From Clostridia bacterium (GTDB lineage: Bacteria; Bacillota; Clostridia; Oscillospirales; CAG-272): a stretch of 64,000 nt of DNA. Under the pieces are notes generated by a model, which saw nothing but the letters and a program-made list of their open reading frames with translations, made no database searches and was not told the DNA's origin. The stretch lies in the NCBI GenBank assembly GCA_017399145.1, contig JAFQEG010000041.1, forward strand, positions 3,323 through 67,322. The letters are read 5' to 3'. Position 1 is the first letter of the stretch. Every line of letters starts with the position of its first letter. Positions 1 through 64,000 of the stretch are shown here, piece after piece. The position numbers and the translations under genes were made by a program.

Positions 1-1
1 T

Positions 2-1057
2 AAGGACATAGTCAAGAGAACAATAAGGGCCTTGCGTGGTGCTGACCCAATTGAGAGCCATATAAATACTATAACGGATTATACCTTCTTTTGGTTAATT
101 TCCTTGTACGACTACTATATGTACACAGGAGATAAGGAATTTCTGGAGGACATTTATACCGACGTTTTAGACGTGCTTGAATTCGTGGAGGGGCGACTAG
201 GCGAGGACGGAATGTTCGTAAGGCGTGAGGGAGATTGGGTGTTTATGGACTGGTCAACCTTCGATAGCGACGGACCTATGTGTGCCGAGCAAATTATGCT
301 AGCAAGAGCTTACGAGGCAGTTGAAGCTTGTGCAATAATAAATAAGGATAATCAGCTTGCTACTCACGCAAGAGAAAGGGCAGAATATATTAAGGGTCAA
401 GTTAATAAGCTATACTGGAATGACAAAAAGGGCGCCTTTGTTGACTCCTATACGTCAGGCAGAGAAAATGTAACAAGACACGCAAATATTCTTGCAATTC
501 TCTTTGATTACGTAAGCGAAGAAAGAAAGCAAAGCATAATTAAAAACGTAATTTATAACAAGGAAATAACACCTATTACAACCCCCTATTTTGAATTTTT
601 TGAGCTTGATGCTATGTGCAAAATAGGAGACCTTAAGTATATGACCGATATGCTGGAGTCCTACTGGGGAGGAATGCTTAGACTGGGAGCAACTACAATT
701 TGGGAGGAATTCGATCCCAAAAAGAGTGGAATAGAGCACTACGAAATGTACGGAGGCAAGTACGAAAAGAGCCTTTGTCACGCATGGGGCGCTTCCCCAA
801 TCTATCTTTTAGGTAAATATGCACTAGGAGTAAGACCAACAAAGGCTGGCTATGAGGAATATATAGTAGCGCCTAACAAAATGCCCTTTGGCAATTTTGA
901 GGGTAAGGTGCCAACGCCAAAAGGTGATGTATTTGTCAAAATTAGCGACACAGGGTGCACAATTTTATCACAAATAGACGGAGGAACGCTATTGCTAAAT
1001 GACAAATGCTATCCAATTGAAAAAAACAAAAAATTGCAAGTAAAATTTGAAAAATAA
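2..1057 (+). CDS. C-terminal part of an (alpha/alpha)6-barrel glycoside hydrolase, alpha-L-rhamnosidase (GH78)-like; 5' end is outside the window
   Basis: The reading frame is open from nt 2, so the listed TTG at 32 is not the real start. The product has six-hairpin glycosidase-like motifs (GDWVFMDW, ATTIWEEF, SLCHAWGASPIYLLGKY). A terminator follows. Confidence 0.6.
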   Translation, partial: KDIVKRTIRALRGADPIESHINTITDYTFFWLISLYDYYMYTGDKEFLEDIYTDVLDVLEFVEGRLGEDGMFVRREGDWVFMDWSTFDSDGPMCAEQIMLARAYEAVEACAIINKDNQLATHARERAEYIKGQVNKLYWNDKKGAFVDSYTSGRENVTRHANILAILFDYVSEERKQSIIKNVIYNKEITPITTPYFEFFELDAMCKIGDLKYMTDMLESYWGGMLRLGATTIWEEFDPKKSGIEHYEMYGGKYEKSLCHAWGASPIYLLGKYALGVRPTKAGYEEYIVAPNKMPFGNFEGKVPTPKGDVFVKISDTGCTILSQIDGGTLLLNDKCYPIEKNKKLQVKFEK

Positions 1058-1059
1058 CA

Positions 1060-1090
1060 AAAAAGTCCGACACTGTGTCGGACTTTTTTT
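1060..1090 (+). terminator. Rho-independent terminator
   Basis: AGTCCGACA-ctg-TGTCGGACT hairpin followed by T7. Confidence 0.85.
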
Positions 1091-1152
1091 GCTTTTTACA
1101 ATTTAATAGTTAAGTTTATATTAAAATATGACAATTCAGCATAAGGAAACTA

Positions 1153-1182
1153 TTGACAATGAATGCAAAATTGTGTTAAAAT
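1153..1182 (+). promoter_or_regulatory. Sigma-A type promoter with extended -10
   Basis: TTGACA (1153-1158), 18-nt spacer, TGtTAAAAT (-10 at 1177-1182). Lies about 30 nt upstream of the AAAGGAG RBS and the ATG at 1211. Confidence 0.6.
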
Positions 1183-1210
1183 AAATTATAAAAAATAAAG
1201 GAGAAATCTT

Positions 1211-3115
1211 ATGAAAAACAAAATTTTCCTTGTTGTTTCGATGATAATGTTGATTGCTTGTATGCTTGCGGTTTCTGTGAGTGCAGCAGCTAACGATTAT
1301 TTTGGAAACGTAGAAATCATTGATAACGACGGTGATGGTGCAAGCGATATCAACATTTCCGATATGGTACACACTATCATTCAAGAGGGTGATGGAGCTA
1401 TCTCCAGTGCAAGTGCAAGAATGACAATTTCTTGTGATTGCGAAGCGAGCAAGCACACCTTCCCTGCGTATTACATTACGTCACCAAAGAGTACAGCAAG
1501 ACGCTTTTATTGCTTTAGCTTTGACGCGATCAACTCTGTATTGCCCGGATATTGTGGAACAACCTCAAAGGTGTCTGCCTCAAACGTAACCGCATATGAA
1601 TTGCCTAATGGTTATAATGCTATCTATTCTGGCTTCTTTTATGAGGGTGGCGGTAGCACTTACAAGGGAGATGGTATAGAGTATTTTAGCTTCGCTACAT
1701 GCTCAACGCTTACATCTTTTGAGGGCACAGCAAGTGGAAAAAACTGGTTTACAAACTCCACCATAGAAGAGGTTGACTTGGGTCCATATGTTACTAACAT
1801 TCCTGTAATGCTTTTCTACAATTGTGACAGTCTTGAGTATATTACTATTCCTGATCAAATCACAACAATGGACAGACTAGCATTTGCGTACAGCGATAAC
1901 CTGAAAAGAGTATATTTTACAGAAAACTCTCTTCTTACAACAATAGGTGACTCGGTATTTGATCACTGTGGTAACTTGGAGGCATTTTATATTCCACCAA
2001 GACTCACTACACTCGGTGGTTCCTCATCAAATCAGTCCATATTTAATTGTTGTACTAAAATTTATTTCTTGAATAATCCAAACGAAACCGAAAAGCCTGA
2101 CGTGTACTATTTGCCAAGCTCAATTTTGAAATTCGACGGAGAAATTTTTAAGAGCTGTCAAAATTTGAATAATACGATAGTATTCCCTGAGAACGCGACC
2201 TCAATACCAAACGGTTGGGCATTTAACGGCACAAATGCAGTTAACGTTGTATGCCTTGGTAACATGGAAAATGTAAGCACAACGGGTAACGCTTGGAATA
2301 GTAATGTTACTATTTATTTCTGTAATCCTGCAGATAAGTCTACTGCAGACCTCACAGGCATCAACACAAGTGCTAAAAAGGTTTTCTGTAATGCAGACGG
2401 CAATACAACACACCTTTACAAAGTTTCAGTTAACAGAGCACCAACCTGTACCGTGGATGGCGCAAAGGGCTTTGAGTGCTTCTGTGGCGAAGCTGACCTA
2501 AATAACACAATTGTTGATCCGGCTCAAGGTCACGCAAAAACAACAATTGTAGAAATTGCATACAACAGTGCAAACAGATTCTTTGAAAAGGGCGATGTAA
2601 CCTATATTTGTGGCACCTGTGGCGAAAATCACACAGTTGCAAATGACGCAAATGTAATCTTTACCTTTGTTGGATTCTCAGCAACAGAGAAGGTAATGGG
2701 TACAAATGCTATTATTCAAAGCTTTAAGGTTGACCGTGATGCACTTGCGCTATACAACCAAAATTCAGAGCTTGACGTTGTAGGCTACGGTCTTGTTGCA
2801 GGTACAGAGCTTGCACTAGGCGAGAATGCTGAGATATTTGATAACACAGGCGCTGTTACTTCACCAAAGGCTGGCGTTGTTAAGATTTCAGAAAATGCAA
2901 ACAACTATGACATTTTTGAAATGAGAGTTTCTGGCTTGAATGGTACAGTTGAGGTTGAGGGTCAAGACCCAATCGACCTAGCTAAGGTTAAAGTTTACTG
3001 CTGTGGCTATTGCTTGATTCAAACACCTAGTGGTGTTGCTTCATACTATGCAAACAACGGCACAGTTACCGAAACATTAAGTGGTGCTGCAAGCTACGAA
3101 GCACTTCAACAATAA
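1211..3115 (+). CDS. Secreted BspA-type leucine-rich-repeat (LRR_5-like) surface protein with a Cys-rich module and a conserved C-terminal module
   Basis: N-terminal signal peptide (IFLVVSMIMLIACMLAVSVSAAA). Repeats of the type IPDQITTMDRLAFAYSDNLKRVYF and TTIGDSVFDHCGNLEAFYIP. Cys motif CTVDGAKGFECFCGE. The C-terminal 154 aa are homologous to the C-terminus of the 49063-52365 product. Confidence 0.75.
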   Translation: MKNKIFLVVSMIMLIACMLAVSVSAAANDYFGNVEIIDNDGDGASDINISDMVHTIIQEGDGAISSASARMTISCDCEASKHTFPAYYITSPKSTARRFYCFSFDAINSVLPGYCGTTSKVSASNVTAYELPNGYNAIYSGFFYEGGGSTYKGDGIEYFSFATCSTLTSFEGTASGKNWFTNSTIEEVDLGPYVTNIPVMLFYNCDSLEYITIPDQITTMDRLAFAYSDNLKRVYFTENSLLTTIGDSVFDHCGNLEAFYIPPRLTTLGGSSSNQSIFNCCTKIYFLNNPNETEKPDVYYLPSSILKFDGEIFKSCQNLNNTIVFPENATSIPNGWAFNGTNAVNVVCLGNMENVSTTGNAWNSNVTIYFCNPADKSTADLTGINTSAKKVFCNADGNTTHLYKVSVNRAPTCTVDGAKGFECFCGEADLNNTIVDPAQGHAKTTIVEIAYNSANRFFEKGDVTYICGTCGENHTVANDANVIFTFVGFSATEKVMGTNAIIQSFKVDRDALALYNQNSELDVVGYGLVAGTELALGENAEIFDNTGAVTSPKAGVVKISENANNYDIFEMRVSGLNGTVEVEGQDPIDLAKVKVYCCGYCLIQTPSGVASYYANNGTVTETLSGAASYEALQQ

Positions 3116-3129
3116 GAAAGGAGATTGAA

Positions 3130-3297
3130 ATGTATATTTCACCAGAATACAAGCTTGAAATTATCTCAAGCGAGGACATAATGGAATTTTCACCTAACGA
3201 TATTGTAACAACAAAGGAAACCTTTGACTTTGGCGAGGGTGAGGTAGAGGTAACAAAGGGTACTTCAACAGCAGATATTAAAGATCTACTATTCTAA
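3130..3297 (+). CDS. Small acidic protein (55 aa), not in the ORF track; paralog of 48729-48899
   Basis: AAGGAG RBS at 3117-3122, ATG at 3130, TAA at 3295-3297. Translation: MYISPEYKLEIISSEDIMEFSPNDIVTTKETFDFGEGEVEVTKGTSTADIKDLLF. The N-terminal 19 aa are clearly homologous to the second small ORF in this window. Confidence 0.65.
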   Translation: MYISPEYKLEIISSEDIMEFSPNDIVTTKETFDFGEGEVEVTKGTSTADIKDLLF

Positions 3298-3316
3298 TTT
3301 AGTACGGTTGACGGAT

Positions 3317-3340
3317 ACATGCTGGTAAAACCATAACCAC
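3317..3340. repeat. 24-bp direct repeat, copy 1 (ACATGCTGGTAAAACCATAACCAC)
   Basis: Identical to 3534-3557. Each copy lies 16 nt or fewer upstream of a terminator hairpin. Confidence 0.9.
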
Positions 3341-3356
3341 GTGATAAATAAACAAG

Positions 3357-3385
3357 AAGCAAGGACATTTTGTTCTTGCTTTTTT
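3357..3385 (+). terminator. Rho-independent terminator
   Basis: AAGCAAGGACA-ttt-TGTTCTTGCTT hairpin (one G-U pair) followed by a T-run. Confidence 0.75.
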
Positions 3386-3533
3386 GTATGTACGAAAAAG
3401 GTCGAAAGGTGTGCCACCTTTCCTCATTTGATACGTGGTTATTATCGCCGTTTTCGCCTCTCGAAATACGAAGTATTCCTTCGGTTGAAAACGACGATTT
3501 TTCCTCACCATCTATCTCGTCTGGTCAAAGCTA

Positions 3534-3557
3534 ACATGCTGGTAAAACCATAACCAC
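3534..3557. repeat. 24-bp direct repeat, copy 2
   Basis: Identical to 3317-3340. Confidence 0.9.
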
Positions 3558-3561
3558 AGAT

Positions 3562-3592
3562 AAAAAGCCTTGACGGTCGTCAAGGCTTTTTT
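3562..3592 (+). terminator. Rho-independent terminator
   Basis: AGCCTTGAC-ggtc-GTCAAGGCT hairpin followed by T6. Confidence 0.85.
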
Positions 3593-3595
3593 AAT

Positions 3596-3765
3596 GAAAT
3601 CGCTTTGCGATGAAGTCCACTAAGGTGGATGAAGTCACTCTGTGATGAAGTCCTTGCTTTGCAAGGGTTAGCTTTTTATGAAGCCACCCTTGGTGGATGA
3701 AGTCAACTGCGTTGAAGTTATGAATTTGCCCTTGGCAAATATTATGAGCTTACGTTGTAAACGTT
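3596..3765. other. Array of about 8 short hairpins separated by a conserved (G)ATGAAGTC linker; candidate structured RNA or DNA element
   Basis: Exact ATGAAGTC at 3610, 3629, 3645 and 3697. Degenerate copies at 3678, 3712, 3720 and 3744. Between linkers lie stems of different sequence that all preserve pairing: ATCGC/GCGAT, TCCAC/GTGGA, TCAC/GTGA, CCTTGC/GCAAGG, CCACC/GGTGG, TCAAC/GTTGA, ATTTGCC/GGCAAAT. Confidence 0.5.
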
Positions 3766-3800
3766 AAAAGTGCTTGACCTTAACGGTCAAGCACTTTTTT
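3766..3800. terminator. Bidirectional terminator (serves pfkA on the minus strand)
   Basis: A4, then GTGCTTGACC-ttaac-GGTCAAGCAC, then T6. Lies 13 nt beyond the pfkA stop. Confidence 0.85.
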
Positions 3801-3812
3801 CGTAATATTATT

Positions 3813-4880
3813 TTAACAGCAAATGCAATTTACAATCTTATACATATCCTCAAAGTACTTGCGACGCTCAGCACAAAGTGCTTCCATTTCTGCAATTTGC
3901 TTATCGCTAAAGCCGTCAAGGTCGTATTCCTTTAGCTTACCCTTGTACATTCTATCAACAATAAGCGCATACTTGATTTCAACAGGAACAATCTCACCAT
4001 GACGTGAGCAAATAACAACGTCACTAACACCTTGAAGTAGAAGCTCAACAGCCTTATAACCACTTCTTGATGCAAAGTTTCTATCGACAAGAGTAGGAAT
4101 ACCACCACGTACAATGTGTGCAGGACGAACAAATCTTGTTTCAACCCCTGTGTTTTCCTGAATTTCTTTAACAAGACCCTCGGAGAATTCAGCACCCAAG
4201 CCCTCAGCAACAACTACTATAAAGCTACGTTGACCAGCCTCTTGTGAAGCCTTCATTCTCTTAAACATAGCTTCCTTATCAAATGGGAATTCGTTAATAG
4301 CAACACCAATTGCGTTTAGCGCAAGACCTGTTTCAATAGCAATATAGCCAGCATTTCTACCCATAACCTCAATAACGTTACAACGTGAGTGTGACTCACA
4401 GGTATCTCTTAGACGGTCACCAAGCGCAAGTACAGAGTTCATTGCTGTATCATAGCCAACAGTAATATCGGTAGCTGTAATATCGTTATCAATTGTACCA
4501 GAAACACCGATGCAAGGAATACCTCTTATGCTAAGGTCGGTAGCACCTCTAAACGTACCATCACCGCCGATTGCAACAATACCGTCAATGTTATGCTTCT
4601 TACAGGTTGCAATAGCCTTTTGCATACCCTCCTCAGTCTTAAACTCATCGCATCTGTCAGAGTAGAGGAATGTACCTCCACGGGCAACTATATCAGCCAC
4701 GTCAAGCTTAGAAAGAGGACGAATTCTGTCGTTAATAAGACCTGAATAGCCACCTAAAATGCCAACAACCTCAACACCCATATCAATAGCTGCACAGGTA
4801 ACTGCCTTGATAACACAGTTCATACCTGGCGCATCACCGCCTGAGGTCAAAACACCGATTTTTCTAAATTTCTTTTCCAT
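3813..4880 (-). CDS. pfkA: ATP-dependent 6-phosphofructokinase
   Basis: Motifs GVLTSGGDAPGMN, IGGDGTF and GVSGTIDND. Gly is present at both positions that distinguish ATP-PFK from PPi-PFK. Confidence 0.93.
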   Translation of the reverse strand: MEKKFRKIGVLTSGGDAPGMNCVIKAVTCAAIDMGVEVVGILGGYSGLINDRIRPLSKLDVADIVARGGTFLYSDRCDEFKTEEGMQKAIATCKKHNIDGIVAIGGDGTFRGATDLSIRGIPCIGVSGTIDNDITATDITVGYDTAMNSVLALGDRLRDTCESHSRCNVIEVMGRNAGYIAIETGLALNAIGVAINEFPFDKEAMFKRMKASQEAGQRSFIVVVAEGLGAEFSEGLVKEIQENTGVETRFVRPAHIVRGGIPTLVDRNFASRSGYKAVELLLQGVSDVVICSRHGEIVPVEIKYALIVDRMYKGKLKEYDLDGFSDKQIAEMEALCAERRKYFEDMYKIVNCICC

Positions 4881-4969
4881 AATTTAAAAACTCCTTTGAG
4901 TTGCATAATATACAAAATTTAACAGTATATATTCTAGCATAATATATATATAAAATCAATACCTTTTTA

Positions 4970-5443
4970 TTAAATTTTTTCAAGCAAAAGATTAATAAGG
5001 GAGTAGCAAGCCTTGTTACGAATTTCGTCACGAGAAAGAGTGGTGCCAAGGCTAAGCCTAACACCTTCACAACCATTTTTTGTTGCAATTCCAACGTAAA
5101 CGGTGCCAACAGGGTCCTTATCTGTCCCACCGCTAGGACCCGCAAAGCCGGTCGTACTTATGCCAATATCAGTTGACATTAATCCTTTTACGCCCATTGC
5201 CATTTCCTTAGCGCATTCGTAGCTTACCTCGGTAAAGGATTCAATAGTAGAGGGCGAAACACCCAAAACCTTCATTTTTACCTCGTTAACGTAGGAAACA
5301 ACTCCACCACAAAAAACAGAGGATGCTCCTGAAATATCGGTTATATACTTAGCAATAAGCCCACCTGTACAGGATTCAGCACAGGAAATAGTAAGCCCCT
5401 TTTCCTTAAGTGTATTAACAAGCTTAGTAAAAAAATCCTTCAT
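4970..5443 (-). CDS. pncC: CinA-family nicotinamide-nucleotide amidohydrolase domain protein (PncC-like)
   Basis: 157 aa. Contains SCAESCTGGLIAKYITDISGASSVF and VYVG, as in the CinA C-terminal domain. Confidence 0.8.
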   Translation of the reverse strand: MKDFFTKLVNTLKEKGLTISCAESCTGGLIAKYITDISGASSVFCGGVVSYVNEVKMKVLGVSPSTIESFTEVSYECAKEMAMGVKGLMSTDIGISTTGFAGPSGGTDKDPVGTVYVGIATKNGCEGVRLSLGTTLSRDEIRNKACYSLINLLLEKI

Positions 5444-5512
5444 AATAAAAGCACCACCTTTAAGATTTTAATTTATTTTACCATAAATTTCCTAGTATAT
5501 CAACAATTAAGT

Positions 5513-5541
5513 GCATAAAAAGCTAAATTTGAGGAGATAAT
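5513..5541 (+). promoter_or_regulatory. Forespore sigma-F-type promoter upstream of spoIIR
   Basis: tGCATA (5513-5517), 15-nt spacer, GGAGATAAT (5533-5541). This fits the B. subtilis sigma-F consensus GCATA-N15-GGnRAnAnT and lies 30 nt upstream of the spoIIR ATG. Confidence 0.6.
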
Positions 5542-5571
5542 TAAAACCAAAGCGAAGGGAAGGAAAAATGA

Positions 5572-6174
5572 ATGAAGATAATAGGTACAATTTTAATATC
5601 AGTTATAGTGTTTCTTACAATGAATAGCTTAATACCCTCAGTCAAGGACGCACAAATTTATAATACAACCGTAAGACTACACGTCCTTGCCGATTCAGAC
5701 TCGGAAAGGGACCAGGAATTAAAGCTAAAGGTAAGAGATGCACTTCTTGAGGAAATAGCAGACTACAACGCAAAAAGCAAGGCAGAGGCACTTTTGAAAA
5801 TGGAAGAAAATAAAGAGAATTTAACCAAAATAGCCGAGGAAGTGTTGGAAAAAGAGGGGTGCGATAGGGAGGTTTCCATAGAAATAGGAAATGAAAAATA
5901 CCCAACACGCTACTACGAGGATTTTGCCCTACCTGCCGGCAACTATACCTCTGTAAGAGTAATCATAGGAAGTGGCAGTGGTCAAAACTGGTGGTGCGTT
6001 TTATACCCACCACTATGCACAGACAATGCTATTGAATTTGATGACGAATACTGTGTTGACGTAGGCTTAACCAAGGACCAATACAACCTAATCACTAGGG
6101 CAAACGGTGAATATAAGATAAAATTCAAGCTACTTGAAATGGCATCACAGGCGTTTGGCTTTAATTACGATTAA
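5572..6174 (+). CDS. spoIIR: Stage II sporulation protein R
   Basis: Signal or anchor helix, then VRLHVLADSDSERDQELKLKVRDALL and QNWWCVLYPPLC, which are typical of SpoIIR. Confidence 0.88.
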   Translation: MKIIGTILISVIVFLTMNSLIPSVKDAQIYNTTVRLHVLADSDSERDQELKLKVRDALLEEIADYNAKSKAEALLKMEENKENLTKIAEEVLEKEGCDREVSIEIGNEKYPTRYYEDFALPAGNYTSVRVIIGSGSGQNWWCVLYPPLCTDNAIEFDDEYCVDVGLTKDQYNLITRANGEYKIKFKLLEMASQAFGFNYD

Positions 6175-6199
6175 AAGCAGGGTAAACCTGCTTTTTCTT
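6173..6199 (+). terminator. Rho-independent terminator
   Basis: AGCAGG-gtaaa-CCTGCT hairpin followed by T5. Confidence 0.7.
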
Positions 6200-6312
6200 G
6201 TGTACATTATATCTTCACAGAAATTTCACTTGCAATATTTGGCAATAGGTAGTAAAATATATAATATGAGAAAATAGAAGGACATATATTTCAAGAGAAA
6301 GGGAGATACAAT

Positions 6313-7176
6313 ATGTTTGGTTATATAAAGCCCTACGTGCCCGTTTTGAGGGTAAAGGAAAACGAACTATATAAAGCAACCTATTGTGGTCTTTGCAAGG
6401 CTATGGGTAAAAGCACAGGCTGTATGTCTAATTTCACCCTAAGCTATGATTTTGTATTCCTTTCTCTTTTAAGAATGGGCTTGAAAAATGAAGGCTACGA
6501 AATAAAAGCAAGCAGTTGTATTGCCCATCCATTTCAAAAAAAGCCTATGCTATTACCTAATAAATCACTAGAATTTTCTGCAAAATCAAGTGTGATTTTA
6601 ACAAGACTAAAGCTGAAGGACAATATCAACGACAGCCACGGATTAAGAAGGCTAAAGGCAAAAATTGCAGGGAGTGTGTCTGTTTTTCTTAAAAAAACCG
6701 ACAAAAATCTGCTTCCACTAGAGATGGAAATCAATCAATGGATAAAAATCCTTTCTCAGCTAGAGAGTGAAAACGTTGACTCAATTGATAAATGTGCCCA
6801 CACCTTCGGTATGCTACTTGCAGAAATTATAGCCTTTGATATAGAGTTACCACAAAAAACTCTTGCAAAAAAGGTTGGATATCATTTAGGCAAATGGATA
6901 TACGTTGCCGATGCATACGACGACTTTTATAAGGACAAAAAAACTAAAAGCTTTAACCCCTTAGTTAATTTTTACGGAGATGACCTTGACGAAAATGCAA
7001 GGACACTTATTAAAAATTCAATGCTTTTAGAGCTAAATGAAATGTCAAGTGCGATTGAGTTAATCGACTTTCAGGATAAGGACATTGAGGAAATAGTTAA
7101 AAATATCGTATATCTTGGCTTGCCAAGAGAATTTGAAGAAATTACAAAAAGACACAAAAGGTCTATGGAGGAATAA
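6313..7176 (+). CDS. DUF5685-like protein (unknown function)
   Basis: The N-terminus MFGYIKPYVPVLRVKENELYKATYCGLCKAMGK matches my recollection of the DUF5685 family start. Not verified by search. Confidence 0.55.
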   Translation: MFGYIKPYVPVLRVKENELYKATYCGLCKAMGKSTGCMSNFTLSYDFVFLSLLRMGLKNEGYEIKASSCIAHPFQKKPMLLPNKSLEFSAKSSVILTRLKLKDNINDSHGLRRLKAKIAGSVSVFLKKTDKNLLPLEMEINQWIKILSQLESENVDSIDKCAHTFGMLLAEIIAFDIELPQKTLAKKVGYHLGKWIYVADAYDDFYKDKKTKSFNPLVNFYGDDLDENARTLIKNSMLLELNEMSSAIELIDFQDKDIEEIVKNIVYLGLPREFEEITKRHKRSMEE

Positions 7177-7177
7177 T

Positions 7178-7807
7178 ATGGATCCATATAGAGTTTTAGG
7201 ACTATCACCAGATTGCACAAACGAGGAATTAAAGACCACGTATCGCAATTTGGTAAAAAAATATCATCCAGACAACTATGCAAGCGACCCTGACCTTGCA
7301 AAAATGGCTGACGAAAAAATGAAGGAAATAAATTCTGCCTACGACGAAATTTTAAAAATTCGCACAGGTAACAAAACAGGCTATAATTCGGGCAACACGG
7401 GTAATACAGGCTATGATGCATATTCCAAGGCAGGGGCAGGTAGGTCAAGCAGTAGAAATCCTATCTATAATCAAGTACGTGATGCGATAAACGACGAAAA
7501 CTTTAGACGTGCCGAGAGTCTATTAAGCACAATTAAGCCAGAGGACAGAGAAGCAGAGTGGTACTTCTTGCACGGCTGTATACTTTTGCGTGGTGGCTAT
7601 TATTTCGACGCATTGAAGTACATTGAAACTGCTTGTCAACAGGACCCAGAAAATCCAGAGTATAGACAGGTTTATCAAATGGTATTAAATCAAGCACAGG
7701 GCTTTAGTCAGCAATATCAAGGTCAAAGCGAGGCAGATTGTGAATCTGGCCTTTGCAGAATTTGCTGTGCAATGCAAGCGATAAGCTGTTGCTGTGGAGG
7801 AAGATAA
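7178..7807 (+). CDS. J-domain (DnaJ-like) protein with a TPR-like segment and a Cys-rich C-terminus
   Basis: GGAGGA RBS at 7163-7168 and ATG at 7178. Contains MDPYRVLGLSPDCTNEELKTTYRNLVKKYHPD (HPD motif). The C-terminus is CESGLCRICCAMQAISCCCGG. The listed start at 7115 overlaps the upstream gene. Confidence 0.8.
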   Translation: MDPYRVLGLSPDCTNEELKTTYRNLVKKYHPDNYASDPDLAKMADEKMKEINSAYDEILKIRTGNKTGYNSGNTGNTGYDAYSKAGAGRSSSRNPIYNQVRDAINDENFRRAESLLSTIKPEDREAEWYFLHGCILLRGGYYFDALKYIETACQQDPENPEYRQVYQMVLNQAQGFSQQYQGQSEADCESGLCRICCAMQAISCCCGGR

Positions 7808-7810
7808 TAG

Positions 7811-8323
7811 ATGAAAAAGGCAAAAATCGTATCCTTTTGTGGCATAATATCTGCACTTAGCGTTGTGTTTTTAATGCTAGGGTCACTTATTAGCGTAATG
7901 GATATGACAATGGCTGTTGTTGCCTCAATTCTTCTACTAGTAATCTTTGAAGAAATTCGATTTAAATGCTTTTTCGTTTACTTCGTTACCATAGTGGTAG
8001 GTGCATTAATTTGCCCGGACAAGCTAGTGGTTTTCGAATACGCAATTTTTGCACTATATCCAATAGTTAAGCTTTCATTAGAAAAAGCACCGCGAATTGT
8101 TAGCTTGCTTGTAAGAATTTCTTACTCAATTCTTGCAGGAGGTGGGACTGTGCTATTAACTAGCTTCGTATTTTTAAGCGACCCAAACCCAACCTTTGAT
8201 ATAATTTTCCTTGCAGGCTTGCTTTTGATTTTCATTTTACTTGACGTGGCAGTAAAAAGATTTATCAAATTCTATCGCCAAAGACTTCGCAAAAGACTAA
8301 GAATAGACAAGTTTTTTGATTAG
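7811..8323 (+). CDS. Polytopic membrane protein, unknown function
   Basis: 170 aa with about 5 hydrophobic helices. Starts 3 nt after the J-domain gene stop. Confidence 0.6.
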   Translation: MKKAKIVSFCGIISALSVVFLMLGSLISVMDMTMAVVASILLLVIFEEIRFKCFFVYFVTIVVGALICPDKLVVFEYAIFALYPIVKLSLEKAPRIVSLLVRISYSILAGGGTVLLTSFVFLSDPNPTFDIIFLAGLLLIFILLDVAVKRFIKFYRQRLRKRLRIDKFFD

Positions 8324-8334
8324 TTAAAATAACC

Positions 8335-8366
8335 AAAAAAGTGGCACAACTGTGTCACTTTTTTAT
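8335..8366 (+). terminator. Rho-independent terminator
   Basis: AGTGGCACA-ac-TGTGTCACT hairpin followed by T6. Confidence 0.8.
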
Positions 8367-8394
8367 TTATTTATACAATATTATATATAAAAAG

Positions 8395-8424
8395 TTGACA
8401 TTGTAATCGCATATAGGCTACAAT
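8395..8424 (+). promoter_or_regulatory. Sigma-A type promoter of the yloC-to-rsgA block
   Basis: TTGACA (8395-8400), 18-nt spacer, TACAAT (8419-8424). Confidence 0.55.
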
Positions 8425-8457
8425 ATTATTAATAATATAAAAATAAGGATGTGTATT

Positions 8458-9345
8458 ATGTTTAGAAGTATGACAGCCTTTGGCAGAGCACGTGAAACCG
8501 TAAATGCCAAGGATATAGTTGCAGAAATAAAATCTGTCAACAACAGGTACTATGATTGTACTGTAAAAATCACAAGACTCTATAGCTTCCTAGAGGACAA
8601 AATCAAGCAATATCTTCAATCTAAGGGTATTTCTCGTGGTAAGGTTGAGGTTTATATTGGTATTGATTTGCTTGAGCAACAGGGTGTTGAAATTCAACTT
8701 GACACTGCTTACGCAAAATCCTACATAGACGCCCTTTATAAGCTTCGTGATACCTTCGACCTAAAGGACGATATCACCGTTTCAAGAATTGCCTCGAACA
8801 AGGAAATTTTTGTAACCAAAAAGCCTGAGGACGATATGGAAAAGGACTGGGCAGATATCAAGGTCGTTTTAGATAAGGCGCTTGAAAGCTTCCTTGAAAG
8901 AAGAGAGGCAGAGGGCGAAAACCTATATCGCAATATCGCAGAAAAGATTGATAACATAAAGGGCTACCTAAAGATTATCGAAAAGAATTCCGAGTCCGAT
9001 ATTAAGGGCTATGCCTCAAAGCTTGAGGAAAGAATTTTAAAATTCCTAGGGGACAACTCAATACAAATTGACGAGCAAAGAATTTTAACCGAGGTTGCAG
9101 TTTTTGCCGACAAGGTTGCAATTGACGAGGAGCTTGTTAGATTAAGCAGTCACTTTGACGCCTTTGAGGAAATAGTTAAGTCGAACGAGCCTGCAGGAAG
9201 AAAGCTTGACTTTTTGCTTCAGGAAATGAACAGAGAAACTAATACAATCGGGTCAAAGGCTTCAAATGCAGATACAGCACACATTGTAGTAAATATTAAG
9301 AATGAGCTTGAAAAGATAAGAGAGCAAATTCAAAATATAGAATAG
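8458..9345 (+). CDS. yloC: YicC/YloC family protein
   Basis: MFRSMTAFGRA start with an AAGGA RBS 8 nt upstream (alternative ATG at 8449). C-terminal motif FLLQEMNRETNTIGSK. Position matches B. subtilis synteny. Confidence 0.85.
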   Translation: MFRSMTAFGRARETVNAKDIVAEIKSVNNRYYDCTVKITRLYSFLEDKIKQYLQSKGISRGKVEVYIGIDLLEQQGVEIQLDTAYAKSYIDALYKLRDTFDLKDDITVSRIASNKEIFVTKKPEDDMEKDWADIKVVLDKALESFLERREAEGENLYRNIAEKIDNIKGYLKIIEKNSESDIKGYASKLEERILKFLGDNSIQIDEQRILTEVAVFADKVAIDEELVRLSSHFDAFEEIVKSNEPAGRKLDFLLQEMNRETNTIGSKASNADTAHIVVNIKNELEKIREQIQNIE

Positions 9346-9356
9346 CGGGTGTTGAA

Positions 9357-9602
9357 ATGAAATTTGTAGATATTGGCGCTGGAAATATGGTCCTTGACCA
9401 AAGAATAGTCGCCCTAGTTACCCCCGACTCAGCCCCTGCTAAAAGAATTGTGGGCGAGGCAAAGGACAAGGGCAGAATAATTGACTGCACAGGAGGAAGA
9501 AGGACAAAGACGGTAATTATAACTGATTCCGACCACGTTATTTTATCCTACCTGTCAAGTGAAGCACTAGGTGAAAGACTTAATTTGGATAAAAAGGACT
9601 AA
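9357..9602 (+). CDS. remA: RemA/DUF370 family regulator
   Basis: NMVLDQRIVALVTPDSAPAKRIV and IDCTGGRRTKTVIITDSDHVILS are typical of RemA (YlzA). Lies between yloC and gmk. Confidence 0.88.
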   Translation: MKFVDIGAGNMVLDQRIVALVTPDSAPAKRIVGEAKDKGRIIDCTGGRRTKTVIITDSDHVILSYLSSEALGERLNLDKKD

Positions 9603-9614
9603 TGGAGGTATAAA

Positions 9615-10265
9615 ATGGCACAGGAAAAAGGAAGAATATTTATAGTGTCTGGACCTGCTGGTAGTGGTAAGGGCACAGTAGTTAAGCTTCTTGCAGAAAA
9701 TTACGATAGCCTAAACGTTGCAATCTCTGCAACCACAAGAAAGCCTCGACCTGGTGAGGTGGATGGCGTAAGCTATTATTTCATTTCCAAGGAGGAATTT
9801 GATAAAAGAGTTGGAAATGGTGAATTTTTGGAGTACGCATGCTATTCCTCAAACTACTATGGCACTCTCAAAAGCGAGGTTGACAGAATTGTAGATTTAG
9901 GAAGCGACGTTATTCTTGAAATTGAGGTTGTTGGCGCAATGAACGTAGTTAACACCTATCCAAACGCAATTACAATTATGCTAACCCCACCAGATAAGGA
10001 CGTTTTGGAAAAGAGACTTCGTGGAAGAAACACCGAACAGGAGGCAGAAATCCAAAAGAGGCTGGCAAGGGCTAAGGAAGAAATAATGGAGTTGCCAAAA
10101 TATAACTATTCCGTTATCAATTACGACGGCAAAATAGACGAATGTGCAAACGAGGTTTATTCAATCGTTGAAGCGATTCGTAAGGGTACAGATGAGGCAA
10201 GACAAGAAGTTGAACATCTTGAAACCAAAAACACAAAAGCAATTATTGAAAAATTTCGCAATTAA
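9615..10265 (+). CDS. gmk: Guanylate kinase
   Basis: P-loop GPAGSGKGT, motif TTRKPRPGEVDGVSYYF, and synteny. Confidence 0.93.
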   Translation: MAQEKGRIFIVSGPAGSGKGTVVKLLAENYDSLNVAISATTRKPRPGEVDGVSYYFISKEEFDKRVGNGEFLEYACYSSNYYGTLKSEVDRIVDLGSDVILEIEVVGAMNVVNTYPNAITIMLTPPDKDVLEKRLRGRNTEQEAEIQKRLARAKEEIMELPKYNYSVINYDGKIDECANEVYSIVEAIRKGTDEARQEVEHLETKNTKAIIEKFRN

Positions 10266-10296
10266 GCGACAAAATAAAATTTAAGGAGAAAAGATT

Positions 10297-10764
10297 ATGT
10301 TATATCCATCAATTCAAGAGCTACTCGAGGTTACATCAAAGGAAGGACAAGAGAGACTCAACAAGTATTCACTAACAATGGCAACAGCTAAGTGTGCACG
10401 TGTAGTTACAAACTGCTACCATGAGCAACGCTACAATGCAGAGAAGAAAATCAACAACAAGGAAACCGACAAGGACCTAGCATCTATGATTACTAAGGAA
10501 TACAGAGATGAAAAGTCTGTGAAGAATGCGGTAAGAGAAATTAAAGAGGGCAAGTTCGAAATCTATCTTCCAAACGAAGAGGGCTACGAGGATGCGCTAA
10601 TTGAGATCGAAAACTATCAGGAGCCAAAGGCAGAGGCAGAGGACCAAAAGAGCATTTTGCCAACAAAGGACGACTTTGATATTGCTGATATTATGGACGT
10701 TGAAGAGGAATTTGACGGCGACGACGGATTTATTATAGAAGGCGGAGAGGGCGAAGAGGAATAA
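10297..10764 (+). CDS. rpoZ: RNA polymerase omega subunit with a long acidic C-terminal extension
   Basis: MLYPSIQELL and NKYSLTMATAKCARVV resemble the omega N-terminus. Sits after gmk as in B. subtilis. At 155 aa it is far longer than the usual ~70 aa. Confidence 0.7.
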   Translation: MLYPSIQELLEVTSKEGQERLNKYSLTMATAKCARVVTNCYHEQRYNAEKKINNKETDKDLASMITKEYRDEKSVKNAVREIKEGKFEIYLPNEEGYEDALIEIENYQEPKAEAEDQKSILPTKDDFDIADIMDVEEEFDGDDGFIIEGGEGEEE

Positions 10765-10792
10765 GCCCACAAAAAAAGGAAGGGAGAATGGT

Positions 10793-13282
10793 ATGTGCAC
10801 TGAGTATATAAGGGTTCATATTCTCGACGTGCCATATCAGGCAGATTGGGAATACACCTATTTTGTGCCTCAGGAATTGAGAGGGGAAATAGAAAAGGGT
10901 ACCGCAATTGTAGTCCCCTTCGGTAAGGCTGACAGACACTCAACTGCTATTGTAATAGCTACCGAGTCCGAGGTGCCAAAGGGCAAGGTAAAATCAATTA
11001 TTTCCGTGCTTAGTGGCTATTTCAAGCTAAGCGAGGATATGCTTGAATTATGTAGCTTTATGAAGCTTTATACCCTTTGTACCTTTGGTGAGGCTGTAAA
11101 ATGCATTATTCCATCAGCCATAGTTACAAAGACAAGGGAAGCCTTTAGAGTAAACGAGGAAAAGACCCCATCTAAGGATTTGACCCCTCTTTACGAGCTT
11201 ATAAAGCAAAATCCAAATATCACCCTTGATAAGCTTAAGGGAATGTATGAGGACGTATCCCCCTTACTTGCAAGACTTGTAAGAGGTGGCTTTATTGTAA
11301 AGGAAACTCTAGTTGAGGAAAAGGACAAAAGCAAGTACGAAACACTAGTGTCCCTGTCAATAGACAGAGAGATAGTAGCTAAGGAAATCAATGGGGAGAA
11401 AAGCTTTAAAAGTAAGAAGCACCCAGAGATTTTAGCCTTGCTTTGCGAAAAGGGTACTCTTTCCGACAAGGAAATTTACGACGAGCTTGACGCAAGCAAA
11501 TCCCACCTTGATGCACTTGAGAAAAAGGGCTACATAAAAAGAGAAAAAATTGAGCTTTCCCGTGACCCTTATGCCGAATGCAAGAGGCAGAAAAACCAAG
11601 AACCTGTTACTCTTAGCCCATTACAAAAGGACGCATTTAACACTCTTAAGGACCTATATTATACAAGAGAGCCTAAGGGTGCCTTGCTTTACGGTGTAAC
11701 AGGTAGTGGTAAAACTAGTGTAATCAAAAAAATGATAGACGAGGTAATAAAGGACGGCAGAGGAGTAATTATTCTTGTGCCCGAAATTTCCTTAACACCT
11801 CAAACAGTATCAACCTTCTGCGGATACTATGGTGATAGAGTGGCAGTTATCCACTCCTCACTTTCCAAGGGTGAAAGGTTTGATACCTACAAAAAAATAT
11901 TTGATGGCGAGGCAGATATAGTAATCGGCACTCGCTCAGCAATTTTTGCACCTGTTAAAAATCTTGGCTTAATAGTCATTGACGAGGAGCAGGAGCATAC
12001 CTACAAATCAGACACAAATCCTAAATATCTTGCTCACGATATAGCAAGATTTAGAGTAGCAAAAGCAAAGGCGCTTATGCTTTTAGCCTCTGCAACACCT
12101 TCTCTCAATTCCTATTATAAGGCTATGGAGGGAAAGTACGCACTTGTAAAAATGATGGCAAGATATGGAGAGGCAACTCTTCCCGACGTTATAATTACAG
12201 ATATGCGTCGTGAAAAGGCAAGAGGTAATATGACCCCCTTTGGTGGCAAGCTAGCTGACCTACTTGACAAAGCCCTAAAGGACGACAAGCAGGGCATCTT
12301 GTTTTTAAATAGACGAGGCTACCATTCCTCTGTTAGCTGTGGGGAATGTGGCAAGGTAATTGAGTGCCCTAATTGCTCAGTTGCTATGACCTACCACTCA
12401 TACAGAAAAATCGATGAGACCATAGACCACGAAAACGCAAGCGAGGTAATGAGCAAAAGTGGTATTCTAAAATGCCATTACTGTGGATATAGGTCCAAGC
12501 TTCCTAGCAAGTGCAAGGAATGTGGCTTTGAGGAATTTGACTACGTTGGCATCGGTACTCAAAAGGCAGAATCAGAGCTTTCAAGAGTATTTGAGGGTGT
12601 CAAAACCCTTAGATTAGATGCGGACACCACAGGCAGAAAATCCTCATATGAAAGAATCTTAGGAGACTTTAAAAACAAAAAGGCAGATATTCTAATTGGT
12701 ACCCAAATGGTAACAAAGGGACACAATTTCCCTAAGGTAACCGTCGTTGGAGTGCTAATGGCAGATACTATGCTTTATACAAGTGACTATCGTGCAAGCG
12801 AGCGCACCTTTTCTATGCTTACTCAGGTAATAGGTAGGGCAGGACGTGCAAAGGACCACGGCGTTGCAGTAATTCAAACTAATTCGCCTAATGACCAAGC
12901 AATTGTATTGTCGGCAAGGCAGGATTACGATTCCTTTTATGCGAATGAAATCCAAATAAGAAAGGCATACGAATTTCCACCATTTTGCGACATTGCTATG
13001 CTTACAATGTCCTCAACCGACGAGGAAGCATTAGACCAAATGGGCAAGGCGCTTATAAAAACACTTGAGGGCGAAATGCTTACCTTAAACACAAGGGCAA
13101 TAGCGTACGGACCCTTTGAGGCACCTGTATATAAGGCACAGGGCAGATATAGAAAAAGAATAATTATAAAATGCGTGCTTAACAATAAGCTAAGGGGAAT
13201 CTTTTCTAAGGTTTACATAGACTATATGAAAAAATACGACAAGGTTACCCTGTCAATAGATTTTAATCCTTCAAGCATTTAA
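10793..13282 (+). CDS. priA: Primosomal protein N' (replication restart helicase)
   Basis: Walker A GVTGSGKT, VIDEEQEHTYK, and Cys clusters CGECGKVIECPNCSV, CHYCGY and CKECG. Confidence 0.93.
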   Translation: MCTEYIRVHILDVPYQADWEYTYFVPQELRGEIEKGTAIVVPFGKADRHSTAIVIATESEVPKGKVKSIISVLSGYFKLSEDMLELCSFMKLYTLCTFGEAVKCIIPSAIVTKTREAFRVNEEKTPSKDLTPLYELIKQNPNITLDKLKGMYEDVSPLLARLVRGGFIVKETLVEEKDKSKYETLVSLSIDREIVAKEINGEKSFKSKKHPEILALLCEKGTLSDKEIYDELDASKSHLDALEKKGYIKREKIELSRDPYAECKRQKNQEPVTLSPLQKDAFNTLKDLYYTREPKGALLYGVTGSGKTSVIKKMIDEVIKDGRGVIILVPEISLTPQTVSTFCGYYGDRVAVIHSSLSKGERFDTYKKIFDGEADIVIGTRSAIFAPVKNLGLIVIDEEQEHTYKSDTNPKYLAHDIARFRVAKAKALMLLASATPSLNSYYKAMEGKYALVKMMARYGEATLPDVIITDMRREKARGNMTPFGGKLADLLDKALKDDKQGILFLNRRGYHSSVSCGECGKVIECPNCSVAMTYHSYRKIDETIDHENASEVMSKSGILKCHYCGYRSKLPSKCKECGFEEFDYVGIGTQKAESELSRVFEGVKTLRLDADTTGRKSSYERILGDFKNKKADILIGTQMVTKGHNFPKVTVVGVLMADTMLYTSDYRASERTFSMLTQVIGRAGRAKDHGVAVIQTNSPNDQAIVLSARQDYDSFYANEIQIRKAYEFPPFCDIAMLTMSSTDEEALDQMGKALIKTLEGEMLTLNTRAIAYGPFEAPVYKAQGRYRKRIIIKCVLNNKLRGIFSKVYIDYMKKYDKVTLSIDFNPSSI

Positions 13283-13299
13283 TAAAGAAAGGAATAACA

Positions 13300-13746
13300 A
13301 TGGCAAAGCTAAAGATTTTAAATAGACAAACCGACGAGGAAACTCTAAGAAAGGTAAGCCGTGAGGTTACTGAAATCACACCAAGAATACACACCTTACT
13401 TGACGATATGATAGAAACTATGAGAGGGGCTGACGGTTGTGGACTTGCAGCCGTACAGGTTGGAGTTTTACGTCGTGTGGTTGTTATTGAAACACCAGAG
13501 GGATTATTTGAGTTTATCAATCCAAAAATTATCAAAAAGTCAGGCGTACAGGTAGGCCATGAGGGCTGTCTATCTCTACCAGGCGAGAGTGCAGTTGTAA
13601 AGCGTCCAGCTTGCGTTACTGTAAGGGCACTTAACAGAGATGGCGAGGAAATAGAGGTAACAGGCTTTGACCTTTTAGCAAGGGCAATGTGCCACGAGCT
13701 AGACCACCTAGACGGGATACTCTATATCGACAAGGCAGAAAAATAA
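13300..13746 (+). CDS. def: Peptide deformylase
   Basis: Motifs GCGLAAVQVG, EGCLSLPG and HELDHLDG. Confidence 0.95.
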   Translation: MAKLKILNRQTDEETLRKVSREVTEITPRIHTLLDDMIETMRGADGCGLAAVQVGVLRRVVVIETPEGLFEFINPKIIKKSGVQVGHEGCLSLPGESAVVKRPACVTVRALNRDGEEIEVTGFDLLARAMCHELDHLDGILYIDKAEK

Positions 13747-13758
13747 ACGGAGATAATA

Positions 13759-14685
13759 ATGAAAATACTTTTTATGGGCACCCCTGACTTTGCAAGGGAT
13801 TGCCTTAAGGAAATATATGAAAGTGGCGAGGAAATTATAGGAGTTGTAACCACAGAGGACAAGCCACGTGGTAGAGGAATGGTTTTGACCCCTACACCTG
13901 TAAAGCAATATGCAATCGAGGTAGGACTTGAGGTTTATCAACCACAAACCCTTAAAAACGAAGATTTTCTTGATACCTTAAATCAGCTAAAGCCTGACCT
14001 TATCATAGTAGTAGCATATGGTAAGCTTTTACCACCATACGTCCTTGACTTCCCTCGGTATGGCTGTATAAATGCCCACGCATCTATACTTCCTAAATAC
14101 AGAGGCGCTGCCCCTATTCAAAGGGCAATAATGGACGGTGAGAGAGAAACCGGTGTTAGCATTATGAAAATGGACGTTGGCTTAGACACAGGTGACGTTA
14201 TTCTTGTTGAAAGGGTTGACATTTTAGAAAACGACAACCTAGAAAACGTTTACGATAAGCTAACAATAGCAGGATGTAAGGGACTTTTAAAGGCAATTCA
14301 GCTTTTCAAGGACAACAAGGCAACCTACACAAAGCAGGGGGATAATTTTACCTATGCAGAAAAAATCACTAAGACAGATTGCTTAATTGATTTTAACAAG
14401 GACGCACAAGAGGTGCACAACCAAATAAGAGGACTTAGTCCAATGCCACTTACCTTTACAAAAACACCAGATGGTAAGCTTTTGAAGGTAAGTCGTAGTC
14501 ATATAGCAGATAAGGACGTAAATGGTGAGGTAGGACAGGTTACCTATCTTGACAAGTCCATTTATGTAAAATGCAAAAACGGCACAATTGCACTTGACGA
14601 GGTAATTCCCGAGGGCAAGGGCAAAATGAGTGCAGATGCCTTTATTAACGGAAGAAAAATAAAGGTTGGAGATATTTTAGGATAA
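13759..14685 (+). CDS. fmt: Methionyl-tRNA formyltransferase
   Basis: MKILFMGTPDFA and HASILPKYRGAAPIQRAI; follows def. Confidence 0.95.
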   Translation: MKILFMGTPDFARDCLKEIYESGEEIIGVVTTEDKPRGRGMVLTPTPVKQYAIEVGLEVYQPQTLKNEDFLDTLNQLKPDLIIVVAYGKLLPPYVLDFPRYGCINAHASILPKYRGAAPIQRAIMDGERETGVSIMKMDVGLDTGDVILVERVDILENDNLENVYDKLTIAGCKGLLKAIQLFKDNKATYTKQGDNFTYAEKITKTDCLIDFNKDAQEVHNQIRGLSPMPLTFTKTPDGKLLKVSRSHIADKDVNGEVGQVTYLDKSIYVKCKNGTIALDEVIPEGKGKMSADAFINGRKIKVGDILG

Positions 14686-14700
14686 CTTAAAAAGGAGGGG

Positions 14701-16008
14701 ATGCGTGTGAGTAATCCAAGAGAGTTGGCATTAAAATCACTTGTAAAATGGAGCGAAAGCAATAGCTTTTCAAACCTTGAAGCAAATACTGTGCTAACAA
14801 GAAATAGCCTATCCGAGGCAGACGCATCTCTTTATTCAATGCTTTTTAAGGGAGTAATTGAAAAATCCATATATCTTGATTATGTTATTAAGCAATACTC
14901 AAAAATCCCAAATTCTAAAATAGACATAGAAACAAAAAACATACTTCGTATGTCAATATATCAGCTATTATTCTGTGATAGAATTCCAGAATATTCCGCC
15001 GTAAACGAGGGTGTAAATTTAGCTAAGAAAAGGTCAAAGGGCTTTGTAAATGGTCTTTTGCGTAGCTTTTTACGTGGGGGCAAGAGTGTTAAGCTACCTA
15101 AAAACAAGGACGAATCATTTTGCACGGAAAACTCAATTCCAAAGGATTTGTTTGACCTTTTTGAAGAGTCCTTCGGCAAGGAAACAGCTAGGGAAATTCT
15201 AAGCTATAAGGGCGAGGAAAAATACCTATGCTTAAGAGTAAACACACTTAAGACAACCGAGGAAAAGGTTTTAGAATATCTAAAAGCAAAGGGGTACGTG
15301 GCTGAAAAATCAAGTCTTGCTAAGGACATGCTACTATGTAGCTGTCCTATTTCACAAATAAAGGAATTGATTGATAAGGGCGAAATATTTATTCAAGACG
15401 AATCCTCACGTATTGCCTCACAGGTGGTTGATGCAAGGGCAGGACAATCAATAATCGACCTTTGCGCATGTCCTGGTGGAAAAAGCTTTTCTATGGCAAT
15501 TGATATGGAAAACAAGGGCACGCTTTATTCCTACGACATTCACGAAAACAAGCTTTCTCTAATCGAAAAGGGTGCATCTCGCTTAGGCATTGATATTATT
15601 AAGGTGGCTAAGGGTGATGCAAGAAATACAATAGAGGACCACGTAGAAAAATTCGACAAGGTGCTTTGTGATGTGCCTTGCTCCGGACTCGGCATAATCT
15701 TTAAAAAGCCAGATATTAAGTACAAGTCAATTGAGGACATTAACAAATTACCTCAAATTCAACTAGACATTTTAAATAACGCATCAAAATACGTAAGAGT
15801 AGGGGGCTATCTTATTTATTCAACCTGTACTCTTAACAAAAAGGAAAATCAAGATAATATAGAAAAATTCTTGCTTGAAAACAAGGACTTTGTAGCCGAG
15901 GATTTTCAAGTGGGTAATATAAATTCACAGGGGGGAGTGTACACATTTTTGCCACATAAGGACAATACAGACGGCTTCTTCGTAGCAAAAATGCGTCGTG
16001 TAAGATAA
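14701..16008 (+). CDS. rsmB: 16S rRNA (cytosine967-C5)-methyltransferase
   Basis: NusB-like N-terminus, DLCACPGGKS, DVPCSGLG, YSTCT, and synteny. Confidence 0.9.
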   Translation: MRVSNPRELALKSLVKWSESNSFSNLEANTVLTRNSLSEADASLYSMLFKGVIEKSIYLDYVIKQYSKIPNSKIDIETKNILRMSIYQLLFCDRIPEYSAVNEGVNLAKKRSKGFVNGLLRSFLRGGKSVKLPKNKDESFCTENSIPKDLFDLFEESFGKETAREILSYKGEEKYLCLRVNTLKTTEEKVLEYLKAKGYVAEKSSLAKDMLLCSCPISQIKELIDKGEIFIQDESSRIASQVVDARAGQSIIDLCACPGGKSFSMAIDMENKGTLYSYDIHENKLSLIEKGASRLGIDIIKVAKGDARNTIEDHVEKFDKVLCDVPCSGLGIIFKKPDIKYKSIEDINKLPQIQLDILNNASKYVRVGGYLIYSTCTLNKKENQDNIEKFLLENKDFVAEDFQVGNINSQGGVYTFLPHKDNTDGFFVAKMRRVR

Positions 16009-16009
16009 T

Positions 16010-17059
16010 ATGACACAAAGCCCTAAGATAGATATTTTATCACTTTTTCTAAACGAGCTTGAGGAAAAGCTTTTGGAAATGGGTGAGGCTAAATATCGTG
16101 CAAAGCAAATATATTCCTGGATAGTCAAGGGCGCTTGGGGAGAGGAAATGAAAAATATTCCACTCGCTCTAAGAGAAAAGCTTGACCAAGTGTTTGAATT
16201 TAGACTACCCAAGGTAAAAACAAAGCTAGTTTCAAAAATAGATGGTACTGTTAAGTATTTGTTTGAGTTAATAGACGGAGAGTGCATTGAGTCCGTATTT
16301 ATGAAATACGAGCACGGTAACACTCTTTGTATTTCCTCACAGGTCGGTTGTCGTATGGGATGCAAATTCTGCGCCTCGACTCTAGCAGGCAGAGTAAGAG
16401 ACCTTTCACCATCTGAAATGCTAGGACAAATAATTTCTGCCCAAAGGGACACGGGCGAAAGAGTTTCTAACGTAGTAATGATGGGTATCGGCGAGCCACT
16501 TGATAATTACGACAACGTAATTAGATTTTTAAGACTTGTAAGCGACGAGAATAATCTTAACATAGGCTTAAGGCATATTTCACTTTCGACCTGTGGCTTA
16601 GTTGACAAAATCGAAAGACTAGCCACCGAGGGATTGCCCGTTACTCTTTCTATCTCGCTTCACGCATACGATAATGCAACAAGGTCCGAGATAATGCCAA
16701 TCAATAATAAATATTCAATTGAAAAATTGCTTGAGGCGTGTCAAAAATATTTTGACAAAACAGGCAGAAGAATTTCCTTTGAATATACCCTTATAAGTGG
16801 AAAAAACGACACACCAGAGGGTGCAATAGCACTAGCTAGCCTACTTAAGAGGTATATGAAATCTGCCTCACACGTAAACCTTATTCCACTAAACGAGGTT
16901 AAGGAAACAAAGCTTTCAACATCAAAAAACGTAAACATTTTTAAGAATAAATTACTGTCACTAGGCATCAATGCAACTGTTAGACGTAGACTAGGGTCTG
17001 ACATTAATGCCTCGTGTGGTCAGCTAAGACGACAAGCAAAGGAGGGTAACAATCAATGA
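16010..17059 (+). CDS. rlmN: 23S rRNA/tRNA (adenine-C2)-methyltransferase, radical SAM
   Basis: Contains CRMGCKFCAS (CxxxCxxC), GMGEPLDN-like MGIGEPLDN, and C-terminal CGQL. Confidence 0.93.
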   Translation: MTQSPKIDILSLFLNELEEKLLEMGEAKYRAKQIYSWIVKGAWGEEMKNIPLALREKLDQVFEFRLPKVKTKLVSKIDGTVKYLFELIDGECIESVFMKYEHGNTLCISSQVGCRMGCKFCASTLAGRVRDLSPSEMLGQIISAQRDTGERVSNVVMMGIGEPLDNYDNVIRFLRLVSDENNLNIGLRHISLSTCGLVDKIERLATEGLPVTLSISLHAYDNATRSEIMPINNKYSIEKLLEACQKYFDKTGRRISFEYTLISGKNDTPEGAIALASLLKRYMKSASHVNLIPLNEVKETKLSTSKNVNIFKNKLLSLGINATVRRRLGSDINASCGQLRRQAKEGNNQ

Positions 17060-17832
17060 TTTGCTCAGCAGACTCTAACAAAGGGCAAAAAAGAAGCACC
17101 AACCAGGATAGCTACGTGGTGCGTAAATATACAGAAAGAACCTATCTTGCCATAGTATGCGACGGTATGGGAGGAGTCAAGGGTGGCGAGGAAGCATCAC
17201 AAATTGCTTGCGAGGCTTTTCTCCAAACAATTGATAAATGGATAACCCCTTACATAAAGGACAGGACCAAGAAAATAAGCACAACTGAGGTTAAAAGGGC
17301 ACTAGCTAAGGGTGCAGACCTAGCAAATGAGCAGGTTTACCTAAGGGCAAAGCAGGACCCAAGCCTAAAGGGAATGGGCACTACCCTTGTTGCCGTGCTT
17401 ATTCTTGAGCAAACTGCATTCGTAATCAACATAGGCGATAGCCGTTTGTATTACCTAAAGGGTAAGACAATTAAACAAGTGACCAAGGACCACTCTTATG
17501 TACAATATTTAATTGACATAGGTCACATAGTTGAGGAAAGCGCAGCCTCTAATTCAAACAAGAATATAATTACAAGGGCAGTTGGCACAGAGGTGTCCTG
17601 TGACCCCGACATTTATATGCAAAAGCTAGATGCAGGTGGTTTTCTTTTACTGTGCACCGATGGCTTAACTAATATGGTTGACAATGCAACTATATGCGAC
17701 ATTGTATCAAATGATAAGAATTCAAAAAGCCTTGACCAGGTTGAAATAGACCTAAAGGTTAGACGACTTATTGATACGGCAAACGAAAACGGTGGACTTG
17801 ATAACATAACCGCCGTGCTAATTAGAATTTAA
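17056..17832 (+). CDS. prpC: PP2C-family Ser/Thr protein phosphatase (PrpC/Stp)
   Basis: VCDGMGG, GDSRLYY, TDGLTN and DNITAV. Overlaps rlmN by 4 nt. Confidence 0.9.
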   Translation: MICSADSNKGQKRSTNQDSYVVRKYTERTYLAIVCDGMGGVKGGEEASQIACEAFLQTIDKWITPYIKDRTKKISTTEVKRALAKGADLANEQVYLRAKQDPSLKGMGTTLVAVLILEQTAFVINIGDSRLYYLKGKTIKQVTKDHSYVQYLIDIGHIVEESAASNSNKNIITRAVGTEVSCDPDIYMQKLDAGGFLLLCTDGLTNMVDNATICDIVSNDKNSKSLDQVEIDLKVRRLIDTANENGGLDNITAVLIRI

Positions 17833-17849
17833 GAAGGAGGACGAAGGCC

Positions 17850-18803
17850 ATGGACAAGAAATTGGAAAAATACGAAAAGTATAGACAGCTTGAGGGCAGA
17901 GTCCTCGAGGAAAGATACGTTATTAAAAAGCTAATAGGTGTTGGTGGAATGGCTGTTGTTTATCTAGCTAAGGACAAGCACCTAAACCACATGGACGTTG
18001 CAATCAAAATGCTTAAGGATGACGTTGCACAGGACGAAACAGTTGTAAAGCGCTTTAAGAATGAGGGTAGAGCACAAACTATACTTAATCACCCAAATAT
18101 CGTTTTAGTACACGACGTTTCCGTAAAGGGCGAGGCTAAGTATATGTCAATGGAATACGTTGATGGTATCACGCTTAAAAGCTATCTCAACGCTAAAAAC
18201 GAGCCACTTGAGTTTTCTGAAATAATCAGCTACACCGTTCAAATTTTAAAGGCACTAACTAAGGCGCATGCTAGTGGAATTATTCACAGAGATATTAAGC
18301 CACAAAACGTAATGGTATTGCAAAACGGACAGGTTAAGGTAATGGACTTCGGTATTGCAAAGCTACCAAACGCAGAAACCATAACCGTAACAGATAAGGC
18401 TGTTGGCACGGTTTACTATATGAGCCCTGAGCAAGCAAGTGGAATGAAGATTGATGCAAGAAGCGATATTTATTCCCTAGGCGCTATGATGTACGAGCTT
18501 GCAACAGGCACAACCCCATTCAAGGGTGAAACCCCATTTGCAGTCCTTGTTAAGCATATGACCGAGCCACTTGTACCACCAAGAAATATAAATCCAAGCA
18601 TTCCAGTAGGACTTGAGCAGGTTATTATGTGCGCTATGAGTAAGGACCCAGCACAACGCTTCCAAAGTGCTAGTGAAATGCTTAAATATGTACGAGCGTT
18701 AAAGGAAAATAAAAAGACAAGATTCGAGGAGCTTCCCTCAAACGGCTTCTGGAAAAACCTAGCTGGAAGACTAAAAAGAGTCTTTTCAAAAAAGGATAAA
18801 TAA
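17850..18803 (+). CDS. prkC: Hanks-type Ser/Thr protein kinase, kinase domain only (no TM or PASTA region)
   Basis: GGMAVVY, VAIKML, HRDIKPQN, DFGIAK and SPEQ. The 317-aa product ends in a basic tail with no hydrophobic segment. Confidence 0.88.
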   Translation: MDKKLEKYEKYRQLEGRVLEERYVIKKLIGVGGMAVVYLAKDKHLNHMDVAIKMLKDDVAQDETVVKRFKNEGRAQTILNHPNIVLVHDVSVKGEAKYMSMEYVDGITLKSYLNAKNEPLEFSEIISYTVQILKALTKAHASGIIHRDIKPQNVMVLQNGQVKVMDFGIAKLPNAETITVTDKAVGTVYYMSPEQASGMKIDARSDIYSLGAMMYELATGTTPFKGETPFAVLVKHMTEPLVPPRNINPSIPVGLEQVIMCAMSKDPAQRFQSASEMLKYVRALKENKKTRFEELPSNGFWKNLAGRLKRVFSKKDK

Positions 18804-18810
18804 GAGACCG

Positions 18811-19755
18811 ATGATAAAGGGACTTGTAACTAAATGTCAGGGTGGACTTTATACAGTTTTGCTTGACGAAAAAATTGAGGGTGAAGAGGTAGTTTCAGTA
18901 AGAGGCAGAGGTGCCTTTCGCCACGAGAAAATAGTTTTGCTATCAGGAGATAGAGTAGTGCTTGAAAGAAATCAAGACGGAAGCTATTTCTGTAAAAGCA
19001 TACTAGAGAGGAAAAATTCTCTTATAAGACCACCTCTTGCAAACCTAGACTACATTTTTGTAGTAATTCCTTGCAAAAAGCCAATGCCATCTCTTGAAAT
19101 TGTTGACAAAATGATTGCTATTGCAGAGTTTAATAAAATCGAGCCTGTGATTATAATTTCAAAATCCGACCTTGACGGAGAGTTTGCCAAGGATATGTAT
19201 CAAATTTACAAGAATAGTGGCTTTGACGTGTTTATCACCTCATCGGAAAGCAACGAGGGGGTTGATGATATAGTCGAATACCTTAATAAAATAACAAGGG
19301 ATAAAAATCCAATTTGTGCCTTTGCTGGTGCTAGTGGTGCAGGAAAAAGCACGCTTATAAACGCACTTTTCCCAACGCTTAAGCTAGAAACGGGGGCACT
19401 AAGTGAAAAAATTGAAAGAGGCAAAAACACCACAAGGACAACTGAATTGTTCCCCCTAAAGGAGCTTTTGAAAAACGAAAATGGTGGCTATCTTGCCGAC
19501 ACTCCAGGTTTTTCACTTCTAGATTTTGAAAGGTTTGACTTCTTTACTCTTAGCGACCTTCTAGGCACCTTTAGAGACCTAAATTCTGTATCTGAGCAAT
19601 GTAAATATACAAAATGCTCACATACAAAGGAAGAGGGCTGTGCCATTTTGCAAAAGATAAAAGAGGGCAAAATAGAAAAGACAAGGCATCAAAGCTACAT
19701 AGCACTCTATGAGGTGCTAAAGAAAAAGCCTAGCTGGAAAAATAAAACAAAATGA
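18811..19755 (+). CDS. rsgA: Ribosome small-subunit-dependent GTPase A
   Basis: GASGAGKSTLINAL, DTPGF, and Zn motif CKYTKCSHTKEEGC. Confidence 0.93.
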   Translation: MIKGLVTKCQGGLYTVLLDEKIEGEEVVSVRGRGAFRHEKIVLLSGDRVVLERNQDGSYFCKSILERKNSLIRPPLANLDYIFVVIPCKKPMPSLEIVDKMIAIAEFNKIEPVIIISKSDLDGEFAKDMYQIYKNSGFDVFITSSESNEGVDDIVEYLNKITRDKNPICAFAGASGAGKSTLINALFPTLKLETGALSEKIERGKNTTRTTELFPLKELLKNENGGYLADTPGFSLLDFERFDFFTLSDLLGTFRDLNSVSEQCKYTKCSHTKEEGCAILQKIKEGKIEKTRHQSYIALYEVLKKKPSWKNKTK

Positions 19756-19781
19756 GCTTGCAAAATGCAAGCTCATTTTTT
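19753..19781. terminator. Terminator (usable from both strands)
   Basis: TGAGCTTGCA-aaa-TGCAAGCTCA hairpin followed by T6. Overlaps the rsgA stop. Confidence 0.85.
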
Positions 19782-19787
19782 ATAGCC

Positions 19788-19865
19788 CTATTTCTTAGAT
19801 ATTTTAAAAAGCTTTCTTAATAAAGGGGCTAAAAGCTTAGGCGACCTTACTATAACAATCTTCAT
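19788..19865 (-). CDS. Candidate 25-aa cationic small ORF (MKIVIVRSPKLLAPLLRKLFKISKK)
   Basis: Minus strand reads GAAGGGAG RBS, 6 nt, then ATG (19865-19863), with stop TAG at 19790-19788. A candidate promoter TTGTCA-17-TAGTAT lies at 19923-19895. Bracketed by two terminators. No homology evidence. Confidence 0.3.
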   Translation of the reverse strand: MKIVIVRSPKLLAPLLRKLFKISKK

Positions 19866-19920
19866 AAAATGCTCCCTTCAAAATCCTTACTAACATACTA
19901 TGCAAATAATAAGAAGGTGA

Positions 19921-19950
19921 CAAAAAACAACCCGAAAATCGGGTTGTTTT
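19921..19950 (-). terminator. Rho-independent terminator of the deo/pdp operon
   Basis: Minus strand reads ACAACCCG-atttt-CGGGTTGT followed by T6, immediately after the pdp stop. Confidence 0.85.
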
Positions 19951-21252
19951 TTATAAAATAGTATCTAAAATCAAGGCTTCTTCTCTGGGCTTTTCCTGTG
20001 AATAGGAAAGGGAGTTAGTCAAAATTGATTTACAGCCTGGGAAAAATGACTTATCCTTAGAATAAAGGGTTGCAATAACCTGACCCTTCTCAACGTAATC
20101 GCCATAGGATTTTTCTAAAATAATTCCAGCTAAGTGGTCGATTTTATCAGTCTTTTTTACTCGTCCTGCGCCTAAAAGCATAGAGGCAATTCCCACACCC
20201 TTAGCATCAATTTTTGAAATATAGCCACTTTCCTTAGCCACATATTCATCCTTATGCTTAGCACGAAGAAGCAACTCAGGGGTGTTTATATATTTTACGT
20301 CGCCACCCTGTGCGATAACCCATTCCTTTAGCTTAATAAGGGCACGACCTGAGGTAATAGCCTCGTCGACCAGCTGATTAGCCTTTTGTGTATCAACACC
20401 AAGTCCCATAGAAACCATATTAGAGGCAAGAGCAAGGGCAATCTCACGTAGCCTTTTTTCACCCCTACCACTCAAAATTTGAATAGCCTCATATACCTCT
20501 ACGGAGTTACCAACTGCATAGCCAAGAGGAATATTCATATTAGAAATGACACAGCGCACGTTGCGACCAAAGCCACGACCGATTTTTATCATAGCATTAG
20601 CAAGAGAAATGCCACTCTCCAAATCCTTCATAAATGCCCCATTACCAACCTTAATATCTAAAACAATAGACTTAGCGCCAGAGGCAAGCTTTTTAGACAT
20701 AATAGAGGAGGCAATCAAGGGGATTGACTCGACAGTTGCAGTAACGTCACGAAGTGCGTATAGCTTTTTATCGGCAGGGGCAAGGCCTTCACTCTGTCCA
20801 ATTACGCAAACACCAATTCTATCTACTTGATTTAAAAATTTAGCTTGCGAAAGAGTGGTGGAAAGCTTTCCAAGAGACTCTAATTTATCAATAGTGCCAC
20901 CAGTAAAGCCAAGACCACGGCCAGACATTTTAGCCACCTTTAAGCCAAGAGCTGCAACAATAGGGGCAACTATAAGAGTTGTTTTATCGCCCACACCACC
21001 GGTCGAATGCTTGTCAACGCTTAAATCCCCAAAGCAGGATAGGTCAATCTCGCTACCCGACCTTAGCATTGCATTAGTAAGATTAAGAGTTTCTTCCTCA
21101 TTCATACCATTTATGCAAATAGCCATCAAGAGGGCGGATGCTTGATAATCAGCAACAGAATCATTCATATACCCACTTACGAAAAAATCAATTTCTTCCT
21201 TAGTTAAGGGCAGAGAGTGTCGCTTTTTGTCAATAATATCGTAAATTCTCAT
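19951..21252 (-). CDS. pdp: Pyrimidine-nucleoside (thymidine) phosphorylase
   Basis: DKHSTGGVGDKT and SGRGLGFTGGTIDKLES; 433 aa. Confidence 0.93.
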   Translation of the reverse strand: MRIYDIIDKKRHSLPLTKEEIDFFVSGYMNDSVADYQASALLMAICINGMNEEETLNLTNAMLRSGSEIDLSCFGDLSVDKHSTGGVGDKTTLIVAPIVAALGLKVAKMSGRGLGFTGGTIDKLESLGKLSTTLSQAKFLNQVDRIGVCVIGQSEGLAPADKKLYALRDVTATVESIPLIASSIMSKKLASGAKSIVLDIKVGNGAFMKDLESGISLANAMIKIGRGFGRNVRCVISNMNIPLGYAVGNSVEVYEAIQILSGRGEKRLREIALALASNMVSMGLGVDTQKANQLVDEAITSGRALIKLKEWVIAQGGDVKYINTPELLLRAKHKDEYVAKESGYISKIDAKGVGIASMLLGAGRVKKTDKIDHLAGIILEKSYGDYVEKGQVIATLYSKDKSFFPGCKSILTNSLSYSQEKPREEALILDTIL

Positions 21253-21260
21253 AATAATAC

Positions 21261-21665
21261 CTATTTAATACTAAACTTGTTAAATGAAGATGGTAGTAGG
21301 CTATCAAGAGTAGTAATTTTTGTTTCCTTACCATTGAATAAAACTACCTCTAATTGTGGTGGGCAAAGCTCAGACAAAAACTGCCTACATGCACCACAGG
21401 GATAAACAAAATCTGTAATTTTCTGCTTGCCACCTACAACTGAAATTGCTAAAAACTCACACTCTCCCTCGGAAATTGCCTTAGAAAGGGCAACCCTTTC
21501 TGCACATAAGCACTCGGAATAGGCAGAGTTTTCAACGTTACAGCCTGTATATATTTTTCCATTCTTACACAAAACCGAGGCGCCAACCTTAAAGCCAGAG
21601 TAGGGGGAATAGGAATTTTCCCTTACCCTTATTGCCTCGTTTATCAATTGAGAGTAATCCTTCAT
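21261..21665 (-). CDS. cdd: Cytidine deaminase
   Basis: Contains CAERVAL and PCGACRQ zinc-binding motifs; 134 aa. Confidence 0.93.
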   Translation of the reverse strand: MKDYSQLINEAIRVRENSYSPYSGFKVGASVLCKNGKIYTGCNVENSAYSECLCAERVALSKAISEGECEFLAISVVGGKQKITDFVYPCGACRQFLSELCPPQLEVVLFNGKETKITTLDSLLPSSFNKFSIK

Positions 21666-21680
21666 ATTATTCTCCTCAAT

Positions 21681-22802
21681 TTATTTCAAATTAAAATGCT
21701 TAAGCACCATATCGCCTATTTCACAGAAGGAATCAAGAGTGCCAAGATTTTTCGACGTTGCCCATTTCTTGCAAACAAGCACAGGAATATATTCTCTTGT
21801 GTGGTCGGTGCTTGTGTCCCCTGGGTCGCAGCCATGGTCGGCTGTAATAATAAGCAAGTCCTCATCTCTTAGCTTTTCTAAAATAGTAGGTATAAACCTG
21901 TCAAATTCGCTTAGGGCACTTGCATAGCCGTCAATATCATTTCTGTGGCCGTAAAGCATATCAAAGTCCACAAGATTAGTAAAGCAAAGACCACAAAAGT
22001 CCTTATCAAGATATTCAAGAGTCCTTTTAATTCCATCTAAATTAGACTTTGTTTTGTTGCTTTCTGTAATACCTCTACCTGCAAAAATATCGTTTATTTT
22101 GCCAATAGAGATAACGTCATAGTTATTTTCTGAAAGAGTATCAAGTATAGTTTTTCCACTAGGTGCAAGAGAGAAGTCACGTCTGTTAGCAGTCCTTTTA
22201 AAATTAGGAAATTCCCCAACAAAGGGTCTTGCAATTACACGACCAACACCGTGCTTTCCAACAAGCATACCTCTTGCTATTTCACAGTATCTGTACAATT
22301 CGTCGATGGGGACAACGTCCTCGTGTGAAGCAATTTGGAATACACTATCAGCCGAGGTGTATACAATTAAGGCACCAGTTTCAATATGTGTCTTGCCATA
22401 GTCGTAAATTACCTGAGTGCCAGAGTAAGGCTTGTTACAAATTACAGACCTGTTACAAAGCCTTTCAAATTCCTCGATAACCTCGGGTGGAAACCCGTTT
22501 TTATAGGTAGGCAAGGGATTTTCTGAAATGACACCGGCTAATTCCCAATGACCGACTGTTGTATCCTTGCCACGGGATTTTTCCATAGCACGACCATAAA
22601 TAGCCAAGGGAGTGTCTGTTTTTTCAATACAATCAACACCATCAATATTGCCAAGGCCTAATGAAATTAGATTAGGAATTTTCAATAGCTGAGATTTTGT
22701 TGTGCTTTTTAGAGTGTTAGGGCACTTATCCCCAAAATCCAAGCAATCGGGCAAGGGACCAATGCCAAAGCTATCTAAAACTATTAAAAAGGCTCTTTTC
22801 AT
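21681..22802 (-). CDS. deoB: Phosphopentomutase
   Basis: MKRAFLIVLDSFGIG, ITADHGCDP, and operon context. Confidence 0.9.
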   Translation of the reverse strand: MKRAFLIVLDSFGIGPLPDCLDFGDKCPNTLKSTTKSQLLKIPNLISLGLGNIDGVDCIEKTDTPLAIYGRAMEKSRGKDTTVGHWELAGVISENPLPTYKNGFPPEVIEEFERLCNRSVICNKPYSGTQVIYDYGKTHIETGALIVYTSADSVFQIASHEDVVPIDELYRYCEIARGMLVGKHGVGRVIARPFVGEFPNFKRTANRRDFSLAPSGKTILDTLSENNYDVISIGKINDIFAGRGITESNKTKSNLDGIKRTLEYLDKDFCGLCFTNLVDFDMLYGHRNDIDGYASALSEFDRFIPTILEKLRDEDLLIITADHGCDPGDTSTDHTREYIPVLVCKKWATSKNLGTLDSFCEIGDMVLKHFNLK

Positions 22803-23503
22803 AGACTAATCGCCACCTCAAGTGCAAGAGTAATCATATCTCTAAAGGTGTTTTGTCTTTCCTCGCTAGTTGTTGCCTCGTTTGTTATTAAATGGTCGGA
22901 AACAGTACAAATAGCAAGTGCATTTTTCTTTAGTCGCATAGCATTCATGTAAAGACCGGCAGCCTCCATTTCCACGGCAAGCACGCCTAATTTATTCCAC
23001 TCTAGGCTACTTGTATCACTATAAAAGGTATCGCTTGAAAGCAGATTGCCTACGTGATAGGTAAATCCAAGGTCCTTTGCCTTTTCAACTGCCCTTGATA
23101 AAAGTGTGTAGCTAGCAATAGGCGCAATTGTGCCACTAAGACCATATTGACTACCAAAGGAGGAATTTGTACAAGCACCCATGCCAATTACAATATCTCT
23201 TACCTTAACGTTTTCCTGCATACCACCGGCAGACCCTACACGAATAATATTTTCAACACCAAAAAATGAATATAACTCGTAGGCGTAAATGCTAATAGAT
23301 GGAATACCCATACCACTTGCCATTACGCTAACCTCTTTACCCTTGTATGTGCCTGTGTAGCCTTGAATGCCACGTACGTTATTTATTAGCTTAGGATTTT
23401 CCAAAAAGCTCTCAGCAATGAATTTTGCACGAAGTGGGTCCCCTGGCATAAGCACAGTTTTTGCAAAATGTCCCTGTGGATTAATATGTGGAGTCGCCGT
23501 CAT
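22799..23503 (-). CDS. deoD: Purine nucleoside phosphorylase, DeoD type
   Basis: TPHINP, GSAGG and VEMEAAGLY; 234 aa. Confidence 0.93.
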   Translation of the reverse strand: MTATPHINPQGHFAKTVLMPGDPLRAKFIAESFLENPKLINNVRGIQGYTGTYKGKEVSVMASGMGIPSISIYAYELYSFFGVENIIRVGSAGGMQENVKVRDIVIGMGACTNSSFGSQYGLSGTIAPIASYTLLSRAVEKAKDLGFTYHVGNLLSSDTFYSDTSSLEWNKLGVLAVEMEAAGLYMNAMRLKKNALAICTVSDHLITNEATTSEERQNTFRDMITLALEVAISL

Positions 23504-24161
23504 TTTTCATACCACCCCTTTTAATTATTTGTACAATTCTACTTGTACCAAGTCGAGAAGCACCAAGGTCAAGAAAATCACTTGCATCCTGTAAGGATGA
23601 AATGCCACCTGCCGCCTTGATTTTTACATTTTCACCAACGTATTTTTTGAAAAGAATTATATCCTCACGAGTAGCCCCACCCAAAGAAAAGCCAGTTGAG
23701 GTTTTAATAAAGTCGGCACCCGACTCGGTTACTATTTCGCACATTTTTATCTTTTCCTCTTCGGTCAAAAGACAGGTCTCAATAATAACCTTAAGAAGCC
23801 TACCATCACAAGCCTTTTTAATATCAATAAGATCGGCTTTGATTTTATCGTAATTTTTACTTTTCAAATCGCCAATATTTATAACAGTATCAATTTCGTC
23901 AGCACCATTTTTAACTGCATTTTGAGTTTCGTAGCATTTTGTAAGATTAGTGGTGTAGCCGTTAGGAAATCCAGTTACTGTACAAATCTTGATTTTTTCA
24001 CCCACGTATTCCTTAGCACGGGCAACGAACGAGGGTGGAATACAAATTGACGCACAGGAAAAGAAAACACCCTCGTCACAGGTTTTAATAATATCGTCAA
24101 TAGTTGCATCAACCTTAAGATTAGTATGGTCAACACAGGATAAAATTTTTTCAATATTCAT
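23481..24161 (-). CDS. deoC: Deoxyribose-phosphate aldolase
   Basis: DHTNLK and FIKTSTGF (Schiff-base Lys region). The 3' end overlaps deoD by 23 nt. Confidence 0.92.
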   Translation of the reverse strand: MNIEKILSCVDHTNLKVDATIDDIIKTCDEGVFFSCASICIPPSFVARAKEYVGEKIKICTVTGFPNGYTTNLTKCYETQNAVKNGADEIDTVINIGDLKSKNYDKIKADLIDIKKACDGRLLKVIIETCLLTEEEKIKMCEIVTESGADFIKTSTGFSLGGATREDIILFKKYVGENVKIKAAGGISSLQDASDFLDLGASRLGTSRIVQIIKRGGMKNDGDSTY

Positions 24162-24234
24162 AATTTTAAGCCCCTTTCTATTCTACTATTATAGTAACAT
24201 ATTTTGGTGGCAAAATCAACCAAAAATAAATATC

Positions 24235-24263
24235 TAGACAAAAAACGAAAAATATGGTATAAT
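24235..24263 (+). promoter_or_regulatory. Sigma-A type promoter with extended -10
   Basis: TAGACA (24235-24240), 17-nt spacer, TGgTATAAT (-10 at 24258-24263). Confidence 0.55.
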
Positions 24264-24319
24264 ATCAATGTGCTTTAAGTAAATTAGCACGCAAAAAAGA
24301 CACTAGAGAGGATAATTTT

Positions 24320-25294
24320 ATGTCAAGAAGGGTAGTAACGCTTGTGCCACAAAAAGAGGCAGAAGAGAAAAGCACCTCCAAAAAAGCAGTACAGGAAAAG
24401 CCTTGCGACAAAGTAGCCCCCAAAAAAGAAAATGGTAATAAAAAAAGGAAAAACACCTGGAGACGTGTAAAAACCTTAACCCCTTATGCAAGAATAGTAC
24501 CTTACATAATGGAGGATAGAATAGGGTCGCAAAACTTCGTTTTTGATAAAATTGAAATGAACGCTATTGATAAATACGTAAGGAAAAAGCAACAAGAGGG
24601 GCTCAAGTACTTCAATCTTATGCACGTAATTATTGCCGGCTACATTCGTTCAGTTTCACAATTCCCAGGCTTAAATCGTTTTATTCGTGGTCAAAAGGTT
24701 TACACAAGAGAGCTTATTGAAATATCCCTAGTAATCAAAAAGGAAATGTCAATAGACTCCCCCGACACAGTTATAAAGCTTTTGTTTGAGCCAAACGCAA
24801 CAGCCGATGACGTATACAACGAGCTAAACAAAAAGATTGAGGAGTACAGAGATTCACCAAACAGTAGCTTTGATAAGCTTGCTAAGCTTCTTAACCTCAT
24901 ACCAGGCTTGTTCTTGCGTTGGACGGTTAGCACACTAAGATTAATGGACTATTTTGGTATGCTACCTAGGTTTTTAACAAACCTTTCTCCATTCCATTGC
25001 TCATTCTTTATCACCTCAATGGGCTCGCTTGGTATTCCACCTATTGTGCACCATCTTTATGACTTTGGCACAGTACCCGTATTTTGCTCATTCGGTTCAA
25101 ATCAAAGAGAATACAAGGTAAGGGCAGATGGTAGCGTATATAAGCACAAGTACGTTGATGTTACATATAATCTTGATGAAAGAATTTGCGACGGATTTTA
25201 TTATGCAGCCGCAATGAAATATATGCGTGCAATCTACAAAAATCCTGAAAAATTAGACACTCCCCCTGAGGTTATAATTGAGGATATCAAATAA
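24320..25294 (+). CDS. Stand-alone 2-oxoacid dehydrogenase E2/CAT-fold acyltransferase-like protein with a basic N-terminal tail
   Basis: HVIIAGYIRSVSQFPGLNRFIRGQKV resembles the E2 catalytic-domain core. The C-terminal LDERICDGFYYA aligns with the DHRxxDG active-site motif but has Glu in place of His. No lipoyl domain. Confidence 0.5.
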   Translation: MSRRVVTLVPQKEAEEKSTSKKAVQEKPCDKVAPKKENGNKKRKNTWRRVKTLTPYARIVPYIMEDRIGSQNFVFDKIEMNAIDKYVRKKQQEGLKYFNLMHVIIAGYIRSVSQFPGLNRFIRGQKVYTRELIEISLVIKKEMSIDSPDTVIKLLFEPNATADDVYNELNKKIEEYRDSPNSSFDKLAKLLNLIPGLFLRWTVSTLRLMDYFGMLPRFLTNLSPFHCSFFITSMGSLGIPPIVHHLYDFGTVPVFCSFGSNQREYKVRADGSVYKHKYVDVTYNLDERICDGFYYAAAMKYMRAIYKNPEKLDTPPEVIIEDIK

Positions 25295-25322
25295 AAAAAC
25301 AGGCAAATGCCTGTTTTTTGTT
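25295..25322. terminator. Bidirectional terminator
   Basis: A-run, then ACAGGCA-aa-TGCCTGT, then T6. Lies between convergent genes. Confidence 0.85.
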
Positions 25323-25898
25323 TTATTTTGTTGGCTTTGCCTCAGGGTTACTTGCTTTAAGAATTGCTTTTACAAAGATAAATACAGCACCAGCCACACC
25401 TAGTAATAGAAGTAGGCAGGATGTAAGCATTGCAAATATATCTACGAAATTGTAGTAGCCATCAAGGAAGGTAACTCTACCAAAGCCCTCGAATAACTCG
25501 CCAATCTTTGGAAATACTCTTACGAGATTAACAATCCAATAGAATAGGTCGAAAAGAAGAATGCCAGCAGTACCAACTATAAAAGCAATAGGAGTTGCGT
25601 ACTTTACAACCTTGCCCTTGCCATCAACCTTGTCACCAAGCTTGTCAGCAAACAAGAATAGTGCAAAGAAGCCAACACAACCGATTGATTGAACTAAGCC
25701 TGCATGACTGGAAAGACAAGAGGATAGATAAACCTCCATAACCTGAAAGAAATCATTAGCCCTAAAGCCTACAGTAAGATACACGTTTGCAAATTCAACA
25801 ACGATTGAAGAAACTAGTAGGGAAATAGCAAGTATTGAGAAGATTTTAATAATTGCTCTTGTTCCCCTTGAAATAAATTCCTTATCCATAAAAATCAC
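25323..25898 (-). CDS. Polytopic membrane protein, unknown function
   Basis: 191 aa with about 5 predicted TM helices. No recognisable motif. Confidence 0.55.
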   Translation of the reverse strand: MIFMDKEFISRGTRAIIKIFSILAISLLVSSIVVEFANVYLTVGFRANDFFQVMEVYLSSCLSSHAGLVQSIGCVGFFALFLFADKLGDKVDGKGKVVKYATPIAFIVGTAGILLFDLFYWIVNLVRVFPKIGELFEGFGRVTFLDGYYNFVDIFAMLTSCLLLLLGVAGAVFIFVKAILKASNPEAKPTK

Positions 25899-25999
25899 CT
25901 CATAGTCAGTATATCATAACAATCTGCAAAGGTCAACAAAAATTTCAAAAAGTGGCAAGGGCGTATAAAAAAGCACCACAATCGTGGTGCTTTCTCTTA

Positions 26000-26524
26000 T
26001 TATTCTGGAAGAATAAGACCGTATCCACCAGCCTTACGTCTGTAAACTACACAGGTTTCAAGCGTATCTGCATCCTTAAACACGAAGAAGTCGTGACCTA
26101 GCATATTCATTTGAAGAATTGCTTCCTCTACTCCCATTGGTTTAAAGGAAAAGGTCTTTGTCTTAATGTTTTGTACGTAGTCGTCCTCGACAACGTCTGG
26201 TAGGTCCTCTTCAATAATTTGGAAGCCCTCAGCCTTGATTCTTTTTTGAAGCCTTGTCTTGTTTTTTCTAATTTGTCTTTCAAGTGCTTCAATAGAAGAG
26301 TCGATAGCAGTAGCGAACGTATCAGCCGTCGCCTCTGCACGATAAACCATACCGCCTGCGTGGATAGTTACCTCAACCCTTTCCTTTCCATTTGGCATAG
26401 AAAAGGTAACGTCCATTTCACAACCGTCCTCGAAAAACTTGTCAAACTTGGAAAGCTTCTTCTCGGCATTTTCCTTAACTGAGTCGTAAACTCTCATTTG
26501 GCGTGCGGTAAAATTCATTTTCAT
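26000..26524 (-). CDS. hpf: Ribosome hibernation promoting factor (long HPF)
   Basis: S30AE-like N-terminus (MNFTARQMRVYDSVKENAEKKLSKFDKFF) and a C-terminal dimerisation domain (KPMGVEEAILQMNMLGHDFFVFKD). Confidence 0.9.
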   Translation of the reverse strand: MKMNFTARQMRVYDSVKENAEKKLSKFDKFFEDGCEMDVTFSMPNGKERVEVTIHAGGMVYRAEATADTFATAIDSSIEALERQIRKNKTRLQKRIKAEGFQIIEEDLPDVVEDDYVQNIKTKTFSFKPMGVEEAILQMNMLGHDFFVFKDADTLETCVVYRRKAGGYGLILPE

Positions 26525-26725
26525 ATTAGCACCTCTTTTGCTGTGAATTCAAAGAGAAATCTCTTTGTTGATTACATTATATCATACATTTGAGTAAAAA
26601 TAAATAGAAAAAGTGAAAAAAATCTAAAAAAATTGTGAAAAGTACCTAAAAAATTTGAAAAATCACAAAAATAACTTAATTAAAACTATCAAAAAGTAGA
26701 AAAAGCAAAAATAAGTGGATTTTGG

Positions 26726-26755
26726 TTGACTTTTTTCGCTATAATATGATATACT
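26726..26755 (+). promoter_or_regulatory. Sigma-A type promoter preceded by an A-tract-rich region
   Basis: TTGACT (26726-26731), 18-nt spacer, TGaTATACT (-10 at 26750-26755). Confidence 0.5.
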
Positions 26756-26786
26756 AATTATTGTTTAGTACACACAAGGAGCAGGT

Positions 26787-28004
26787 ATGAGAAACGCAAT
26801 CGTTGGACAATCAGGTGGACCTACGTCAGCTGTAAACGCAACCCTTTCAGGAGTAATCAAAGCTTGCGCTAAAAGCGAAAAAATAGACAAGCTATATGGT
26901 ATGAAAAATGGAATTGAAGGGTTACTTTTAGGCGAGGTAGTAGATTTAAGCTATTTGTATGGGGACGAAAAAGGTCTTTCACATTTAGAAAACACCCCTG
27001 CAAGCGCCCTTGGGTCTTGTAGAAAGAGATTGCCTAGCTTAGATTGTGACACCTCTGTTTACGATAAGCTATTAGATATTTTAAAGGAATACAAAATTGG
27101 TTATTTCTTCTATATCGGTGGAAATGATTCAATGGACACAGTTAAAAAGCTAAACGAGTACGTAAATAAAAAGGGCGTTTCTCTTGTCGTTGTGGGTATT
27201 CCTAAAACAATTGATAACGACCTAGTAATAACAGACCATACGCCTGGCTACGGCTCAGCATCTAAATTCATTTCAACAACAATAAAGGAAATTGCCTGTG
27301 ACTGCTCAGTTTACCGTGTGAACGCAGTTACCATTGTTGAGCTAATGGGTAGAGATGCAGGGTGGTTAACTGCCGCTAGTGCCGTGCCAAAGCATTTTTG
27401 CGGACTGGGGGCAGACCTTATATATCTACCTGAGGTCCCATTCTATGAGGACAAGTTTATAGACGACGTTAAGAAAGCATTAACAAAGCGTCCCTATGTT
27501 GTCGTAGCAGTTAGCGAGGGCGTAAAATACGAAAACGGTGAATACGTTGGAGCAGGCAAGCAAAGTGGTGCAACTGATGCATTCGGTCACAAATATTTAG
27601 CAGGCACTGCAAAGCAGCTAGAAGCACTTGTAAAGGAGCAAATCGGCTGTAAGGTCCGTTCAGTTGAGCTAAATTTACCACAGCGTTGCTCAGCTCATAT
27701 CTTGTCTAATACCGATATTGAGGAATCAATCGGTATAGGTGCCTATGCGGTAAGACTAGCAGAAAACGGTCAAGGTGGCAAAATGGCTACTATGGTAAGG
27801 ACAGAGGGCGAGTATAAGATTGAATATTCCTACACTGATGCCTCACAGGTAGCTAACAAGGTTAAGCTTGTGCCTAGACGTTTTATAAATGAAGAGGGCA
27901 ACAACGTAACCGAGGAATGTATAAATTATATTGCACCATTGATTATGGGCGAAAGAAAAATAGAATACGAAAATGGTATGCCTGTTCATTTTAGAATAGG
28001 TTAA
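26787..28004 (+). CDS. pfp: Pyrophosphate-dependent phosphofructokinase (PPi-PFK type)
   Basis: GQSGGPTSAVN, IGGNDSMD (Asp where ATP-PFKs have Gly) and GIPKTIDNDL (Lys where ATP-PFKs have Gly). Confidence 0.8.
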   Translation: MRNAIVGQSGGPTSAVNATLSGVIKACAKSEKIDKLYGMKNGIEGLLLGEVVDLSYLYGDEKGLSHLENTPASALGSCRKRLPSLDCDTSVYDKLLDILKEYKIGYFFYIGGNDSMDTVKKLNEYVNKKGVSLVVVGIPKTIDNDLVITDHTPGYGSASKFISTTIKEIACDCSVYRVNAVTIVELMGRDAGWLTAASAVPKHFCGLGADLIYLPEVPFYEDKFIDDVKKALTKRPYVVVAVSEGVKYENGEYVGAGKQSGATDAFGHKYLAGTAKQLEALVKEQIGCKVRSVELNLPQRCSAHILSNTDIEESIGIGAYAVRLAENGQGGKMATMVRTEGEYKIEYSYTDASQVANKVKLVPRRFINEEGNNVTEECINYIAPLIMGERKIEYENGMPVHFRIG

Positions 28005-28019
28005 AATAAAGGGGAAATT

Positions 28020-29504
28020 ATGTATAAAATAGGATTTGACAATAATAAGTATTTAAAGCTACAATCCGAGAAAATCAAAGAAAGAATTGCACAATTCGGT
28101 GGCAAGCTTTACCTAGAATTTGGAGGTAAGCTCTTCGACGACTTCCACGCATCAAGAGTTTTGCCAGGCTTCGAGCCAGATAGCAAAATTAGAATGCTAA
28201 CTGAATTAAAGGACCAAGCAGAAATAATAATTGCCGTAAACTCTGCCGATATAGAGAAAAACAAGGTAAGAGGTGACCTAGGTATTACCTACGACCTTGA
28301 TGTTTTGCGTCTTATTGATGCATTCCGTGGCTTCGGCTTGTACGTTGGTAGCGTAGTTTTGACTAAATATGATGCAAACTCAGGAGTTGAGGCATTCAAA
28401 ACAAAGCTTGAGGGATTAGGCATTAAGGTTTATAAGCACTACCCAATCAAAAATTATCCTTATGACATTGATTACATAGTAAGCGACGAGGGCTATGGCA
28501 AAAACGATTTTATCGAAACTGAAAGACCTTTAGTCGTAGTAACTGCACCAGGTCCCGGAAGTGGAAAAATGGGCACCTGCCTTTCCCAAATTTACCACGA
28601 ATATAAAAGAGGCATTAGCGCAGGCTATGCTAAATTTGAAACCTTCCCTGTGTGGAATATTCCCCTATCCCACCCAGTAAACGTAGCCTACGAGGCAGCA
28701 ACTGCAGACCTAAACGACATAAATATGATTGACCCATTCCACCTAGAAAATTACGGAATTACCTCTGTAAACTATAACAGAGACGTAGACATTTTCCCTG
28801 TGCTTCGTGCAATGTATGAGGGAATTATGGGTAAGTGTCCATATAAGTCCCCAACAGATATGGGTGTAAATATGGTTGGTTACTGTATTTTCGACGATGA
28901 GGCTGTAAGAAATGCGGCTAATAACGAAATAATAAGAAGATACTACAATGCACTTTGTCAACAAAGAAAGGGCAACCTTTGTGAGGAAGAGGTAAACAAA
29001 ATCAAATCTCTTATGACTCAAAGTGGAATCAATGCAAAGCAGAGAAAGTGCATTCAAATGGCGCTTGAAAAGGCACAGGAAACAGGTGCACCTGCTGCTG
29101 CAATTGAATTAAAGGACGGAAGAGTAGTTACAGGTAAAACCTCGTCACTACTTGGCGCTTCCTCAGCTGCACTTATAAACGCAGTAAAGGCAATTGCAGG
29201 AATTGATAAGGACGTAGATATTATATCTCATCAGGTTTTGGAGCCTGTGCAAAAGCTAAAGATTGAAAATCTTGGTAACCATAACCCAAGACTCCATACC
29301 GACGAGGTGCTAATTGCACTAGCAATCACCGCCGCAACAGACGACACAGCAAAAAAAGCTATGGACGCACTAAAGGAATTAAAGGGCACAGAGCTTCATT
29401 CCTCTGTAATCCTTTCTCCGGTTGACACCGCAACCTTTAGAAAGCTAGGCGTAAACCTAACCTGCGAGCCTGTATATCAATCCAAAAAGCTATATCATGG
29501 TTAA
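28020..29504 (+). CDS. DUF1846 (UPF0371) family protein
   Basis: The N-terminus GFDNNKYLKLQSEKIKERIAQFGGKLYLEFGGKLFDDFHASRVLPGF matches my recollection of UPF0371. Confidence 0.75.
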   Translation: MYKIGFDNNKYLKLQSEKIKERIAQFGGKLYLEFGGKLFDDFHASRVLPGFEPDSKIRMLTELKDQAEIIIAVNSADIEKNKVRGDLGITYDLDVLRLIDAFRGFGLYVGSVVLTKYDANSGVEAFKTKLEGLGIKVYKHYPIKNYPYDIDYIVSDEGYGKNDFIETERPLVVVTAPGPGSGKMGTCLSQIYHEYKRGISAGYAKFETFPVWNIPLSHPVNVAYEAATADLNDINMIDPFHLENYGITSVNYNRDVDIFPVLRAMYEGIMGKCPYKSPTDMGVNMVGYCIFDDEAVRNAANNEIIRRYYNALCQQRKGNLCEEEVNKIKSLMTQSGINAKQRKCIQMALEKAQETGAPAAAIELKDGRVVTGKTSSLLGASSAALINAVKAIAGIDKDVDIISHQVLEPVQKLKIENLGNHNPRLHTDEVLIALAITAATDDTAKKAMDALKELKGTELHSSVILSPVDTATFRKLGVNLTCEPVYQSKKLYHG

Positions 29505-29507
29505 AAC

Positions 29508-29540
29508 AAAAATCCGTGTGAATTTCACACGGATTTTTTT
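29508..29540. terminator. Bidirectional terminator; left copy of a 33-bp exact direct repeat
   Basis: AAAAATCCGTGTGAATTTCACACGGATTTTTTT, identical to 31959-31991. Serves DUF1846 (+) and the XRE gene (-). Confidence 0.9.
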
Positions 29541-29826
29541 ATTGATATTTTTTAATTATGCTTTTTAGGTCCTTGAGCATTGAAAGGTCGTTTTGACTAA
29601 GTCTTGAGTATTCATTAAGGCAGAGAAGACTGTCGGCACTAAGATTTAATATTTCACATATTCTTTTCAGTTGCTCTAAGCTAGGCTCTTGAATATCTCT
29701 TTCGATTTTCGAATATCCAGATTGGCTCATTGGAATTTTTTCGGCAACGTATTCCTGAGAAAAATCTAAATCCTCACGTGCATTTCGTATTTTTTCACCG
29801 ATTTTCAACAAACTCACCACCTTCAA
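29539..29826 (-). CDS. XRE-family helix-turn-helix transcriptional regulator
   Basis: IGEKIRNAREDLDFSQEYVAEKIPMSQSGYSKIERD is a classic Cro/CI-type HTH. The start is non-ATG. The listed TTG is at 29826, but the TTG at 29808 behind AAGGTGG is more likely. Confidence 0.85.
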   Translation of the reverse strand: MKVVSLLKIGEKIRNAREDLDFSQEYVAEKIPMSQSGYSKIERDIQEPSLEQLKRICEILNLSADSLLCLNEYSRLSQNDLSMLKDLKSIIKKYQ

Positions 29827-29832
29827 TAGAAG

Positions 29833-29884
29833 TATATCATTTTCGAATAAAAATATTGACTTTTATTCGAAAATGATATATAAT
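29833..29884. promoter_or_regulatory. Perfect 20-bp inverted repeat (operator) overlapping a consensus promoter
   Basis: TATATCATTTTCGAATAAAA (29833-29852), 8-nt spacer, TTTTATTCGAAAATGATATA (29861-29880). The -35 TTGACT is at 29856-29861 and the -10 TATAAT at 29879-29884, with a 17-nt spacer. Confidence 0.8.
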
Positions 29885-29954
29885 TAAGGCGAATATAATA
29901 AAATAGAATAATTTTATTTAAAATATTCAATTTTAGAAAAGGAGAAGGTGAATA

Positions 29955-30686
29955 GTGGATAATAATCATGAGATCATTTCACATATTTCCATAAAAAGCA
30001 AATATGTAAATACAGTTGAATTATATTTTGGAGATAAAGTAGATAAAGATTTTTTAGCCTACATTAGAGACTACAAAAATTTAAATGTAAATGTAGTGAA
30101 AGAAGTGGGCGAAATGAAAGAGTATAATATAACATTCTGTTATTCAGGAGTTAATTATCAGGTCCCATATGGCAAAGATGGAGAAGAGCTTGAAATAAAT
30201 CACAAATATTTTGCTGGACAAAAGGAGGCGAACTTCAAAGTTCCGTTTGGTCAACACTACAAGGATAAGCAAAAATCTGAGGTTGATAGCGGACGAAGAA
30301 AAGCGTTAGGACGTGTGAGATTAGCACCCATAACCTTCGGTATATGCCTTCCTATTGTAGTGATATTTTGGATAATGGCATTGACTATAGCGTCCTCAAT
30401 TGACCCAAGTAAAATGACGTCGCACGCTTCAATGATTATGGAAGGTGGATTTGTGGCAAGCTTTTTTATAGCAATTGCAGGCTTGGCTTTTACAATAAGA
30501 AGTGTTAAAGCAAGAAAGAGAATTGAAAAGGTAGCTAATGATTTGAAAAATCAAATAGACAATCAGGTTGACATAACCACATATAATTTACATAGCATAG
30601 GTGGATATAGTAGATTGTCTGCAATTGCTAACGTTATATCAGTAATTATTTCTATTGTTGTATTTATAGTGATTAAATCAATTTAA
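29955..30686 (+). CDS. Membrane protein, unknown function (soluble ~115-aa N-domain plus 3 TM helices)
   Basis: GGAGAAGG RBS, 5 nt, then GTG at 29955. TM segments are ITFGICLPIVVIFWIMALTIA, GGFVASFFIAIAGLAFTI and AIANVISVIISIVVFIVI. Confidence 0.6.
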   Translation: MDNNHEIISHISIKSKYVNTVELYFGDKVDKDFLAYIRDYKNLNVNVVKEVGEMKEYNITFCYSGVNYQVPYGKDGEELEINHKYFAGQKEANFKVPFGQHYKDKQKSEVDSGRRKALGRVRLAPITFGICLPIVVIFWIMALTIASSIDPSKMTSHASMIMEGGFVASFFIAIAGLAFTIRSVKARKRIEKVANDLKNQIDNQVDITTYNLHSIGGYSRLSAIANVISVIISIVVFIVIKSI

Positions 30687-30710
30687 TATTTTCAAAAGGA
30701 GAAAAATAAT

Positions 30711-31958
30711 ATGGCATTTTGTTCAAATTGTGGTGCTGAGGTTTTTGGAAAATTCTGCTCTAATTGTGGAAACAATTGCGGCAATGAGCAAGATCTAGTA
30801 AGGTCTCAAGAAGGAAGACAAAATGAAAATATCAAGGAAACTATTAACAAGCTTTATACATTAAGAGCAGGTATTTCTTGCTCAGTGCAAGAAAAGGAAA
30901 AATACGAAAAAATCAGGGATAATATAAAAGTATGTATAGATAATACAGAAAAAGAAATAAAGGAAAAAGAGGGGGAAGTGTTCGATAATAAAGGTTATAT
31001 TTTGTCTAGAAAAATGATTTCTGCCAAAAATCCCTCGGAAAAACTAAAAAAATTGCAGGATAGAATTGAAGGCTATGAAAAAGAAGCAGAAAGATACAAT
31101 AAAATAACTATTACACTTTATGTTATAGCAGGTATACTTGTTGCTTTTGCTGCGTTTATTATGTTGGGAGGATACATGGTGTTTATGCCTCGATCTGGTG
31201 GTGAGCATTGGCTTATCATAATTCCTTGTGCTATTGTAGCTGCGATTGTAGGATATACCGGTATGCTAAAATTTTTACCGAAAAAAGAACAAGCTCAAAA
31301 TAATGCATATAATCTCAAAAGCGGAGAAGAATATAAGAAAATTTCAAAAGAAATTAGTATAGCCTCTAATGCAAAAAATGATATTAGCTATGCGGAAAAT
31401 AGTATAAGAGAGCTTGAGAATCAATTGTCTGTCTTGAATGCATCAAAATCAAAGGAATGTGAAAGATTAAAGCGCGAGCCTATTCCACATTTAATATGTG
31501 CAAACGGAATTTATGATGTACTAGTTAGAGAATATTCAGCGCTTATCGACACCCGTGACTGGGCAAATCTTGACCTTGTAATTTTCTATTTTGAAACAGG
31601 CAGAGCAAAAAGCATGCAAGAGGCTTTACAGCTAGTTGACAGACAAAGACAAAACGATAGAATTGTAGAGGCAATAAATGAAGCATCTTATCAAATTTGC
31701 AATACAATCAATGCAGGAATTGAGCATATACAAAATGTAGTAGTAGGCTGTGCGAAAATTCTATCAACTCAGCTTGATGAAATCGCAAGTCAGCAAAAAG
31801 CATTGGGTAGAGAAATTTCCAACCTACAAATATCTGCAAGTACTATGCAAAACGCACTAAAGGCAAAATCAAACGTATCAAGTAATCAATTAGCAGAGGA
31901 TATTCATCAAATGCGCATTTACGCAGAAAATGAAGCTATAAGAAAACGCAATTCGTAA
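30711..31958 (+). CDS. Zinc-ribbon / coiled-coil / 2-TM protein, unknown function
   Basis: AAAGGAGAAAA RBS. N-terminal CSNCGAEVFGKFCSNCG (CxxC-x8-CxxC), a Lys/Glu-rich coiled coil, a TM hairpin (ITLYVIAGILVAFAAFIMLGGY and WLIIIPCAIVAAIVGYTGML), then a ~220-aa helical C-domain. Confidence 0.65.
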   Translation: MAFCSNCGAEVFGKFCSNCGNNCGNEQDLVRSQEGRQNENIKETINKLYTLRAGISCSVQEKEKYEKIRDNIKVCIDNTEKEIKEKEGEVFDNKGYILSRKMISAKNPSEKLKKLQDRIEGYEKEAERYNKITITLYVIAGILVAFAAFIMLGGYMVFMPRSGGEHWLIIIPCAIVAAIVGYTGMLKFLPKKEQAQNNAYNLKSGEEYKKISKEISIASNAKNDISYAENSIRELENQLSVLNASKSKECERLKREPIPHLICANGIYDVLVREYSALIDTRDWANLDLVIFYFETGRAKSMQEALQLVDRQRQNDRIVEAINEASYQICNTINAGIEHIQNVVVGCAKILSTQLDEIASQQKALGREISNLQISASTMQNALKAKSNVSSNQLAEDIHQMRIYAENEAIRKRNS

Positions 31959-31991
31959 AAAAATCCGTGTGAATTTCACACGGATTTTTTT
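31959..31991. terminator. Bidirectional terminator; right copy of the 33-bp exact direct repeat
   Basis: Identical to 29508-29540. Serves the 30711 gene (+) and recG (-). Confidence 0.9.
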
Positions 31992-32012
31992 TGTTTTATC
32001 TACACAGGGTAG

Positions 32013-34148
32013 CTAATTTATAGTATTTGACTTTGCGTTGCACATTGCCTCAACGCGCTCTTTTAATAGTGCGTGACACTCACTAGATAGGTCAGGGTCC
32101 TTTTCCAAAAGTCCCTTTGCGTACTCAAAGGCAGAATGAAGCAATTTAGTATCAGAGCAATTTTTTGCAATACCCAAGTCAAGCTGACCTGACTGTCTAA
32201 CTGATGATGAGGCAGAGAAGAAGTCGCCAGGACCACGCATATGAAGGTCCCTTTCTGCAATTGTATAGCCGTCGTAAATTGTCTTAATTATATTAAGTCT
32301 TTCAACGGACCTTTCGTTTTTGGAATCGGAAACTAAAACGCAATAGGATTGAGTAGCACCACGACCTACACGACCTCTTAGCTGATGTAATTGAGAAAGA
32401 CCAAATCTTTCTGCATTTTCAACAATCATAAGGGTAGCATTAGGTACGTTTACACCTACCTCGATAACTGTGGTAGATACTAAAACTTGGATACGTCCCT
32501 CAGCAAAATCCATCATAATAGCATCCTTTTCCTTGCCCTTCATCTTGCCGTGCAGGAAAGCTATATTATACTCAGGAAACACTTCGTTTTTAAGATGCTC
32601 AGCATACTCAACTGCCGCCTTTAAGGGTGGCAAGCCCTCGTCAAATAGTGATGCAAATGGGTCATAGTCGGAGAAGTTGTCAACATCCTCCTTCTTTTCC
32701 TCAACAGAGGGACAAACAATATAAACCTGATGACCCTCTTCAACCTGTTTTTTAATAAAGCCGTTTAGCCTTGTGCGATAGCCCTCGTCAACCACGTAGG
32801 TATTTACCTTTTTTCTGCCAGGGGGCATTTCGTCAATAAGAGAAATATCAAGGTCGCCATACATCATAAATGAAAGAGTCCTAGGAATAGGCGTTGCACT
32901 CATAACTAGTGTATGACTGAAAAGGCCCTTGTCGGAAAGAGAAGAGCGTTGCTTTGCACCGAAACGGTGTTGCTCGTCGGTTATAGCAAGAGCTAAATTC
33001 TTAAATTCAACTCCGTCTTGAATAAGTGCGTGTGTGCCAATTATAAATTGAATTTCACCTGATTTTAGCTTGGCAAGTGTCTGATTTTTCTCTTTTCTTG
33101 AGGTTGAGCCGGTCAAAAGCTCACAACTAATTTCTAGCTTTTCAAAAAGAGGCTTCATAGACTCATAGTGCTGAGTTGCCAAAATTTCAGTAGGTGCCAT
33201 AAGTGCGCATTGATAACCATTTTTACAGGTGATGTATGCGCTAGTCGTTGCAATTAAGGTTTTACCGCTACCAACGTCACCTACAACAATTCTATTCATA
33301 GCGACACGTCTGCCCGTGCCATCAACGTCGCACATATCCCCTTCAATTTCCTTAATAGCCTTTTTCTGTGCATTGGTTGGAGAATAAGGTAAAAGTGCAA
33401 GCAATGGTGAGCAATCAACGTCAAAAAGTGCAGGGGCGTGGCTGTTTTTGTGTACTGTTTTAATTTTAGAAAGAGAAAGTGCAAATAAAAATAGCTCGTC
33501 AAAGGTAAGCCTTTTTATAGCTCTTTCTAGTGCGTCCTCGCTACTAGGTGCATGAATGTTTTTAAGTGCGGTTTGTAGAGTAGGAAGCGAATAATCAAGT
33601 CTTATATCCTCTGGCAAAAAGTCCTTTACCATAGTAGGCACGCTTGCAAGAATTTCCTCTTGTAGCTTTGCAAAAAGCCTTTGATTCATACCGTGGAACA
33701 AAGGATAAACAGGAATTAGTGGGTCAAGCGTCTTAATAGGTGAAATTGGCTCATAGGACGGGGAAGTCATATACAGAGTACGCTTTTCTCGAGTTACCTT
33801 GCCCCAAAATCTAAAGGTGGCACCCGTGTGGAAAACATCACGTAGGTAATTTTGATTAAAGTAGGTTATATTTACCTTGCCGGTATCGTCAAAGGCACGA
33901 AACTTCAAAAGTGTCATTCCTCTTTTCACCATAGCAACCGTCGGCTCGCTTGCAACTGTCAATATGTAGGAATGATATTCCTCGTAGCAATCCTCGTTTG
34001 CAAGCTCCTTAACGTCGCCTCTATTTTGGTATGCCCTAGGAAAATAGTAAAGCATATCATTTACAGTAAAAAGTCCGGCAGAGTGTAGGACTTTTTCTAT
34101 TTTATCGCCTACACCGTATAGGTCCTTAACTGGTGAATTTAATTCCAT
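32013..34148 (-). CDS. recG: ATP-dependent DNA helicase RecG
   Basis: Wedge-domain N-terminus, Walker A GDVGSGKT, DEQHRFG and QLRGRVGRG; 711 aa. Confidence 0.93.
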   Translation of the reverse strand: MELNSPVKDLYGVGDKIEKVLHSAGLFTVNDMLYYFPRAYQNRGDVKELANEDCYEEYHSYILTVASEPTVAMVKRGMTLLKFRAFDDTGKVNITYFNQNYLRDVFHTGATFRFWGKVTREKRTLYMTSPSYEPISPIKTLDPLIPVYPLFHGMNQRLFAKLQEEILASVPTMVKDFLPEDIRLDYSLPTLQTALKNIHAPSSEDALERAIKRLTFDELFLFALSLSKIKTVHKNSHAPALFDVDCSPLLALLPYSPTNAQKKAIKEIEGDMCDVDGTGRRVAMNRIVVGDVGSGKTLIATTSAYITCKNGYQCALMAPTEILATQHYESMKPLFEKLEISCELLTGSTSRKEKNQTLAKLKSGEIQFIIGTHALIQDGVEFKNLALAITDEQHRFGAKQRSSLSDKGLFSHTLVMSATPIPRTLSFMMYGDLDISLIDEMPPGRKKVNTYVVDEGYRTRLNGFIKKQVEEGHQVYIVCPSVEEKKEDVDNFSDYDPFASLFDEGLPPLKAAVEYAEHLKNEVFPEYNIAFLHGKMKGKEKDAIMMDFAEGRIQVLVSTTVIEVGVNVPNATLMIVENAERFGLSQLHQLRGRVGRGATQSYCVLVSDSKNERSVERLNIIKTIYDGYTIAERDLHMRGPGDFFSASSSVRQSGQLDLGIAKNCSDTKLLHSAFEYAKGLLEKDPDLSSECHALLKERVEAMCNAKSNTIN

Positions 34149-34175
34149 TCTTATCCCCCTTCCTTAATTTGTCTT

Positions 34176-34211
34176 AAAAAGCCTAAACCGATTAAACGAT
34201 TTAGGCTTTTG
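34176..34211 (-). terminator. Rho-independent terminator after glucokinase
   Basis: Minus strand reads AGCCTAAA, loop, TTTAGGCT, then T5. Confidence 0.7.
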
Positions 34212-34216
34212 CGTCT

Positions 34217-35179
34217 TTATAGTCCTAATACTGCTGCGCCAACGATACCAGCATCGTTGCCAAGCTCAGCAATCTTAATTTCTGTGCATTTTGAAGAATC
34301 CTTGTTGTAGGTTTCTGCATAAATCTTTTCCTTGAGTGGTACTAGCAAGTAATCCTTTTCGTTGCACACACCACCACCTATTGAAAGCACGTTAGGTTGG
34401 AAAATGTTAATCATATTTGTAATACCACAAGCTAGGTAAGAAATGTACTTGTCAACAATCTCAGCACCAAGCTCATCTCCCTGCTTCATAGCAGTGAAGG
34501 CAACTCTTGCGTTGCAGTTATCAACGTTTCCACCAATCAATTCCTCGATTTTTGTCTTACGACCCTCTTTTCTAGCTTGCAAAACTGCTTCCTTAGTCAT
34601 ATTTGTAAGACCGGTTGCGGAGCTGTATGTTTCCCAACAACCACGTCTACCACAGGTACATTGCTTTCCGTCCTTTTCAATAACAACGTGACCAAGCTCA
34701 GCACCTGCAAAGTTAAAGCCAGAGTAAACCTTACCATCAAGAACGATACCACCACCAAGACCTGTGCCAAGAGTAATCATAACAGAGAACTTAGCGCCTC
34801 TTGCAGCACCGGCAAGTGCCTCAGCCTTCGCAGCTGCATTTGCGTCGTTTTCGATGTAAACCTTCTTAATTCCCGTGTATTCCGTTAGCAAATCAGCAAT
34901 AGGGAAGTTTTTGAAGGGTAGGTTGTTTGCATACTCAACAACACCGGTTTCAGAGTTTGCTGTACCAGGTGTTGCAATACCTGCGTAAGCAATATCATCA
35001 AGAGTAAGTCCTGCCTCATTAATTAAGTCAAGACAAAGCTTACCCATATCCTTCATAATTTCCTTACCATCTCTGTGTGCAAGGGTAGGAACACTTTTCT
35101 TCTTTATAATTTGGTACTCGTTGTTAACGATACCAGCAGCGATATTTGTACCGCCTAAATCAATGCCTAAATAGTACAT
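34217..35179 (-). CDS. glk: ROK-family glucokinase
   Basis: MYYLGIDLGGTNIAAG start with AAGGAGAG RBS 7 nt upstream. ROK zinc motif CTCGRRGCWE. The listed start at 35230 adds 17 unsupported residues. Confidence 0.88.
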   Translation of the reverse strand: MYYLGIDLGGTNIAAGIVNNEYQIIKKKSVPTLAHRDGKEIMKDMGKLCLDLINEAGLTLDDIAYAGIATPGTANSETGVVEYANNLPFKNFPIADLLTEYTGIKKVYIENDANAAAKAEALAGAARGAKFSVMITLGTGLGGGIVLDGKVYSGFNFAGAELGHVVIEKDGKQCTCGRRGCWETYSSATGLTNMTKEAVLQARKEGRKTKIEELIGGNVDNCNARVAFTAMKQGDELGAEIVDKYISYLACGITNMINIFQPNVLSIGGGVCNEKDYLLVPLKEKIYAETYNKDSSKCTEIKIAELGNDAGIVGAAVLGL

Positions 35180-35526
35180 AGTCAATCTCTCCTTTTTTAC
35201 ATTACCTCTATTATAATATCCAAAAACCACAATGTCAATAGATTCACTTTAATTAACTAAAATTTTTGCCAGAAATTAAAATGTTAACACAATTTTACAA
35301 ATTTTGTTGATTTAGACAAGGTGTCAAAAAACAGCTTATATTTTTGTGCAATATGCATAAAACGATATTTGTAAAAATTTGTCCCTGCCAATCCTTGAAA
35401 GCCTTTGAATTTATTGAGCTGAAGCCACATTTTTACCTTGTTTGGTAAATATGCCAAAAAAACTTTTAGTTTTAATAAAATCTCTTATATAAAGGAAAAC
35501 GTCGAAAAATTGTGGAAAATATCAAC

Positions 35527-35555
35527 TTGACTTTATTTTCCTTATATGTTAAAAT
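35527..35555 (+). promoter_or_regulatory. Sigma-A type promoter of the 7-gene ABC operon
   Basis: TTGACT (35527-35532), 17-nt spacer, TGtTAAAAT (-10 at 35550-35555). Lies about 75 nt upstream of the ATG at 35629. Confidence 0.6.
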
Positions 35556-35628
35556 TACTTTAACCATTTACTCGCCCACGTGCGTATATATATGAGGGCG
35601 GTTTGGAAATAAACACGGAGGTTTTCTT

Positions 35629-38600
35629 ATGAGAAAGAGAGCGACAAGAGCACTGGCTATGCTTCTATGCTTAATAATGGTTTGCGCAACTATTGCCATT
35701 CCAGTTTCAGCTGCTAGCACCGGTAGCTCAACGGGAAATAAGGTCTCTATTTCTGATGTTAGTGAGATTTTGAACGCTATATCCTACACTAAGTACAGAG
35801 ATAGCATCCCGTCATTGAAGGTCGGCAACAAAGAGGTGCCACTTGACATATTCAATTATGAATACAAGTACACAGGCACAGCGCCATCAACCGACATCAC
35901 AAAAGACTACAATGGAGAGGAAAACACCTTGTACATTCCTGAAAAGGGAACAGTTACATGGTCCTTCCAAATCCCAGAGGGTGGTACTGGTAACTATACC
36001 ATCGAAATTGAATATTGCCACGCAACAAGCAAGGCGAACTCAATTGAAAGAATTTTCTATATCAACGGAGAGGTTCCATTCTCCGAGGCTCGTTCCATAG
36101 TTCTTTCAAAGGTTTGGGAATATCAATACCTAACCGATGACAAGGGCAACATAGTTTACAACGAGAACGGACAGCCTATGTTCGACATAGACAATAATGG
36201 AAACGATATTCGTCCAGTCGTTGGTATAGTTTCTGACCCAAATAAAAAGTGGGTTACATACGCAATTAGCGACTCAAACGGCTATGAGATTCACCCATTC
36301 CAATTCTACTTTGAGGAGGGTGCAAACACAATCTCTATGGAAAGCCAAAGAGAGCCTGTTATAATTAGGTCCATTAAGCTTGTACCATACAACAACCTTC
36401 CAAGCTATGAAAGCTACATACAACAAATCTTGAACAAGGTTGGTGGAACACTTGAGAGCAACAGAGTAACCGAGCAAATGATAAAGGATGCTATCAACAA
36501 GGGTAACATTATTATCGAGGCTGAGGCACCAGATAGAGTTTCAGCAGTTACTATGTACCCAGTTTACGATAGAACCTCTTCTATCACAAGTGGTGTTACA
36601 GGTCCACAATCTGCAGTTGTTACAAAGTACAACACAGCAGGTAAGGAGCAATGGCAAAACGTTGGTGAGTGGATGACCTATACCTTCAAGGCGCCAGCAA
36701 CAGGCTTCTATTCTATTTCTGTAAGATACAAGCAAGCCCTACTTAGTGGTATGTTTGTTTCAAGAAGATTGTACATCAATGGTGAAATTCCATTTGAGGA
36801 AGCAAACAACTGTCGTTTCCCATTTGCAGACCAATGGCAAACAATATTCCTAGGCGACGGAAATAAGACCTTCGAGTTTTATTTCGAGGAGGGCAAGGAA
36901 TACGAGCTTAAGCTAGAGGCAGTTTTAGGTGAAGAAATGGGTGCCGAGATTGAAAAGGTAAACGAGGCGCTTTCAGTAATCAACAACTGCTACCTTGAAA
37001 TCCTAAAGCTTACAGGTAGTGATCCTGACGCAAACCGTGACTACGACTTTGCAAGAGTAATGCCAGGCGTTATGCGTGATATGTTTGACCAATTCGTAAA
37101 CCTTAAGGGCGTTTATACAAGAATGGTTGCAAGCTCAGGTAAGGGCGAAAAGACATCAACAATTGAACAGGTTTATCTGTTGCTAGAAAAAATGGCAAAG
37201 GACGAAAAGCAGATACCTGGAAACCTTCAAACACTAAAATCCAATATCGGTTCACTCGGTACTTGGGTAAATAGTGCAAAGACTCAACCACTACAGGTTG
37301 ACCTTTATAGCGTTCAATCAATCGACAGTGCAGTCCCACAGGGCTCATCAGGCTTCTTTGCATCTCTTTGGTACGAGATTCAGCTATTCTTTGCAAGCTT
37401 CACAATCGACTATAATGACCTCGGTGGTGGTAGCGAGGAAGGCGTAGTTGGCGAAGACCACAAGGTAGATGTTTGGGTTGCAACAGGTCGTGACCAAGCA
37501 CAAATTATAAGAAACCTCATTGATAATAATTTCTCACAGGTAGCGGGACACGAGGGAATTAAGGTTAGCTTGAAGCTTATTTCAGGTGGTACACTTCTTC
37601 CATCTGTTCTTGCAGGCTCAGGTCCTGACGTTGCGCTTATGGAATCAAGCACAATGATTATCGACTATGCGCTTCGTGATGCTGTATATCCATTAAACGA
37701 GTTTATCGAAAAGGATACAGTATATGATGAAAAGGGTAATGTGGTAAGTAGCCCATTGGATGCGTTCCCAGATGCAGCTATGATTCCTCTTACACTTCAC
37801 GACTACGATATGAAGACAGACACAACCTATAAGAATTACTATGGCTTGCCAGATTCCTTAACCTTCCCAATGATGTTCTATCGTAAGGACGTTTTGGCAT
37901 CTCTTGAGCTTTCAGTACCAGAAACATGGGATGATATGCTTTCTATCCTACCTGTATTACAATACAACAACATGGAAATCGGTATTCAAAACGATATCTA
38001 TACATTTATATATCAAAGCGGTAATGAGGCTTACTCAAACAAGGGTATGTCAATCAACTTTGACGACCAGGGCGTACTAAACGCATTTACAAAGATGTGT
38101 AATATGTACACTCAATACTCACTACCATACACCTTTGATTTTGCAAACCGTTTCAGAACAGGTGAAATGCCAATCGGTATCGCACCATATACAACATGTA
38201 ACCAGCTCGCAGTATTCGCATCTGAGCTATCAGGTCTATGGACCTTCGTTCCAATGCCAGGCTATGAGTTGACAAATGAAGACGGTGAAACCTACATTAA
38301 TAACTGCGCTATTGCAACAGTTACAGGATGCTTAATGCTCAACGGCTGTGACAATAGAGAGGACACTTGGAAGTTTATGAAGTGGTACACCGCTAAGGAT
38401 TTCCAGGTTGCATATTCAAACGAAATCGTATCCATTATGGGTATTGCAGCAAGACCTGCAACAGCAAACTCTGAGGCAATCAGAGAGCTTCCTTGGACAA
38501 CAGAGGAGGCAGATAACATTCTTGCTCAATTTGAAAACCTTACAGCAGTTGAAAACCACCCAGGTAGCTATTACCTAGCTCGTTATATCAGCTTCGCATT

Positions 38601-39024
38601 CCTAGCTGCATACAACGAGGGCAAGGACCCAGCTGACGCACTTCTTTCATATGTTAATACTATTAACGCAGAAATTGAAAGAAGAAGAGAAGAATTTAAA
38701 AACGACGTAGCAGACGACGACCCCAATAAGAGATATATGTACACAGTTGCAGAGCTTGATGCATATTTACTTGCTGAGGGTACTGATAGCTATGAAGCGT
38801 TCCTTGACAATCTTGCCAAGGATGAGGCTAAGTACAACGAGTACGTAAAGACCTCACAAATTTATGAGCGCTACTTAGAAAAGCAAGAGGAATACGTAAC
38901 CTCAAGCGAGTACGAAAGCTACCTTGAAGCTCTTGCTAGCAACCAAGCAGAATTCGAAAAGTACAAGAAGGAATCCAGAATGTACGCTCGTTATCTTGAA
39001 TTGGTTGTAAACGTAGAAGACTAA
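35629..39024 (+). CDS. Giant secreted protein: two CBM-like beta-sandwich modules fused to a family-1 extracellular solute-binding domain
   Basis: Signal peptide ending VSA-AS with no lipobox. Internal duplication: GTVTWSFQIPEGGTGNYTIEIEYCHA...RIFYINGEVPFSEA versus GEWMTYTFKAPATGFYSISVRYKQA...RRLYINGEIPFEEA. SBP-like segment VDVWVATGRDQAQIIRNLIDNNF...LLPSVLAGSGPDVAL. The C-terminal tail has three Y-x-x-YLE repeats. Confidence 0.75.
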   Translation: MRKRATRALAMLLCLIMVCATIAIPVSAASTGSSTGNKVSISDVSEILNAISYTKYRDSIPSLKVGNKEVPLDIFNYEYKYTGTAPSTDITKDYNGEENTLYIPEKGTVTWSFQIPEGGTGNYTIEIEYCHATSKANSIERIFYINGEVPFSEARSIVLSKVWEYQYLTDDKGNIVYNENGQPMFDIDNNGNDIRPVVGIVSDPNKKWVTYAISDSNGYEIHPFQFYFEEGANTISMESQREPVIIRSIKLVPYNNLPSYESYIQQILNKVGGTLESNRVTEQMIKDAINKGNIIIEAEAPDRVSAVTMYPVYDRTSSITSGVTGPQSAVVTKYNTAGKEQWQNVGEWMTYTFKAPATGFYSISVRYKQALLSGMFVSRRLYINGEIPFEEANNCRFPFADQWQTIFLGDGNKTFEFYFEEGKEYELKLEAVLGEEMGAEIEKVNEALSVINNCYLEILKLTGSDPDANRDYDFARVMPGVMRDMFDQFVNLKGVYTRMVASSGKGEKTSTIEQVYLLLEKMAKDEKQIPGNLQTLKSNIGSLGTWVNSAKTQPLQVDLYSVQSIDSAVPQGSSGFFASLWYEIQLFFASFTIDYNDLGGGSEEGVVGEDHKVDVWVATGRDQAQIIRNLIDNNFSQVAGHEGIKVSLKLISGGTLLPSVLAGSGPDVALMESSTMIIDYALRDAVYPLNEFIEKDTVYDEKGNVVSSPLDAFPDAAMIPLTLHDYDMKTDTTYKNYYGLPDSLTFPMMFYRKDVLASLELSVPETWDDMLSILPVLQYNNMEIGIQNDIYTFIYQSGNEAYSNKGMSINFDDQGVLNAFTKMCNMYTQYSLPYTFDFANRFRTGEMPIGIAPYTTCNQLAVFASELSGLWTFVPMPGYELTNEDGETYINNCAIATVTGCLMLNGCDNREDTWKFMKWYTAKDFQVAYSNEIVSIMGIAARPATANSEAIRELPWTTEEADNILAQFENLTAVENHPGSYYLARYISFAFLAAYNEGKDPADALLSYVNTINAEIERRREEFKNDVADDDPNKRYMYTVAELDAYLLAEGTDSYEAFLDNLAKDEAKYNEYVKTSQIYERYLEKQEEYVTSSEYESYLEALASNQAEFEKYKKESRMYARYLELVVNVED

Positions 39025-39056
39025 GCTTCGAAAATACTAGAAGAAGGAGAATGTAA

Positions 39057-40124
39057 ATGGACGAACGTAATAATAATGTTGAAAATGACGTTTTAGTTGA
39101 CGACCAAAACGTTGAAAAAGCAGATTTACATGTAGAAGGTATTGTCGAAGATAATAGCCCAAAGGGTAATAAGGTAGCAAAGCCAAAGAAAAAGAAGGCA
39201 ATTGCAAGAAAAGATATGACCATGGCACAATGGACATGGCACGAAATGAAGAGAAATAAGGTTGCTTACCTTATGATTCTTCCATTTATGCTTGTATTCA
39301 TACTTTTCACAGTATTCCCAGTAGGACTTTCACTTGTACTCAGCTTTACAAACTTCAATATGCTATCCTTTAGCTGGGATATGTTTATTGGAATTGATAA
39401 CTATCTAAGATTGTTCTTCGAGGACGATATATTCCTACTCGCATGTAAGAACACCTTAGTATTCGCAATGATAACAGGACCTGTATCCTATATCCTTTCA
39501 TTCTTGGTTGCGTGGTTCATCAATGAGCTACCACCAAGAGTAAGAGCAGTGGTTACCCTTGTATTCTACGCACCATCAATTTCAGGTGCCGTATATACAA
39601 TTTGGGGTGTGCTTTTCTCAAACGACTCATATGGTTGGGTAAACGGTACACTTATGGATTTGGGCTTTATCGACTCCCCAATCCTTTGGTTCTATGACGA
39701 AAACTATGCAATGCCACTTTGTATCGTAGTTGCACTTTGGATGTCACTCGGTACGGCATTCCTTTCATTCATCGCAGGTCTTCAAACAATCGACAAGAGC
39801 TTGTTTGAGGCTGCAGCGGTTGACGGTATCAAGAACAGATGGCAGGAGCTATGGTACATTACCTTGCCTATGATGAGACCTCAGCTAATGTTCGGTGCGG
39901 TTATGGCTATCACAAGCTCATTCGGCTTTGGTGGTGTTGTTACAGCACTTTGTGGCTTCCCATCAGTAAACTATTCGTGTCATACAATTATGCACTGTCT
40001 AGATGACTATGGTAACCAACGTTGGGAGGTAGGTTATGCCTCCGCAATAGCCTTTGTGCTATTCTTAATTATGATTGGCGCTAACACGCTAGTTAATAAA
40101 ATGCTATCGAAGGTAGGACAATGA
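39057..40124 (+). CDS. Carbohydrate ABC transporter permease, MalF-type (pair 1), with an acidic N-terminal extension
   Basis: Six TM helices, YLMILPFMLVFILFTVFP start and EAA loop EAAAVDGIKNRWQELWYITLPMMRP. Confidence 0.88.
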   Translation: MDERNNNVENDVLVDDQNVEKADLHVEGIVEDNSPKGNKVAKPKKKKAIARKDMTMAQWTWHEMKRNKVAYLMILPFMLVFILFTVFPVGLSLVLSFTNFNMLSFSWDMFIGIDNYLRLFFEDDIFLLACKNTLVFAMITGPVSYILSFLVAWFINELPPRVRAVVTLVFYAPSISGAVYTIWGVLFSNDSYGWVNGTLMDLGFIDSPILWFYDENYAMPLCIVVALWMSLGTAFLSFIAGLQTIDKSLFEAAAVDGIKNRWQELWYITLPMMRPQLMFGAVMAITSSFGFGGVVTALCGFPSVNYSCHTIMHCLDDYGNQRWEVGYASAIAFVLFLIMIGANTLVNKMLSKVGQ

Positions 40125-40125
40125 T

Positions 40126-40998
40126 ATGCAAAAAATGAGAGTTAGAAATCATCAAGTTGTCCTCAACCGTTCGGTAGGAGGCGACGCAGGAATATTTTTC
40201 TTCCTTGCAATAATGGGAGCATTTATGTTCCTTCCTATGATATATGTAGTGGTACAATCCTTTAAGCCTCTTGATGAGCTATGGATGTTCCCACCTAAGT
40301 TTATCGTTATGAAACCTACACCTAAAAACTATGTAGACCTATTTACCTTGCTTAGTGATTCATGGGTTCCATTTTCGAGATACATATTCAACACAGTATT
40401 AATTACAGCTGCTGGTACCTTTGGTAACCTTGTATTATCATCACTTGCAGCTTATGCGGTATCAAAAATACCATTCCCAGGCAGAAAAGGCGTGTTCTGG
40501 ATTATTCAACGTTCACTTATGTTTACGTCCACAGTAACCGCTATTGCAAACTTTATGACATTGACAAGACTAGGACTTATGGATAACCCCTTAGCACTTA
40601 TTATTCCTGCGTGGGGCTCAACTATGGGTCTTTACCTAATGAAGCAGTTTATGGACTCCTCAATTTCCGATGCGGTGCTAGAAAGTGCCCGACTTGACGG
40701 ATGTAGTGAGTTTAGGACCTTCTGGACCATAGCAATGCCAATGGTTAAGCCTGCTTGGCTAACATTGATTATTTATTCATTCCAAGGCCTATGGAACACA
40801 GGTGCCTCTGCATACATATATAGTGAGCAGTGGAAAACCCTTAACTATGCTATCACTCAGATTACCGCAGGCGGTATCGCCCGTGCAGGTGCATCTGCTG
40901 CCGGCTCAGTTCTTATGATGATTGTTCCTATTCTTGTATTCGTAATATCACAAAGTAATATTATTGAAACAATGGCATCTAGTGGTATGAAGGATTAA
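40126..40998 (+). CDS. Carbohydrate ABC transporter permease, MalG-type (pair 1)
   Basis: EAA loop ESARLDGCSEFRTFWTIAMPMVKP. Starts 1 nt after the preceding stop. Confidence 0.88.
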   Translation: MQKMRVRNHQVVLNRSVGGDAGIFFFLAIMGAFMFLPMIYVVVQSFKPLDELWMFPPKFIVMKPTPKNYVDLFTLLSDSWVPFSRYIFNTVLITAAGTFGNLVLSSLAAYAVSKIPFPGRKGVFWIIQRSLMFTSTVTAIANFMTLTRLGLMDNPLALIIPAWGSTMGLYLMKQFMDSSISDAVLESARLDGCSEFRTFWTIAMPMVKPAWLTLIIYSFQGLWNTGASAYIYSEQWKTLNYAITQITAGGIARAGASAAGSVLMMIVPILVFVISQSNIIETMASSGMKD

Positions 40999-41014
40999 GG
41001 AGGGTAATGAGTAT

Positions 41015-43183
41015 ATGAATAAATTAGTAAGAATCATTTCCTTCGCCTTTGTATTGCTATTCGTTTTCGCAACAGTGATATCAGCTGCAACACCTTATGC
41101 TACCTATACTTATTCAATAGACGGCTTAGTGCTTGATTCACCTGATGCATACGTGCCATACGGCGACGGACCAATCACATCTGCAATCCTAGGACTTGAT
41201 AAGCCTATGCAGGACCCATCTGATATTGAATCAGATGCCAATGAAAACATTTATATTGCCGACAAGGGTAATAACAGAATTATCGTAACCAACAAGTTTT
41301 ACGAGGTTAAATATATAATTGAAAAGTTTACAAACTACGACGGAGTAGAGGATACCTTTAAATCCCCAGTTAGCACCTTTGTAGTTGACGACGGCGCCTA
41401 TAAGGGACTTTACGTTTGCGATAAGGACAACAAGAGAATTGTAGTATTCGACCAAGATACAGGCTTCCTTAAAAAGGTGTTTAACGAGCCTGAGATTGAA
41501 TTTGAGGACGACAACTCAGGCTATTCACCTGTAAGCTGTGTAGTTGACCAACACGGTAGAATTTACGTTGTTTCCGATAAAACAACAAAGGGTATCATAG
41601 TATTAACACCTAATGGTGACTTCATCAACTTTATCGGTGCACCAAAGGTTTCCGTTTCTGCTATGGAAAGCTTGCTACAAATCGTAAACCCAAATGCAGC
41701 ATCAAACATTTCACACGCAGCAACACCATACTCAAAGCTTGACCTTGATAATATGTCAAGAGACTTCGTTTATGGTACAGTTGTTTACACAACAGACGAC
41801 GACCAAAAGAACCAACAATCAGCAATCACAAGCAAAAATCCTGACTATGCGCCAGTAAGACTTCTCAATGCAAGTGGTAACGACATTATGCAAAGAAATG
41901 GCTTCTTCGCACCAGCAGGTGAGGTTGCGGTTGCTAAGACAGGCCCAACAACAGCTATCAATAAGAATGCACCTACCGGTGTTTCCTCAGTAGTTGACGT
42001 TGCAAGTGGTCGAGACGGAATTTGGTCAATCATTGACAACAAGCGTTCAAAGGTTTATACCTACGACCAAAACGGTAACCTACTTTACATCTTCGGTGAC
42101 GCAGGTGATAAATTCGGTAATATTTCAAAGGCGCAGGCTATTACATATCAGGGCGACAAGATAGTTGTACTTGACGTAACCTCACTTTCCTTTACCGTTT
42201 ACAGACAAACAGAGTATGCTAAAAAGCTTTCACAGGCTATTAGATATCAAAATGAAAGAAACTTTGACAAGGCAACAGAGGCATGGCAAGAGGTTCTAGC
42301 ATGGAACAACAACTTCGACACTGCTTACGTTGAAATGGGTAAGGCACTCTTCCGTGATAATCAACCTGAAAAGGCTCAAGAATACTTTATGAATGCCTTC
42401 GATACAGAAAACTATGCAGAGGCATTTAAGCAAACTCGTGCAAACCAAATGAAAATCTGGTTTATTCCTTTAATTATATTAGTAGTAGTATTGCTCATTG
42501 GTGTTGTTTACCTATTCAAGTGGGCAGGCAAGGTTAATAAGGCAACAGCTACTAAGGGTGGCAAGCGTACCTTCCTTGAGGAATTTATGTTCGGCTTCCA
42601 CTTGATGTTCCACCCATTCGATGGATATTGGGACCTAAAGCACGAAAAGCGTGGCTCAGTAAGAGCATCTATCGTTTACATTGTTTTAACAATCCTTGCA
42701 TTCTACTGGCAATCAGTAGGTCAGGGCTATTACTACAACCCACAAAATGTAACCAGTACAATATTTGCACAGGCATCATCAATTTTGATTCCTTTGTTCC
42801 TATGGATTATTGCTAACTGGTGCTTTACAACATTGTTTGATGGAGAGGGTAGCTTTAAGGATATCTTTATCGCAACCTCATACGGCTTATTCCCAGTACC
42901 TGCACTTGTAGTAGTTTCTACAATACTTACAAACTTCCTAGTTGGTACAGAGGCACAAATTACAACAATGATTGTAACTATTGCATACATTTGGATGGCA
43001 TTCCTAATTGTTATTGGTATGCAGGTAACACACGACTACTCAATGGGCAAGAATATTCTTACCGTAATAGCGACACTTGTTGGTATGATATTCATTATGT
43101 TTATTGCAGTATTGTTCACATCACTTATTTCTAAGATGACATCACTTGTAACAACAATTATAAGTGAATTAAGCTACAGGTAA
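41015..43183 (+). CDS. Fusion membrane protein: signal peptide, NHL-repeat beta-propeller, TPR-like segment, TM helix, then a Yip1-like 5-TM domain
   Basis: NHL-type blades (NIYIADKGNNRIIVTN, GLYVCDKDNKRIVVFDQ, GRIYVVSDKTTKGIIVLTPNG, SKVYTYDQNGNLLYIFG). TPR-like FDKATEAWQEVLAWNNNFDTAYVEMGKAL. TM helix IWFIPLIILVVVLLIGVVYLF. The polytopic C-domain starts FHLMFHPFDGYWDLK, read as Yip1-like from memory. Confidence 0.6.
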   Translation: MNKLVRIISFAFVLLFVFATVISAATPYATYTYSIDGLVLDSPDAYVPYGDGPITSAILGLDKPMQDPSDIESDANENIYIADKGNNRIIVTNKFYEVKYIIEKFTNYDGVEDTFKSPVSTFVVDDGAYKGLYVCDKDNKRIVVFDQDTGFLKKVFNEPEIEFEDDNSGYSPVSCVVDQHGRIYVVSDKTTKGIIVLTPNGDFINFIGAPKVSVSAMESLLQIVNPNAASNISHAATPYSKLDLDNMSRDFVYGTVVYTTDDDQKNQQSAITSKNPDYAPVRLLNASGNDIMQRNGFFAPAGEVAVAKTGPTTAINKNAPTGVSSVVDVASGRDGIWSIIDNKRSKVYTYDQNGNLLYIFGDAGDKFGNISKAQAITYQGDKIVVLDVTSLSFTVYRQTEYAKKLSQAIRYQNERNFDKATEAWQEVLAWNNNFDTAYVEMGKALFRDNQPEKAQEYFMNAFDTENYAEAFKQTRANQMKIWFIPLIILVVVLLIGVVYLFKWAGKVNKATATKGGKRTFLEEFMFGFHLMFHPFDGYWDLKHEKRGSVRASIVYIVLTILAFYWQSVGQGYYYNPQNVTSTIFAQASSILIPLFLWIIANWCFTTLFDGEGSFKDIFIATSYGLFPVPALVVVSTILTNFLVGTEAQITTMIVTIAYIWMAFLIVIGMQVTHDYSMGKNILTVIATLVGMIFIMFIAVLFTSLISKMTSLVTTIISELSYR

Positions 43184-43200
43184 AGGAGGAGGTCGCTAGT

Positions 43201-45645
43201 ATGAAAAATAGAATAATAGCACTCACCCTTGCCGTGTTAATGCTTATTCCTATGTTTGTAATGAATATAGGTGCAGAGAATGTTGAGCAAACAGCCGACT
43301 TCTCAAAGGAAGAGGCTCGCTTAGAGGCAGAAACAATGAATGTTTGTGCAGTAAGTGAAAATGGCTTGTACGAGCTTTGGTATGACGACACAACAGGTGA
43401 GCTTGCTGTAAGAAATACCAAAACTGATGAAATTACTCTATCCAATCACTACGATGCACAGGATATGGAAAGGGTAGGTAAGGACGGCACACCAATTAAA
43501 GCAACTGCAGAGAGACTTTCACAGGTATATCTAAACTATACCACAATAAAGTCTAACTCATCAACTCAGCTTAATAGCTATGAGCACTGTGTTTTCTATA
43601 AGAGACACACCTATGACACACTAAGACATGGTATAACAATTCACTATGTTTTCAAGTCAACCCCATCAGATGTGGACACCTTTAGCTTCTCGGTTAAATA
43701 TGAAATTACAAACGATGGCTTAAGGGCAAGCTTGCTTGGCTCAACTATTAAGTATGACAAAACAAAATACGTGCTAAACACAATTTCAATCTTGCCTGAC
43801 TTTAATGCCGCAAAGAGAACTGATAAGGGCTACACCTTTATTCCTGACGGTAGTGGCGCACTTGTTAGATTTGAGGATGTTTATGGCAAGAATATCCAAG
43901 TAATCATTTCTGAGGCTATGTATGGTAATGACTATGCATACTATCAGGTAGGTATTAAGAATTCTGAGCAATATACAATGCCAGTATTCGGCTTGGTAAA
44001 TAATTCCGTTGCAAACGGTACAGGCTTCTTCGCAATTATCGAGGAGGGTGATTCCTTTGCAATGCCAACATCAGCACACAACATAATGACCAACTCAGCA
44101 TATGCAGTATTTAAGATTACACCATCTGACGTTTACGACCTTGCAAAGTTTGATAAAAACGGCACACAAAGTAACTCATCAATGTCAATCACCTCTGCAT
44201 ATGATTACAAGGGTAATTATACAGTAAACTACAAGCTTTTAACTGCTGATGAAACTGCTAAGGCTAATAACCTTACAGACACGTACGACACAAGCTATAT
44301 GGGTATGGCACAGTATTACAGAGATTACCTCGTTAAAAATGGTAGCCTAAAGAAAAATGAAAAGATTGAAGAGGATGTTAAGCTTTTCATTGAGGTATTC
44401 GGCTCAATCGAGGTTGACGATAAGGTGCTTACATTCCCAGTTAGACGTAACAAGCCACTTACAACCTTTGCTGATGTAAAGGCAATGCAACAATATTTCA
44501 CAAATGCTGAGGAAAATGAAATAACTAGCATTAAGAATATGTCCTTTATTCTAAAGGGCTTTGCAAACGGTGGTATTTTGTCCAACTATCCAACAAAAAT
44601 GAAGTGGCAAAAGGATGTAGGAGGCTACAACGGACTCGTTGACCTTATTAAGGATTCTCAAGATAAGGGCTACGAGGTTACTCCAGACGTAGATTTCGTA
44701 TATTCCTATGGCACAACGTGGTTTAGTGGCTATTCTAACGATAAGAATGGTGTAAGAACACTAGACAATCGTTTCACAACAAAGCGTATTTACTACGCTT
44801 CAACACAAACCTTTGAGCGTACAGGTGGCGTTGCAGTATCAAGTGCATCATTTGTGTACCTATACGATAAATTCTTCAATTCTATTAAGGATATAGAATT
44901 TACAACTCTAGCAACAAGAACACTTGGCTCTGACTTAAACTCTGACTTTGATAAGGATGAGTTTTACGACAGAGAATCATCAAAGAATAACACCGTAGCC
45001 CTTCTTAAGGCACTTACAGGTGCAAACGATAGAAAGGCTTACAATCTAATTGTTAATGCGGGTAACTCTTACGCAATCCCTTATGCAAGCACAGTTTTGA
45101 GTGCAGCACTTGATAGCTCACGCCGTACAAATGCAAGCGAGGCAATTCCATTCCTAGGTCTTGTATATCACGGCTCAATAGAGTATGCAGGTAATGCTCT
45201 TAACACAGAGGGTGACAGCAAGTATATGTTCCTAAAGGCACTTGAAAATGGTGCATCACTTTACTACACACTTGCAATGCAAAACTATGAATATTTGAAG
45301 TTTAATGAGGAATATAACCAATATTACTCAATAAGCTACGAAAATCTAAAGGATACAATTCTTGAAACCTATAAGGAATACAACGAGCTTATGAAGGGCA
45401 AGCAAGACGATTACATCGTTGAGCACGCATTCATGAACACAGAGTATGGCTACAACGTAAAAAGAGCTGAGGACAACAAAGAACTTAACAACTCACTAGT
45501 TGTGCTCGTTGTTTACGAGGACGGAGAAGGCTTTATTCTTAACTACAACGACTATGCAGTAGTAGTTGAGTACGAGGGCACAACCTATAACGTTGATGGC
45601 TTAGGTTATGCAAGATATACTAAAACAACACAGGAGGTAGAGTAA
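43201..45645 (+). CDS. Secreted 814-aa protein of unknown function (possibly DUF5696-like)
   Basis: Signal peptide MKNRIIALTLAVLMLIPMFVMNIGA. No catalytic motif that I recognise. The DUF5696 assignment comes only from recalling that such proteins are annotated next to YIP1-family and sugar permease genes. Confidence 0.4.
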   Translation: MKNRIIALTLAVLMLIPMFVMNIGAENVEQTADFSKEEARLEAETMNVCAVSENGLYELWYDDTTGELAVRNTKTDEITLSNHYDAQDMERVGKDGTPIKATAERLSQVYLNYTTIKSNSSTQLNSYEHCVFYKRHTYDTLRHGITIHYVFKSTPSDVDTFSFSVKYEITNDGLRASLLGSTIKYDKTKYVLNTISILPDFNAAKRTDKGYTFIPDGSGALVRFEDVYGKNIQVIISEAMYGNDYAYYQVGIKNSEQYTMPVFGLVNNSVANGTGFFAIIEEGDSFAMPTSAHNIMTNSAYAVFKITPSDVYDLAKFDKNGTQSNSSMSITSAYDYKGNYTVNYKLLTADETAKANNLTDTYDTSYMGMAQYYRDYLVKNGSLKKNEKIEEDVKLFIEVFGSIEVDDKVLTFPVRRNKPLTTFADVKAMQQYFTNAEENEITSIKNMSFILKGFANGGILSNYPTKMKWQKDVGGYNGLVDLIKDSQDKGYEVTPDVDFVYSYGTTWFSGYSNDKNGVRTLDNRFTTKRIYYASTQTFERTGGVAVSSASFVYLYDKFFNSIKDIEFTTLATRTLGSDLNSDFDKDEFYDRESSKNNTVALLKALTGANDRKAYNLIVNAGNSYAIPYASTVLSAALDSSRRTNASEAIPFLGLVYHGSIEYAGNALNTEGDSKYMFLKALENGASLYYTLAMQNYEYLKFNEEYNQYYSISYENLKDTILETYKEYNELMKGKQDDYIVEHAFMNTEYGYNVKRAEDNKELNNSLVVLVVYEDGEGFILNYNDYAVVVEYEGTTYNVDGLGYARYTKTTQEVE

Positions 45646-45648
45646 AAT

Positions 45649-47502
45649 ATGAAGAAATCAGTAAGACTCGTATGTGGCTCTAGCTCCGCATCAAAAAATC
45701 ATGTAACAGTACCTGTTTCCGTAAATGGAAAGAAGGTAGAATTCACCAACGAGGAGCTTGAAAAGCTTCTCAAGGTGAACCAACAAGCACCGGTTGAGGA
45801 ACCAATTGTTGAGGAAACTCCAGTAGTTGACGAAGCGCCAGCTGAGGAAGAACCAATTATTGAGGAAATTCCAGTAGTTGACGAAGCACCAGCTGAGGAA
45901 GAGCCAATTATCGAGGAAATTCCAGAAGTTGACGAATCACCAGCTGAGGAAGAGCCAGTTATTGAGGAAATTCCAGTAGTTGACGAAGCACCAGCTGAGG
46001 AAGAACCAGTTATCGAGGAGATTCCAGTAGTTGACGAAGTCCCAGCCGAGGAAGAACCGGTTGTTGAGGAAATTCCAGTAGTTGACGAAGCACCAGTTGA
46101 GGAAGAGCCAGTTATCGAGGAAATTCCAGCAGTTGACGAAGCACCAGCTGAGGAAGAGCCAATTATCGAGGAAATTCCAGAAGTTGACGAAGCACCAGCT
46201 GAGGAAGAGCCAGTTATCGAGGAAATTCCAGTAGTTGACGAAGCACCAGCTGAGGAAGAACCAATTATCGAGGAAATTCCAGTAGCTGACGAAGTACCAG
46301 CTGAGGAAGAGCCAGTTATCGAGGAAATTCCAGTAGTTGACGAAGCACCAGCTGAGGAAGAACCAATTGTCGAGGAAACTCCAGTAGTTGACGAAGTACC
46401 AGCTGAGGAAGAACCAATTGTTGAGGAAACTCCAGTAGTTGACGAAGTTCAATCCGAGGAAGAGCCAGTTGTTGAGGAAAATCCAATAGCTGTCGAGGAA
46501 CCAATTGCTGCACCGGTAGTAGCTGAAGAAACGCCAATGGTTGAAAAGGAGCCAGTTGTTCATCCAAAGAAAAAGCAAAAGAGAGGGCTTTCACTAACTA
46601 CTAAGAGGTCGCTTTCAGGTTGGCTATTCGTTTTACCATTCGTTATTGGTATTTTGTTCATTTACGCACCAATCGTATTCGATTCTGTAAGATTCACATT
46701 TATGGACAGTACGTCCTTGTATAGTGGCTCAGGACTTGAATTTGTAGGTTGGGAAAACTACAATTACATTTTCAACAAGGACCCATGGTTCTCAATCACG
46801 ATCGTTGACGGTCTTAAGGATTTGATACTTCAAATTCCTGCAATTGTAATATTCGCTCTCTTTATGGCTATTATTCTTAACCAAAAGATGAGAGGAAGAA
46901 CTGTATTCCGTGCAATCTTCTTCCTACCTGTTATTCTTTGTACAGGTATCATTGATACAATTGATACAAACTCTGCATTTATGAGCCAAGTTGAAAACTC
47001 TCAAGGTGGCATTGACGACAACACAGGTGCAGAATCAGAGGGAATTATGTCAGCCCTAGACATTGAAATGCTTCTATCTAATATCAAAATGGGTAGTGAG
47101 CTAGTTGACATTGTAACAACACTTATTAACAATATCTTTGATATCGTAAGCCGTTCAGGTGTACAAATGCTTATCTTCCTATCAGGCTTGCAATCTATCT
47201 CACCAGCGATTTATGAATCCTGTCAGGTAGAGGGCGCAACCGCTTGGGAAACCTTCTGGAAGATAACACTTCCAATGATAAGCCCAATGATTCTTGTAAA
47301 CGCAGTTTACACAGTAATCGACTTGTTTACAGCTGCAGATAACCGTGTAATGTCCTACATATTCGGTAGCCAAATTTATGGTAAGAGTATGTTTGCAGAG
47401 GCAGGCGCAATGGCTTGGGTATACATAGGTATCGTACTTGTATTTATTGTACTGGTAGCAATATTACTAAAATCGGTAGTATTCTATCAGAGAAGAGACT
47501 AA
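45649..47502 (+). CDS. Carbohydrate ABC transporter permease, MalF-type (pair 2), with a ~300-aa N-terminal extension containing 17-aa acidic tandem repeats
   Basis: The permease core starts after KKKQKRGLSLTTKRSLSGWLFVLPF. EAA loop ESCQVEGATAWETFWKITLPMISP. The N-terminal region is (EEPVIEEIPVVDEAPAE)n. Confidence 0.85.
   Translation: MKKSVRLVCGSSSASKNHVTVPVSVNGKKVEFTNEELEKLLKVNQQAPVEEPIVEETPVVDEAPAEEEPIIEEIPVVDEAPAEEEPIIEEIPEVDESPAEEEPVIEEIPVVDEAPAEEEPVIEEIPVVDEVPAEEEPVVEEIPVVDEAPVEEEPVIEEIPAVDEAPAEEEPIIEEIPEVDEAPAEEEPVIEEIPVVDEAPAEEEPIIEEIPVADEVPAEEEPVIEEIPVVDEAPAEEEPIVEETPVVDEVPAEEEPIVEETPVVDEVQSEEEPVVEENPIAVEEPIAAPVVAEETPMVEKEPVVHPKKKQKRGLSLTTKRSLSGWLFVLPFVIGILFIYAPIVFDSVRFTFMDSTSLYSGSGLEFVGWENYNYIFNKDPWFSITIVDGLKDLILQIPAIVIFALFMAIILNQKMRGRTVFRAIFFLPVILCTGIIDTIDTNSAFMSQVENSQGGIDDNTGAESEGIMSALDIEMLLSNIKMGSELVDIVTTLINNIFDIVSRSGVQMLIFLSGLQSISPAIYESCQVEGATAWETFWKITLPMISPMILVNAVYTVIDLFTAADNRVMSYIFGSQIYGKSMFAEAGAMAWVYIGIVLVFIVLVAILLKSVVFYQRRD
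45796..46509 (+). repeat. In-frame 51-bp tandem repeat: 13 near-perfect copies plus 1 degenerate copy
   Basis: Units start at 45796 and every 51 nt up to 46458. Consensus is GAGGAAGAGCCAGTTATCGAGGAAATTCCAGTAGTTGACGAAGCACCAGCT. A degenerate 14th unit runs to about 46509. Confidence 0.95.
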
Positions 47503-47514
47503 GGAGGGGTAGAA

Positions 47515-48555
47515 ATGGAAACTGTTAAGGTTAAAAGAGAAACCAAAAACAAAATCCGTGTAGATTTTGAAAGAGCCCCACTTGGCGAAAGATTGAAGGC
47601 AAAGTTTTTGTCAATGCACTTCTTAAAGAATGTAGTATTCGTTATATTTAGATTTGTTCTATTGCTTGGCGTATCCTACGTAATTCTTTATCCATACATT
47701 ACAAAGATTTTCGGTTCATTTATGAACCCAGCAGACTTTGAGGACGTAACAGTTGTACTTCTTTCAAAGTCACCAAACATTCATCAGTATCAAGCAATCA
47801 TTTCGGAAAACGGATATCTAATGGCACTGTTAAATACGTTTTTAGTATCCATTTCCGTAGCACTATTGCAGACACTTGTATGCGCCCTTGTAGCTTATGG
47901 CCTTGCAAAGTTCAAGTTTAAGGGAAACAACATTGTTTTCTTCCTTGTTATCTTTACAATGATGGTACCACAAGAGGCAATCAAGTTTGCAATGCAACAC
48001 TTCTTTAACTATTTTGGCTCAAACAACCTATTTGGTATGCTACTAAGCTCCATGGGAATAATAGAGTACGGCTTTATTGATACAATATTCCCACTCTATA
48101 TGCTATCTCTATTTGGACTTGGCTTTAAAAATGGCTTGTTTATCTTCATGCTAAGACAGTTCTTTAGAGGCGTACCTGATGAGCTTGAGGAGTCAGCATA
48201 CGTTGACGGCTCCAACACCTTTAGAACCTTCTTTAGTATTATTATTCCACTTGCAATTCCAATGCTAATCACAGTATTTATATTCGCATTTGCATGGCAA
48301 TGGACAGACGACTTCTATTCATCTATATTCTTCTCAAAGGGATACTTCGAAAAAGAGGGCGCAATGCAATTTATGAGTAGTGTAGCGACTAAGATACCAC
48401 CTTCATTGAAGGCGCAGGCTGAATCAATAACGCTTTACGGCTCTGCAATTACAGGCACCTCATCAATTCTCGTGGCATTGCCATTGATTATTGCATACGT
48501 ATTCCTACAGAATAAGATTGTTCAAGGTATCGAGCGTAGTGGTATTGTAGGTTAA
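47515..48555 (+). CDS. Carbohydrate ABC transporter permease, MalG-type (pair 2)
   Basis: EAA loop ESAYVDGSNTFRTFFSIIIPLAIP. Six TM helices with a long loop after TM1. Confidence 0.85.
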   Translation: METVKVKRETKNKIRVDFERAPLGERLKAKFLSMHFLKNVVFVIFRFVLLLGVSYVILYPYITKIFGSFMNPADFEDVTVVLLSKSPNIHQYQAIISENGYLMALLNTFLVSISVALLQTLVCALVAYGLAKFKFKGNNIVFFLVIFTMMVPQEAIKFAMQHFFNYFGSNNLFGMLLSSMGIIEYGFIDTIFPLYMLSLFGLGFKNGLFIFMLRQFFRGVPDELEESAYVDGSNTFRTFFSIIIPLAIPMLITVFIFAFAWQWTDDFYSSIFFSKGYFEKEGAMQFMSSVATKIPPSLKAQAESITLYGSAITGTSSILVALPLIIAYVFLQNKIVQGIERSGIVG

Positions 48556-48640
48556 TTTTTACAAACTTGCTGGGCAAAAGCCCAGTGAGTTTGATAAAAG
48601 TCACAATATTTGCAAAAATCAAAAAAAATTCCAAAAAGTG

Positions 48641-48669
48641 TTGACAAACACTACATATTGTGATAAAAT
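48641..48669 (+). promoter_or_regulatory. Sigma-A type promoter with extended -10, upstream of the small ORF
   Basis: TTGACA (48641-48646), 17-nt spacer, TGaTAAAAT (-10 at 48664-48669). Confidence 0.6.
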
Positions 48670-48728
48670 ACTTACAGTAATATCTATGCAATTATATTAT
48701 TTAGCTTGGCACAAGGAGGGTATTTGAT

Positions 48729-48899
48729 ATGAAATACGTATCACCTAAATATGAATACGAAGTACTTAATACTGAAGATATAATGTTTATTTCTCTAGGA
48801 AATGGAATCTTGGGAACATTAATCCCAGGTGGAGCTGACGAAGATGACAACACAAACGACGTTAGCGTAGAGGTTGATGTAGGTAACCTACTTCCATAA
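48729..48899 (+). CDS. Small acidic protein (56 aa), not in the ORF track; paralog of 3130-3297
   Basis: AAGGAGGG RBS, ATG at 48729, TAA at 48897-48899. Translation: MKYVSPKYEYEVLNTEDIMFISLGNGILGTLIPGGADEDDNTNDVSVEVDVGNLLP. It has its own promoter and terminator. Confidence 0.65.
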   Translation: MKYVSPKYEYEVLNTEDIMFISLGNGILGTLIPGGADEDDNTNDVSVEVDVGNLLP

Positions 48900-48918
48900 C
48901 TTAATTAAGGCGATAAAG

Positions 48919-48949
48919 AAATCCGCACGTTTTTTGTGCGGATTTTTTT
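48919..48949 (+). terminator. Rho-independent terminator
   Basis: AAATCCGCAC-gtttttt-GTGCGGATTT hairpin followed by a T-run. Confidence 0.85.
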
Positions 48950-48998
48950 GTTGTCATTTTTTACAAATTATACCTGCATATTTTGGGATTTATGTCAA

Positions 48999-49027
48999 TT
49001 GACTTGTTTTATAATATATGGTAAAAT
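48999..49027 (+). promoter_or_regulatory. Sigma-A type promoter with extended -10
   Basis: TTGACT (48999-49004), 17-nt spacer, TGgTAAAAT (-10 at 49022-49027). Confidence 0.6.
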
Positions 49028-49062
49028 TATAATGATAAAATAGTATCAAAAAGGAGAAAACT

Positions 49063-52000
49063 ATGAAAAATAAGTTTTTAACACTAGTCTTTATCCTTGC
49101 ATTTGTTATAGTAATGGCATTTTCAGTAACAGCTGCAACAACCGTTACACCAAGTGCCGAGGACCTAGGCGACTGTGTAATTAATGGAGAGGTTGTCAAC
49201 GGAGATGGCTTACTTGTAACTCAGGGTATGTCCTACACCGTCCTTGACGAGGAATCAAAAACAGTTGCACTTTCCTCACGTGGTAGTGCTGATTCCTTTA
49301 CAGGTGCAGTAGTAATTCCTTCAACAATCAAAATAAATGGAGAGGACTATTCCGTTACAAAAACAAACCCTTATGTTTTTAAGGGTACAAGCATCACAAA
49401 AATTTACGTTCCTGATACAGTAGAAACAATCGCAGGCGATAGCGGACAAGATAACGGTACCTTTGCAAACTGCCATTATATTAGCGAGGTATATATTGGC
49501 ACAGGAATTAAGGTGCTTGGTCGTTTTGCCTTTACAAGCATTGGTAAATACTCACCTGTTAAGGTATTCTACGTAGCAGGTAGAGTACAAGAGTTAGGAG
49601 ACTATGCATTCAATGCAGCAAACTTTGCAGATGATTGCCAAATCACCTTTGACTCCACCGATATGAGAAAAATCGGTATAAGTGTATTTGAAAATGGCTC
49701 GAAATCCTTGAAGAAAATCGACTCACACGTACTTGAATCAATCGGCGAAAGAGGCTTTGCATCAAGTAAGAGCCTTGAATACGTTTTGATTCCTGAATAC
49801 TGTAAGGTTGGTCTGTATGCCTTTAATGGTACAGACAATCTTCAAACTGCAATTATCCTTTGTGCAGATGACGAGATTAAGGAAATTCCGAAGGAAATGT
49901 TTAGCTCGGGAACAGATGGCTACAAGACCAATATATATATTAAAGGTAGAGTAATAGCTACCGAGTGGGCAGTTTTGCCAGGCAGAGCCTTTAATATCTA
50001 TATGGACTCTTATGAAAATGCAAGATATTTTGCAGATTCAATTATGAAATACCAGCACAACAGAATAGCAAACGGCACGTGGTACTTCTGCACACCATAC
50101 AACGGATACTATTGCTTCTCTGCAAATAGTAGCTTTAGCTTGACGCCTAAAACAGACGTAACGGAAGCACCTCACACGGCTATTTATAACAAAGGTGTTG
50201 AAACAAAGGCAACCTGTAACCAATACGCAGGTGTAGGCGATATTTGTGAGGTATGTGGCGCATACTTTAACGTAACTCAAACAGGTAACGAGTACGACGA
50301 AAATGCACACAACTACGTACTAAAATCCCACACAGAACCTCAATGCACTGTAACAGGCTTGGATGTTTACGAATGTACCTACTGTAAGGATACAAAGGAT
50401 GAAGAAATCCCTGCTTTAGGCCACGACTATGCTCAAACGGTAATCGCACCAACCTGTTCGTTAATAGGCTATACAAACAACGTTTGTAAGCGTTGTGAAT
50501 ACTCAATAATCACAGATAAAATCGAAAAAACACCTCACAGCTACGTAGGAAATAGCTTTGTACTTGACGGCATTAATATTTCTTACAAAACAACCTGTGA
50601 GTATTGTGACTCAATAGGTGAGGCTGTAAATACAACACTTGTAAACAAGTGCTATATTGAGGGCTACGGTATTTTTGACGCAACGCTTGAATATCTTTAT
50701 GTTTCAGAGGATGGCACAGCTACCCCGTTAGGCACAACCTTTGACAACGCAGTAATTTACTTCCCATCCTATGTTGAAATAGGTGGCAATGTAGTAGAGG
50801 TAAAGACAATTCAAGGCTTTACAGGCTTATCAATCAAGGGCGTATACATTCCAGACACAGTTACAAGAATTGTAGGTGGCTCAAATGGTACAGGATGCTT
50901 CCAAAATGCTTATGACCTTAAGAATATAGTTGTTGGTAAGGGCATTACCGAGCTTGAAGCATACGCATTCTGTATGTATGGCACAAGCATAAATGTTGAT
51001 GAATTTATCTTTACTAACACAATCCAAAGACTTGGCTCACGTTCCTTGGCACGTATAAACGCATCATCAAGCGATATTCCTTATCAGTTTAATACACGTT
51101 TAACCTATGTAGGCGCTTATGTTTCTGTTTACGACAGAACTGGTGGCAACATTTTAAGAGAGGTTTATATTACAAACGATTGTGATTTAACTGAAAAATT
51201 TGCTTTTAATGGTTCTAATGGCTTAAAGCGTGCTTACATTGAGGGTGGCGAAACAGAAGCTACTGCAAAGGAGCTAACTCAAGAAATGTTTAGTGGCGAT
51301 GCAAAGGACCTGGAAATCTTAATAAGAGGCTACGTAAAAGCAACAGGTCAAGCAGTATTGCCAACTGCTGGTGCACGATTATTCTTCAAAACTATTGACC
51401 AAGCACAGGTGTTTGCAGCAAGTGCAAGAGCACAGTACTATTATGAAAGAGCCTCAAACTCCGCTTGGTATATATGTGAAAGCACTGAAACTGATAGATA
51501 CCTACTTGACAATTTCACAACTACGGCTAGCGAAATTACATTCAAGATACAATCAGGCTATAAACGTTACGAGGCTGGTTTAGAGGTATCAACAGAAAGC
51601 ACCTGTACACAAGGTGGCACAGTTTCTTCATCTTGCTTTTTGTGTGGTAAGGTGCTAGAAAATACAGTTTCAGACCCACTACCACATAGATACGATGGTG
51701 GTGTGTTCGAGGTAACACCAATCTGTTGCGTTACAGGCTCAGTAAAATATACCTGCCTTGATTGTGGCGATGAAATTTTTGTTGCAACAGGACTTGACCT
51801 AAGTGCACATAATCTCGATACCGAAAATGGCGCAGTAATCGTAGATATTACGTACGCAAACGGCTTCCTTGCAAATGGTACGCAAATCGTTTGCTGTGGC
51901 ACATGCTTCGAAAACGTTGAGGGAGAGACAGTTGCACCAATCTTTGTAAACCTTGGCTATACCTATTCAGAAACAGGCTCAGGCGCAATTATGCAGGGCT

Positions 52001-52365
52001 TTGCAATTGATAATAAGGCACTTAACCTTTACCAAAAGGTGACAGGCAAGACAATGGGCTACGGACTAGTTGTAGCAGTTAAAAATGTAGTAAATACAAC
52101 AAGCCTAGTTGACGCAAACGAAAACCCAACAACCGATAAAATCGGTGTAGTTTCCTTCACAGGCAAAACCTACGACGTATTTGAGATGAAGCTTCAGGGC
52201 TTAAAGGAAAGCTATGGAGACCTAGAGGTTTATTGCTGTGCATACTACGTTTTAGATGGTAACGTTTACTATATCGACAACGGCGTAGCAGGACGACAAG
52301 CCCCCGTCGCCGTAACCTATAATAAAGTTGTTGCCCTAACCGAAAACAAAACACCCCTAGAATAA
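49063..52365 (+). CDS. Secreted BspA-type LRR surface protein (1100 aa) with Cys4 modules; paralog of 1211-3115
   Basis: Signal peptide FLTLVFILAFVIVMAFSVTAA. LRR_5-like repeats (VPDTVETIAGDS..FANCHYISEVYIG, IPDTVTRIVGG..FQNAYDLKNIVVG). Cys modules such as PQCTVTGLDVYECTYCKDTKDEEIPALGH. The C-terminal 143 aa are homologous to the other LRR protein. Confidence 0.75.
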   Translation: MKNKFLTLVFILAFVIVMAFSVTAATTVTPSAEDLGDCVINGEVVNGDGLLVTQGMSYTVLDEESKTVALSSRGSADSFTGAVVIPSTIKINGEDYSVTKTNPYVFKGTSITKIYVPDTVETIAGDSGQDNGTFANCHYISEVYIGTGIKVLGRFAFTSIGKYSPVKVFYVAGRVQELGDYAFNAANFADDCQITFDSTDMRKIGISVFENGSKSLKKIDSHVLESIGERGFASSKSLEYVLIPEYCKVGLYAFNGTDNLQTAIILCADDEIKEIPKEMFSSGTDGYKTNIYIKGRVIATEWAVLPGRAFNIYMDSYENARYFADSIMKYQHNRIANGTWYFCTPYNGYYCFSANSSFSLTPKTDVTEAPHTAIYNKGVETKATCNQYAGVGDICEVCGAYFNVTQTGNEYDENAHNYVLKSHTEPQCTVTGLDVYECTYCKDTKDEEIPALGHDYAQTVIAPTCSLIGYTNNVCKRCEYSIITDKIEKTPHSYVGNSFVLDGINISYKTTCEYCDSIGEAVNTTLVNKCYIEGYGIFDATLEYLYVSEDGTATPLGTTFDNAVIYFPSYVEIGGNVVEVKTIQGFTGLSIKGVYIPDTVTRIVGGSNGTGCFQNAYDLKNIVVGKGITELEAYAFCMYGTSINVDEFIFTNTIQRLGSRSLARINASSSDIPYQFNTRLTYVGAYVSVYDRTGGNILREVYITNDCDLTEKFAFNGSNGLKRAYIEGGETEATAKELTQEMFSGDAKDLEILIRGYVKATGQAVLPTAGARLFFKTIDQAQVFAASARAQYYYERASNSAWYICESTETDRYLLDNFTTTASEITFKIQSGYKRYEAGLEVSTESTCTQGGTVSSSCFLCGKVLENTVSDPLPHRYDGGVFEVTPICCVTGSVKYTCLDCGDEIFVATGLDLSAHNLDTENGAVIVDITYANGFLANGTQIVCCGTCFENVEGETVAPIFVNLGYTYSETGSGAIMQGFAIDNKALNLYQKVTGKTMGYGLVVAVKNVVNTTSLVDANENPTTDKIGVVSFTGKTYDVFEMKLQGLKESYGDLEVYCCAYYVLDGNVYYIDNGVAGRQAPVAVTYNKVVALTENKTPLE

Positions 52366-52373
52366 ACCAAAAA

Positions 52374-52413
52374 AGAGTAAACGCAAAAGCGTTTACTCTT
52401 TTTCGTTCTATGT
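52374..52413. repeat. Terminator-containing repeat, copy 1 (divergent)
   Basis: AGAGTAAACGC-aaaa-GCGTTTACTCT hairpin followed by TTTTCGTTCTATGT. Confidence 0.75.
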
Positions 52414-52496
52414 CTGCCAATCACGAGCACAAACGCCACCTTGAGGCGGGAGAGTGGGCAGAGAAATCATTATAGACAACAAATGTGCGATAAAAT

Positions 52497-52547
52497 AAAA
52501 GCAAGGGCAATTTACCCCTGCTTTTCGTTCTATGTGCTAAATTACTC
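52497..52547. repeat. Terminator-containing repeat, copy 2
   Basis: Imperfect hairpin GCAAGGG...CCCCTGC, then TTTTCGTTCTATGTGCTAAATTACTC. Positions 52516-52547 are identical to 52761-52792 (32 nt). Confidence 0.85.
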
Positions 52548-52741
52548 ACGCACAAACCAACCCTTGAGGAGTAAGGAGTGCAGAGAAAAGGTGAACGCGT
52601 ACACGTCGGCGTACTTTGTACGACAGAGTAGCGGTCGCCTTTAGAAAAGCAGATAAAAAGGATTTTTCTAAGAAAAACTAAGAGAATTGATAAACAAAAT
52701 TAAGAAAAATCCTACCTTGTAGACAACTCGCTTGGAAACAA

Positions 52742-52792
52742 AAAAAGCAAGGAATAAATTCCCTGCTTTTCGTTCTATGTGCTAAATTACTC
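52742..52792. repeat. Terminator-containing repeat, copy 3 (functional asd terminator; its last 6 nt are the final asd codon and stop)
   Basis: AGCAAGGAAT-aaa-ATTCCCTGCT hairpin flanked by A and T runs, then the same 26-nt tail as copy 2. Confidence 0.85.
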
Positions 52793-53791
52793 CTCAACCA
52801 ATACTTCCATTATTTGAATAGCATTAGTAGCCGCACCCTTGCGCACTTGGTCACCACAACACCATAGCGCAATCGCACCCTCGTTTACAAGGTCTTGTCT
52901 AATTCTACCAACGAATACAAGGTCTTGGTCAGAGGTTACAAGTGGCATTGGATATACCTTGTTAGCTACGTCATCGTAAAGCTTACAGCCCTTTTCCTTA
53001 GCGATAGCCTCCTTAACTGCCTCAACAGTTAGCTTATCCTCGGTAATAACTGTAACGGAAATAGAGTGTGAGCGAACAACAGGAACTCTTACACAAGTGC
53101 AAGTAACCTTTAACTCAGGCAAGTGCATAATCTTTCTGCCCTCGTTTTGCATCTTCATTTCCTCAGTTGTATAGCCATCATCATTAAATGAACCGATTTG
53201 TGGAATTAAGTTTTGAGCAATTTGGTATTGGAATACCTTGTTTTCAATTTCGCCACCGTTTACGATAGCCTTCATTTGGTTTTCAAGCTCAACAGGACCC
53301 TCAGCGCCTGCACCACTTGTTGCTTGATAGGTTGATGCAATCATACCCTTAATTTTAGAAAGCTTGTTAATAGCATTTACAGCAACAAGAGTAATAATTG
53401 TAGAGCAGTTAGGGTTAGAAATAATACCCTTGCTTTTCTTTGCGTCCTCAGCATTTATTTCAGGAACAACTAGTGGAACGTCATCGCACATACGGAAGGC
53501 GCTTGAGTTATCAATAAACTTAGCACCAGCCTTAACGATATGAGGAGCAAGCTCCTTGGCAACTGCATTAGAAGCAGCACCTAAAACAAAATCAAGACCC
53601 TCAAATGCGTTTGGTTCAGCAAGCTTAACCTCAATCTCCTTGCCCATAAATTCAAGCTTCTTACCAACACTACGTGGGGAAGCAAGAAGTCTTAATTCAC
53701 CAATAGGGAAATTTCTTTCCGCCAAAACCTTCATCATTTCACGGCCAACAGCACCTGTTGCACCAAGAATACCAACATTATACTTTTTCAT
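52787..53791 (-). CDS. asd: Aspartate-semialdehyde dehydrogenase
   Basis: GATGAVG and NPNCSTI (active-site Cys); 334 aa. Confidence 0.93.
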   Translation of the reverse strand: MKKYNVGILGATGAVGREMMKVLAERNFPIGELRLLASPRSVGKKLEFMGKEIEVKLAEPNAFEGLDFVLGAASNAVAKELAPHIVKAGAKFIDNSSAFRMCDDVPLVVPEINAEDAKKSKGIISNPNCSTIITLVAVNAINKLSKIKGMIASTYQATSGAGAEGPVELENQMKAIVNGGEIENKVFQYQIAQNLIPQIGSFNDDGYTTEEMKMQNEGRKIMHLPELKVTCTCVRVPVVRSHSISVTVITEDKLTVEAVKEAIAKEKGCKLYDDVANKVYPMPLVTSDQDLVFVGRIRQDLVNEGAIALWCCGDQVRKGAATNAIQIMEVLVEE

Positions 53792-55119
53792 TATTCCTCA
53801 ACCTCGCTTAAATTATATAGAACTCTTATAGTTTTCTTAAAGTTTGCATTATCAACACCGATAATAATATTAATCTCGTCAGCGCCTTGCTCAATCATCT
53901 TAATATTGATATCGTTTTCACCGAGTGCGCTAAAAATCTTACCTGCAATACCAACGTTTGCTTGAAGCTTTCTACCAACGATAGCAATCAAGCTAATTTC
54001 GTTATCAATCTTAATAGAATCTGGTGCAAGTGCAGTATTTAGTGCAGAGATAAGCTCGTGCATTGAGCTTTCAATATGAGAGGAAGCCACAACAACAGAG
54101 AAGCTATCAATACTACTTGGAATATGCTCAATTGGAACACTAAAGCGCTCAAACACCTCAAGGGCACGTCTTACGTAACCAATTTCCTCATTCATTCTAT
54201 TCTTAGCAATAGTAATAATAGAATAGTTCTTCTTGCCGGAAATACCTGTGATAAAATGAGCATTTTTGCTTTCTGCATCGTCATCAAATGCCTCCATAAT
54301 AAGAGTACCACGAGCATTCATATCGTTTGTATTCTTAATGTAAAGAGGAATATTCTTTTGACGAACAGGGAAAACTGTTTCCTCGTGAAGCACCTCAGCA
54401 CCCATATAGGAAAGCTCACGAAGCTCAGCAAAGGTAACGTTTTCAATAGGTCTTGGATTGTCAACAATTCTTGGGTCGGCAGTCATAATACCTGAAACGT
54501 CAGTCCAGTTTTCATACATATCTGCATTAACCGCAGCTGCCGCAATAGCACCGGTAATGTCGGAGCCACCACGAGAGAAGGTCTTAACGTTTCCATCAGG
54601 AGTTACACCATAGAAGCCAGGAATAACAACTCTAGGATTGTTTTCAATTATATCGGAAAGTGCCTTGTAGGACTTTTCGAAATCAACCTTACCGTTGAAA
54701 TTAAAGTGTAGCCAATTTGTGCTATCAATAAAGGTGTAGCCAAGATATTCAGCCATAAGCTTGGCGTTTAGATATTCACCACGGGAAACAATGTAATCAA
54801 CGCTTGTTTTCTTGTTAAGCCTTGACTTAATCTCCTCAAAATCGCTTTCAATATCCTGTGTAAGACCACAATGCTTGTGAATTTGACGATATCTTTCCTT
54901 AATCTCATCAAAAAGAGTATCAAAGTTTGCGCTATACTTAATGTGTGCGTGTACAAGATACAAAAGGTCGGTAACCTTCATATCTCCACTATATCTTTTA
55001 CCGGGTGCGGAAACTATAACAATAGCTCTTGATGCATCAGCCTCAACAATTCTCTTTACCTTTTCAAAGGTTTCACCAGAGGCAAGAGATGAACCACCGA
55101 ATTTTAATACCTTCAACAT
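53791..55119 (-). CDS. Aspartate kinase
   Basis: VLKFGGSSL, C-terminal ACT-like region. Its stop overlaps the asd start (TAATG). Confidence 0.9.
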   Translation of the reverse strand: MLKVLKFGGSSLASGETFEKVKRIVEADASRAIVIVSAPGKRYSGDMKVTDLLYLVHAHIKYSANFDTLFDEIKERYRQIHKHCGLTQDIESDFEEIKSRLNKKTSVDYIVSRGEYLNAKLMAEYLGYTFIDSTNWLHFNFNGKVDFEKSYKALSDIIENNPRVVIPGFYGVTPDGNVKTFSRGGSDITGAIAAAAVNADMYENWTDVSGIMTADPRIVDNPRPIENVTFAELRELSYMGAEVLHEETVFPVRQKNIPLYIKNTNDMNARGTLIMEAFDDDAESKNAHFITGISGKKNYSIITIAKNRMNEEIGYVRRALEVFERFSVPIEHIPSSIDSFSVVVASSHIESSMHELISALNTALAPDSIKIDNEISLIAIVGRKLQANVGIAGKIFSALGENDINIKMIEQGADEINIIIGVDNANFKKTIRVLYNLSEVEE

Positions 55120-55122
55120 AAA

Positions 55123-56262
55123 TTATTCCTCAATACCTGCAACAAACATAGCAGGGTCCTTTTCTTGAATTTGCTTAGCAAGTGCGTGTGCTTTTGATAC
55201 ACTTAACTTGCTTGTAATATAGTAATTATAACCATCAATTACCTCATAGGTTGTATATGGCACGTCTAAAACAGACGTTGTCCTTATATAATATGCACGT
55301 AATTGCTTATCGTTATCAACATTTAGGCTTGTTTGCAACGGTTGAATATATGAACAGTTGCTCATAACATCAATTATATCCTGTGCCAAAGCATTACCGG
55401 TAGGATATTTACCAGCGCCTTGACCAAAAAATGAAAGACGACCAACGCTTTTGCCAAACAAGGTAATCATATTAAAGTTTTTGCAAACTGTACTTTCCGG
55501 CGCGCCAAGTGGAAGAATAGTAGGCTCAACAAAAACAGAAACAGAGTCCTTATCCTTAATACCAAAGCCCATATAACGAATAGTACCAAGCCTCTTGCAA
55601 ATGTAATCAATATCACACTTTTGAATGTATCTCATAGAGAATACGTCAACGTTTTCTTCCTTTATTATAGTATTAAAGGCAACGGAGGCAGAAATAGCAG
55701 TTTTTCTTGCCACGTCAAGACCATCAATGTCAGCCGAAGGATTAGCCTCTGCATAGCCTAGGGCTTGCGCTTCCTTTAAAACCTCGTCAAAATCTCTCGA
55801 GTCGGAAATCATTGCATCAAGAATAAAGTTTGTAGTACCATTCATAATACCCATAACCTTTGAAATCTCATCACAACGAACCGAGCGCCTTAGGTTATAA
55901 AGCCAAGGAATACCACCACCAACCGCAGAGGTGAAGCGAATTGTAACGCCGTTTTCAGTAGCAAGGTTGTGTAATTCCTCGTAATATTGACAAATTAGAT
56001 GCTTGTTTGAGGAAACAACGTGCTTACCAGCCTTAAGTGCCTTAACAACAATGGTGTGGGCAGGCTCAAGACCACCGATTGCCTCGGCAACAACAGTAAC
56101 CTCTTTATCATTTAATATATCATCGTAATTTGAGGTGAGCACAGAGCCAAGCTCCTCGTGAGGACGAATATCAAGCACCCATTTAACGTCGTACCCATAA
56201 TTTTTGAGTATTTCATAAGCGCCTGAGCCTACCACTCCGTAGCCCAAAATAGCGATTTTCAT
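55123..56262 (-). CDS. hom: Homoserine dehydrogenase
   Basis: MKIAILGYGVVGSG NAD-binding fold, and operon context with AK and asd. Confidence 0.85.
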   Translation of the reverse strand: MKIAILGYGVVGSGAYEILKNYGYDVKWVLDIRPHEELGSVLTSNYDDILNDKEVTVVAEAIGGLEPAHTIVVKALKAGKHVVSSNKHLICQYYEELHNLATENGVTIRFTSAVGGGIPWLYNLRRSVRCDEISKVMGIMNGTTNFILDAMISDSRDFDEVLKEAQALGYAEANPSADIDGLDVARKTAISASVAFNTIIKEENVDVFSMRYIQKCDIDYICKRLGTIRYMGFGIKDKDSVSVFVEPTILPLGAPESTVCKNFNMITLFGKSVGRLSFFGQGAGKYPTGNALAQDIIDVMSNCSYIQPLQTSLNVDNDKQLRAYYIRTTSVLDVPYTTYEVIDGYNYYITSKLSVSKAHALAKQIQEKDPAMFVAGIEE

Positions 56263-56366
56263 AAAAATTTTACCTTTCTGAGTGTTTTTCTTTCAAAAAC
56301 ACTTGTTTTTCTATGAGAGATAGTGTATCATATATCTTGTAAAAAATCAAGGGGGTATTTAAAAAA

Positions 56367-57863
56367 ATGTTATATTTAAGTACAAGAAATAATAAAATAT
56401 CAAAAAAACCATCTGAAGCAGTGCTTGAGGGCATTGCAAAGGACGGCGGACTCTATATGCCACATAGCTTTGAGGGAGTTGAATTTCCTTTGAAGGACCT
56501 AGAAAAAATGTCAAATAAGGAAATCTCTGCACAGGTAATTTCATTACTTTTCAAAAATGATGAAATGCTATCAAACCCAAAGGGCGAGCTAGCAGGCGCC
56601 TACGACCTTGTATCAAAGGCTTACGACGGAAAATTTGACGACGAGGACTACGCACCACTTGCTAAGGTAGCAGACGCTTACATAATGGAGCTTTATCACG
56701 GACCAACCTGTGCCTTTAAAGATGTTGCACTTCAGCTTCTACCTCAGCTTATTTCTTCAGCGAAGAAATCAACAGGCATGAAGGACGAAATCGTTATTCT
56801 TACTGCAACCTCAGGTGACACTGGTAGTGCTGCACTTAGTGGCTTTTCAAACGTTGACGGAATTAAAATTATAGTATTCTATCCAAGAAACGGTATTAGT
56901 GCAGTGCAAGAAAGACAAATGGTGTCGGTTGACGGCAAAAACACCTGTGTTTGCTCAGTAGGTGGCAACTTTGACGACGCACAAAGTGGAGTTAAAAACA
57001 TCTTTGCATCACTTGATTTACCAAAGGGGGTTGTGCTATCAAGCGCTAACTCAATTAACATAGGCAGACTTGCACCACAGGTTGCATATTACTTCAAATC
57101 ATATCGTGACCTGCTTTTAAATAAGGAAATCAAAATGGGCGAGCTTGTTAACTTCGTCGTACCAACAGGTAATTTCGGTGATATTTTAGCAGGCTACTTT
57201 GCAAAGAAGATGGGCTTACCAGTAGGTCAGCTTGTTTGCGCATCAAACACTAATAAGGTTTTGACAGACTTCTTTGAAAATGGTGTTTATAATAAGAATA
57301 GAAGCTTTTATATCACAAAATCCCCATCAATGGATATTCTTATTTCCTCTAACCTTGAAAGACTTCTTTACCTTGTATGTGGTGCAGAGAAGTGTGCTTA
57401 CTATATGAATGAGCTAAAGGAAAAGGGCGAATACAAGCTTGAAAAAGAGGAGCTTGACAAAATAAGAAACGAATTTGACGCAGGCTTCTGTGATGATGAG
57501 GAAACTCTTGAAACAATCAAAAAGGTATACGAAAACGAAAAGTACCTAATGGATACCCACACAGCTGTTGCTTGGAACGTATACGAAAAATGGCAAAAGA
57601 AAACAGGCAATAAGAATAAAACTGTTGTATTGTCAACTGCATCTCCTTACAAATTCTCATCTAGCGTAATGAACGCACTAGGTCAAGAGTATGGTAGCGA
57701 ATTTGATGCGGTAAACAAGCTTTACGAATACACAGGGGCTAAAATTCCAGGCTCACTTGTAAATATCGAGAGCAAGCCAATTGTACACACAGTAACCGTT
57801 GAAAAGGACGAAATGCTAAGCTTTGTTGACAAAATGGTCAACAAAAAGAAATGGATGGAATAA
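56367..57863 (+). CDS. thrC: Threonine synthase (long form)
   Basis: MLYLSTRN start and PLP-lysine region GPTCAFKDVALQ; 498 aa. Confidence 0.92.
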   Translation: MLYLSTRNNKISKKPSEAVLEGIAKDGGLYMPHSFEGVEFPLKDLEKMSNKEISAQVISLLFKNDEMLSNPKGELAGAYDLVSKAYDGKFDDEDYAPLAKVADAYIMELYHGPTCAFKDVALQLLPQLISSAKKSTGMKDEIVILTATSGDTGSAALSGFSNVDGIKIIVFYPRNGISAVQERQMVSVDGKNTCVCSVGGNFDDAQSGVKNIFASLDLPKGVVLSSANSINIGRLAPQVAYYFKSYRDLLLNKEIKMGELVNFVVPTGNFGDILAGYFAKKMGLPVGQLVCASNTNKVLTDFFENGVYNKNRSFYITKSPSMDILISSNLERLLYLVCGAEKCAYYMNELKEKGEYKLEKEELDKIRNEFDAGFCDDEETLETIKKVYENEKYLMDTHTAVAWNVYEKWQKKTGNKNKTVVLSTASPYKFSSSVMNALGQEYGSEFDAVNKLYEYTGAKIPGSLVNIESKPIVHTVTVEKDEMLSFVDKMVNKKKWME

Positions 57864-57881
57864 AAAAAGAGAGGCTTTGTA

Positions 57882-58319
57882 ATGATAAGTAAGTATCTAC
57901 TTGTTGATAAGGAAATTTTGCCCTCGTACTATGAAAAGGTAATAGAGGCAAAATCACTAATTAGCTCTGGTAAGGCAAAGGACGTGTCTGAGGCAAGCAA
58001 AATGGTTGGCATTTCAAGAAGTACATATTACAAGTATAAGGACTACGTTTTTGCACCAAATAGCGACACAGAGTGCCGAAAAGCGGTAATTTCCTTTACT
58101 CTATATCATAAATCAGGCATCTTGGGTGACGTTTTAAAAACACTTTCCGAAAAGGGTGCAAATATTTTAACGATAACCCAAAATCTTCCGGTAAACAAAA
58201 GGGCACACGTTGTAGTTTCAGTAGACGCATCTGCCGTTGTAGGCGACATAAATACAATAATTGATGCACTAAAGCTAATTGACGGTGTGTCTCACGTTAA
58301 GCTAGTAGCAATAGAATAA
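57882..58319 (+). CDS. pheB: UPF0735/PheB-like ACT-domain protein
   Basis: YLLVDKEILPSYYEKVIEAKSLISSGKAKDVSEASKMVGISRSTYYKYKDYVF plus a C-terminal ACT fold, as in B. subtilis PheB. Confidence 0.75.
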   Translation: MISKYLLVDKEILPSYYEKVIEAKSLISSGKAKDVSEASKMVGISRSTYYKYKDYVFAPNSDTECRKAVISFTLYHKSGILGDVLKTLSEKGANILTITQNLPVNKRAHVVVSVDASAVVGDINTIIDALKLIDGVSHVKLVAIE

Positions 58320-58326
58320 CGACACA

Positions 58327-58364
58327 GGGTCAAGCCATTTTAAAAAAGGCTTGACCCTTTATTT
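58327..58364 (+). terminator. Rho-independent terminator
   Basis: GGGTCAAGCC, 11-nt loop, GGCTTGACCC, then TTTATTT. Confidence 0.75.
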
Positions 58365-58415
58365 GTGCAAAAGGTAGAATTGTTAAAAAATAGTAGGACT
58401 TTGTCTAATATTATA

Positions 58416-58444
58416 TTGACTTTTTAACAATAAAGTGATAGAAT
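58416..58444 (+). promoter_or_regulatory. Sigma-A type promoter with extended -10
   Basis: TTGACT (58416-58421), 17-nt spacer, TGaTAGAAT (-10 at 58439-58444). Confidence 0.6.
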
Positions 58445-58488
58445 AATAGTACAAATAAGTGCAAATTGCACTAAACAAGGAGAAATTT

Positions 58489-60420
58489 ATGAAAAAAAGC
58501 TTATTAGTAGCAGTGCTTGCTATTTTGTGCTTAACTCTTATTCTTTCCTTTACTGCCTGTGGTGGCGGTGGAAACGAGGGTGGCGAATGTGTTGAGCATA
58601 GCTACGGTGAATGGACTTTAGTTAAGTCCCCTTCCTGTACTGACAAGGGCTCTGAAAAGAGAGTTTGTACAGCTTGTCAATCAGAGGAAACTCGTGACAT
58701 TGAATCCCCAGGCCATGATTGGAATGATTGGGTTGTAGTTTCTGAACTTACATGTACAACAGATGGAAAACAGACAAGGTCCTGTAAGACATGTGGCGAA
58801 ACAGAAAATAAAACAGAGGTACACCTAGGACACAATCCAGTTGCAATCGTGCCCGAAAAGGCGCCAAGTGCAGTTGAGGATGGTAATAGTGCAGGCTCAA
58901 AGTGCTCTGAGTGTGGTGAGATATTTGAGGAATCACTTGTTTACCACAAGTACGCAAACGTAGCAAGCAAGGCAGAATGGTCAACAACCGGTAACGGTGA
59001 CTTCTGGGCTATCGATTGGACAAGACTATATGATGGAGATGAGCACACAGGCTCTAACTCACCAAAGGGTGGTAACTACTTTATCTATATGGATTACGAA
59101 AATCCAATGTACCTCAACGATTTCTATATCGTATGTAACGGTTATGGTTCATACAAGCCAGGTGTTGCTTCAACAACTGAAAATACATATAATGTAAAGA
59201 ATCTTAAAATAGTTCTTTACACAAAGGTTATCGACTCAGTAACAAGTGAGGTAACCTACAACGAGGCTTATTCAACTGAGCTAATAGACACGTCAAGCCT
59301 ACTAAGTGTAAGAATTTCTGAGTATGGATATAGTGATACGCTACTTATTTCAAGAATCGGTATTTATATCCAAGGCGGTCAATACAGTGGTGGCGAATAC
59401 CTATATGAGATAGATGCTTACGGCTCAACTCTTATCACAGTATGTGACAATGAGGGCTGTGACTGGGGTGACTGGGTAGTAACCAAGGAGGCAACATGCT
59501 CTAAGGAAGCTCTTACAAACGGCGAGGAAGCTCGTTCATGCTCAAGATGTGGCAAGACAGAAACTAAGACAATCGTAGCGGCTCACGATTGGAGCGATTA
59601 CGTGGAATACGAGGCAGCAAGCTGTGGTACAAACGGCTCAAAGGGAAGATATTGCTTAGTTTGTGATAAGGACGACGAGCTAGTTACAATTCCAATGCCT
59701 TATGACCACAAGTTCGGCGAGTGGTTTGGTGAAGGCTATAGCTGTACCGAGGGTGGTACAATGACAAGAACCTGTCAAAACGATGGCTGTGGCTTCACAG
59801 AAGAAAAGTTTGCTGAACCAGGTCAACACGTAAACGTAACAGTTGAGGGCTACGTAGCACCAACAACAGAGCAAGATGGTGCAACGGGCGTTGCAACATG
59901 TAATTCTTGTGGTACAGTAATTTACGAGAATAGAGTAATTTCTAAGATAGTAAACTATACAAGCACTGCCGAAGTAACTGTATTATCCGACTTTTGGGGT
60001 ATAAAAAACAATGGTGGAACAATTATTGATGGCAATCCAAATACCGGACTTGGAAATGATACAAGGACAACCTCACATGGTATAAGAATTACACTTGCTG
60101 AGTCTTCAGTAATAAACAAGATTATAATAGTAGTAAATAGCACAGGTAGCATTAAAGACCTAGGAACTGCAACCGAGCTTAGCCAAAATAATTATCAGCT
60201 TTCATTTAAATTGTTAAATGCAGCCGGTGAAGAGGTATTTACATCAGAAACCTTCCTTACCGAGGGCAAGGAAACAATCGAGCTAGAGCTTAATGATATA
60301 GAAGCTAAGACTATCGAGATTAATCGTTTCCAACAATCGTATGGTGGTTCAACAAACTGTGCATTGTGGGAGTTTACAGCACTTGGTGGCGGTAAAATCA
60401 TCGAAAACGAAGGAGAATAA
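58489..60420 (+). CDS. Lipoprotein with Cys4 modules and two galactose-binding-like (discoidin/F5-8C-like) domains
   Basis: AAGGAGAA RBS and ATG at 58489. Lipobox LSFTAC. Modules such as SPSCTDKGSEKRVCTACQSEETRDIESPGH and LTCTTDGKQTRSCKTCGETENKTEVHLGH. Domain ends ...YLYEIDAYG and ...ALWEFTALG. The listed start at 58459 has no RBS. Confidence 0.7.
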   Translation: MKKSLLVAVLAILCLTLILSFTACGGGGNEGGECVEHSYGEWTLVKSPSCTDKGSEKRVCTACQSEETRDIESPGHDWNDWVVVSELTCTTDGKQTRSCKTCGETENKTEVHLGHNPVAIVPEKAPSAVEDGNSAGSKCSECGEIFEESLVYHKYANVASKAEWSTTGNGDFWAIDWTRLYDGDEHTGSNSPKGGNYFIYMDYENPMYLNDFYIVCNGYGSYKPGVASTTENTYNVKNLKIVLYTKVIDSVTSEVTYNEAYSTELIDTSSLLSVRISEYGYSDTLLISRIGIYIQGGQYSGGEYLYEIDAYGSTLITVCDNEGCDWGDWVVTKEATCSKEALTNGEEARSCSRCGKTETKTIVAAHDWSDYVEYEAASCGTNGSKGRYCLVCDKDDELVTIPMPYDHKFGEWFGEGYSCTEGGTMTRTCQNDGCGFTEEKFAEPGQHVNVTVEGYVAPTTEQDGATGVATCNSCGTVIYENRVISKIVNYTSTAEVTVLSDFWGIKNNGGTIIDGNPNTGLGNDTRTTSHGIRITLAESSVINKIIIVVNSTGSIKDLGTATELSQNNYQLSFKLLNAAGEEVFTSETFLTEGKETIELELNDIEAKTIEINRFQQSYGGSTNCALWEFTALGGGKIIENEGE

Positions 60421-60421
60421 C

Positions 60422-60454
60422 AAAAAAGGCAACCGAGCAATCGGTTGCCTTTTT
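60422..60454 (+). terminator. Rho-independent terminator
   Basis: GGCAACCGA-gcaa-TCGGTTGCC hairpin followed by T5. Confidence 0.85.
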
Positions 60455-60468
60455 AACACATAAAATAG

Positions 60469-60496
60469 AAAAAGGCTACCCAGTGTAGCCTTTTTT
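60469..60496. terminator. Bidirectional terminator (serves the minus-strand ABC gene)
   Basis: A5, then GGCTAC-ccagt-GTAGCC, then T6. Confidence 0.75.
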
Positions 60497-60502
60497 CGAT
60501 AA

Positions 60503-63328
60503 TTATTCAGTTCTTAGTGCTATTACAGGGTCCTTCTTTGAAGCCATTGATGATGGCACAAGACCGGCAATAAGTGTAAGAGTCATACTGATAAGCACAA
60601 GGATTATTGCAGCACCAACGTCAAGTGCAGCCTTTAGGGTTGCAAGACCGGTTAGTGAGAATAGAATAATGTTTATAACAATATTCAAAAGCAATGTTGC
60701 ACCAATACCAATTACACCAGCAGTTAAGCCGATTATCAAGGTCTCTGCATTGAATACTCTTGAAATATCCTTCTTAGATGCACCGATTGCACGAAGAATA
60801 CCAATTTCCTTAGTCCTTTCAAGCACGGAAATGTAGGTAATAATACCAATCATAATTGAAGAAACCACAAGGGAAATTGAAACAAAGGCAATAAGCACGT
60901 AGGTTATAGCATCAACTATTGTTGTAATCGAGCCTATAAGAGTTGCAGCGGCATCGGAGTAAGAAATCTTGTCTGCATCCTCTTGCTTATCGTTGTAAAC
61001 GACCTTAATTTCGTTGTTTATTACTTCCTTAGCATCAAAATCCTTAGGATAGATAACAATTGATGACGGCTTTGTTAAATCAATATAGCCAACACTCTCC
61101 AAAACCTTATCCTGTGTCGGATTTTCAAGCATATAGTTTACAATTTTAAGAAGATTTTCGTCAGTTTCTCTTGCAAAGGTAAAGCCTGTTGCACCTCTTA
61201 TTGCGCTAATATGCTCACTTGTAAAGCCACCATAAGGCGCAGTATCTAAAAGATTGCTTAGATTATTACCAAGACCACTCTTTAGCGCAAGAATTTTTTG
61301 GTCGGTTGTCATCTTATCAAGATAAGCGCTAACCTGAGGATTCATTGCAAGAAGTGCGTCAATTCCAGTCATATCTGGCTCAACCTTTTCAAAGGGTAAG
61401 CCTGTGATAAGATTTATCTTATCGTTATTTTTCTGTGCCTCTATAACAGGACTATTATTTGAAAGAGTCATAATTTCCTTCATTAAGGCAGAGGTATAAC
61501 CGATTGAGCCAATTGTAACAGAGTCCTTGTTAGTAGGAGTAACAATACCTACAATCTTTACCCTTTTAGCAGTAGAATTTTCGGAAATTACAAATTCACC
61601 AAGATTATCTCTTTCCAATATCTCACCATTATCACCAAGATAAAATCTTTCAGAGTCTGGCAAAATCATAAACTCATATCCCAAAAGGTCAGAGGTTGAA
61701 AACTCAGGGGATTCAATCTTTGTCTTGTCCTTGTCCTCAAGGTCAGGATTCATTTGGTCAGCCACCCAGTTGCGAAGCTCTTGAAGATTTCTTATACCAA
61801 GAGTGTAGAGAATAAAGTCGGTTACTTGATTATACTGGTCAACAATTAATACAACCTCGTTTGTTTCCCCTTCCTTAGTTGGGAATCTACCATCAACAAG
61901 CTCATACTGTGTTTTAATGTGGTCAAGACTACCAACTAGCTCAGTCCAAGCGGCAGTACCCATCATATCCATAGATGCCATGCTACCACTCATGCTACCA
62001 AGACCAATTTCAGTCATAAGCTCGGATAGTCCACTTAAGTTTTCAAAGCTACCAACAACCACGCCTGTGTCGTTCTTAATAAGAGTAAAGGCGTTTAGCT
62101 TGGCATTATAAATATATTTAATATCCGTTGCACTGTCGGTAATAGTTGTATTATTATCAATGTATTCCTTAAGCTTTTCAAGGTTATTTTTTGTCAAACC
62201 GGTTGAAATAGCCTGCATAACGTCGGTCATAATGTTGTTAGAATAAATCTTATCCTTCTCAACGTCCTCACGACCCGTGTTTGACATTATAACCTCAAAC
62301 ATAGACATTGCGTCCATTGAGCTTTCATTAATTTGAATAGGGAATGAGGACATAGTGTCATTTTCAACACTAGCAATATAAGCATTAACACCGGTTGAAA
62401 CCGAAAGAATGAGTGCAATACCAATAATACCAATCGAGCCTGCAAAGGCTGTTAGGAAGGTACGACCCTTCTTTGTCATAAGGTTATTTAAGGAAAGTGC
62501 AAGGGCGGTAAAGAAGGACATTGAGGTTTTGCCTCGCTTTTCTCCTCTTTTTTCCTTTTTCTTTCCCTTGTGCTCAACCTTATTACCGTCCTTGTCGATA
62601 ACAGTAACGTCAGGGCTTACAACAACGGAGCTTCTATTTAAAGCACCCTCTGGCACAGGGTTAGAATCGTCAACCACGTTACCGTCAAGCAAATTAATAA
62701 TTCTTGTAGAATATTCCTTTGCCAAATCAGGGTTGTGAGTAACCATAACAACAAGCTTATCTCTTGAAATTTCCTTCAAAAGCTCCATAATCTGCACACT
62801 CGTTTCAGAGTCAAGGGCACCGGTTGGCTCGTCGGCTAGCAAAATGTCAGGATTGTTTACAAGTGCACGTGCAATAGCAACTCTTTGCATTTGTCCACCG
62901 GACATTTGATTAGGCTTTTTATTTATTTGGTCACCTAGTCCAACAGTTTCAAGTGCTTCAATAGCCCTTATTCTTCTTTCCTTTTTAGAAACACCGGAAA
63001 GAGTAAGCGCAAGCTCAACGTTTGAGAGCACAGTTTGGTGTGGAATAAGATTGTAGCTTTGGAAAATAAATCCGATAGAGTGGTTTCTGTACGTGTCCCA
63101 ATCTCTGTCCTTAAATTCCTTAGTAGATTTTCCGTTTATTATTAAATCGCCACTTGTATATTGGTCAAGTCCACCGATGATGTTAAGTAGAGTAGTCTTG
63201 CCACAGCCACTTTGTCCAAGAATGGAAACGAATTCGCTTTCTCTAAAATTAAGAGAAACGCCACGAAGCGCATGCACTGTGCTATCGCCTGTTACGTAGG
63301 TTTTTTTAATATTCTTTAACTGTAACAT
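60503..63328 (-). CDS. MacB/FtsX-type ABC transporter, fused ATPase and permease with a large extracytoplasmic domain
   Basis: MLQLKNIKKTY start (ATG at 63328-63326). Walker A GQSGCGKTT, signature MSGGQMQRV, Walker B LLADEPT. One TM helix, a ~480-aa external domain, then a C-terminal FtsX 3-TM bundle. The listed start at 63424 adds 32 unsupported residues. Confidence 0.88.
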   Translation of the reverse strand: MLQLKNIKKTYVTGDSTVHALRGVSLNFRESEFVSILGQSGCGKTTLLNIIGGLDQYTSGDLIINGKSTKEFKDRDWDTYRNHSIGFIFQSYNLIPHQTVLSNVELALTLSGVSKKERRIRAIEALETVGLGDQINKKPNQMSGGQMQRVAIARALVNNPDILLADEPTGALDSETSVQIMELLKEISRDKLVVMVTHNPDLAKEYSTRIINLLDGNVVDDSNPVPEGALNRSSVVVSPDVTVIDKDGNKVEHKGKKKEKRGEKRGKTSMSFFTALALSLNNLMTKKGRTFLTAFAGSIGIIGIALILSVSTGVNAYIASVENDTMSSFPIQINESSMDAMSMFEVIMSNTGREDVEKDKIYSNNIMTDVMQAISTGLTKNNLEKLKEYIDNNTTITDSATDIKYIYNAKLNAFTLIKNDTGVVVGSFENLSGLSELMTEIGLGSMSGSMASMDMMGTAAWTELVGSLDHIKTQYELVDGRFPTKEGETNEVVLIVDQYNQVTDFILYTLGIRNLQELRNWVADQMNPDLEDKDKTKIESPEFSTSDLLGYEFMILPDSERFYLGDNGEILERDNLGEFVISENSTAKRVKIVGIVTPTNKDSVTIGSIGYTSALMKEIMTLSNNSPVIEAQKNNDKINLITGLPFEKVEPDMTGIDALLAMNPQVSAYLDKMTTDQKILALKSGLGNNLSNLLDTAPYGGFTSEHISAIRGATGFTFARETDENLLKIVNYMLENPTQDKVLESVGYIDLTKPSSIVIYPKDFDAKEVINNEIKVVYNDKQEDADKISYSDAAATLIGSITTIVDAITYVLIAFVSISLVVSSIMIGIITYISVLERTKEIGILRAIGASKKDISRVFNAETLIIGLTAGVIGIGATLLLNIVINIILFSLTGLATLKAALDVGAAIILVLISMTLTLIAGLVPSSMASKKDPVIALRTE

Positions 63329-63520
63329 CTTAAATCCTTTCATTTTATGATATATAATTATAAAATCAATACAACCCTGTGTCAATAAAAAACAATGAAT
63401 TTTTTGTAAAAAATCACACAACACTCACACAAATATATTAAATACTTGATATTTATATATTATTATGATATTATAAATAGTAGAATAAACTAAACATTAA
63501 CAAAAAATTACGAGGTAATT

Positions 63521-64000
63521 ATGACTGATAGAACGAAATGGTTTGTCGAGGCAGGCTACGGAATATTTGTCCATTGGACCACTAAAAGCTTGCCCGAAAA
63601 GGGTGAAAGGAAGTCTCACGCACAAGCAATTCTTGATTTTGACGTAGAAACCTTTACAAATCAAATTATTGCCACAGGGGCTAAGTTTTTATTCTTCACA
63701 ATAACACATTCTGATATGTTTGTGCCATTTCCCTTGCCCGAGCTTGAGGAATTGACCCCGGGCTATACAAGCAAAAGAGACCTTCTAGGTGAAATTGCCG
63801 ATAAACTTGAAAAGCACGATATTAAGCTTTTAGTATATTTTAATGGCGACGGACAAACAAGTCCAGAATGGCGTGCTCACTTTAACAATGAAAAAATCTG
63901 TGATAAAAAAGCAGAGTATTGCTATAAAATTACCTCAGCAATTTCAAAGAAATATGGCAAGAAAATTAGTGGCTGGTGGATTGATTGCTGTTACGAGCCG
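63521..64000 (+). CDS. N-terminal part of a GH29-like (alpha-L-fucosidase-like) glycosidase; 3' end is outside the window
   Basis: ATG at 63521, open to the window end. WFVEAGYGIFVHWTT resembles the GH29 N-terminal WF..A.FGIFIHWG motif. Assigned by eye only. Confidence 0.45.
   Translation, partial: MTDRTKWFVEAGYGIFVHWTTKSLPEKGERKSHAQAILDFDVETFTNQIIATGAKFLFFTITHSDMFVPFPLPELEELTPGYTSKRDLLGEIADKLEKHDIKLLVYFNGDGQTSPEWRAHFNNEKICDKKAEYCYKITSAISKKYGKKISGWWIDCCYEP

Follow-up and report, generated by a model that had tools for sequence, protein, structure and literature searches.

The window, a stretch of 64,000 nucleotides from a Clostridia bacterium (GCA_017399145.1, JAFQEG010000041.1:3323-67322), carries a cassette of seven co-directional genes, g1 to g7, which encode a giant solute-binding protein (SBP), two permease pairs, a Yip1-domain membrane protein and a protein of the DUF5696 family (Table 1). 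The open reading frames, and the gaps of 32, 1, 16, 17, 3 and 12 nt between them, agree with an earlier sequence-only reading, and the promoter claimed there, TTGACT followed after 17 nt by TAAAAT with a preceding TG, was found at its place. This promoter is near-consensus, and its element (TTGAC-TTT...TG.TA.AAT) occurs at the same position in 11 related loci (L007-L016, L079). A scan of the + strand detected no terminator-like site in the operon upstream of position 48472, which lies inside g7.

Table 1. Features of the seven-gene cassette and its upstream region, in positions of the window
Feature	Position	Strand	Description
ROK-family sugar kinase gene	34217..35230	-	divergent from g1; Pfam ROK 2e-61
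promoter	35527..35555	+	sigma-70-type TTGACT-17-TAAAAT, extended TG
alternating purine-pyrimidine tract	35577..35594	+	5' leader, 18 nt, strict; CACGTGCGTATATATATG
g1	35629..39024	+	giant solute-binding protein, 1131 aa
g2	39057..40124	+	MalF/UgpA-type permease, pair 1; Pfam BPD_transp_1
g3	40126..40998	+	MalG/UgpE-type permease, pair 1; Pfam BPD_transp_1
g4	41015..43183	+	NHL propeller + TPR + Yip1 membrane protein
g5	43201..45645	+	DUF5696 protein, GH129/GH101-like, 814 aa
g6	45649..47502	+	MalF-type permease, pair 2, with acidic repeat tail; Pfam BPD_transp_1
g7	47515..48555	+	MalG-type permease, pair 2; Pfam BPD_transp_1

The purine-pyrimidine tract of the leader is bounded by CGCCC and GGGCG, and alternating runs of 16-33 nt, often palindromic, stand at the same place in nine of the 11 close loci that have the promoter; the tract is a candidate operator or leader element. 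The predicted fold of the leader RNA is not unusually stable (z -0.56), the leader matched no Rfam family at the gathering score, and the promoter region has no cre-like CcpA site.

The order of the genes was surveyed in the best 80 loci among the at least 581 species-level genomes, from gut and soil Bacillota (Firmicutes), that carry the cassette. As the sequence-only reading had anticipated, g1 to g7 keep their order elsewhere, in each of the 80 loci as far as its contig extends, with g5 identities as low as about 33%, and also in the cultured Butyrivibrio fibrisolvens (Lachnospiraceae) and Paenibacillus cellulosilyticus (Bacilli). All of the Pfam families that it had predicted (SBP_bac_1/8, BPD_transp_1, NHL, TPR, Yip1 and DUF5696) were recovered, and the annotation that it had named (YIP1 family, DUF5696, sugar permeases) is identical to the RefSeq pattern. 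A full-text literature search returned no paper on DUF5696 or this neighbourhood, in line with the view that the cluster is uncharacterised, and searches extended to YIP1 family proteins and the GHL families (Naumoff) gave no characterisation either.

The cassette of the window lies in a chromosomal core region (priA-fmt-rsmB-rlmN-prpC-prkC-rsgA...recG), and that of Paenibacillus lies three genes downstream of recG. Housekeeping genes flank most loci (recG, ROK kinase, iscS-like, mnmA, asd and aspartokinase), and about 10-20 loci retain the synteny with ROK, asd and aspartokinase. The ROK gene is upstream of the operon in 22 related loci, divergent in 21 of them; its product is glucokinase-like (TIGR00744, 237 bits, below the cut-off of 260) and has no DNA-binding domain. 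No regulator gene and no other CAZyme gene is linked to the cassette in the window, nor in the flanks of most loci; only Butyrivibrio has them. There the cassette is on a 243-kb replicon, a GH43 gene adjoins g1 with an 11-nt overlap, g7 is directly followed by two extra SBP genes, and the upstream side has a divergent histidine kinase/response regulator pair. By their predicted products, these neighbours (GH43, extra SBPs and regulator pair) are a typical glycan-utilisation context.

That the operon encodes no ATPase or regulator was borne out: the window contains no MalK-type ABC ATPase gene, and no regulator gene is adjacent to the cassette. In 75 of the 80 loci no MalK-type ATPase gene was present within about 10 kb, and the search of all 80 flanks gave five unrelated matches, none of them upstream. 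A 973-aa ABC_tran+FtsX protein encoded at 60503-63424 was considered as the cassette ATPase and rejected, since it is MacB-like and not MalK-like. The first gene of the Paenibacillus operon encodes a MalK/MsmX-type ATPase (ABC_tran+OB_MalK+TOBE_2), which fits the proposal of a shared ATPase made in the sequence-only reading. Orphan MsmK is known to serve some ATPase-less CUT1 permease sets (two of six studied; PMC3302838), and a 2026 review of glycoside transporters names neither MsmK nor MsmX.

The EAA loops quoted earlier for the four permeases are all present, each conserved in 72-76 homologues, and this comparison across loci agrees with the claim that neither pair is decayed. The operon accordingly encodes two MalF-like/MalG-like BPD_transp_1 heterodimers with EAA loops (g2/g3 and g6/g7), as expected of CUT1 systems. 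The UgpA/MalF-like g2 and the MalG/UgpE-type g3 both have a median identity of 69% across loci, and pair 1 has evolved as slowly as Asd, aspartokinase and ROK. The two pairs are old paralogues, with identities of 26% and 23%. The length of g6 (617 aa, compared with usually about 325 aa in its orthologues) is due to an N-terminal tail of about 290 aa on the cytoplasmic side. This tail (acidic repeats at residues about 45-300) is built from a 17-aa acidic unit, repeated about 14 times and encoded at 45799-46503 with a period of 51. Judged from the orthologues, this tail is lineage-specific.

We compared the distance matrices of the seven proteins from 59 loci. Spearman correlations were 0.73-0.83 within {g1,g2,g3} and 0.85-0.89 within {g4,g5,g6,g7} (0.88-0.89 for g5 with g6 and g7), whereas those between the blocks were 0.31-0.54, except for g1-g4 (0.69 here, and 0.69-0.79 over the comparisons made). 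Of the 35 ways to divide the seven proteins 3+4, this one scored best, and it holds in the 48 distant loci too. The cassette therefore looks like two co-evolving modules, one of the SBP and pair 1 (module A) and the other of the Yip1-NHL protein, the DUF5696 protein and pair 2 (module B). The earlier proposal of a conserved, uncharacterised multi-component machine for uptake or processing is supported and, as far as sequence data reach, withstands the refuting conditions set for it, but two modules look more likely than a single undifferentiated machine. The comparisons also support the view that a CUT1 model of one SBP and one permease pair leaves the cassette unexplained.

In the g1 protein a signal peptide is followed by two beta-sandwiches of CBM-like type, at about 101-253 and 294-432, by a helical bundle at 435-551 and by a CUT1 SBP fold at 612-1022. 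Its SBP_bac_1/8 matches in Pfam (59.6 and 57.5 bits) are above the cut-offs, and Foldseek with the AF2 model (pLDDT 75) placed it with oligosaccharide (CUT1) SBPs (E 1e-16, TMt 0.7-0.79). The two CBM-like modules described in the sequence-only reading were recognised as internal repeats of each other (BLASTP E 9e-10). Since the SBP domain governs the Foldseek result for the whole protein, the N-terminal sandwiches can be given a fold class only from weak Pfam matches, namely Golvesin_C in g1 and CBM_35 in some homologues. Invariant residues are distributed over the full length in 659 homologues.

In g4, a signal peptide is followed by an extracytoplasmic NHL beta-propeller with TPR (25-480), a transmembrane segment (484-500) and, according to hydropathy, a five-TM Yip1 domain (529-700). 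The Yip1 match (PF04893, 56.5 bits against a cut-off of 28.6) is accompanied by the five hydrophobic segments, at 547-700, that place the domain in this family. The propeller matched Pfam NHL (29-30.5 bits against 20) as well as the NHL domains of TRIM71 and Thin in the PDB (E 6e-9), and TPR was also matched. In Butyrivibrio the counterpart of g4 is split into separate NHL and YIP1 genes.

The g5 protein matches DUF5696 (PF18952) over residues 142-790 with 390.9 bits against a cut-off of 25.6 (E 1e-116); at E<=0.01, Pfam gave no other match, and the GH129 and GH101 family models were not matched. Its AF2 model (pLDDT 85, pTM 0.87) nevertheless has a GH129/GH101-like N-domain, a (beta/alpha)8 barrel and a C-domain, and the N-terminal beta-sandwich and distorted barrel are those of the GH129/GH101 fold. 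Foldseek returned GH129 (E 5e-30, probability 1.00), GH101 (1e-16) and GH31/36 (1e-12); hhalign of g5 against a GH129 homologue gave 94.5-94.7% over the N-domain and barrel, and a PDB profile search reached NagBb at E 0.4-0.6. For the sequence comparison, a search with a 69-aa NagBb fragment returned 18 short gene fragments, and on the same NagBb-like fragments Pfam matched both GH101 and DUF5696. The GH129 sequence used was a frameshifted gene (L087:3066-4962) rebuilt by hand from three frames; L088 was left out as too fragmented. By profile alignment and predicted fold, g5 is distantly related to glycosidases that cleave mucin and carrageenan, and the GH101 and GH129 enzymes are themselves described as GH13-like (PMC8106489). 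The fold puts a hydrolase-like component in the cassette, so that two statements of the sequence-only reading, that the cluster has no hydrolase and that the 814-aa protein has no recognisable catalytic motif, fail. At 50% identity the DUF5696 family falls into about 5,000 clusters, and its long variants (1180-1530 aa) have no Pfam domain besides DUF5696.

The family has a dense set of invariant polar residues, namely D216, D244, D582, R591, N622, H657, N668 and E682; D216 and D244 are in the N-terminal domain, and those from D582 onward follow predicted barrel strands. In NagBb we take the nucleophile to be D435, after barrel strand 4, and the acid/base residue to be E478, after strand 5. The position of the acid/base Glu corresponds in g5, depending on the alignment, to N622 (invariant in 168 of 168 sequences), a gap or S630, and no invariant carboxylate is found at this position in the 168 family members compared. 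Broad-profile hhalign set D578 on the nucleophile Asp with low local confidence, earlier alignments having set A571 there, and global and local alignments disagree around strands 4 and 5. Of the 168 members, 65% retain D578 and 95% retain D582, and E682 is aligned to a Leu in GH129. The signal peptides of g1 and g5 are of the SPase-I type and lack a lipobox; each protein is predicted to be secreted or N-anchored, and g5 has no C-terminal anchor.

We consider that there is about an even chance that the cassette is a two-module CUT1-type ABC system which captures, trims and imports a complex glycan. Module A would be a canonical binding-protein-dependent importer, in which g1, with its two CBM-like modules and helical spacer, could keep a polymer or a large oligosaccharide bound to the cell surface. 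Module B would be a second complete translocon with two extracytoplasmic partners: g5 would process or present the glycan, and g4 would set its Yip1 domain beside the permeases and hold the secreted partners in place by its NHL propeller/TPR ectodomain. A MalK/MsmX-type ATPase encoded elsewhere in the genome would energise the cassette. In favour of this proposal are the domain identities and folds, the conserved gene order, the intact EAA loops, the co-evolution in two blocks, the ATPase type in the Paenibacillus operon, the glycan-utilisation context in Butyrivibrio and the part of the Yip1-family protein YknW in the assembly of an ABC transporter complex (PMC4887032). Several observations stand against it. 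Mirror-tree blocks can arise from module-specific shifts in rate without physical contact, housekeeping flanks without a regulator or CAZyme are unusual for a nutrient-specific locus, and the signal peptides of g1 and g5 have no lipobox that would keep these proteins on the cell. Moreover, the acid/base Glu of GH129 has no invariant acidic counterpart in g5, and the residue aligned to the nucleophile is not universal.

A different view of g5, which we regard as rather unlikely, is that of a catalytically re-wired or dead GH-fold ectodomain that is not an enzyme and serves as substrate receptor or ancillary subunit of pair 2 in place of a binding protein. A comparable case is that of the GH13-like heavy chains (4F2hc/rBAT) that accompany the SLC7 transporters. 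An SBP is missing from module B, and g5 co-evolves with both permeases of pair 2; the invariant Asn622 at the site of the GH101/GH129 acid/base Glu and the variable residue at the nucleophile are as expected of such a subunit. However, the universal carboxylates D216, D244, D582 and E682 could form a relocated catalytic pair, docking of g5 to pair 2 stays hypothetical, and the two extra SBP genes after pair 2 in Butyrivibrio suggest that this pair may use ordinary SBPs.

The absence of a dedicated regulator and the position in the core genome would be explained if the machinery acted on the envelope glycans of the cell itself (turnover or recycling of secondary cell-wall polymer, capsule or spore polysaccharide) and not on food. 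The location near recG in Paenibacillus too, the conserved synteny with ROK, asd and aspartokinase, the housekeeping-like rate of pair 1 and the near-consensus promoter without a detected regulator or cre site are consistent with such a role. The Butyrivibrio copy argues against it, with its separate replicon, adjoining GH43 gene and divergent sensor kinase/regulator, as do the conserved leader element, which suggests regulation in trans, and the lack of a linked envelope-biosynthesis gene in any of the examined loci. We judge this role unlikely.

It is more doubtful still that the operon merely co-transcribes a pair of separate CUT1 importers along with a membrane protein and an enzyme unrelated to them. 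The modules do differ in distance structure, and module A alone would be a textbook importer, but the identical order in 80 of 80 loci and across two classes of Bacillota with gaps of 1-32 nt, the occurrence of neither module alone in any locus, and the correlation of g4 with both blocks are difficult to reconcile with mere co-transcription. Finally, we hold it very improbable that module B exports or assembles a glycan outside the cell, where g5 would act as a transglycosylase. Anomer-retaining glycosidases, to whose families the fold relatives of g5 belong, can transglycosylate, and both the unusual acid/base residue and the core-genome context would suit this role, but BPD_transp_1 permeases with EAA loops are, as far as is known, importers, and the loci have no linked gene for a glycosyltransferase, flippase or polymerase.

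Returning to the two-module importer of glycans, we also entertain, as an unlikely extension, that module B is an ABC import unit without a classical SBP, in which a GH129-like ectoprotein, its acid/base residue relocated or lost, is placed on its own permease pair by the Yip1-propeller scaffold, with module A feeding or sharing the polymer. If this is true, cleavage or recognition of the polymer would be coupled directly to translocation in module B, and the two modules together would form a supercomplex of Bacillota that is ancient, inherited vertically and of near-housekeeping character. The fold assignment of DUF5696 offers a concrete set of substrates and mutants to try, and both Paenibacillus cellulosilyticus and Butyrivibrio fibrisolvens D1 are in culture, which brings genetics and cryo-EM within reach.

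Among known systems, the polysaccharide utilisation loci of Gram-positive bacteria share the logic of an extracellular glycan-active protein and an SBP-dependent importer. The Butyrivibrio copy, with its sensor kinase/regulator and GH43, resembles them, whereas the cassette of the window and most loci differs from them in its housekeeping flanks and in having neither regulator nor further CAZyme. With the GH129 and GH101 enzymes (NagBb alpha-N-acetylgalactosaminidase, ZgGH129 3,6-anhydro-D-galactosidase, and the endo-alpha-GalNAc-ases EngBF and SpGH101), g5 has in common the three-domain fold (TMt up to 0.74) and the motifs MPxFG, LTTF, GG.xG, VP..G.VYH and YM...L.NG; it differs in an identity of only 10-14%, in its own invariants D216, D244 and E682, and in the constant place of its gene between those of permeases. 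The YknWXYZ system of Bacillus likewise has a Yip1-domain protein, YknW, which is encoded with an ABC transporter, modulates the assembly of the transporter complex and is needed for it (PMC4887032). However, YknYZ is a MacB-type exporter and YknW has no ectodomain, whereas g4 joins its Yip1 domain to an ectodomain of about 450 aa, with propeller and TPR, and stands alongside permeases of the type I importer class.

The usual model of an ABC sugar importer has a single binding protein together with two permeases and a pair of ATPase subunits. CUT1 systems (MalEFGK2, MsmEFGK and pneumococcal Raf/Mal with orphan MsmK) share with the cassette an oligosaccharide-fold SBP, MalF/MalG-like permeases with EAA loops and a MalK-type OB/TOBE ATPase, the last being present in the Paenibacillus operon and absent from that of the window, as in streptococci. 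The cassette differs from them by two permease pairs per operon, by an 1131-aa SBP with CBM-like modules and a helical bundle, and by the Yip1-NHL-TPR and GH-like proteins fixed between the pairs. It thereby adds to the model a second pair, a CBM-bearing SBP, a Yip1-propeller protein and a glycosidase-like protein as fixed parts, and is as well conserved as core metabolic enzymes. If these parts form one assembly, a monoderm would couple the processing of glycans at its surface to uptake without an outer-membrane Sus-like system.

Relatives of g5, the fifth of the seven cassette genes (g1 to g7 in operon order), were found in at least 581 species genomes when one genome per species was scanned. 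In the best 80 of these loci, g1 to g7 lay on one strand wherever the contig was long enough, in agreement with the conserved gene order proposed in the sequence-only reading, and the order was retained down to about 33% g5 identity. Two cultured carriers, Butyrivibrio fibrisolvens D1 and Paenibacillus cellulosilyticus, keep all seven orthologues in this order. The copy of B. fibrisolvens D1 sits on pNP243, with a GH43 gene abutting g1 (11-nt overlap), two further genes for solute-binding proteins (SBPs) after g7 and a divergent histidine kinase/response regulator pair upstream, and its g4 is divided into separate NHL and YIP1 genes. In P. cellulosilyticus, a ugpC-annotated gene (ABC_tran+OB_MalK+TOBE_2) lies directly 5' of g1. 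Several gut-metagenome contigs carry identical copies of the cassette, and its GC content in the window is that of the surrounding DNA.

The seven ORFs with their coordinates and gaps (32, 1, 16, 17, 3 and 12 nt) were reproduced exactly, the predicted promoter with its extended TG was located, and all the predicted domains were recovered with Pfam across g1 to g7 (see the table). From the promoter to the end of g7, no terminator-like site was found on the + strand except a short hairpin within g7 (48472), and 3' of g7 there is merely a short hairpin, CTGGGC-AAAA-GCCCAG, without a good T tract. The 5' leader contains a strictly alternating purine-pyrimidine run, 16-33 nt long across loci and 15-25 nt 3' of the conserved -10 box, which occurs at the same position in eight related loci (L007, L008, L009, L011-L014 and L079). 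The run is often a perfect palindrome (TATACACG-CGTGTATA, ATATACG-CACA-CGTATAT, ATATGCG-TATGTG-CGCATAT), and its sequence differs from locus to locus while the alternation itself is retained; by our rough estimate, made by hand, the probability of a run of at least 16 nt is about 0.002 per leader. The run may serve as a binding site (operator) for a regulator whose gene lies elsewhere, or as a DNA-structure element. Folding of the window leader as RNA showed nothing unusual.

Features of the cassette and its surroundings, with positions in the window (nt) or in the protein (aa)
Feature	Position	Evidence	Value
Promoter TTGACT-17-TAAAAT, extended TG	35527-35555 nt		
Alternating purine-pyrimidine run	35577-35594 nt		
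g6 tail repeat DNA	45799-46503 nt (g6 residues ~45-300)	tandem repeat	13.8 copies, 51-bp unit, 90% matches
Hairpin 3' of g7	48570-48585 nt		
Promoter of 56-aa ORF	48641-48669 nt	near-consensus	11/12, with TG
56-aa ORF (MKYVSPKYEYEVLNTEDIM...)	48729-48899 nt		
Terminator of 56-aa ORF	48909-48955 nt		strong
LRR_5 protein	49063-52365 nt		1100 aa
ORF, GTG start	58459-60420 nt		653 aa
MacB-like protein (-)	60503-63424 nt		973 aa
g1 beta-sandwich modules	~101-253 and ~294-432 aa	BLASTP, mutual repeats	E 9e-10
g1 four-helix region	435-551 aa		
g1 complete oligosaccharide-SBP fold	612-1022 aa	AF2; Foldseek	pLDDT 75; TMt 0.7-0.79
g1 SBP_bac_1/8	640-935 of 1131 aa	Pfam	
g2, g3, g6, g7 BPD_transp_1		Pfam	
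g4 NHL, TPR, Yip1		Pfam	
g5 DUF5696		Pfam	E 1e-116
g5 to GH129 3,6-anhydro-D-galactosidase		Foldseek vs PDB	E 5e-30
g5 to GH129 NagBb alpha-N-acetylgalactosaminidase		Foldseek vs PDB	E 4e-25, TMt 0.74
g5 to GH101 endo-alpha-GalNAc-ases		Foldseek vs PDB	E ~1e-16 to 1e-14
g5 to GH31/GH36 enzymes		Foldseek vs PDB	E ~1e-12
g2, g3		median identity to window protein across loci	69%
g6, g7		median identity to window protein across loci	52%
g4		median identity to window protein across loci	46%
g1		median identity to window protein across loci	42%
g5		median identity to window protein across loci	36%

The signal peptide of the binding protein g1 lacks a lipobox, and the beta-sandwich modules of this protein bear a weak likeness to Golvesin_C, with CBM_35 matches in some homologues. 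From its N-terminus, g4 consists of a signal peptide, an extracytoplasmic NHL propeller with TPR, a single TM helix at residues 484-500, a cytoplasmic loop of basic character and a Yip1 domain of five helices. The nearest NCBIfam models were UgpA/MalF for g2 and g6 and UgpE/MalG for g3 and g7. Each of the four permeases has about six hydrophobic segments and an intact EAA loop, and identity across loci gave no sign of decay, so that the earlier view of both pairs as undecayed was upheld. In loci with common flanking genes, g2 and g3 equalled Asd, aspartokinase and the ROK kinase in conservation and exceeded RecG. With 26% identity between g2 and g6 and 23% between g3 and g7, the two pairs are ancient paralogues. 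The cytoplasmic N-terminal tail of g6 (about 290 aa) is built from a 17-aa acidic, Pro/Glu/Val-rich unit repeated about 14 times, and the repeat is preceded by a short conserved motif, VRL.C.S...NGKKVE; the tail is coding yet lineage-specific, being about 430 aa in the closest relative (locus L007) and missing from most loci. An antisense ORF (45937-46578) was rejected as a by-product of this repeat.

We compared the pairwise distance matrices of the seven proteins from 59 complete loci by Spearman correlation. The coefficients were 0.73-0.83 within g1, g2 and g3 (module A), and 0.85-0.89 within g4, g5, g6 and g7 (module B). Between the two blocks they were 0.31-0.54, apart from an intermediate value of 0.69 for g1-g4. 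This division ranked at the top of the 35 possible 3+4 splits (0.39 versus 0.22 for the next) and held without the window's own clade (48 loci). Since soluble and membrane proteins are mixed in both blocks, protein type does not explain the split. The members of each module thus have their rate changes in common, as functional or physical coupling would predict, but this is no proof of contact.

The sequence-only reading had described g5 as an unknown secreted protein and the operon as having no hydrolase, a description that has to be revised. The AF2 model of g5, built from 35 homologues, was confident (pLDDT 85, pTM 0.87), and its best PDB matches were GH129 enzymes. The hhalign comparison of g5 with a GH129 homologue, a gene rebuilt from three frames of metagenome contig L087 (3066-4962), gave 94.5%, and a broader profile gave 94.7% (E 6e-8) with the whole barrel covered. 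In addition, two stretches of NagBb align in register with the g5 family profile, and NagBb-like gene fragments have precomputed matches to both Glyco_hydro_101 and DUF5696. Thus g5 is, by predicted structure and profile alignment, a GH129/GH101-fold protein, and the cassette includes a hydrolase-like component. At its N-terminus g5 carries a signal or anchor, and its C-terminus is free of any anchor, which also applies to 118 of 120 homologues. Clustering at 50% identity divides the DUF5696 family into 5,259 clusters (3,060 at E<=1e-30). On L087, the GH129 (NagBb-like) gene adjoins an AraC regulator, an SBP and an alpha-L-arabinofuranosidase.

We take D435 to be the nucleophile and E478 the acid/base of NagBb; in the rebuilt homologue, counted back from VPLYNLVYH, the D of AYLDVF and the E of PSSEEV occupy these positions. 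The counterpart of the nucleophile in g5 was D578 by broad-profile hhalign (low local confidence) and A571 by other alignments; close family members all have D578, but only 65% of 168 diverse DUF5696 members do, and D582 (LNSDF) is retained in 95% of the 168. No invariant acidic counterpart of the GH129 acid/base Glu was found in the 168 sequences by several alignments, which placed Asn622, a gap or S630 there. Asn622 is invariant (168/168) and is one of the universal residues peculiar to the family, together with D216, D244, R591, H657, N668 and E682, the last of which aligns to a Leu of GH129. Either a relocated acid/base or a binding site without catalysis would agree with this pattern, and beside the hydrolase-like reading of the fold stands the alternative that g5 is a non-catalytic receptor or ancillary subunit of pair 2 (g6 and g7).

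The window is a core chromosomal block (priA-fmt-rsmB-rlmN-PP2C phosphatase-Ser/Thr kinase-rsgA ... recG), and the flanks of the best 80 loci contain mainly housekeeping genes, with a divergent ROK sugar kinase in 22. No recurrent MalK-type ATPase, regulator or further CAZyme was found in these flanks. The lack of an ATPase gene is in keeping with the documented sharing of a single orphan MsmK among several CUT1 (sugar-importer ABC class) systems (PMC3302838). recG lies three genes upstream of the cassette in P. cellulosilyticus (locus L090, 1-1564) as in the window (32013-34148), in organisms of different classes, which hints at very old synteny or a preferred insertion site. Downstream, the 56-aa ORF, with no Pfam match, has its own promoter and terminator and is conserved just 3' of g7 in L007 (60% identity), L008 and L009 and farther downstream in L011. 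The operon is followed by a BspA-type leucine-rich-repeat (LRR_5) surface protein, and LRR_5 proteins lie downstream of the cassette in six further loci. The 653-aa ORF has an LSGGQ-like motif without Walker A and no Pfam match at E<=1e-5. The MacB-like protein, a fusion of an ABC ATPase and an FtsX-type permease, was rejected as a cassette component, being unrelated to the sugar cassette.

We propose that module A would be a canonical SBP-dependent CUT1 importer, whose SBP could hold a polymer or long oligosaccharide because of its two CBM-like modules, and that module B would be a second translocon partnered by the DUF5696 and Yip1-NHL-TPR proteins. At the membrane, the glycan might be trimmed or presented by the DUF5696 protein, while the Yip1 domain would lie against the permeases and its ectodomain would tether the secreted partners. 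A MalK/MsmX-type ATPase would power both translocons, with its gene in the operon itself in Paenibacillus and elsewhere in the genome here. In this proposal we infer the transport direction, the substrate, the g5 activity and any supercomplex. A rival explanation, which would agree with the housekeeping context, is that the system recycles envelope glycans of the cell itself. The modules could also be two unrelated importers, co-transcribed and nothing more. A role in export is the remaining rival to the two-translocon uptake proposed here.

Our literature search found no description of the seven-gene combination, the second permease pair or DUF5696. The availability of cultured carriers makes the cassette a good subject for experiment, and its parts are from known families, namely CUT1 ABC, Yip1, NHL and a sister group of GH129/GH101.

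Follow-up and report, generated by a model that had tools for sequence, protein, structure and literature searches.

The window (the whole stretch of 64,000 nucleotides that was analysed) holds a gene in which an NHL beta-propeller, a TPR-like segment, a transmembrane (TM) helix and a Yip1 membrane domain are joined. This gene belongs to the invariant core of a cassette of seven to eight genes, widespread in Gram-positive bacteria and read here as serving the uptake of sugar polymers. The genes of the cassette follow each other in the order: giant solute-binding protein (SBP), permease A, permease B, propeller/TPR/TM plus Yip1 protein, DUF5696 protein, permease C and permease D. A survey of 80 related species genomes, seeded with the 722-residue protein of the window, revealed the same seven genes in this one order in every locus with enough flanking sequence; the order is conserved down to 43% identity, and all seven reading frames are intact in 61 loci. 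The SBP gene (SBP1) comes first in every locus examined. The cassette is apparently new to the literature: no paper describing this gene arrangement was found, nor any on DUF5696 under that name, and searches joining Yip1 with ABC transporters and solute-binding proteins, or covering YIP1 family proteins or NHL repeats with ABC and Paenibacillus, returned nothing relevant to it.

Table 1. Features of the propeller/Yip1 gene and of the surrounding operon, in window coordinates
Feature	Coordinates	Strand	Description
Promoter-like site TTGACT-17-TAAAAT with TG extension	35527..35555	+	candidate; consensus scan only
Giant solute-binding protein SBP1	35629..39024	+	1131 aa; SBP_bac_1 at 640-926 (Pfam)
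ABC permease A	39057..40124	+	355 aa; MalF/UgpA-like, BPD_transp_1
ABC permease B	40126..40998	+	290 aa; MalG/UgpE-like
NHL-propeller/TPR/TM/Yip1 gene	41015..43183	+	722 aa plus stop
Signal peptide	41015..41086	+	residues 1-24, ...VISA/AT; hydropathy, sequence; model helix 3-23
Six-bladed NHL beta-propeller, predicted extracellular	41195..42208	+	residues 61-398; Pfam, PDB profile matches, AF2, Foldseek
TPR-like helical segment	42209..42448	+	residues 399-478; four helices at 400-461; Pfam, profile, AF2
TM helix 1	42461..42523	+	residues 483-503; hydropathy, AF2
Basic cytoplasmic linker	42524..42658	+	residues 504-548; motif FHPFDG(Y/F)WDLKxEKRGS; alignments
Yip1 membrane domain, five TM helices	42659..43180	+	residues 549-722; Pfam PF04893, AF2, alignment
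DUF5696 protein	43201..45645	+	814 aa; N-terminal signal or anchor; Pfam PF18952, E=1e-116
ABC permease C	45649..47502	+	617 aa; permease core C-terminal, long N-terminal repeat extension
ABC permease D	47515..48555	+	346 aa

The seven genes of the window are separated by gaps of 1-32 nt, and the propeller/Yip1 gene has a strong Shine-Dalgarno sequence (AAGGAGG) overlapping the stop codon of the upstream permease gene. Its place between two permease pairs of an ABC operon, as read by the first-pass annotation, is confirmed by the neighbours on both sides (Table 1). SBP1 possesses a signal peptide without a lipobox and a long N-terminal extension. The combination of an SBP_bac_1 protein with MalF/MalG-like BPD_transp_1 permease pairs is that of a CUT1-type importer operon. 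The operon contains no ATPase gene; a single ATPase of MalK type lies at another place in the genome (an OB_MalK-containing 371-aa frame, C21:28198-28365). Permease D is not followed by a second SBP of lipoprotein type, either here or in 77 of the 80 closest loci, and no glycoside hydrolase was found in the immediate flanks of this copy. A BspA-type LRR surface protein is encoded downstream of it, and the genome that holds the cassette measures 1.83 Mb.

The open reading frame and the domain order proposed from the letters alone stood up to analysis. Hydropathy delimits (i) a signal peptide ending in ISA/AT; (ii) the first TM helix; (iii) a stretch rich in lysine and arginine; and (iv) a polytopic domain. 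All five blade motifs quoted in the first-pass annotation are present in the translation, which matches NHL (PF01436) with 29 bits (cut-off 20). A family profile matches the NHL propellers TRIM71, Thin, Brat, Pizza and PknD (1rwi) with E values from 1e-25 to 1e-12, and in Foldseek the propeller retrieves six-bladed NHL domains (TRIM71, Brat, TRIM2, PknD) with target-normalised TM scores of about 0.72-0.77. The AlphaFold2 (AF2) model of the whole protein (pLDDT 79) predicts six four-stranded blades, agreeing with the earlier count of about six. Two helical inserts (216-231 and 261-273) interrupt the modelled propeller; residues 285-325 are without modelled secondary structure, and a loop near 299-306 is of low confidence. 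As a single sequence, the TPR-like segment scores below the Pfam thresholds at 401-461, with 23.2 for TPR_2 (cut-off 27) and 24.5 for TPR_Slam (cut-off 35.2), and its family profile strongly matches consensus TPR proteins, the homologues themselves bearing TPR calls. A long modelled helix (464-513) includes the first TM segment and is followed by two short cytoplasmic helices at 520-543.

The membrane domain at the C-terminus matches Yip1 (PF04893) over residues 529-697 with E=4.2e-15 and 56.5 bits (cut-off 28.6), covering profile positions 2-170 of 173, and PF04893 is also called in all homologues listed. Its five modelled helices lie at 549-569, 583-607, 614-639, 644-673 and 677-721, and the alignment reveals conserved NWC(F/L)TTLFDGEG and THDY motifs. 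Neither the sequence profile nor the leading fold matches, most of which stem from the propeller, yielded a solved Yip1 structure. The presence of the signal peptide and of the first TM helix followed by the K/R-rich stretch would place the propeller outside the cell, as had been proposed, and the same basic linker would place the N-terminal side of the Yip1 domain in the cytoplasm. By hydropathy and model, the propeller is thus predicted to face outwards and the Yip1 domain to be preceded by a cytosolic segment. Pfam and NCBIfam indicate no kinase, cyclase, DNA-binding or other output domain in the protein.

The association with the ABC genes is strict. It was also recovered independently of the seed: each of the 18 full-length DUF5696 genes sampled from different families across the class lies within the cassette, whereas neither of two fetched short DUF5696-like genes (about 570 aa) does. 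Among 300 genomes of the class Clostridia, the propeller/Yip1 protein and full-length DUF5696 occur together in 62. The former is found without the latter in five, three of which carry a DUF5696 truncated where a contig ends, and the reverse case is limited to one fragmented assembly. The cassette is present in about a fifth of the sampled genomes, with up to four copies per genome. The same arrangement also occurs in Paenibacillus sp., in Cohnella and on one Halanaerobiales contig, and most of the distant cassettes have a lipoprotein SBP as an additional last gene. Strict synteny and phyletic co-occurrence indicate that the propeller/Yip1 gene is not an unrelated hitch-hiker, and that explanation was ruled out. 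Random occurrence of the fusion with respect to ABC loci, named in the first-pass annotation as grounds for refutation, is contradicted both by the 80 species genomes and by the 18 loci found through DUF5696. The other two grounds named there, a C-terminal domain unlike Yip1 and a propeller in the cytoplasm, are contradicted by the Pfam match and by the predicted topology.

The fusion of propeller and Yip1 is real but is not what defines the unit. In 9 of the 18 cassettes of the DUF5696-seeded set two neighbouring genes encode the propeller/TPR/TM part and the Yip1 part separately, and in every case the junction follows closely on the first TM helix, within the cytoplasmic linker; in the 300-genome sample both forms are common. 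Splitting at the same junction in about half of the distant cassettes indicates that the fusion is one form of an obligate two-part unit. Fusions of the cassette-type Yip1 domain were surveyed in 150 cluster representatives, the best of 2043 that match it. Nearly all of these 150 proteins end with the Yip1 domain or only a few residues beyond it, two exceptions appearing truncated; its N-terminal partner is either absent (proteins of about 200-226 aa) or of propeller type, and none of them joins Yip1 to a permease, DUF5696 or SBP.

Conservation was computed over 59 orthologous cassettes. The mean identity is 71% for permease A, 73% for permease B and 56% for permeases C/D, followed by the propeller/Yip1 protein with 51%, the SBP with 48% and DUF5696 with 41%. 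Within the 722-residue protein, the linker stretch 506-548, whose motif includes the invariant residues H533, P534, D536, G537 and W539, is the most conserved segment (70% identity); the Yip1 TM helices reach 56%, the propeller 46% and the first TM helix, the lowest segment, 29%. For the cytoplasmic linker, such conservation resembles that of a site in contact with conserved machinery; the propeller, judged by its identity values, is not hypervariable. The propeller residues conserved family-wide fit the structural NHL repeat pattern and not a metal-binding centre.

The AF2 model of the DUF5696 protein (pLDDT 82, pTM 0.86) predicts an N-terminal beta-sandwich and a (beta/alpha)8 barrel similar to those of GH129, GH101 and GH31. 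Its leading Foldseek matches are 5opq (5e-30) and 5wzn (4e-24), within a range of 1e-30 to 1e-24, and are followed by GH101, GH31 and GH36 members. Among the acidic residues compared in 23 diverse cassettes, E682 alone is invariant, while D244 is present in at least 90%. The cassette SBPs are 900-1250 aa long. In the cassettes compared, SBP1 and DUF5696 are mostly without a lipobox, whereas the second SBP, where present, has the form of a canonical lipoprotein. The flanks of related cassettes hold hydrolases of very different kinds (GH3, GH9, GH10, GH26+CBM35, GH30, GH38, GH43, GH85 and GH106, plus an esterase) and separate regulators, namely histidine kinase/AraC pairs and GntR/LacI-type proteins.

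The cassette is best read as a twin CUT1-type glycan importer in which the obligate two-part unit, fused in the window, most likely acts as a non-catalytic accessory hub; to this reading we give slightly more than even credence. The importer would take up oligosaccharides released from complex glycans, presumably powered by an ATPase of the MsmK/MalK type whose gene lies at another place in the genome. Together with the strongly conserved cytoplasmic motif, the Yip1 membrane domain would associate with the permease/ATPase assembly, and the propeller/TPR ectodomain would keep the giant SBP and/or the DUF5696 protein beside the two translocators. Such a tether is proposed because neither of these proteins carries a lipid anchor here; conversely, their N-terminal hydrophobic segments could serve as uncleaved anchors, which would make a tether unnecessary. 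We infer both the association with the transporter and the binding partner of the propeller from gene neighbourhood and conservation. The role of sensor, scaffold or substrate handler suggested at first can accordingly be narrowed in part: a scaffolding or substrate-handling role coupled to transport would fit best, and a sensor is the least supported, since the protein has no output domain and the propeller was judged no more variable than the membrane domain, the SBP and DUF5696 varying most.

Three other readings were weighed against the accessory hub. The unit may be a ligand-gated regulator of transport, whose propeller binds a glycan or a breakdown product and switches the permease/ATPase through the Yip1 domain and linker, without transcriptional output. 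Extracellular NHL propellers do serve as sensors, PknD (1rwi) being matched here by both profile and fold, and the position of the gene between two permease pairs and the strong conservation of the cytoplasmic linker would suit such a switch. This is nevertheless unlikely: a kinase, cyclase or DNA-binding output is missing from the protein, the regulators seen near the cassettes are separate proteins, and the variation of the propeller does not reach that of the SBP and DUF5696, as it should if the propeller read the variable substrate. That the propeller is itself a surface enzyme, lactonase-, lyase- or esterase-like, trimming the substrate before uptake with Yip1 as a mere anchor, is improbable. 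The idea arises from the many homologues that also match PF08450 (SMP-30/gluconolactonase/LRE-like), from annotations such as 'gluconolactonase' or 'sugar lactone lactonase YvrE', and from Virginiamycin B lyase among the fold matches of the propeller. However, the best matches in sequence and fold are non-enzymatic NHL domains, and the residues conserved throughout the family follow the repeat pattern instead of forming a metal site. A simple anchor, moreover, needs neither a conserved five-TM Yip1 domain nor its persistence as a separate gene, and the diversity of the adjoining glycoside hydrolases speaks against a single fixed chemistry.

The remaining reading, an envelope maintenance or recycling machine for the wall or surface polysaccharide of the cell itself, with the propeller/Yip1 protein as a wall-facing scaffold, takes its appeal from the copy in the window, which lies next to neither a glycoside hydrolase nor a sugar regulator but has a BspA-type LRR surface protein downstream, and which is kept despite the small genome (1.83 Mb). 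It must be regarded as highly improbable, given that BPD_transp_1 permeases with SBP_bac_1 proteins are importers and that most related cassettes adjoin hydrolases of plant glycans or N-glycans together with sugar-responsive regulators; the presence of up to four paralogous cassettes in some genomes fits diversified nutrient specificities.

Several known systems resemble parts of the accessory hub and its importer. Eukaryotic Yip1/YIPF proteins serve vesicle traffic, in which their partners are Rab GTPases. These Golgi proteins share with the 722-residue protein PF04893, a five-helix membrane domain and a cytosolic N-terminal segment, whereas Rab GTPase partners do not exist in this bacterium. 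M. tuberculosis PknD (1rwi) likewise has an extracellular six-bladed NHL propeller carried by a single TM helix; in contrast to its cytoplasmic Ser/Thr kinase, a conserved linker of 45 residues leads here to the Yip1 domain. The usual description of a Gram-positive ABC sugar importer comprises one binding protein, a pair of permeases and an ATPase. Like the CUT1 importers MalEFGK2 and MsmEFGK, the latter type with a shared MsmK-like ATPase, the cassette combines an SBP_bac_1 protein with MalF/MalG-like pairs, lacks an ATPase gene of its own, a MalK-type ATPase being encoded at another place in the genome, and has glycoside hydrolases and sugar regulators near related loci. It differs from CUT1 loci in the two permease pairs per operon, the SBP of 900-1250 aa without a lipobox, and the obligate propeller/TPR/Yip1 unit and DUF5696 protein, always situated between the permease pairs. 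The resemblance to the Sus-like systems of Bacteroidota is a functional analogy only: in both, a fixed core for binding and processing at the surface accompanies a transporter, with varied glycoside hydrolases adjoining, but no parts are homologous, one membrane is present instead of two, and an ABC importer takes the place of a TonB-dependent transporter.

The closest precedent for the propeller/Yip1 unit, by family and operon setting, is YknW of B. subtilis. According to two reports (PMC4887032, PMC4338810), it is a Yip1-family accessory membrane protein that modulates the assembly of the YknXYZ ABC exporter, so that the earlier description of bacterial Yip1 proteins as essentially uncharacterised does not wholly hold. 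As portrayed there, YknW is, like the 722-residue protein, a bacterial polytopic Yip1-family protein encoded in an ABC operon and not the translocator itself; it is small and stand-alone, and is partnered by a membrane fusion protein and an exporter of MacB type. In addition, the 722-residue protein carries a 480-aa extracellular propeller/TPR module and is accompanied by type I importer permeases, a giant SBP and a glycosidase-like partner. The analogy is loose, since the MacB-type exporter belongs to a different ABC class.

A broader proposal, held tentatively and with a chance well short of even, is that the cassette encodes an unrecognised multi-subunit machine for glycan capture and import in single-membrane bacteria, functionally equivalent to Sus-like systems, in which the Yip1 hub joins two translocators and a shared ATPase while the propeller/TPR arm positions the unanchored SBP and DUF5696 proteins. 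If this were true, the precedent of YknW would extend to 'adaptor of ABC transporters' as a general bacterial role of the Yip1 family. The fixed arrangement departs from the usual importer in its two permease pairs, giant SBP, propeller/Yip1 unit and glycosidase-shaped protein, and is often present in several copies; its neighbours include enzymes that act on a wide variety of glycans from plants and hosts. Organisation of the machine by the propeller/Yip1 unit would (i) explain the retention of large unanchored proteins at the surface of fibre-degrading gut and soil Firmicutes; (ii) give bacterial Yip1 proteins a testable function; and (iii) provide a set of marker genes by which glycan-uptake loci of monoderm bacteria can be annotated. 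Cultured hosts exist (Paenibacillus, Mahella), which makes the question directly testable.

The orthologues of permease C are mostly 320-330 aa long, compared with 617 aa in the window. The SBP of the window ends in three YxxYLE repeats, which were considered as a docking site for the TPR-like segment and rejected as a general mechanism, since the motif is not conserved across cassettes. The SBP tails of 68 cassettes show a mean identity of 17%; many are without an extension, and many end in ...ALESY....

Through analysis of a predicted operon and its relatives, a seven-gene cassette has been recognised in the window, consisting successively of a solute-binding protein (SBP), permeases A and B, a propeller/Yip1 protein, a DUF5696 protein and permeases C and D. 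Judged from sequence, it would represent an ABC importer whose obligate accessory components are undescribed. The component families (Yip1, NHL, TPR, CUT1 permeases and SBP) are already known; in the literature, no paper was found on DUF5696, nothing relevant was found linking Yip1 or NHL proteins to ABC transport in such a cassette, and the fixed combination was not found described. The Yip1 part has its nearest precedent in YknW, and the NHL propeller displayed externally has its own in PknD.

Features of the operon and of the propeller/Yip1 protein (identity: mean to the window sequence over 59 orthologous cassettes)
Feature	Window position	Strand	Length or residues	Identity	Details
Promoter-like site	35527-35555				upstream of operon
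Operon	35629-48555				seven co-directional genes, gaps 1-32 nt
SBP, gene 1			1131 aa	48%	SBP_bac_1 domain, residues 640-926
SBP tail	38750-39024				helical, three YxxYLE motifs
Permease A, gene 2			355 aa	71%	MalF/UgpA-like
Permease B, gene 3			290 aa	73%	MalG/UgpE-like
Propeller/Yip1 protein, gene 4	41015-43183	+	722 aa	51%	
N-terminal helix			3-23		AlphaFold2 model
Segment after signal peptide	41087-41194		25-60		low-confidence modelling
Six four-stranded blades			61-398		AlphaFold2 model
Four TPR-type helices			400-461		AlphaFold2 model
Single long helix			464-513		AlphaFold2 model; includes hydrophobic stretch 483-503
Two short helices			520-543		AlphaFold2 model
Five long helices (Yip1 region)			549-721		AlphaFold2 model
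DUF5696 protein, gene 5			814 aa	41%	PF18952, E=1e-116
Permease C, gene 6	45649-47502		617 aa	56%	
Permease D, gene 7			346 aa	56%	

No terminator-like sites were seen within the operon on the scanned + strand, and the propeller/Yip1 gene has a strong ribosome-binding site (AAGGAGG) that shares bases with the stop codon of the permease gene before it. An ATPase gene is absent from the operon, and one MalK/MsmK-type ATPase frame is located on a different contig of the genome, which comprises 1.83 Mb in 44 contigs at about 76% completeness. This agrees with ATPase sharing, as in Firmicutes one ATPase is usually common to several CUT1 sugar importers. The SBP and DUF5696 protein of the window possess N-terminal hydrophobic segments and neither a lipobox nor a C-terminal anchor. 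Upstream of the operon lie recG and a ROK-family gene, downstream lies a gene for a BspA-type LRR protein, and no hydrolase gene adjoins this copy.

The first-pass annotation had proposed an extracellular NHL propeller joined to a Yip1-like domain inside an ABC operon. The reading frame was confirmed, and every quoted blade motif was found in its translation. The Yip1-like character of the C-terminus was borne out by a Pfam match (PF04893, residues 529-697, E-value 4.2e-15, score 56.5 bits, curated cut-off 28.6) covering the model almost entirely. The propeller is likewise supported by a PF01436-type NHL repeat above the Pfam cut-off and by the six modelled blades (mean pLDDT of the whole model 79), which Foldseek aligned to six-bladed NHL domains with a target-normalised TM of about 0.75; the TPR matches in Pfam are weak (residues 401-461). 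A profile of 36 family members matches solved NHL propellers (TRIM71, Thin, Brat, designed Pizza proteins and the PknD sensor domain 1rwi) as well as consensus TPR proteins. Hydropathy analysis indicates a signal peptide ending ISA/AT, and a lysine/arginine-rich stretch, KWAGKVNKATATKGGKR, follows the first transmembrane helix (TM1). The positive-inside rule predicts that propeller and TPR lie outside, as had been proposed, and that the linker is cytoplasmic. The segment following the signal peptide reads ATPYxTYTYSIDGxxLxSPDAYVP (highly conserved, with 57% identity and several invariant Tyr and Pro), and part of it may form the closing strand of the propeller.

Within the propeller/Yip1 protein, identity decreases from 70% in the cytoplasmic linker (residues 506-548; motif FHPFDG(Y/F)WDLKxEKRGS) to 56% in the Yip1 helices, 47% in the TPR, 46% in the propeller segment and 29% in TM1. 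Further conserved motifs, NWC(F/L)TTLFDGEG and THDY, are found at cytoplasmic helix ends in the predicted topology.

More than 3400 relatives of the propeller/Yip1 protein are present in a large protein collection, originating from Clostridia metagenome-assembled genomes and called, where the source gives a name, "YIP1 family protein" or "hypothetical protein". When one genome was scanned for each species, at least 585 relatives were confirmed, and among the best 80 loci, each with enough flank carries all seven genes in identical order and orientation (tblastn), down to 43% identity of the propeller/Yip1 protein; 61 of the loci have every one of the seven as an intact ORF. One orthologue, in a roe deer MAG (L069, 10001-12136), has an in-frame stop leaving an ORF of 569 aa, the cause being either pseudogenisation or faulty assembly. 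A complete cassette also occurs on a 14.7-kb contig from water deer colon (JAGARL010000319.1, L076) binned as the archaeon "Methanocorpusculum sp."; as its proteins share about 45% identity with those of Clostridia, contamination of that bin is the probable explanation.

The same arrangement was recovered from a separate seed. DUF5696 matches above cut-off occur in 88 of 300 genomes sampled from the class, often in 2-4 copies, and when 20 kb surrounding each of 20 matches from different families was analysed, all full-length genes (18/18) lay inside the cassette, while both short DUF5696-like genes (about 570 aa) lay outside it. In the same 300 genomes a family profile detected the propeller/Yip1 protein in 67 (42 of 178 genera), with full-length DUF5696 in 62 of them; in the remaining five the match lies on a short or cut contig, three with a truncated DUF5696 at the contig end. 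DUF5696 without the propeller/Yip1 protein was found in one genome, a fragmented one. The fixed order from two seeds and the phyletic co-occurrence show that the association with ABC genes is non-random, as had been supposed. Outside the class sample, NCBI-named homologues occur in Mahella, Paenibacillus, Cohnella, Tissierellaceae and Halanaerobiales, and one Paenibacillus and one Halanaerobiales contig show the same gene order. Full-length DUF5696 genes number four in some complete genomes; cassette genes surround the three copies examined in genome G040 (L115-L117) and the two in G257 (L118, L119), the latter separated by only about 3 kb. For one G040 copy, the best match bearing a name comes from Mahella sp., a cultured genus (85% identity), the sole ground for identifying that genome as Mahella.

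The proposed fusion is present in the window protein and is only one of two forms, both common in the 300-genome sample: propeller/TPR and Yip1 are separate adjoining genes in half (9/18) of the cassettes seeded on DUF5696. The split propeller/TPR protein (about 470-590 aa) ends with its own transmembrane helix and a short basic tail, the split Yip1 protein (about 205-250 aa) starts with HP(F)DG(F/Y), and the split point is always in the cytoplasmic linker directly after TM1. A profile of the Yip1 domain only, searched against 1.84 billion cluster representatives, gave 2043 matches (692 at E<=1e-30). Among the best 150 of these, the domain lies at or a few residues from the C-terminus in almost all, the proteins either measure about 200-226 aa or carry propeller-type N-terminal regions, and no further fusion partners were found. 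As the parts are separate in some cassettes and joined in the window, a Rosetta-stone-type indication of functional pairing, the sequences suggest that they act together.

By sequence, DUF5696 gave zero matches to solved structures. Its model (pLDDT 82, pTM 0.86) resembles GH129 enzymes, namely 3,6-anhydro-D-galactosidase (5opq, E=5e-30) and alpha-N-acetylgalactosaminidase NagBb (5wzn, E=4e-24), followed by GH101, GH31 and GH36, and a GH129-like fold is thus predicted. As to a possible catalytic activity of DUF5696, E682 is the sole invariant acidic residue in 23 diverse cassettes, and D244 is conserved in at least 90%. Across the 80 loci, DUF5696 length ranges from 814 aa (window) to 1993 aa (L034), apparently through variable C-terminal extensions. 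Related cassettes are flanked by GH3, GH9/GH5, GH10, GH26+CBM35, GH30, GH43, GH106, an apiosidase-like protein, a GDSL esterase, CBM4_9 proteins and histidine kinase/AraC response-regulator pairs, the setting expected for glycan-utilisation loci with varied substrates. The Halanaerobiales cassette (L134; 1900-5049, 19655-22148) lies between a GH38 alpha-mannosidase, accompanied by a GntR/LacI-type regulator, and a GH85 endo-beta-N-acetylglucosaminidase, which points to N-glycan use. A role of the cassette in envelope recycling is possible for the window's own copy; the gene surroundings of cassettes elsewhere do not favour it.

On the basis of sequence, predicted structure and gene context, from which all functional statements here derive, the best-supported role of the propeller/Yip1 protein is that of an accessory hub with proposed contacts. 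TM1 would act as a tether, the Yip1 part would sit in the membrane beside the translocators, the linker and Yip1 domain would touch conserved machinery (permeases or ATPase), and the propeller/TPR part would keep large extracellular partners in position. A ligand-gated regulator of transport is possible; the protein has no output domain and the conservation pattern does not favour it, the propeller varying less than the SBP and DUF5696 and so probably not being the main reader of a variable substrate. The only pointers to a catalytic propeller are weak SMP-30/gluconolactonase-type matches in homologues and one lyase among the fold matches, and such a role would leave the need for a conserved, separable Yip1 partner unexplained. 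The hub reading also fits a precedent in B. subtilis, where the Yip1-family protein YknW is reported to modulate how the YknXYZ ABC transporter is assembled (PMC4887032, PMC4338810).

The distribution of lipoboxes fits the accessory hub as well, the giant SBP and DUF5696 generally being without one and the optional second SBP mostly with one. This SBP (424-520 aa) is encoded by an eighth gene after permease D in most distant cassettes (loci L113, L115, L117, L118, L120, L122-L124, L127, L130, L131, L133 and L134), and most of eleven N-termini inspected (L113-L131 copies) have a canonical lipobox. The window lacks it, as do 77 of the 80 loci closest to it, so this clade combines two permease pairs with a single annotated binding protein. 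Permease C of the window has a long N-terminal extension, its first transmembrane helix starting only at about residue 320; orthologues mostly have 313-333 aa and are extended only in the closest relatives (L001, 749 aa; L002, 626 aa; L009, 503 aa). Many orthologous SBP tails end in ...A(L/F)ESY... and other SBPs are tail-less; with a mean tail identity of only 17%, any docking role of the tail would be lineage-specific.
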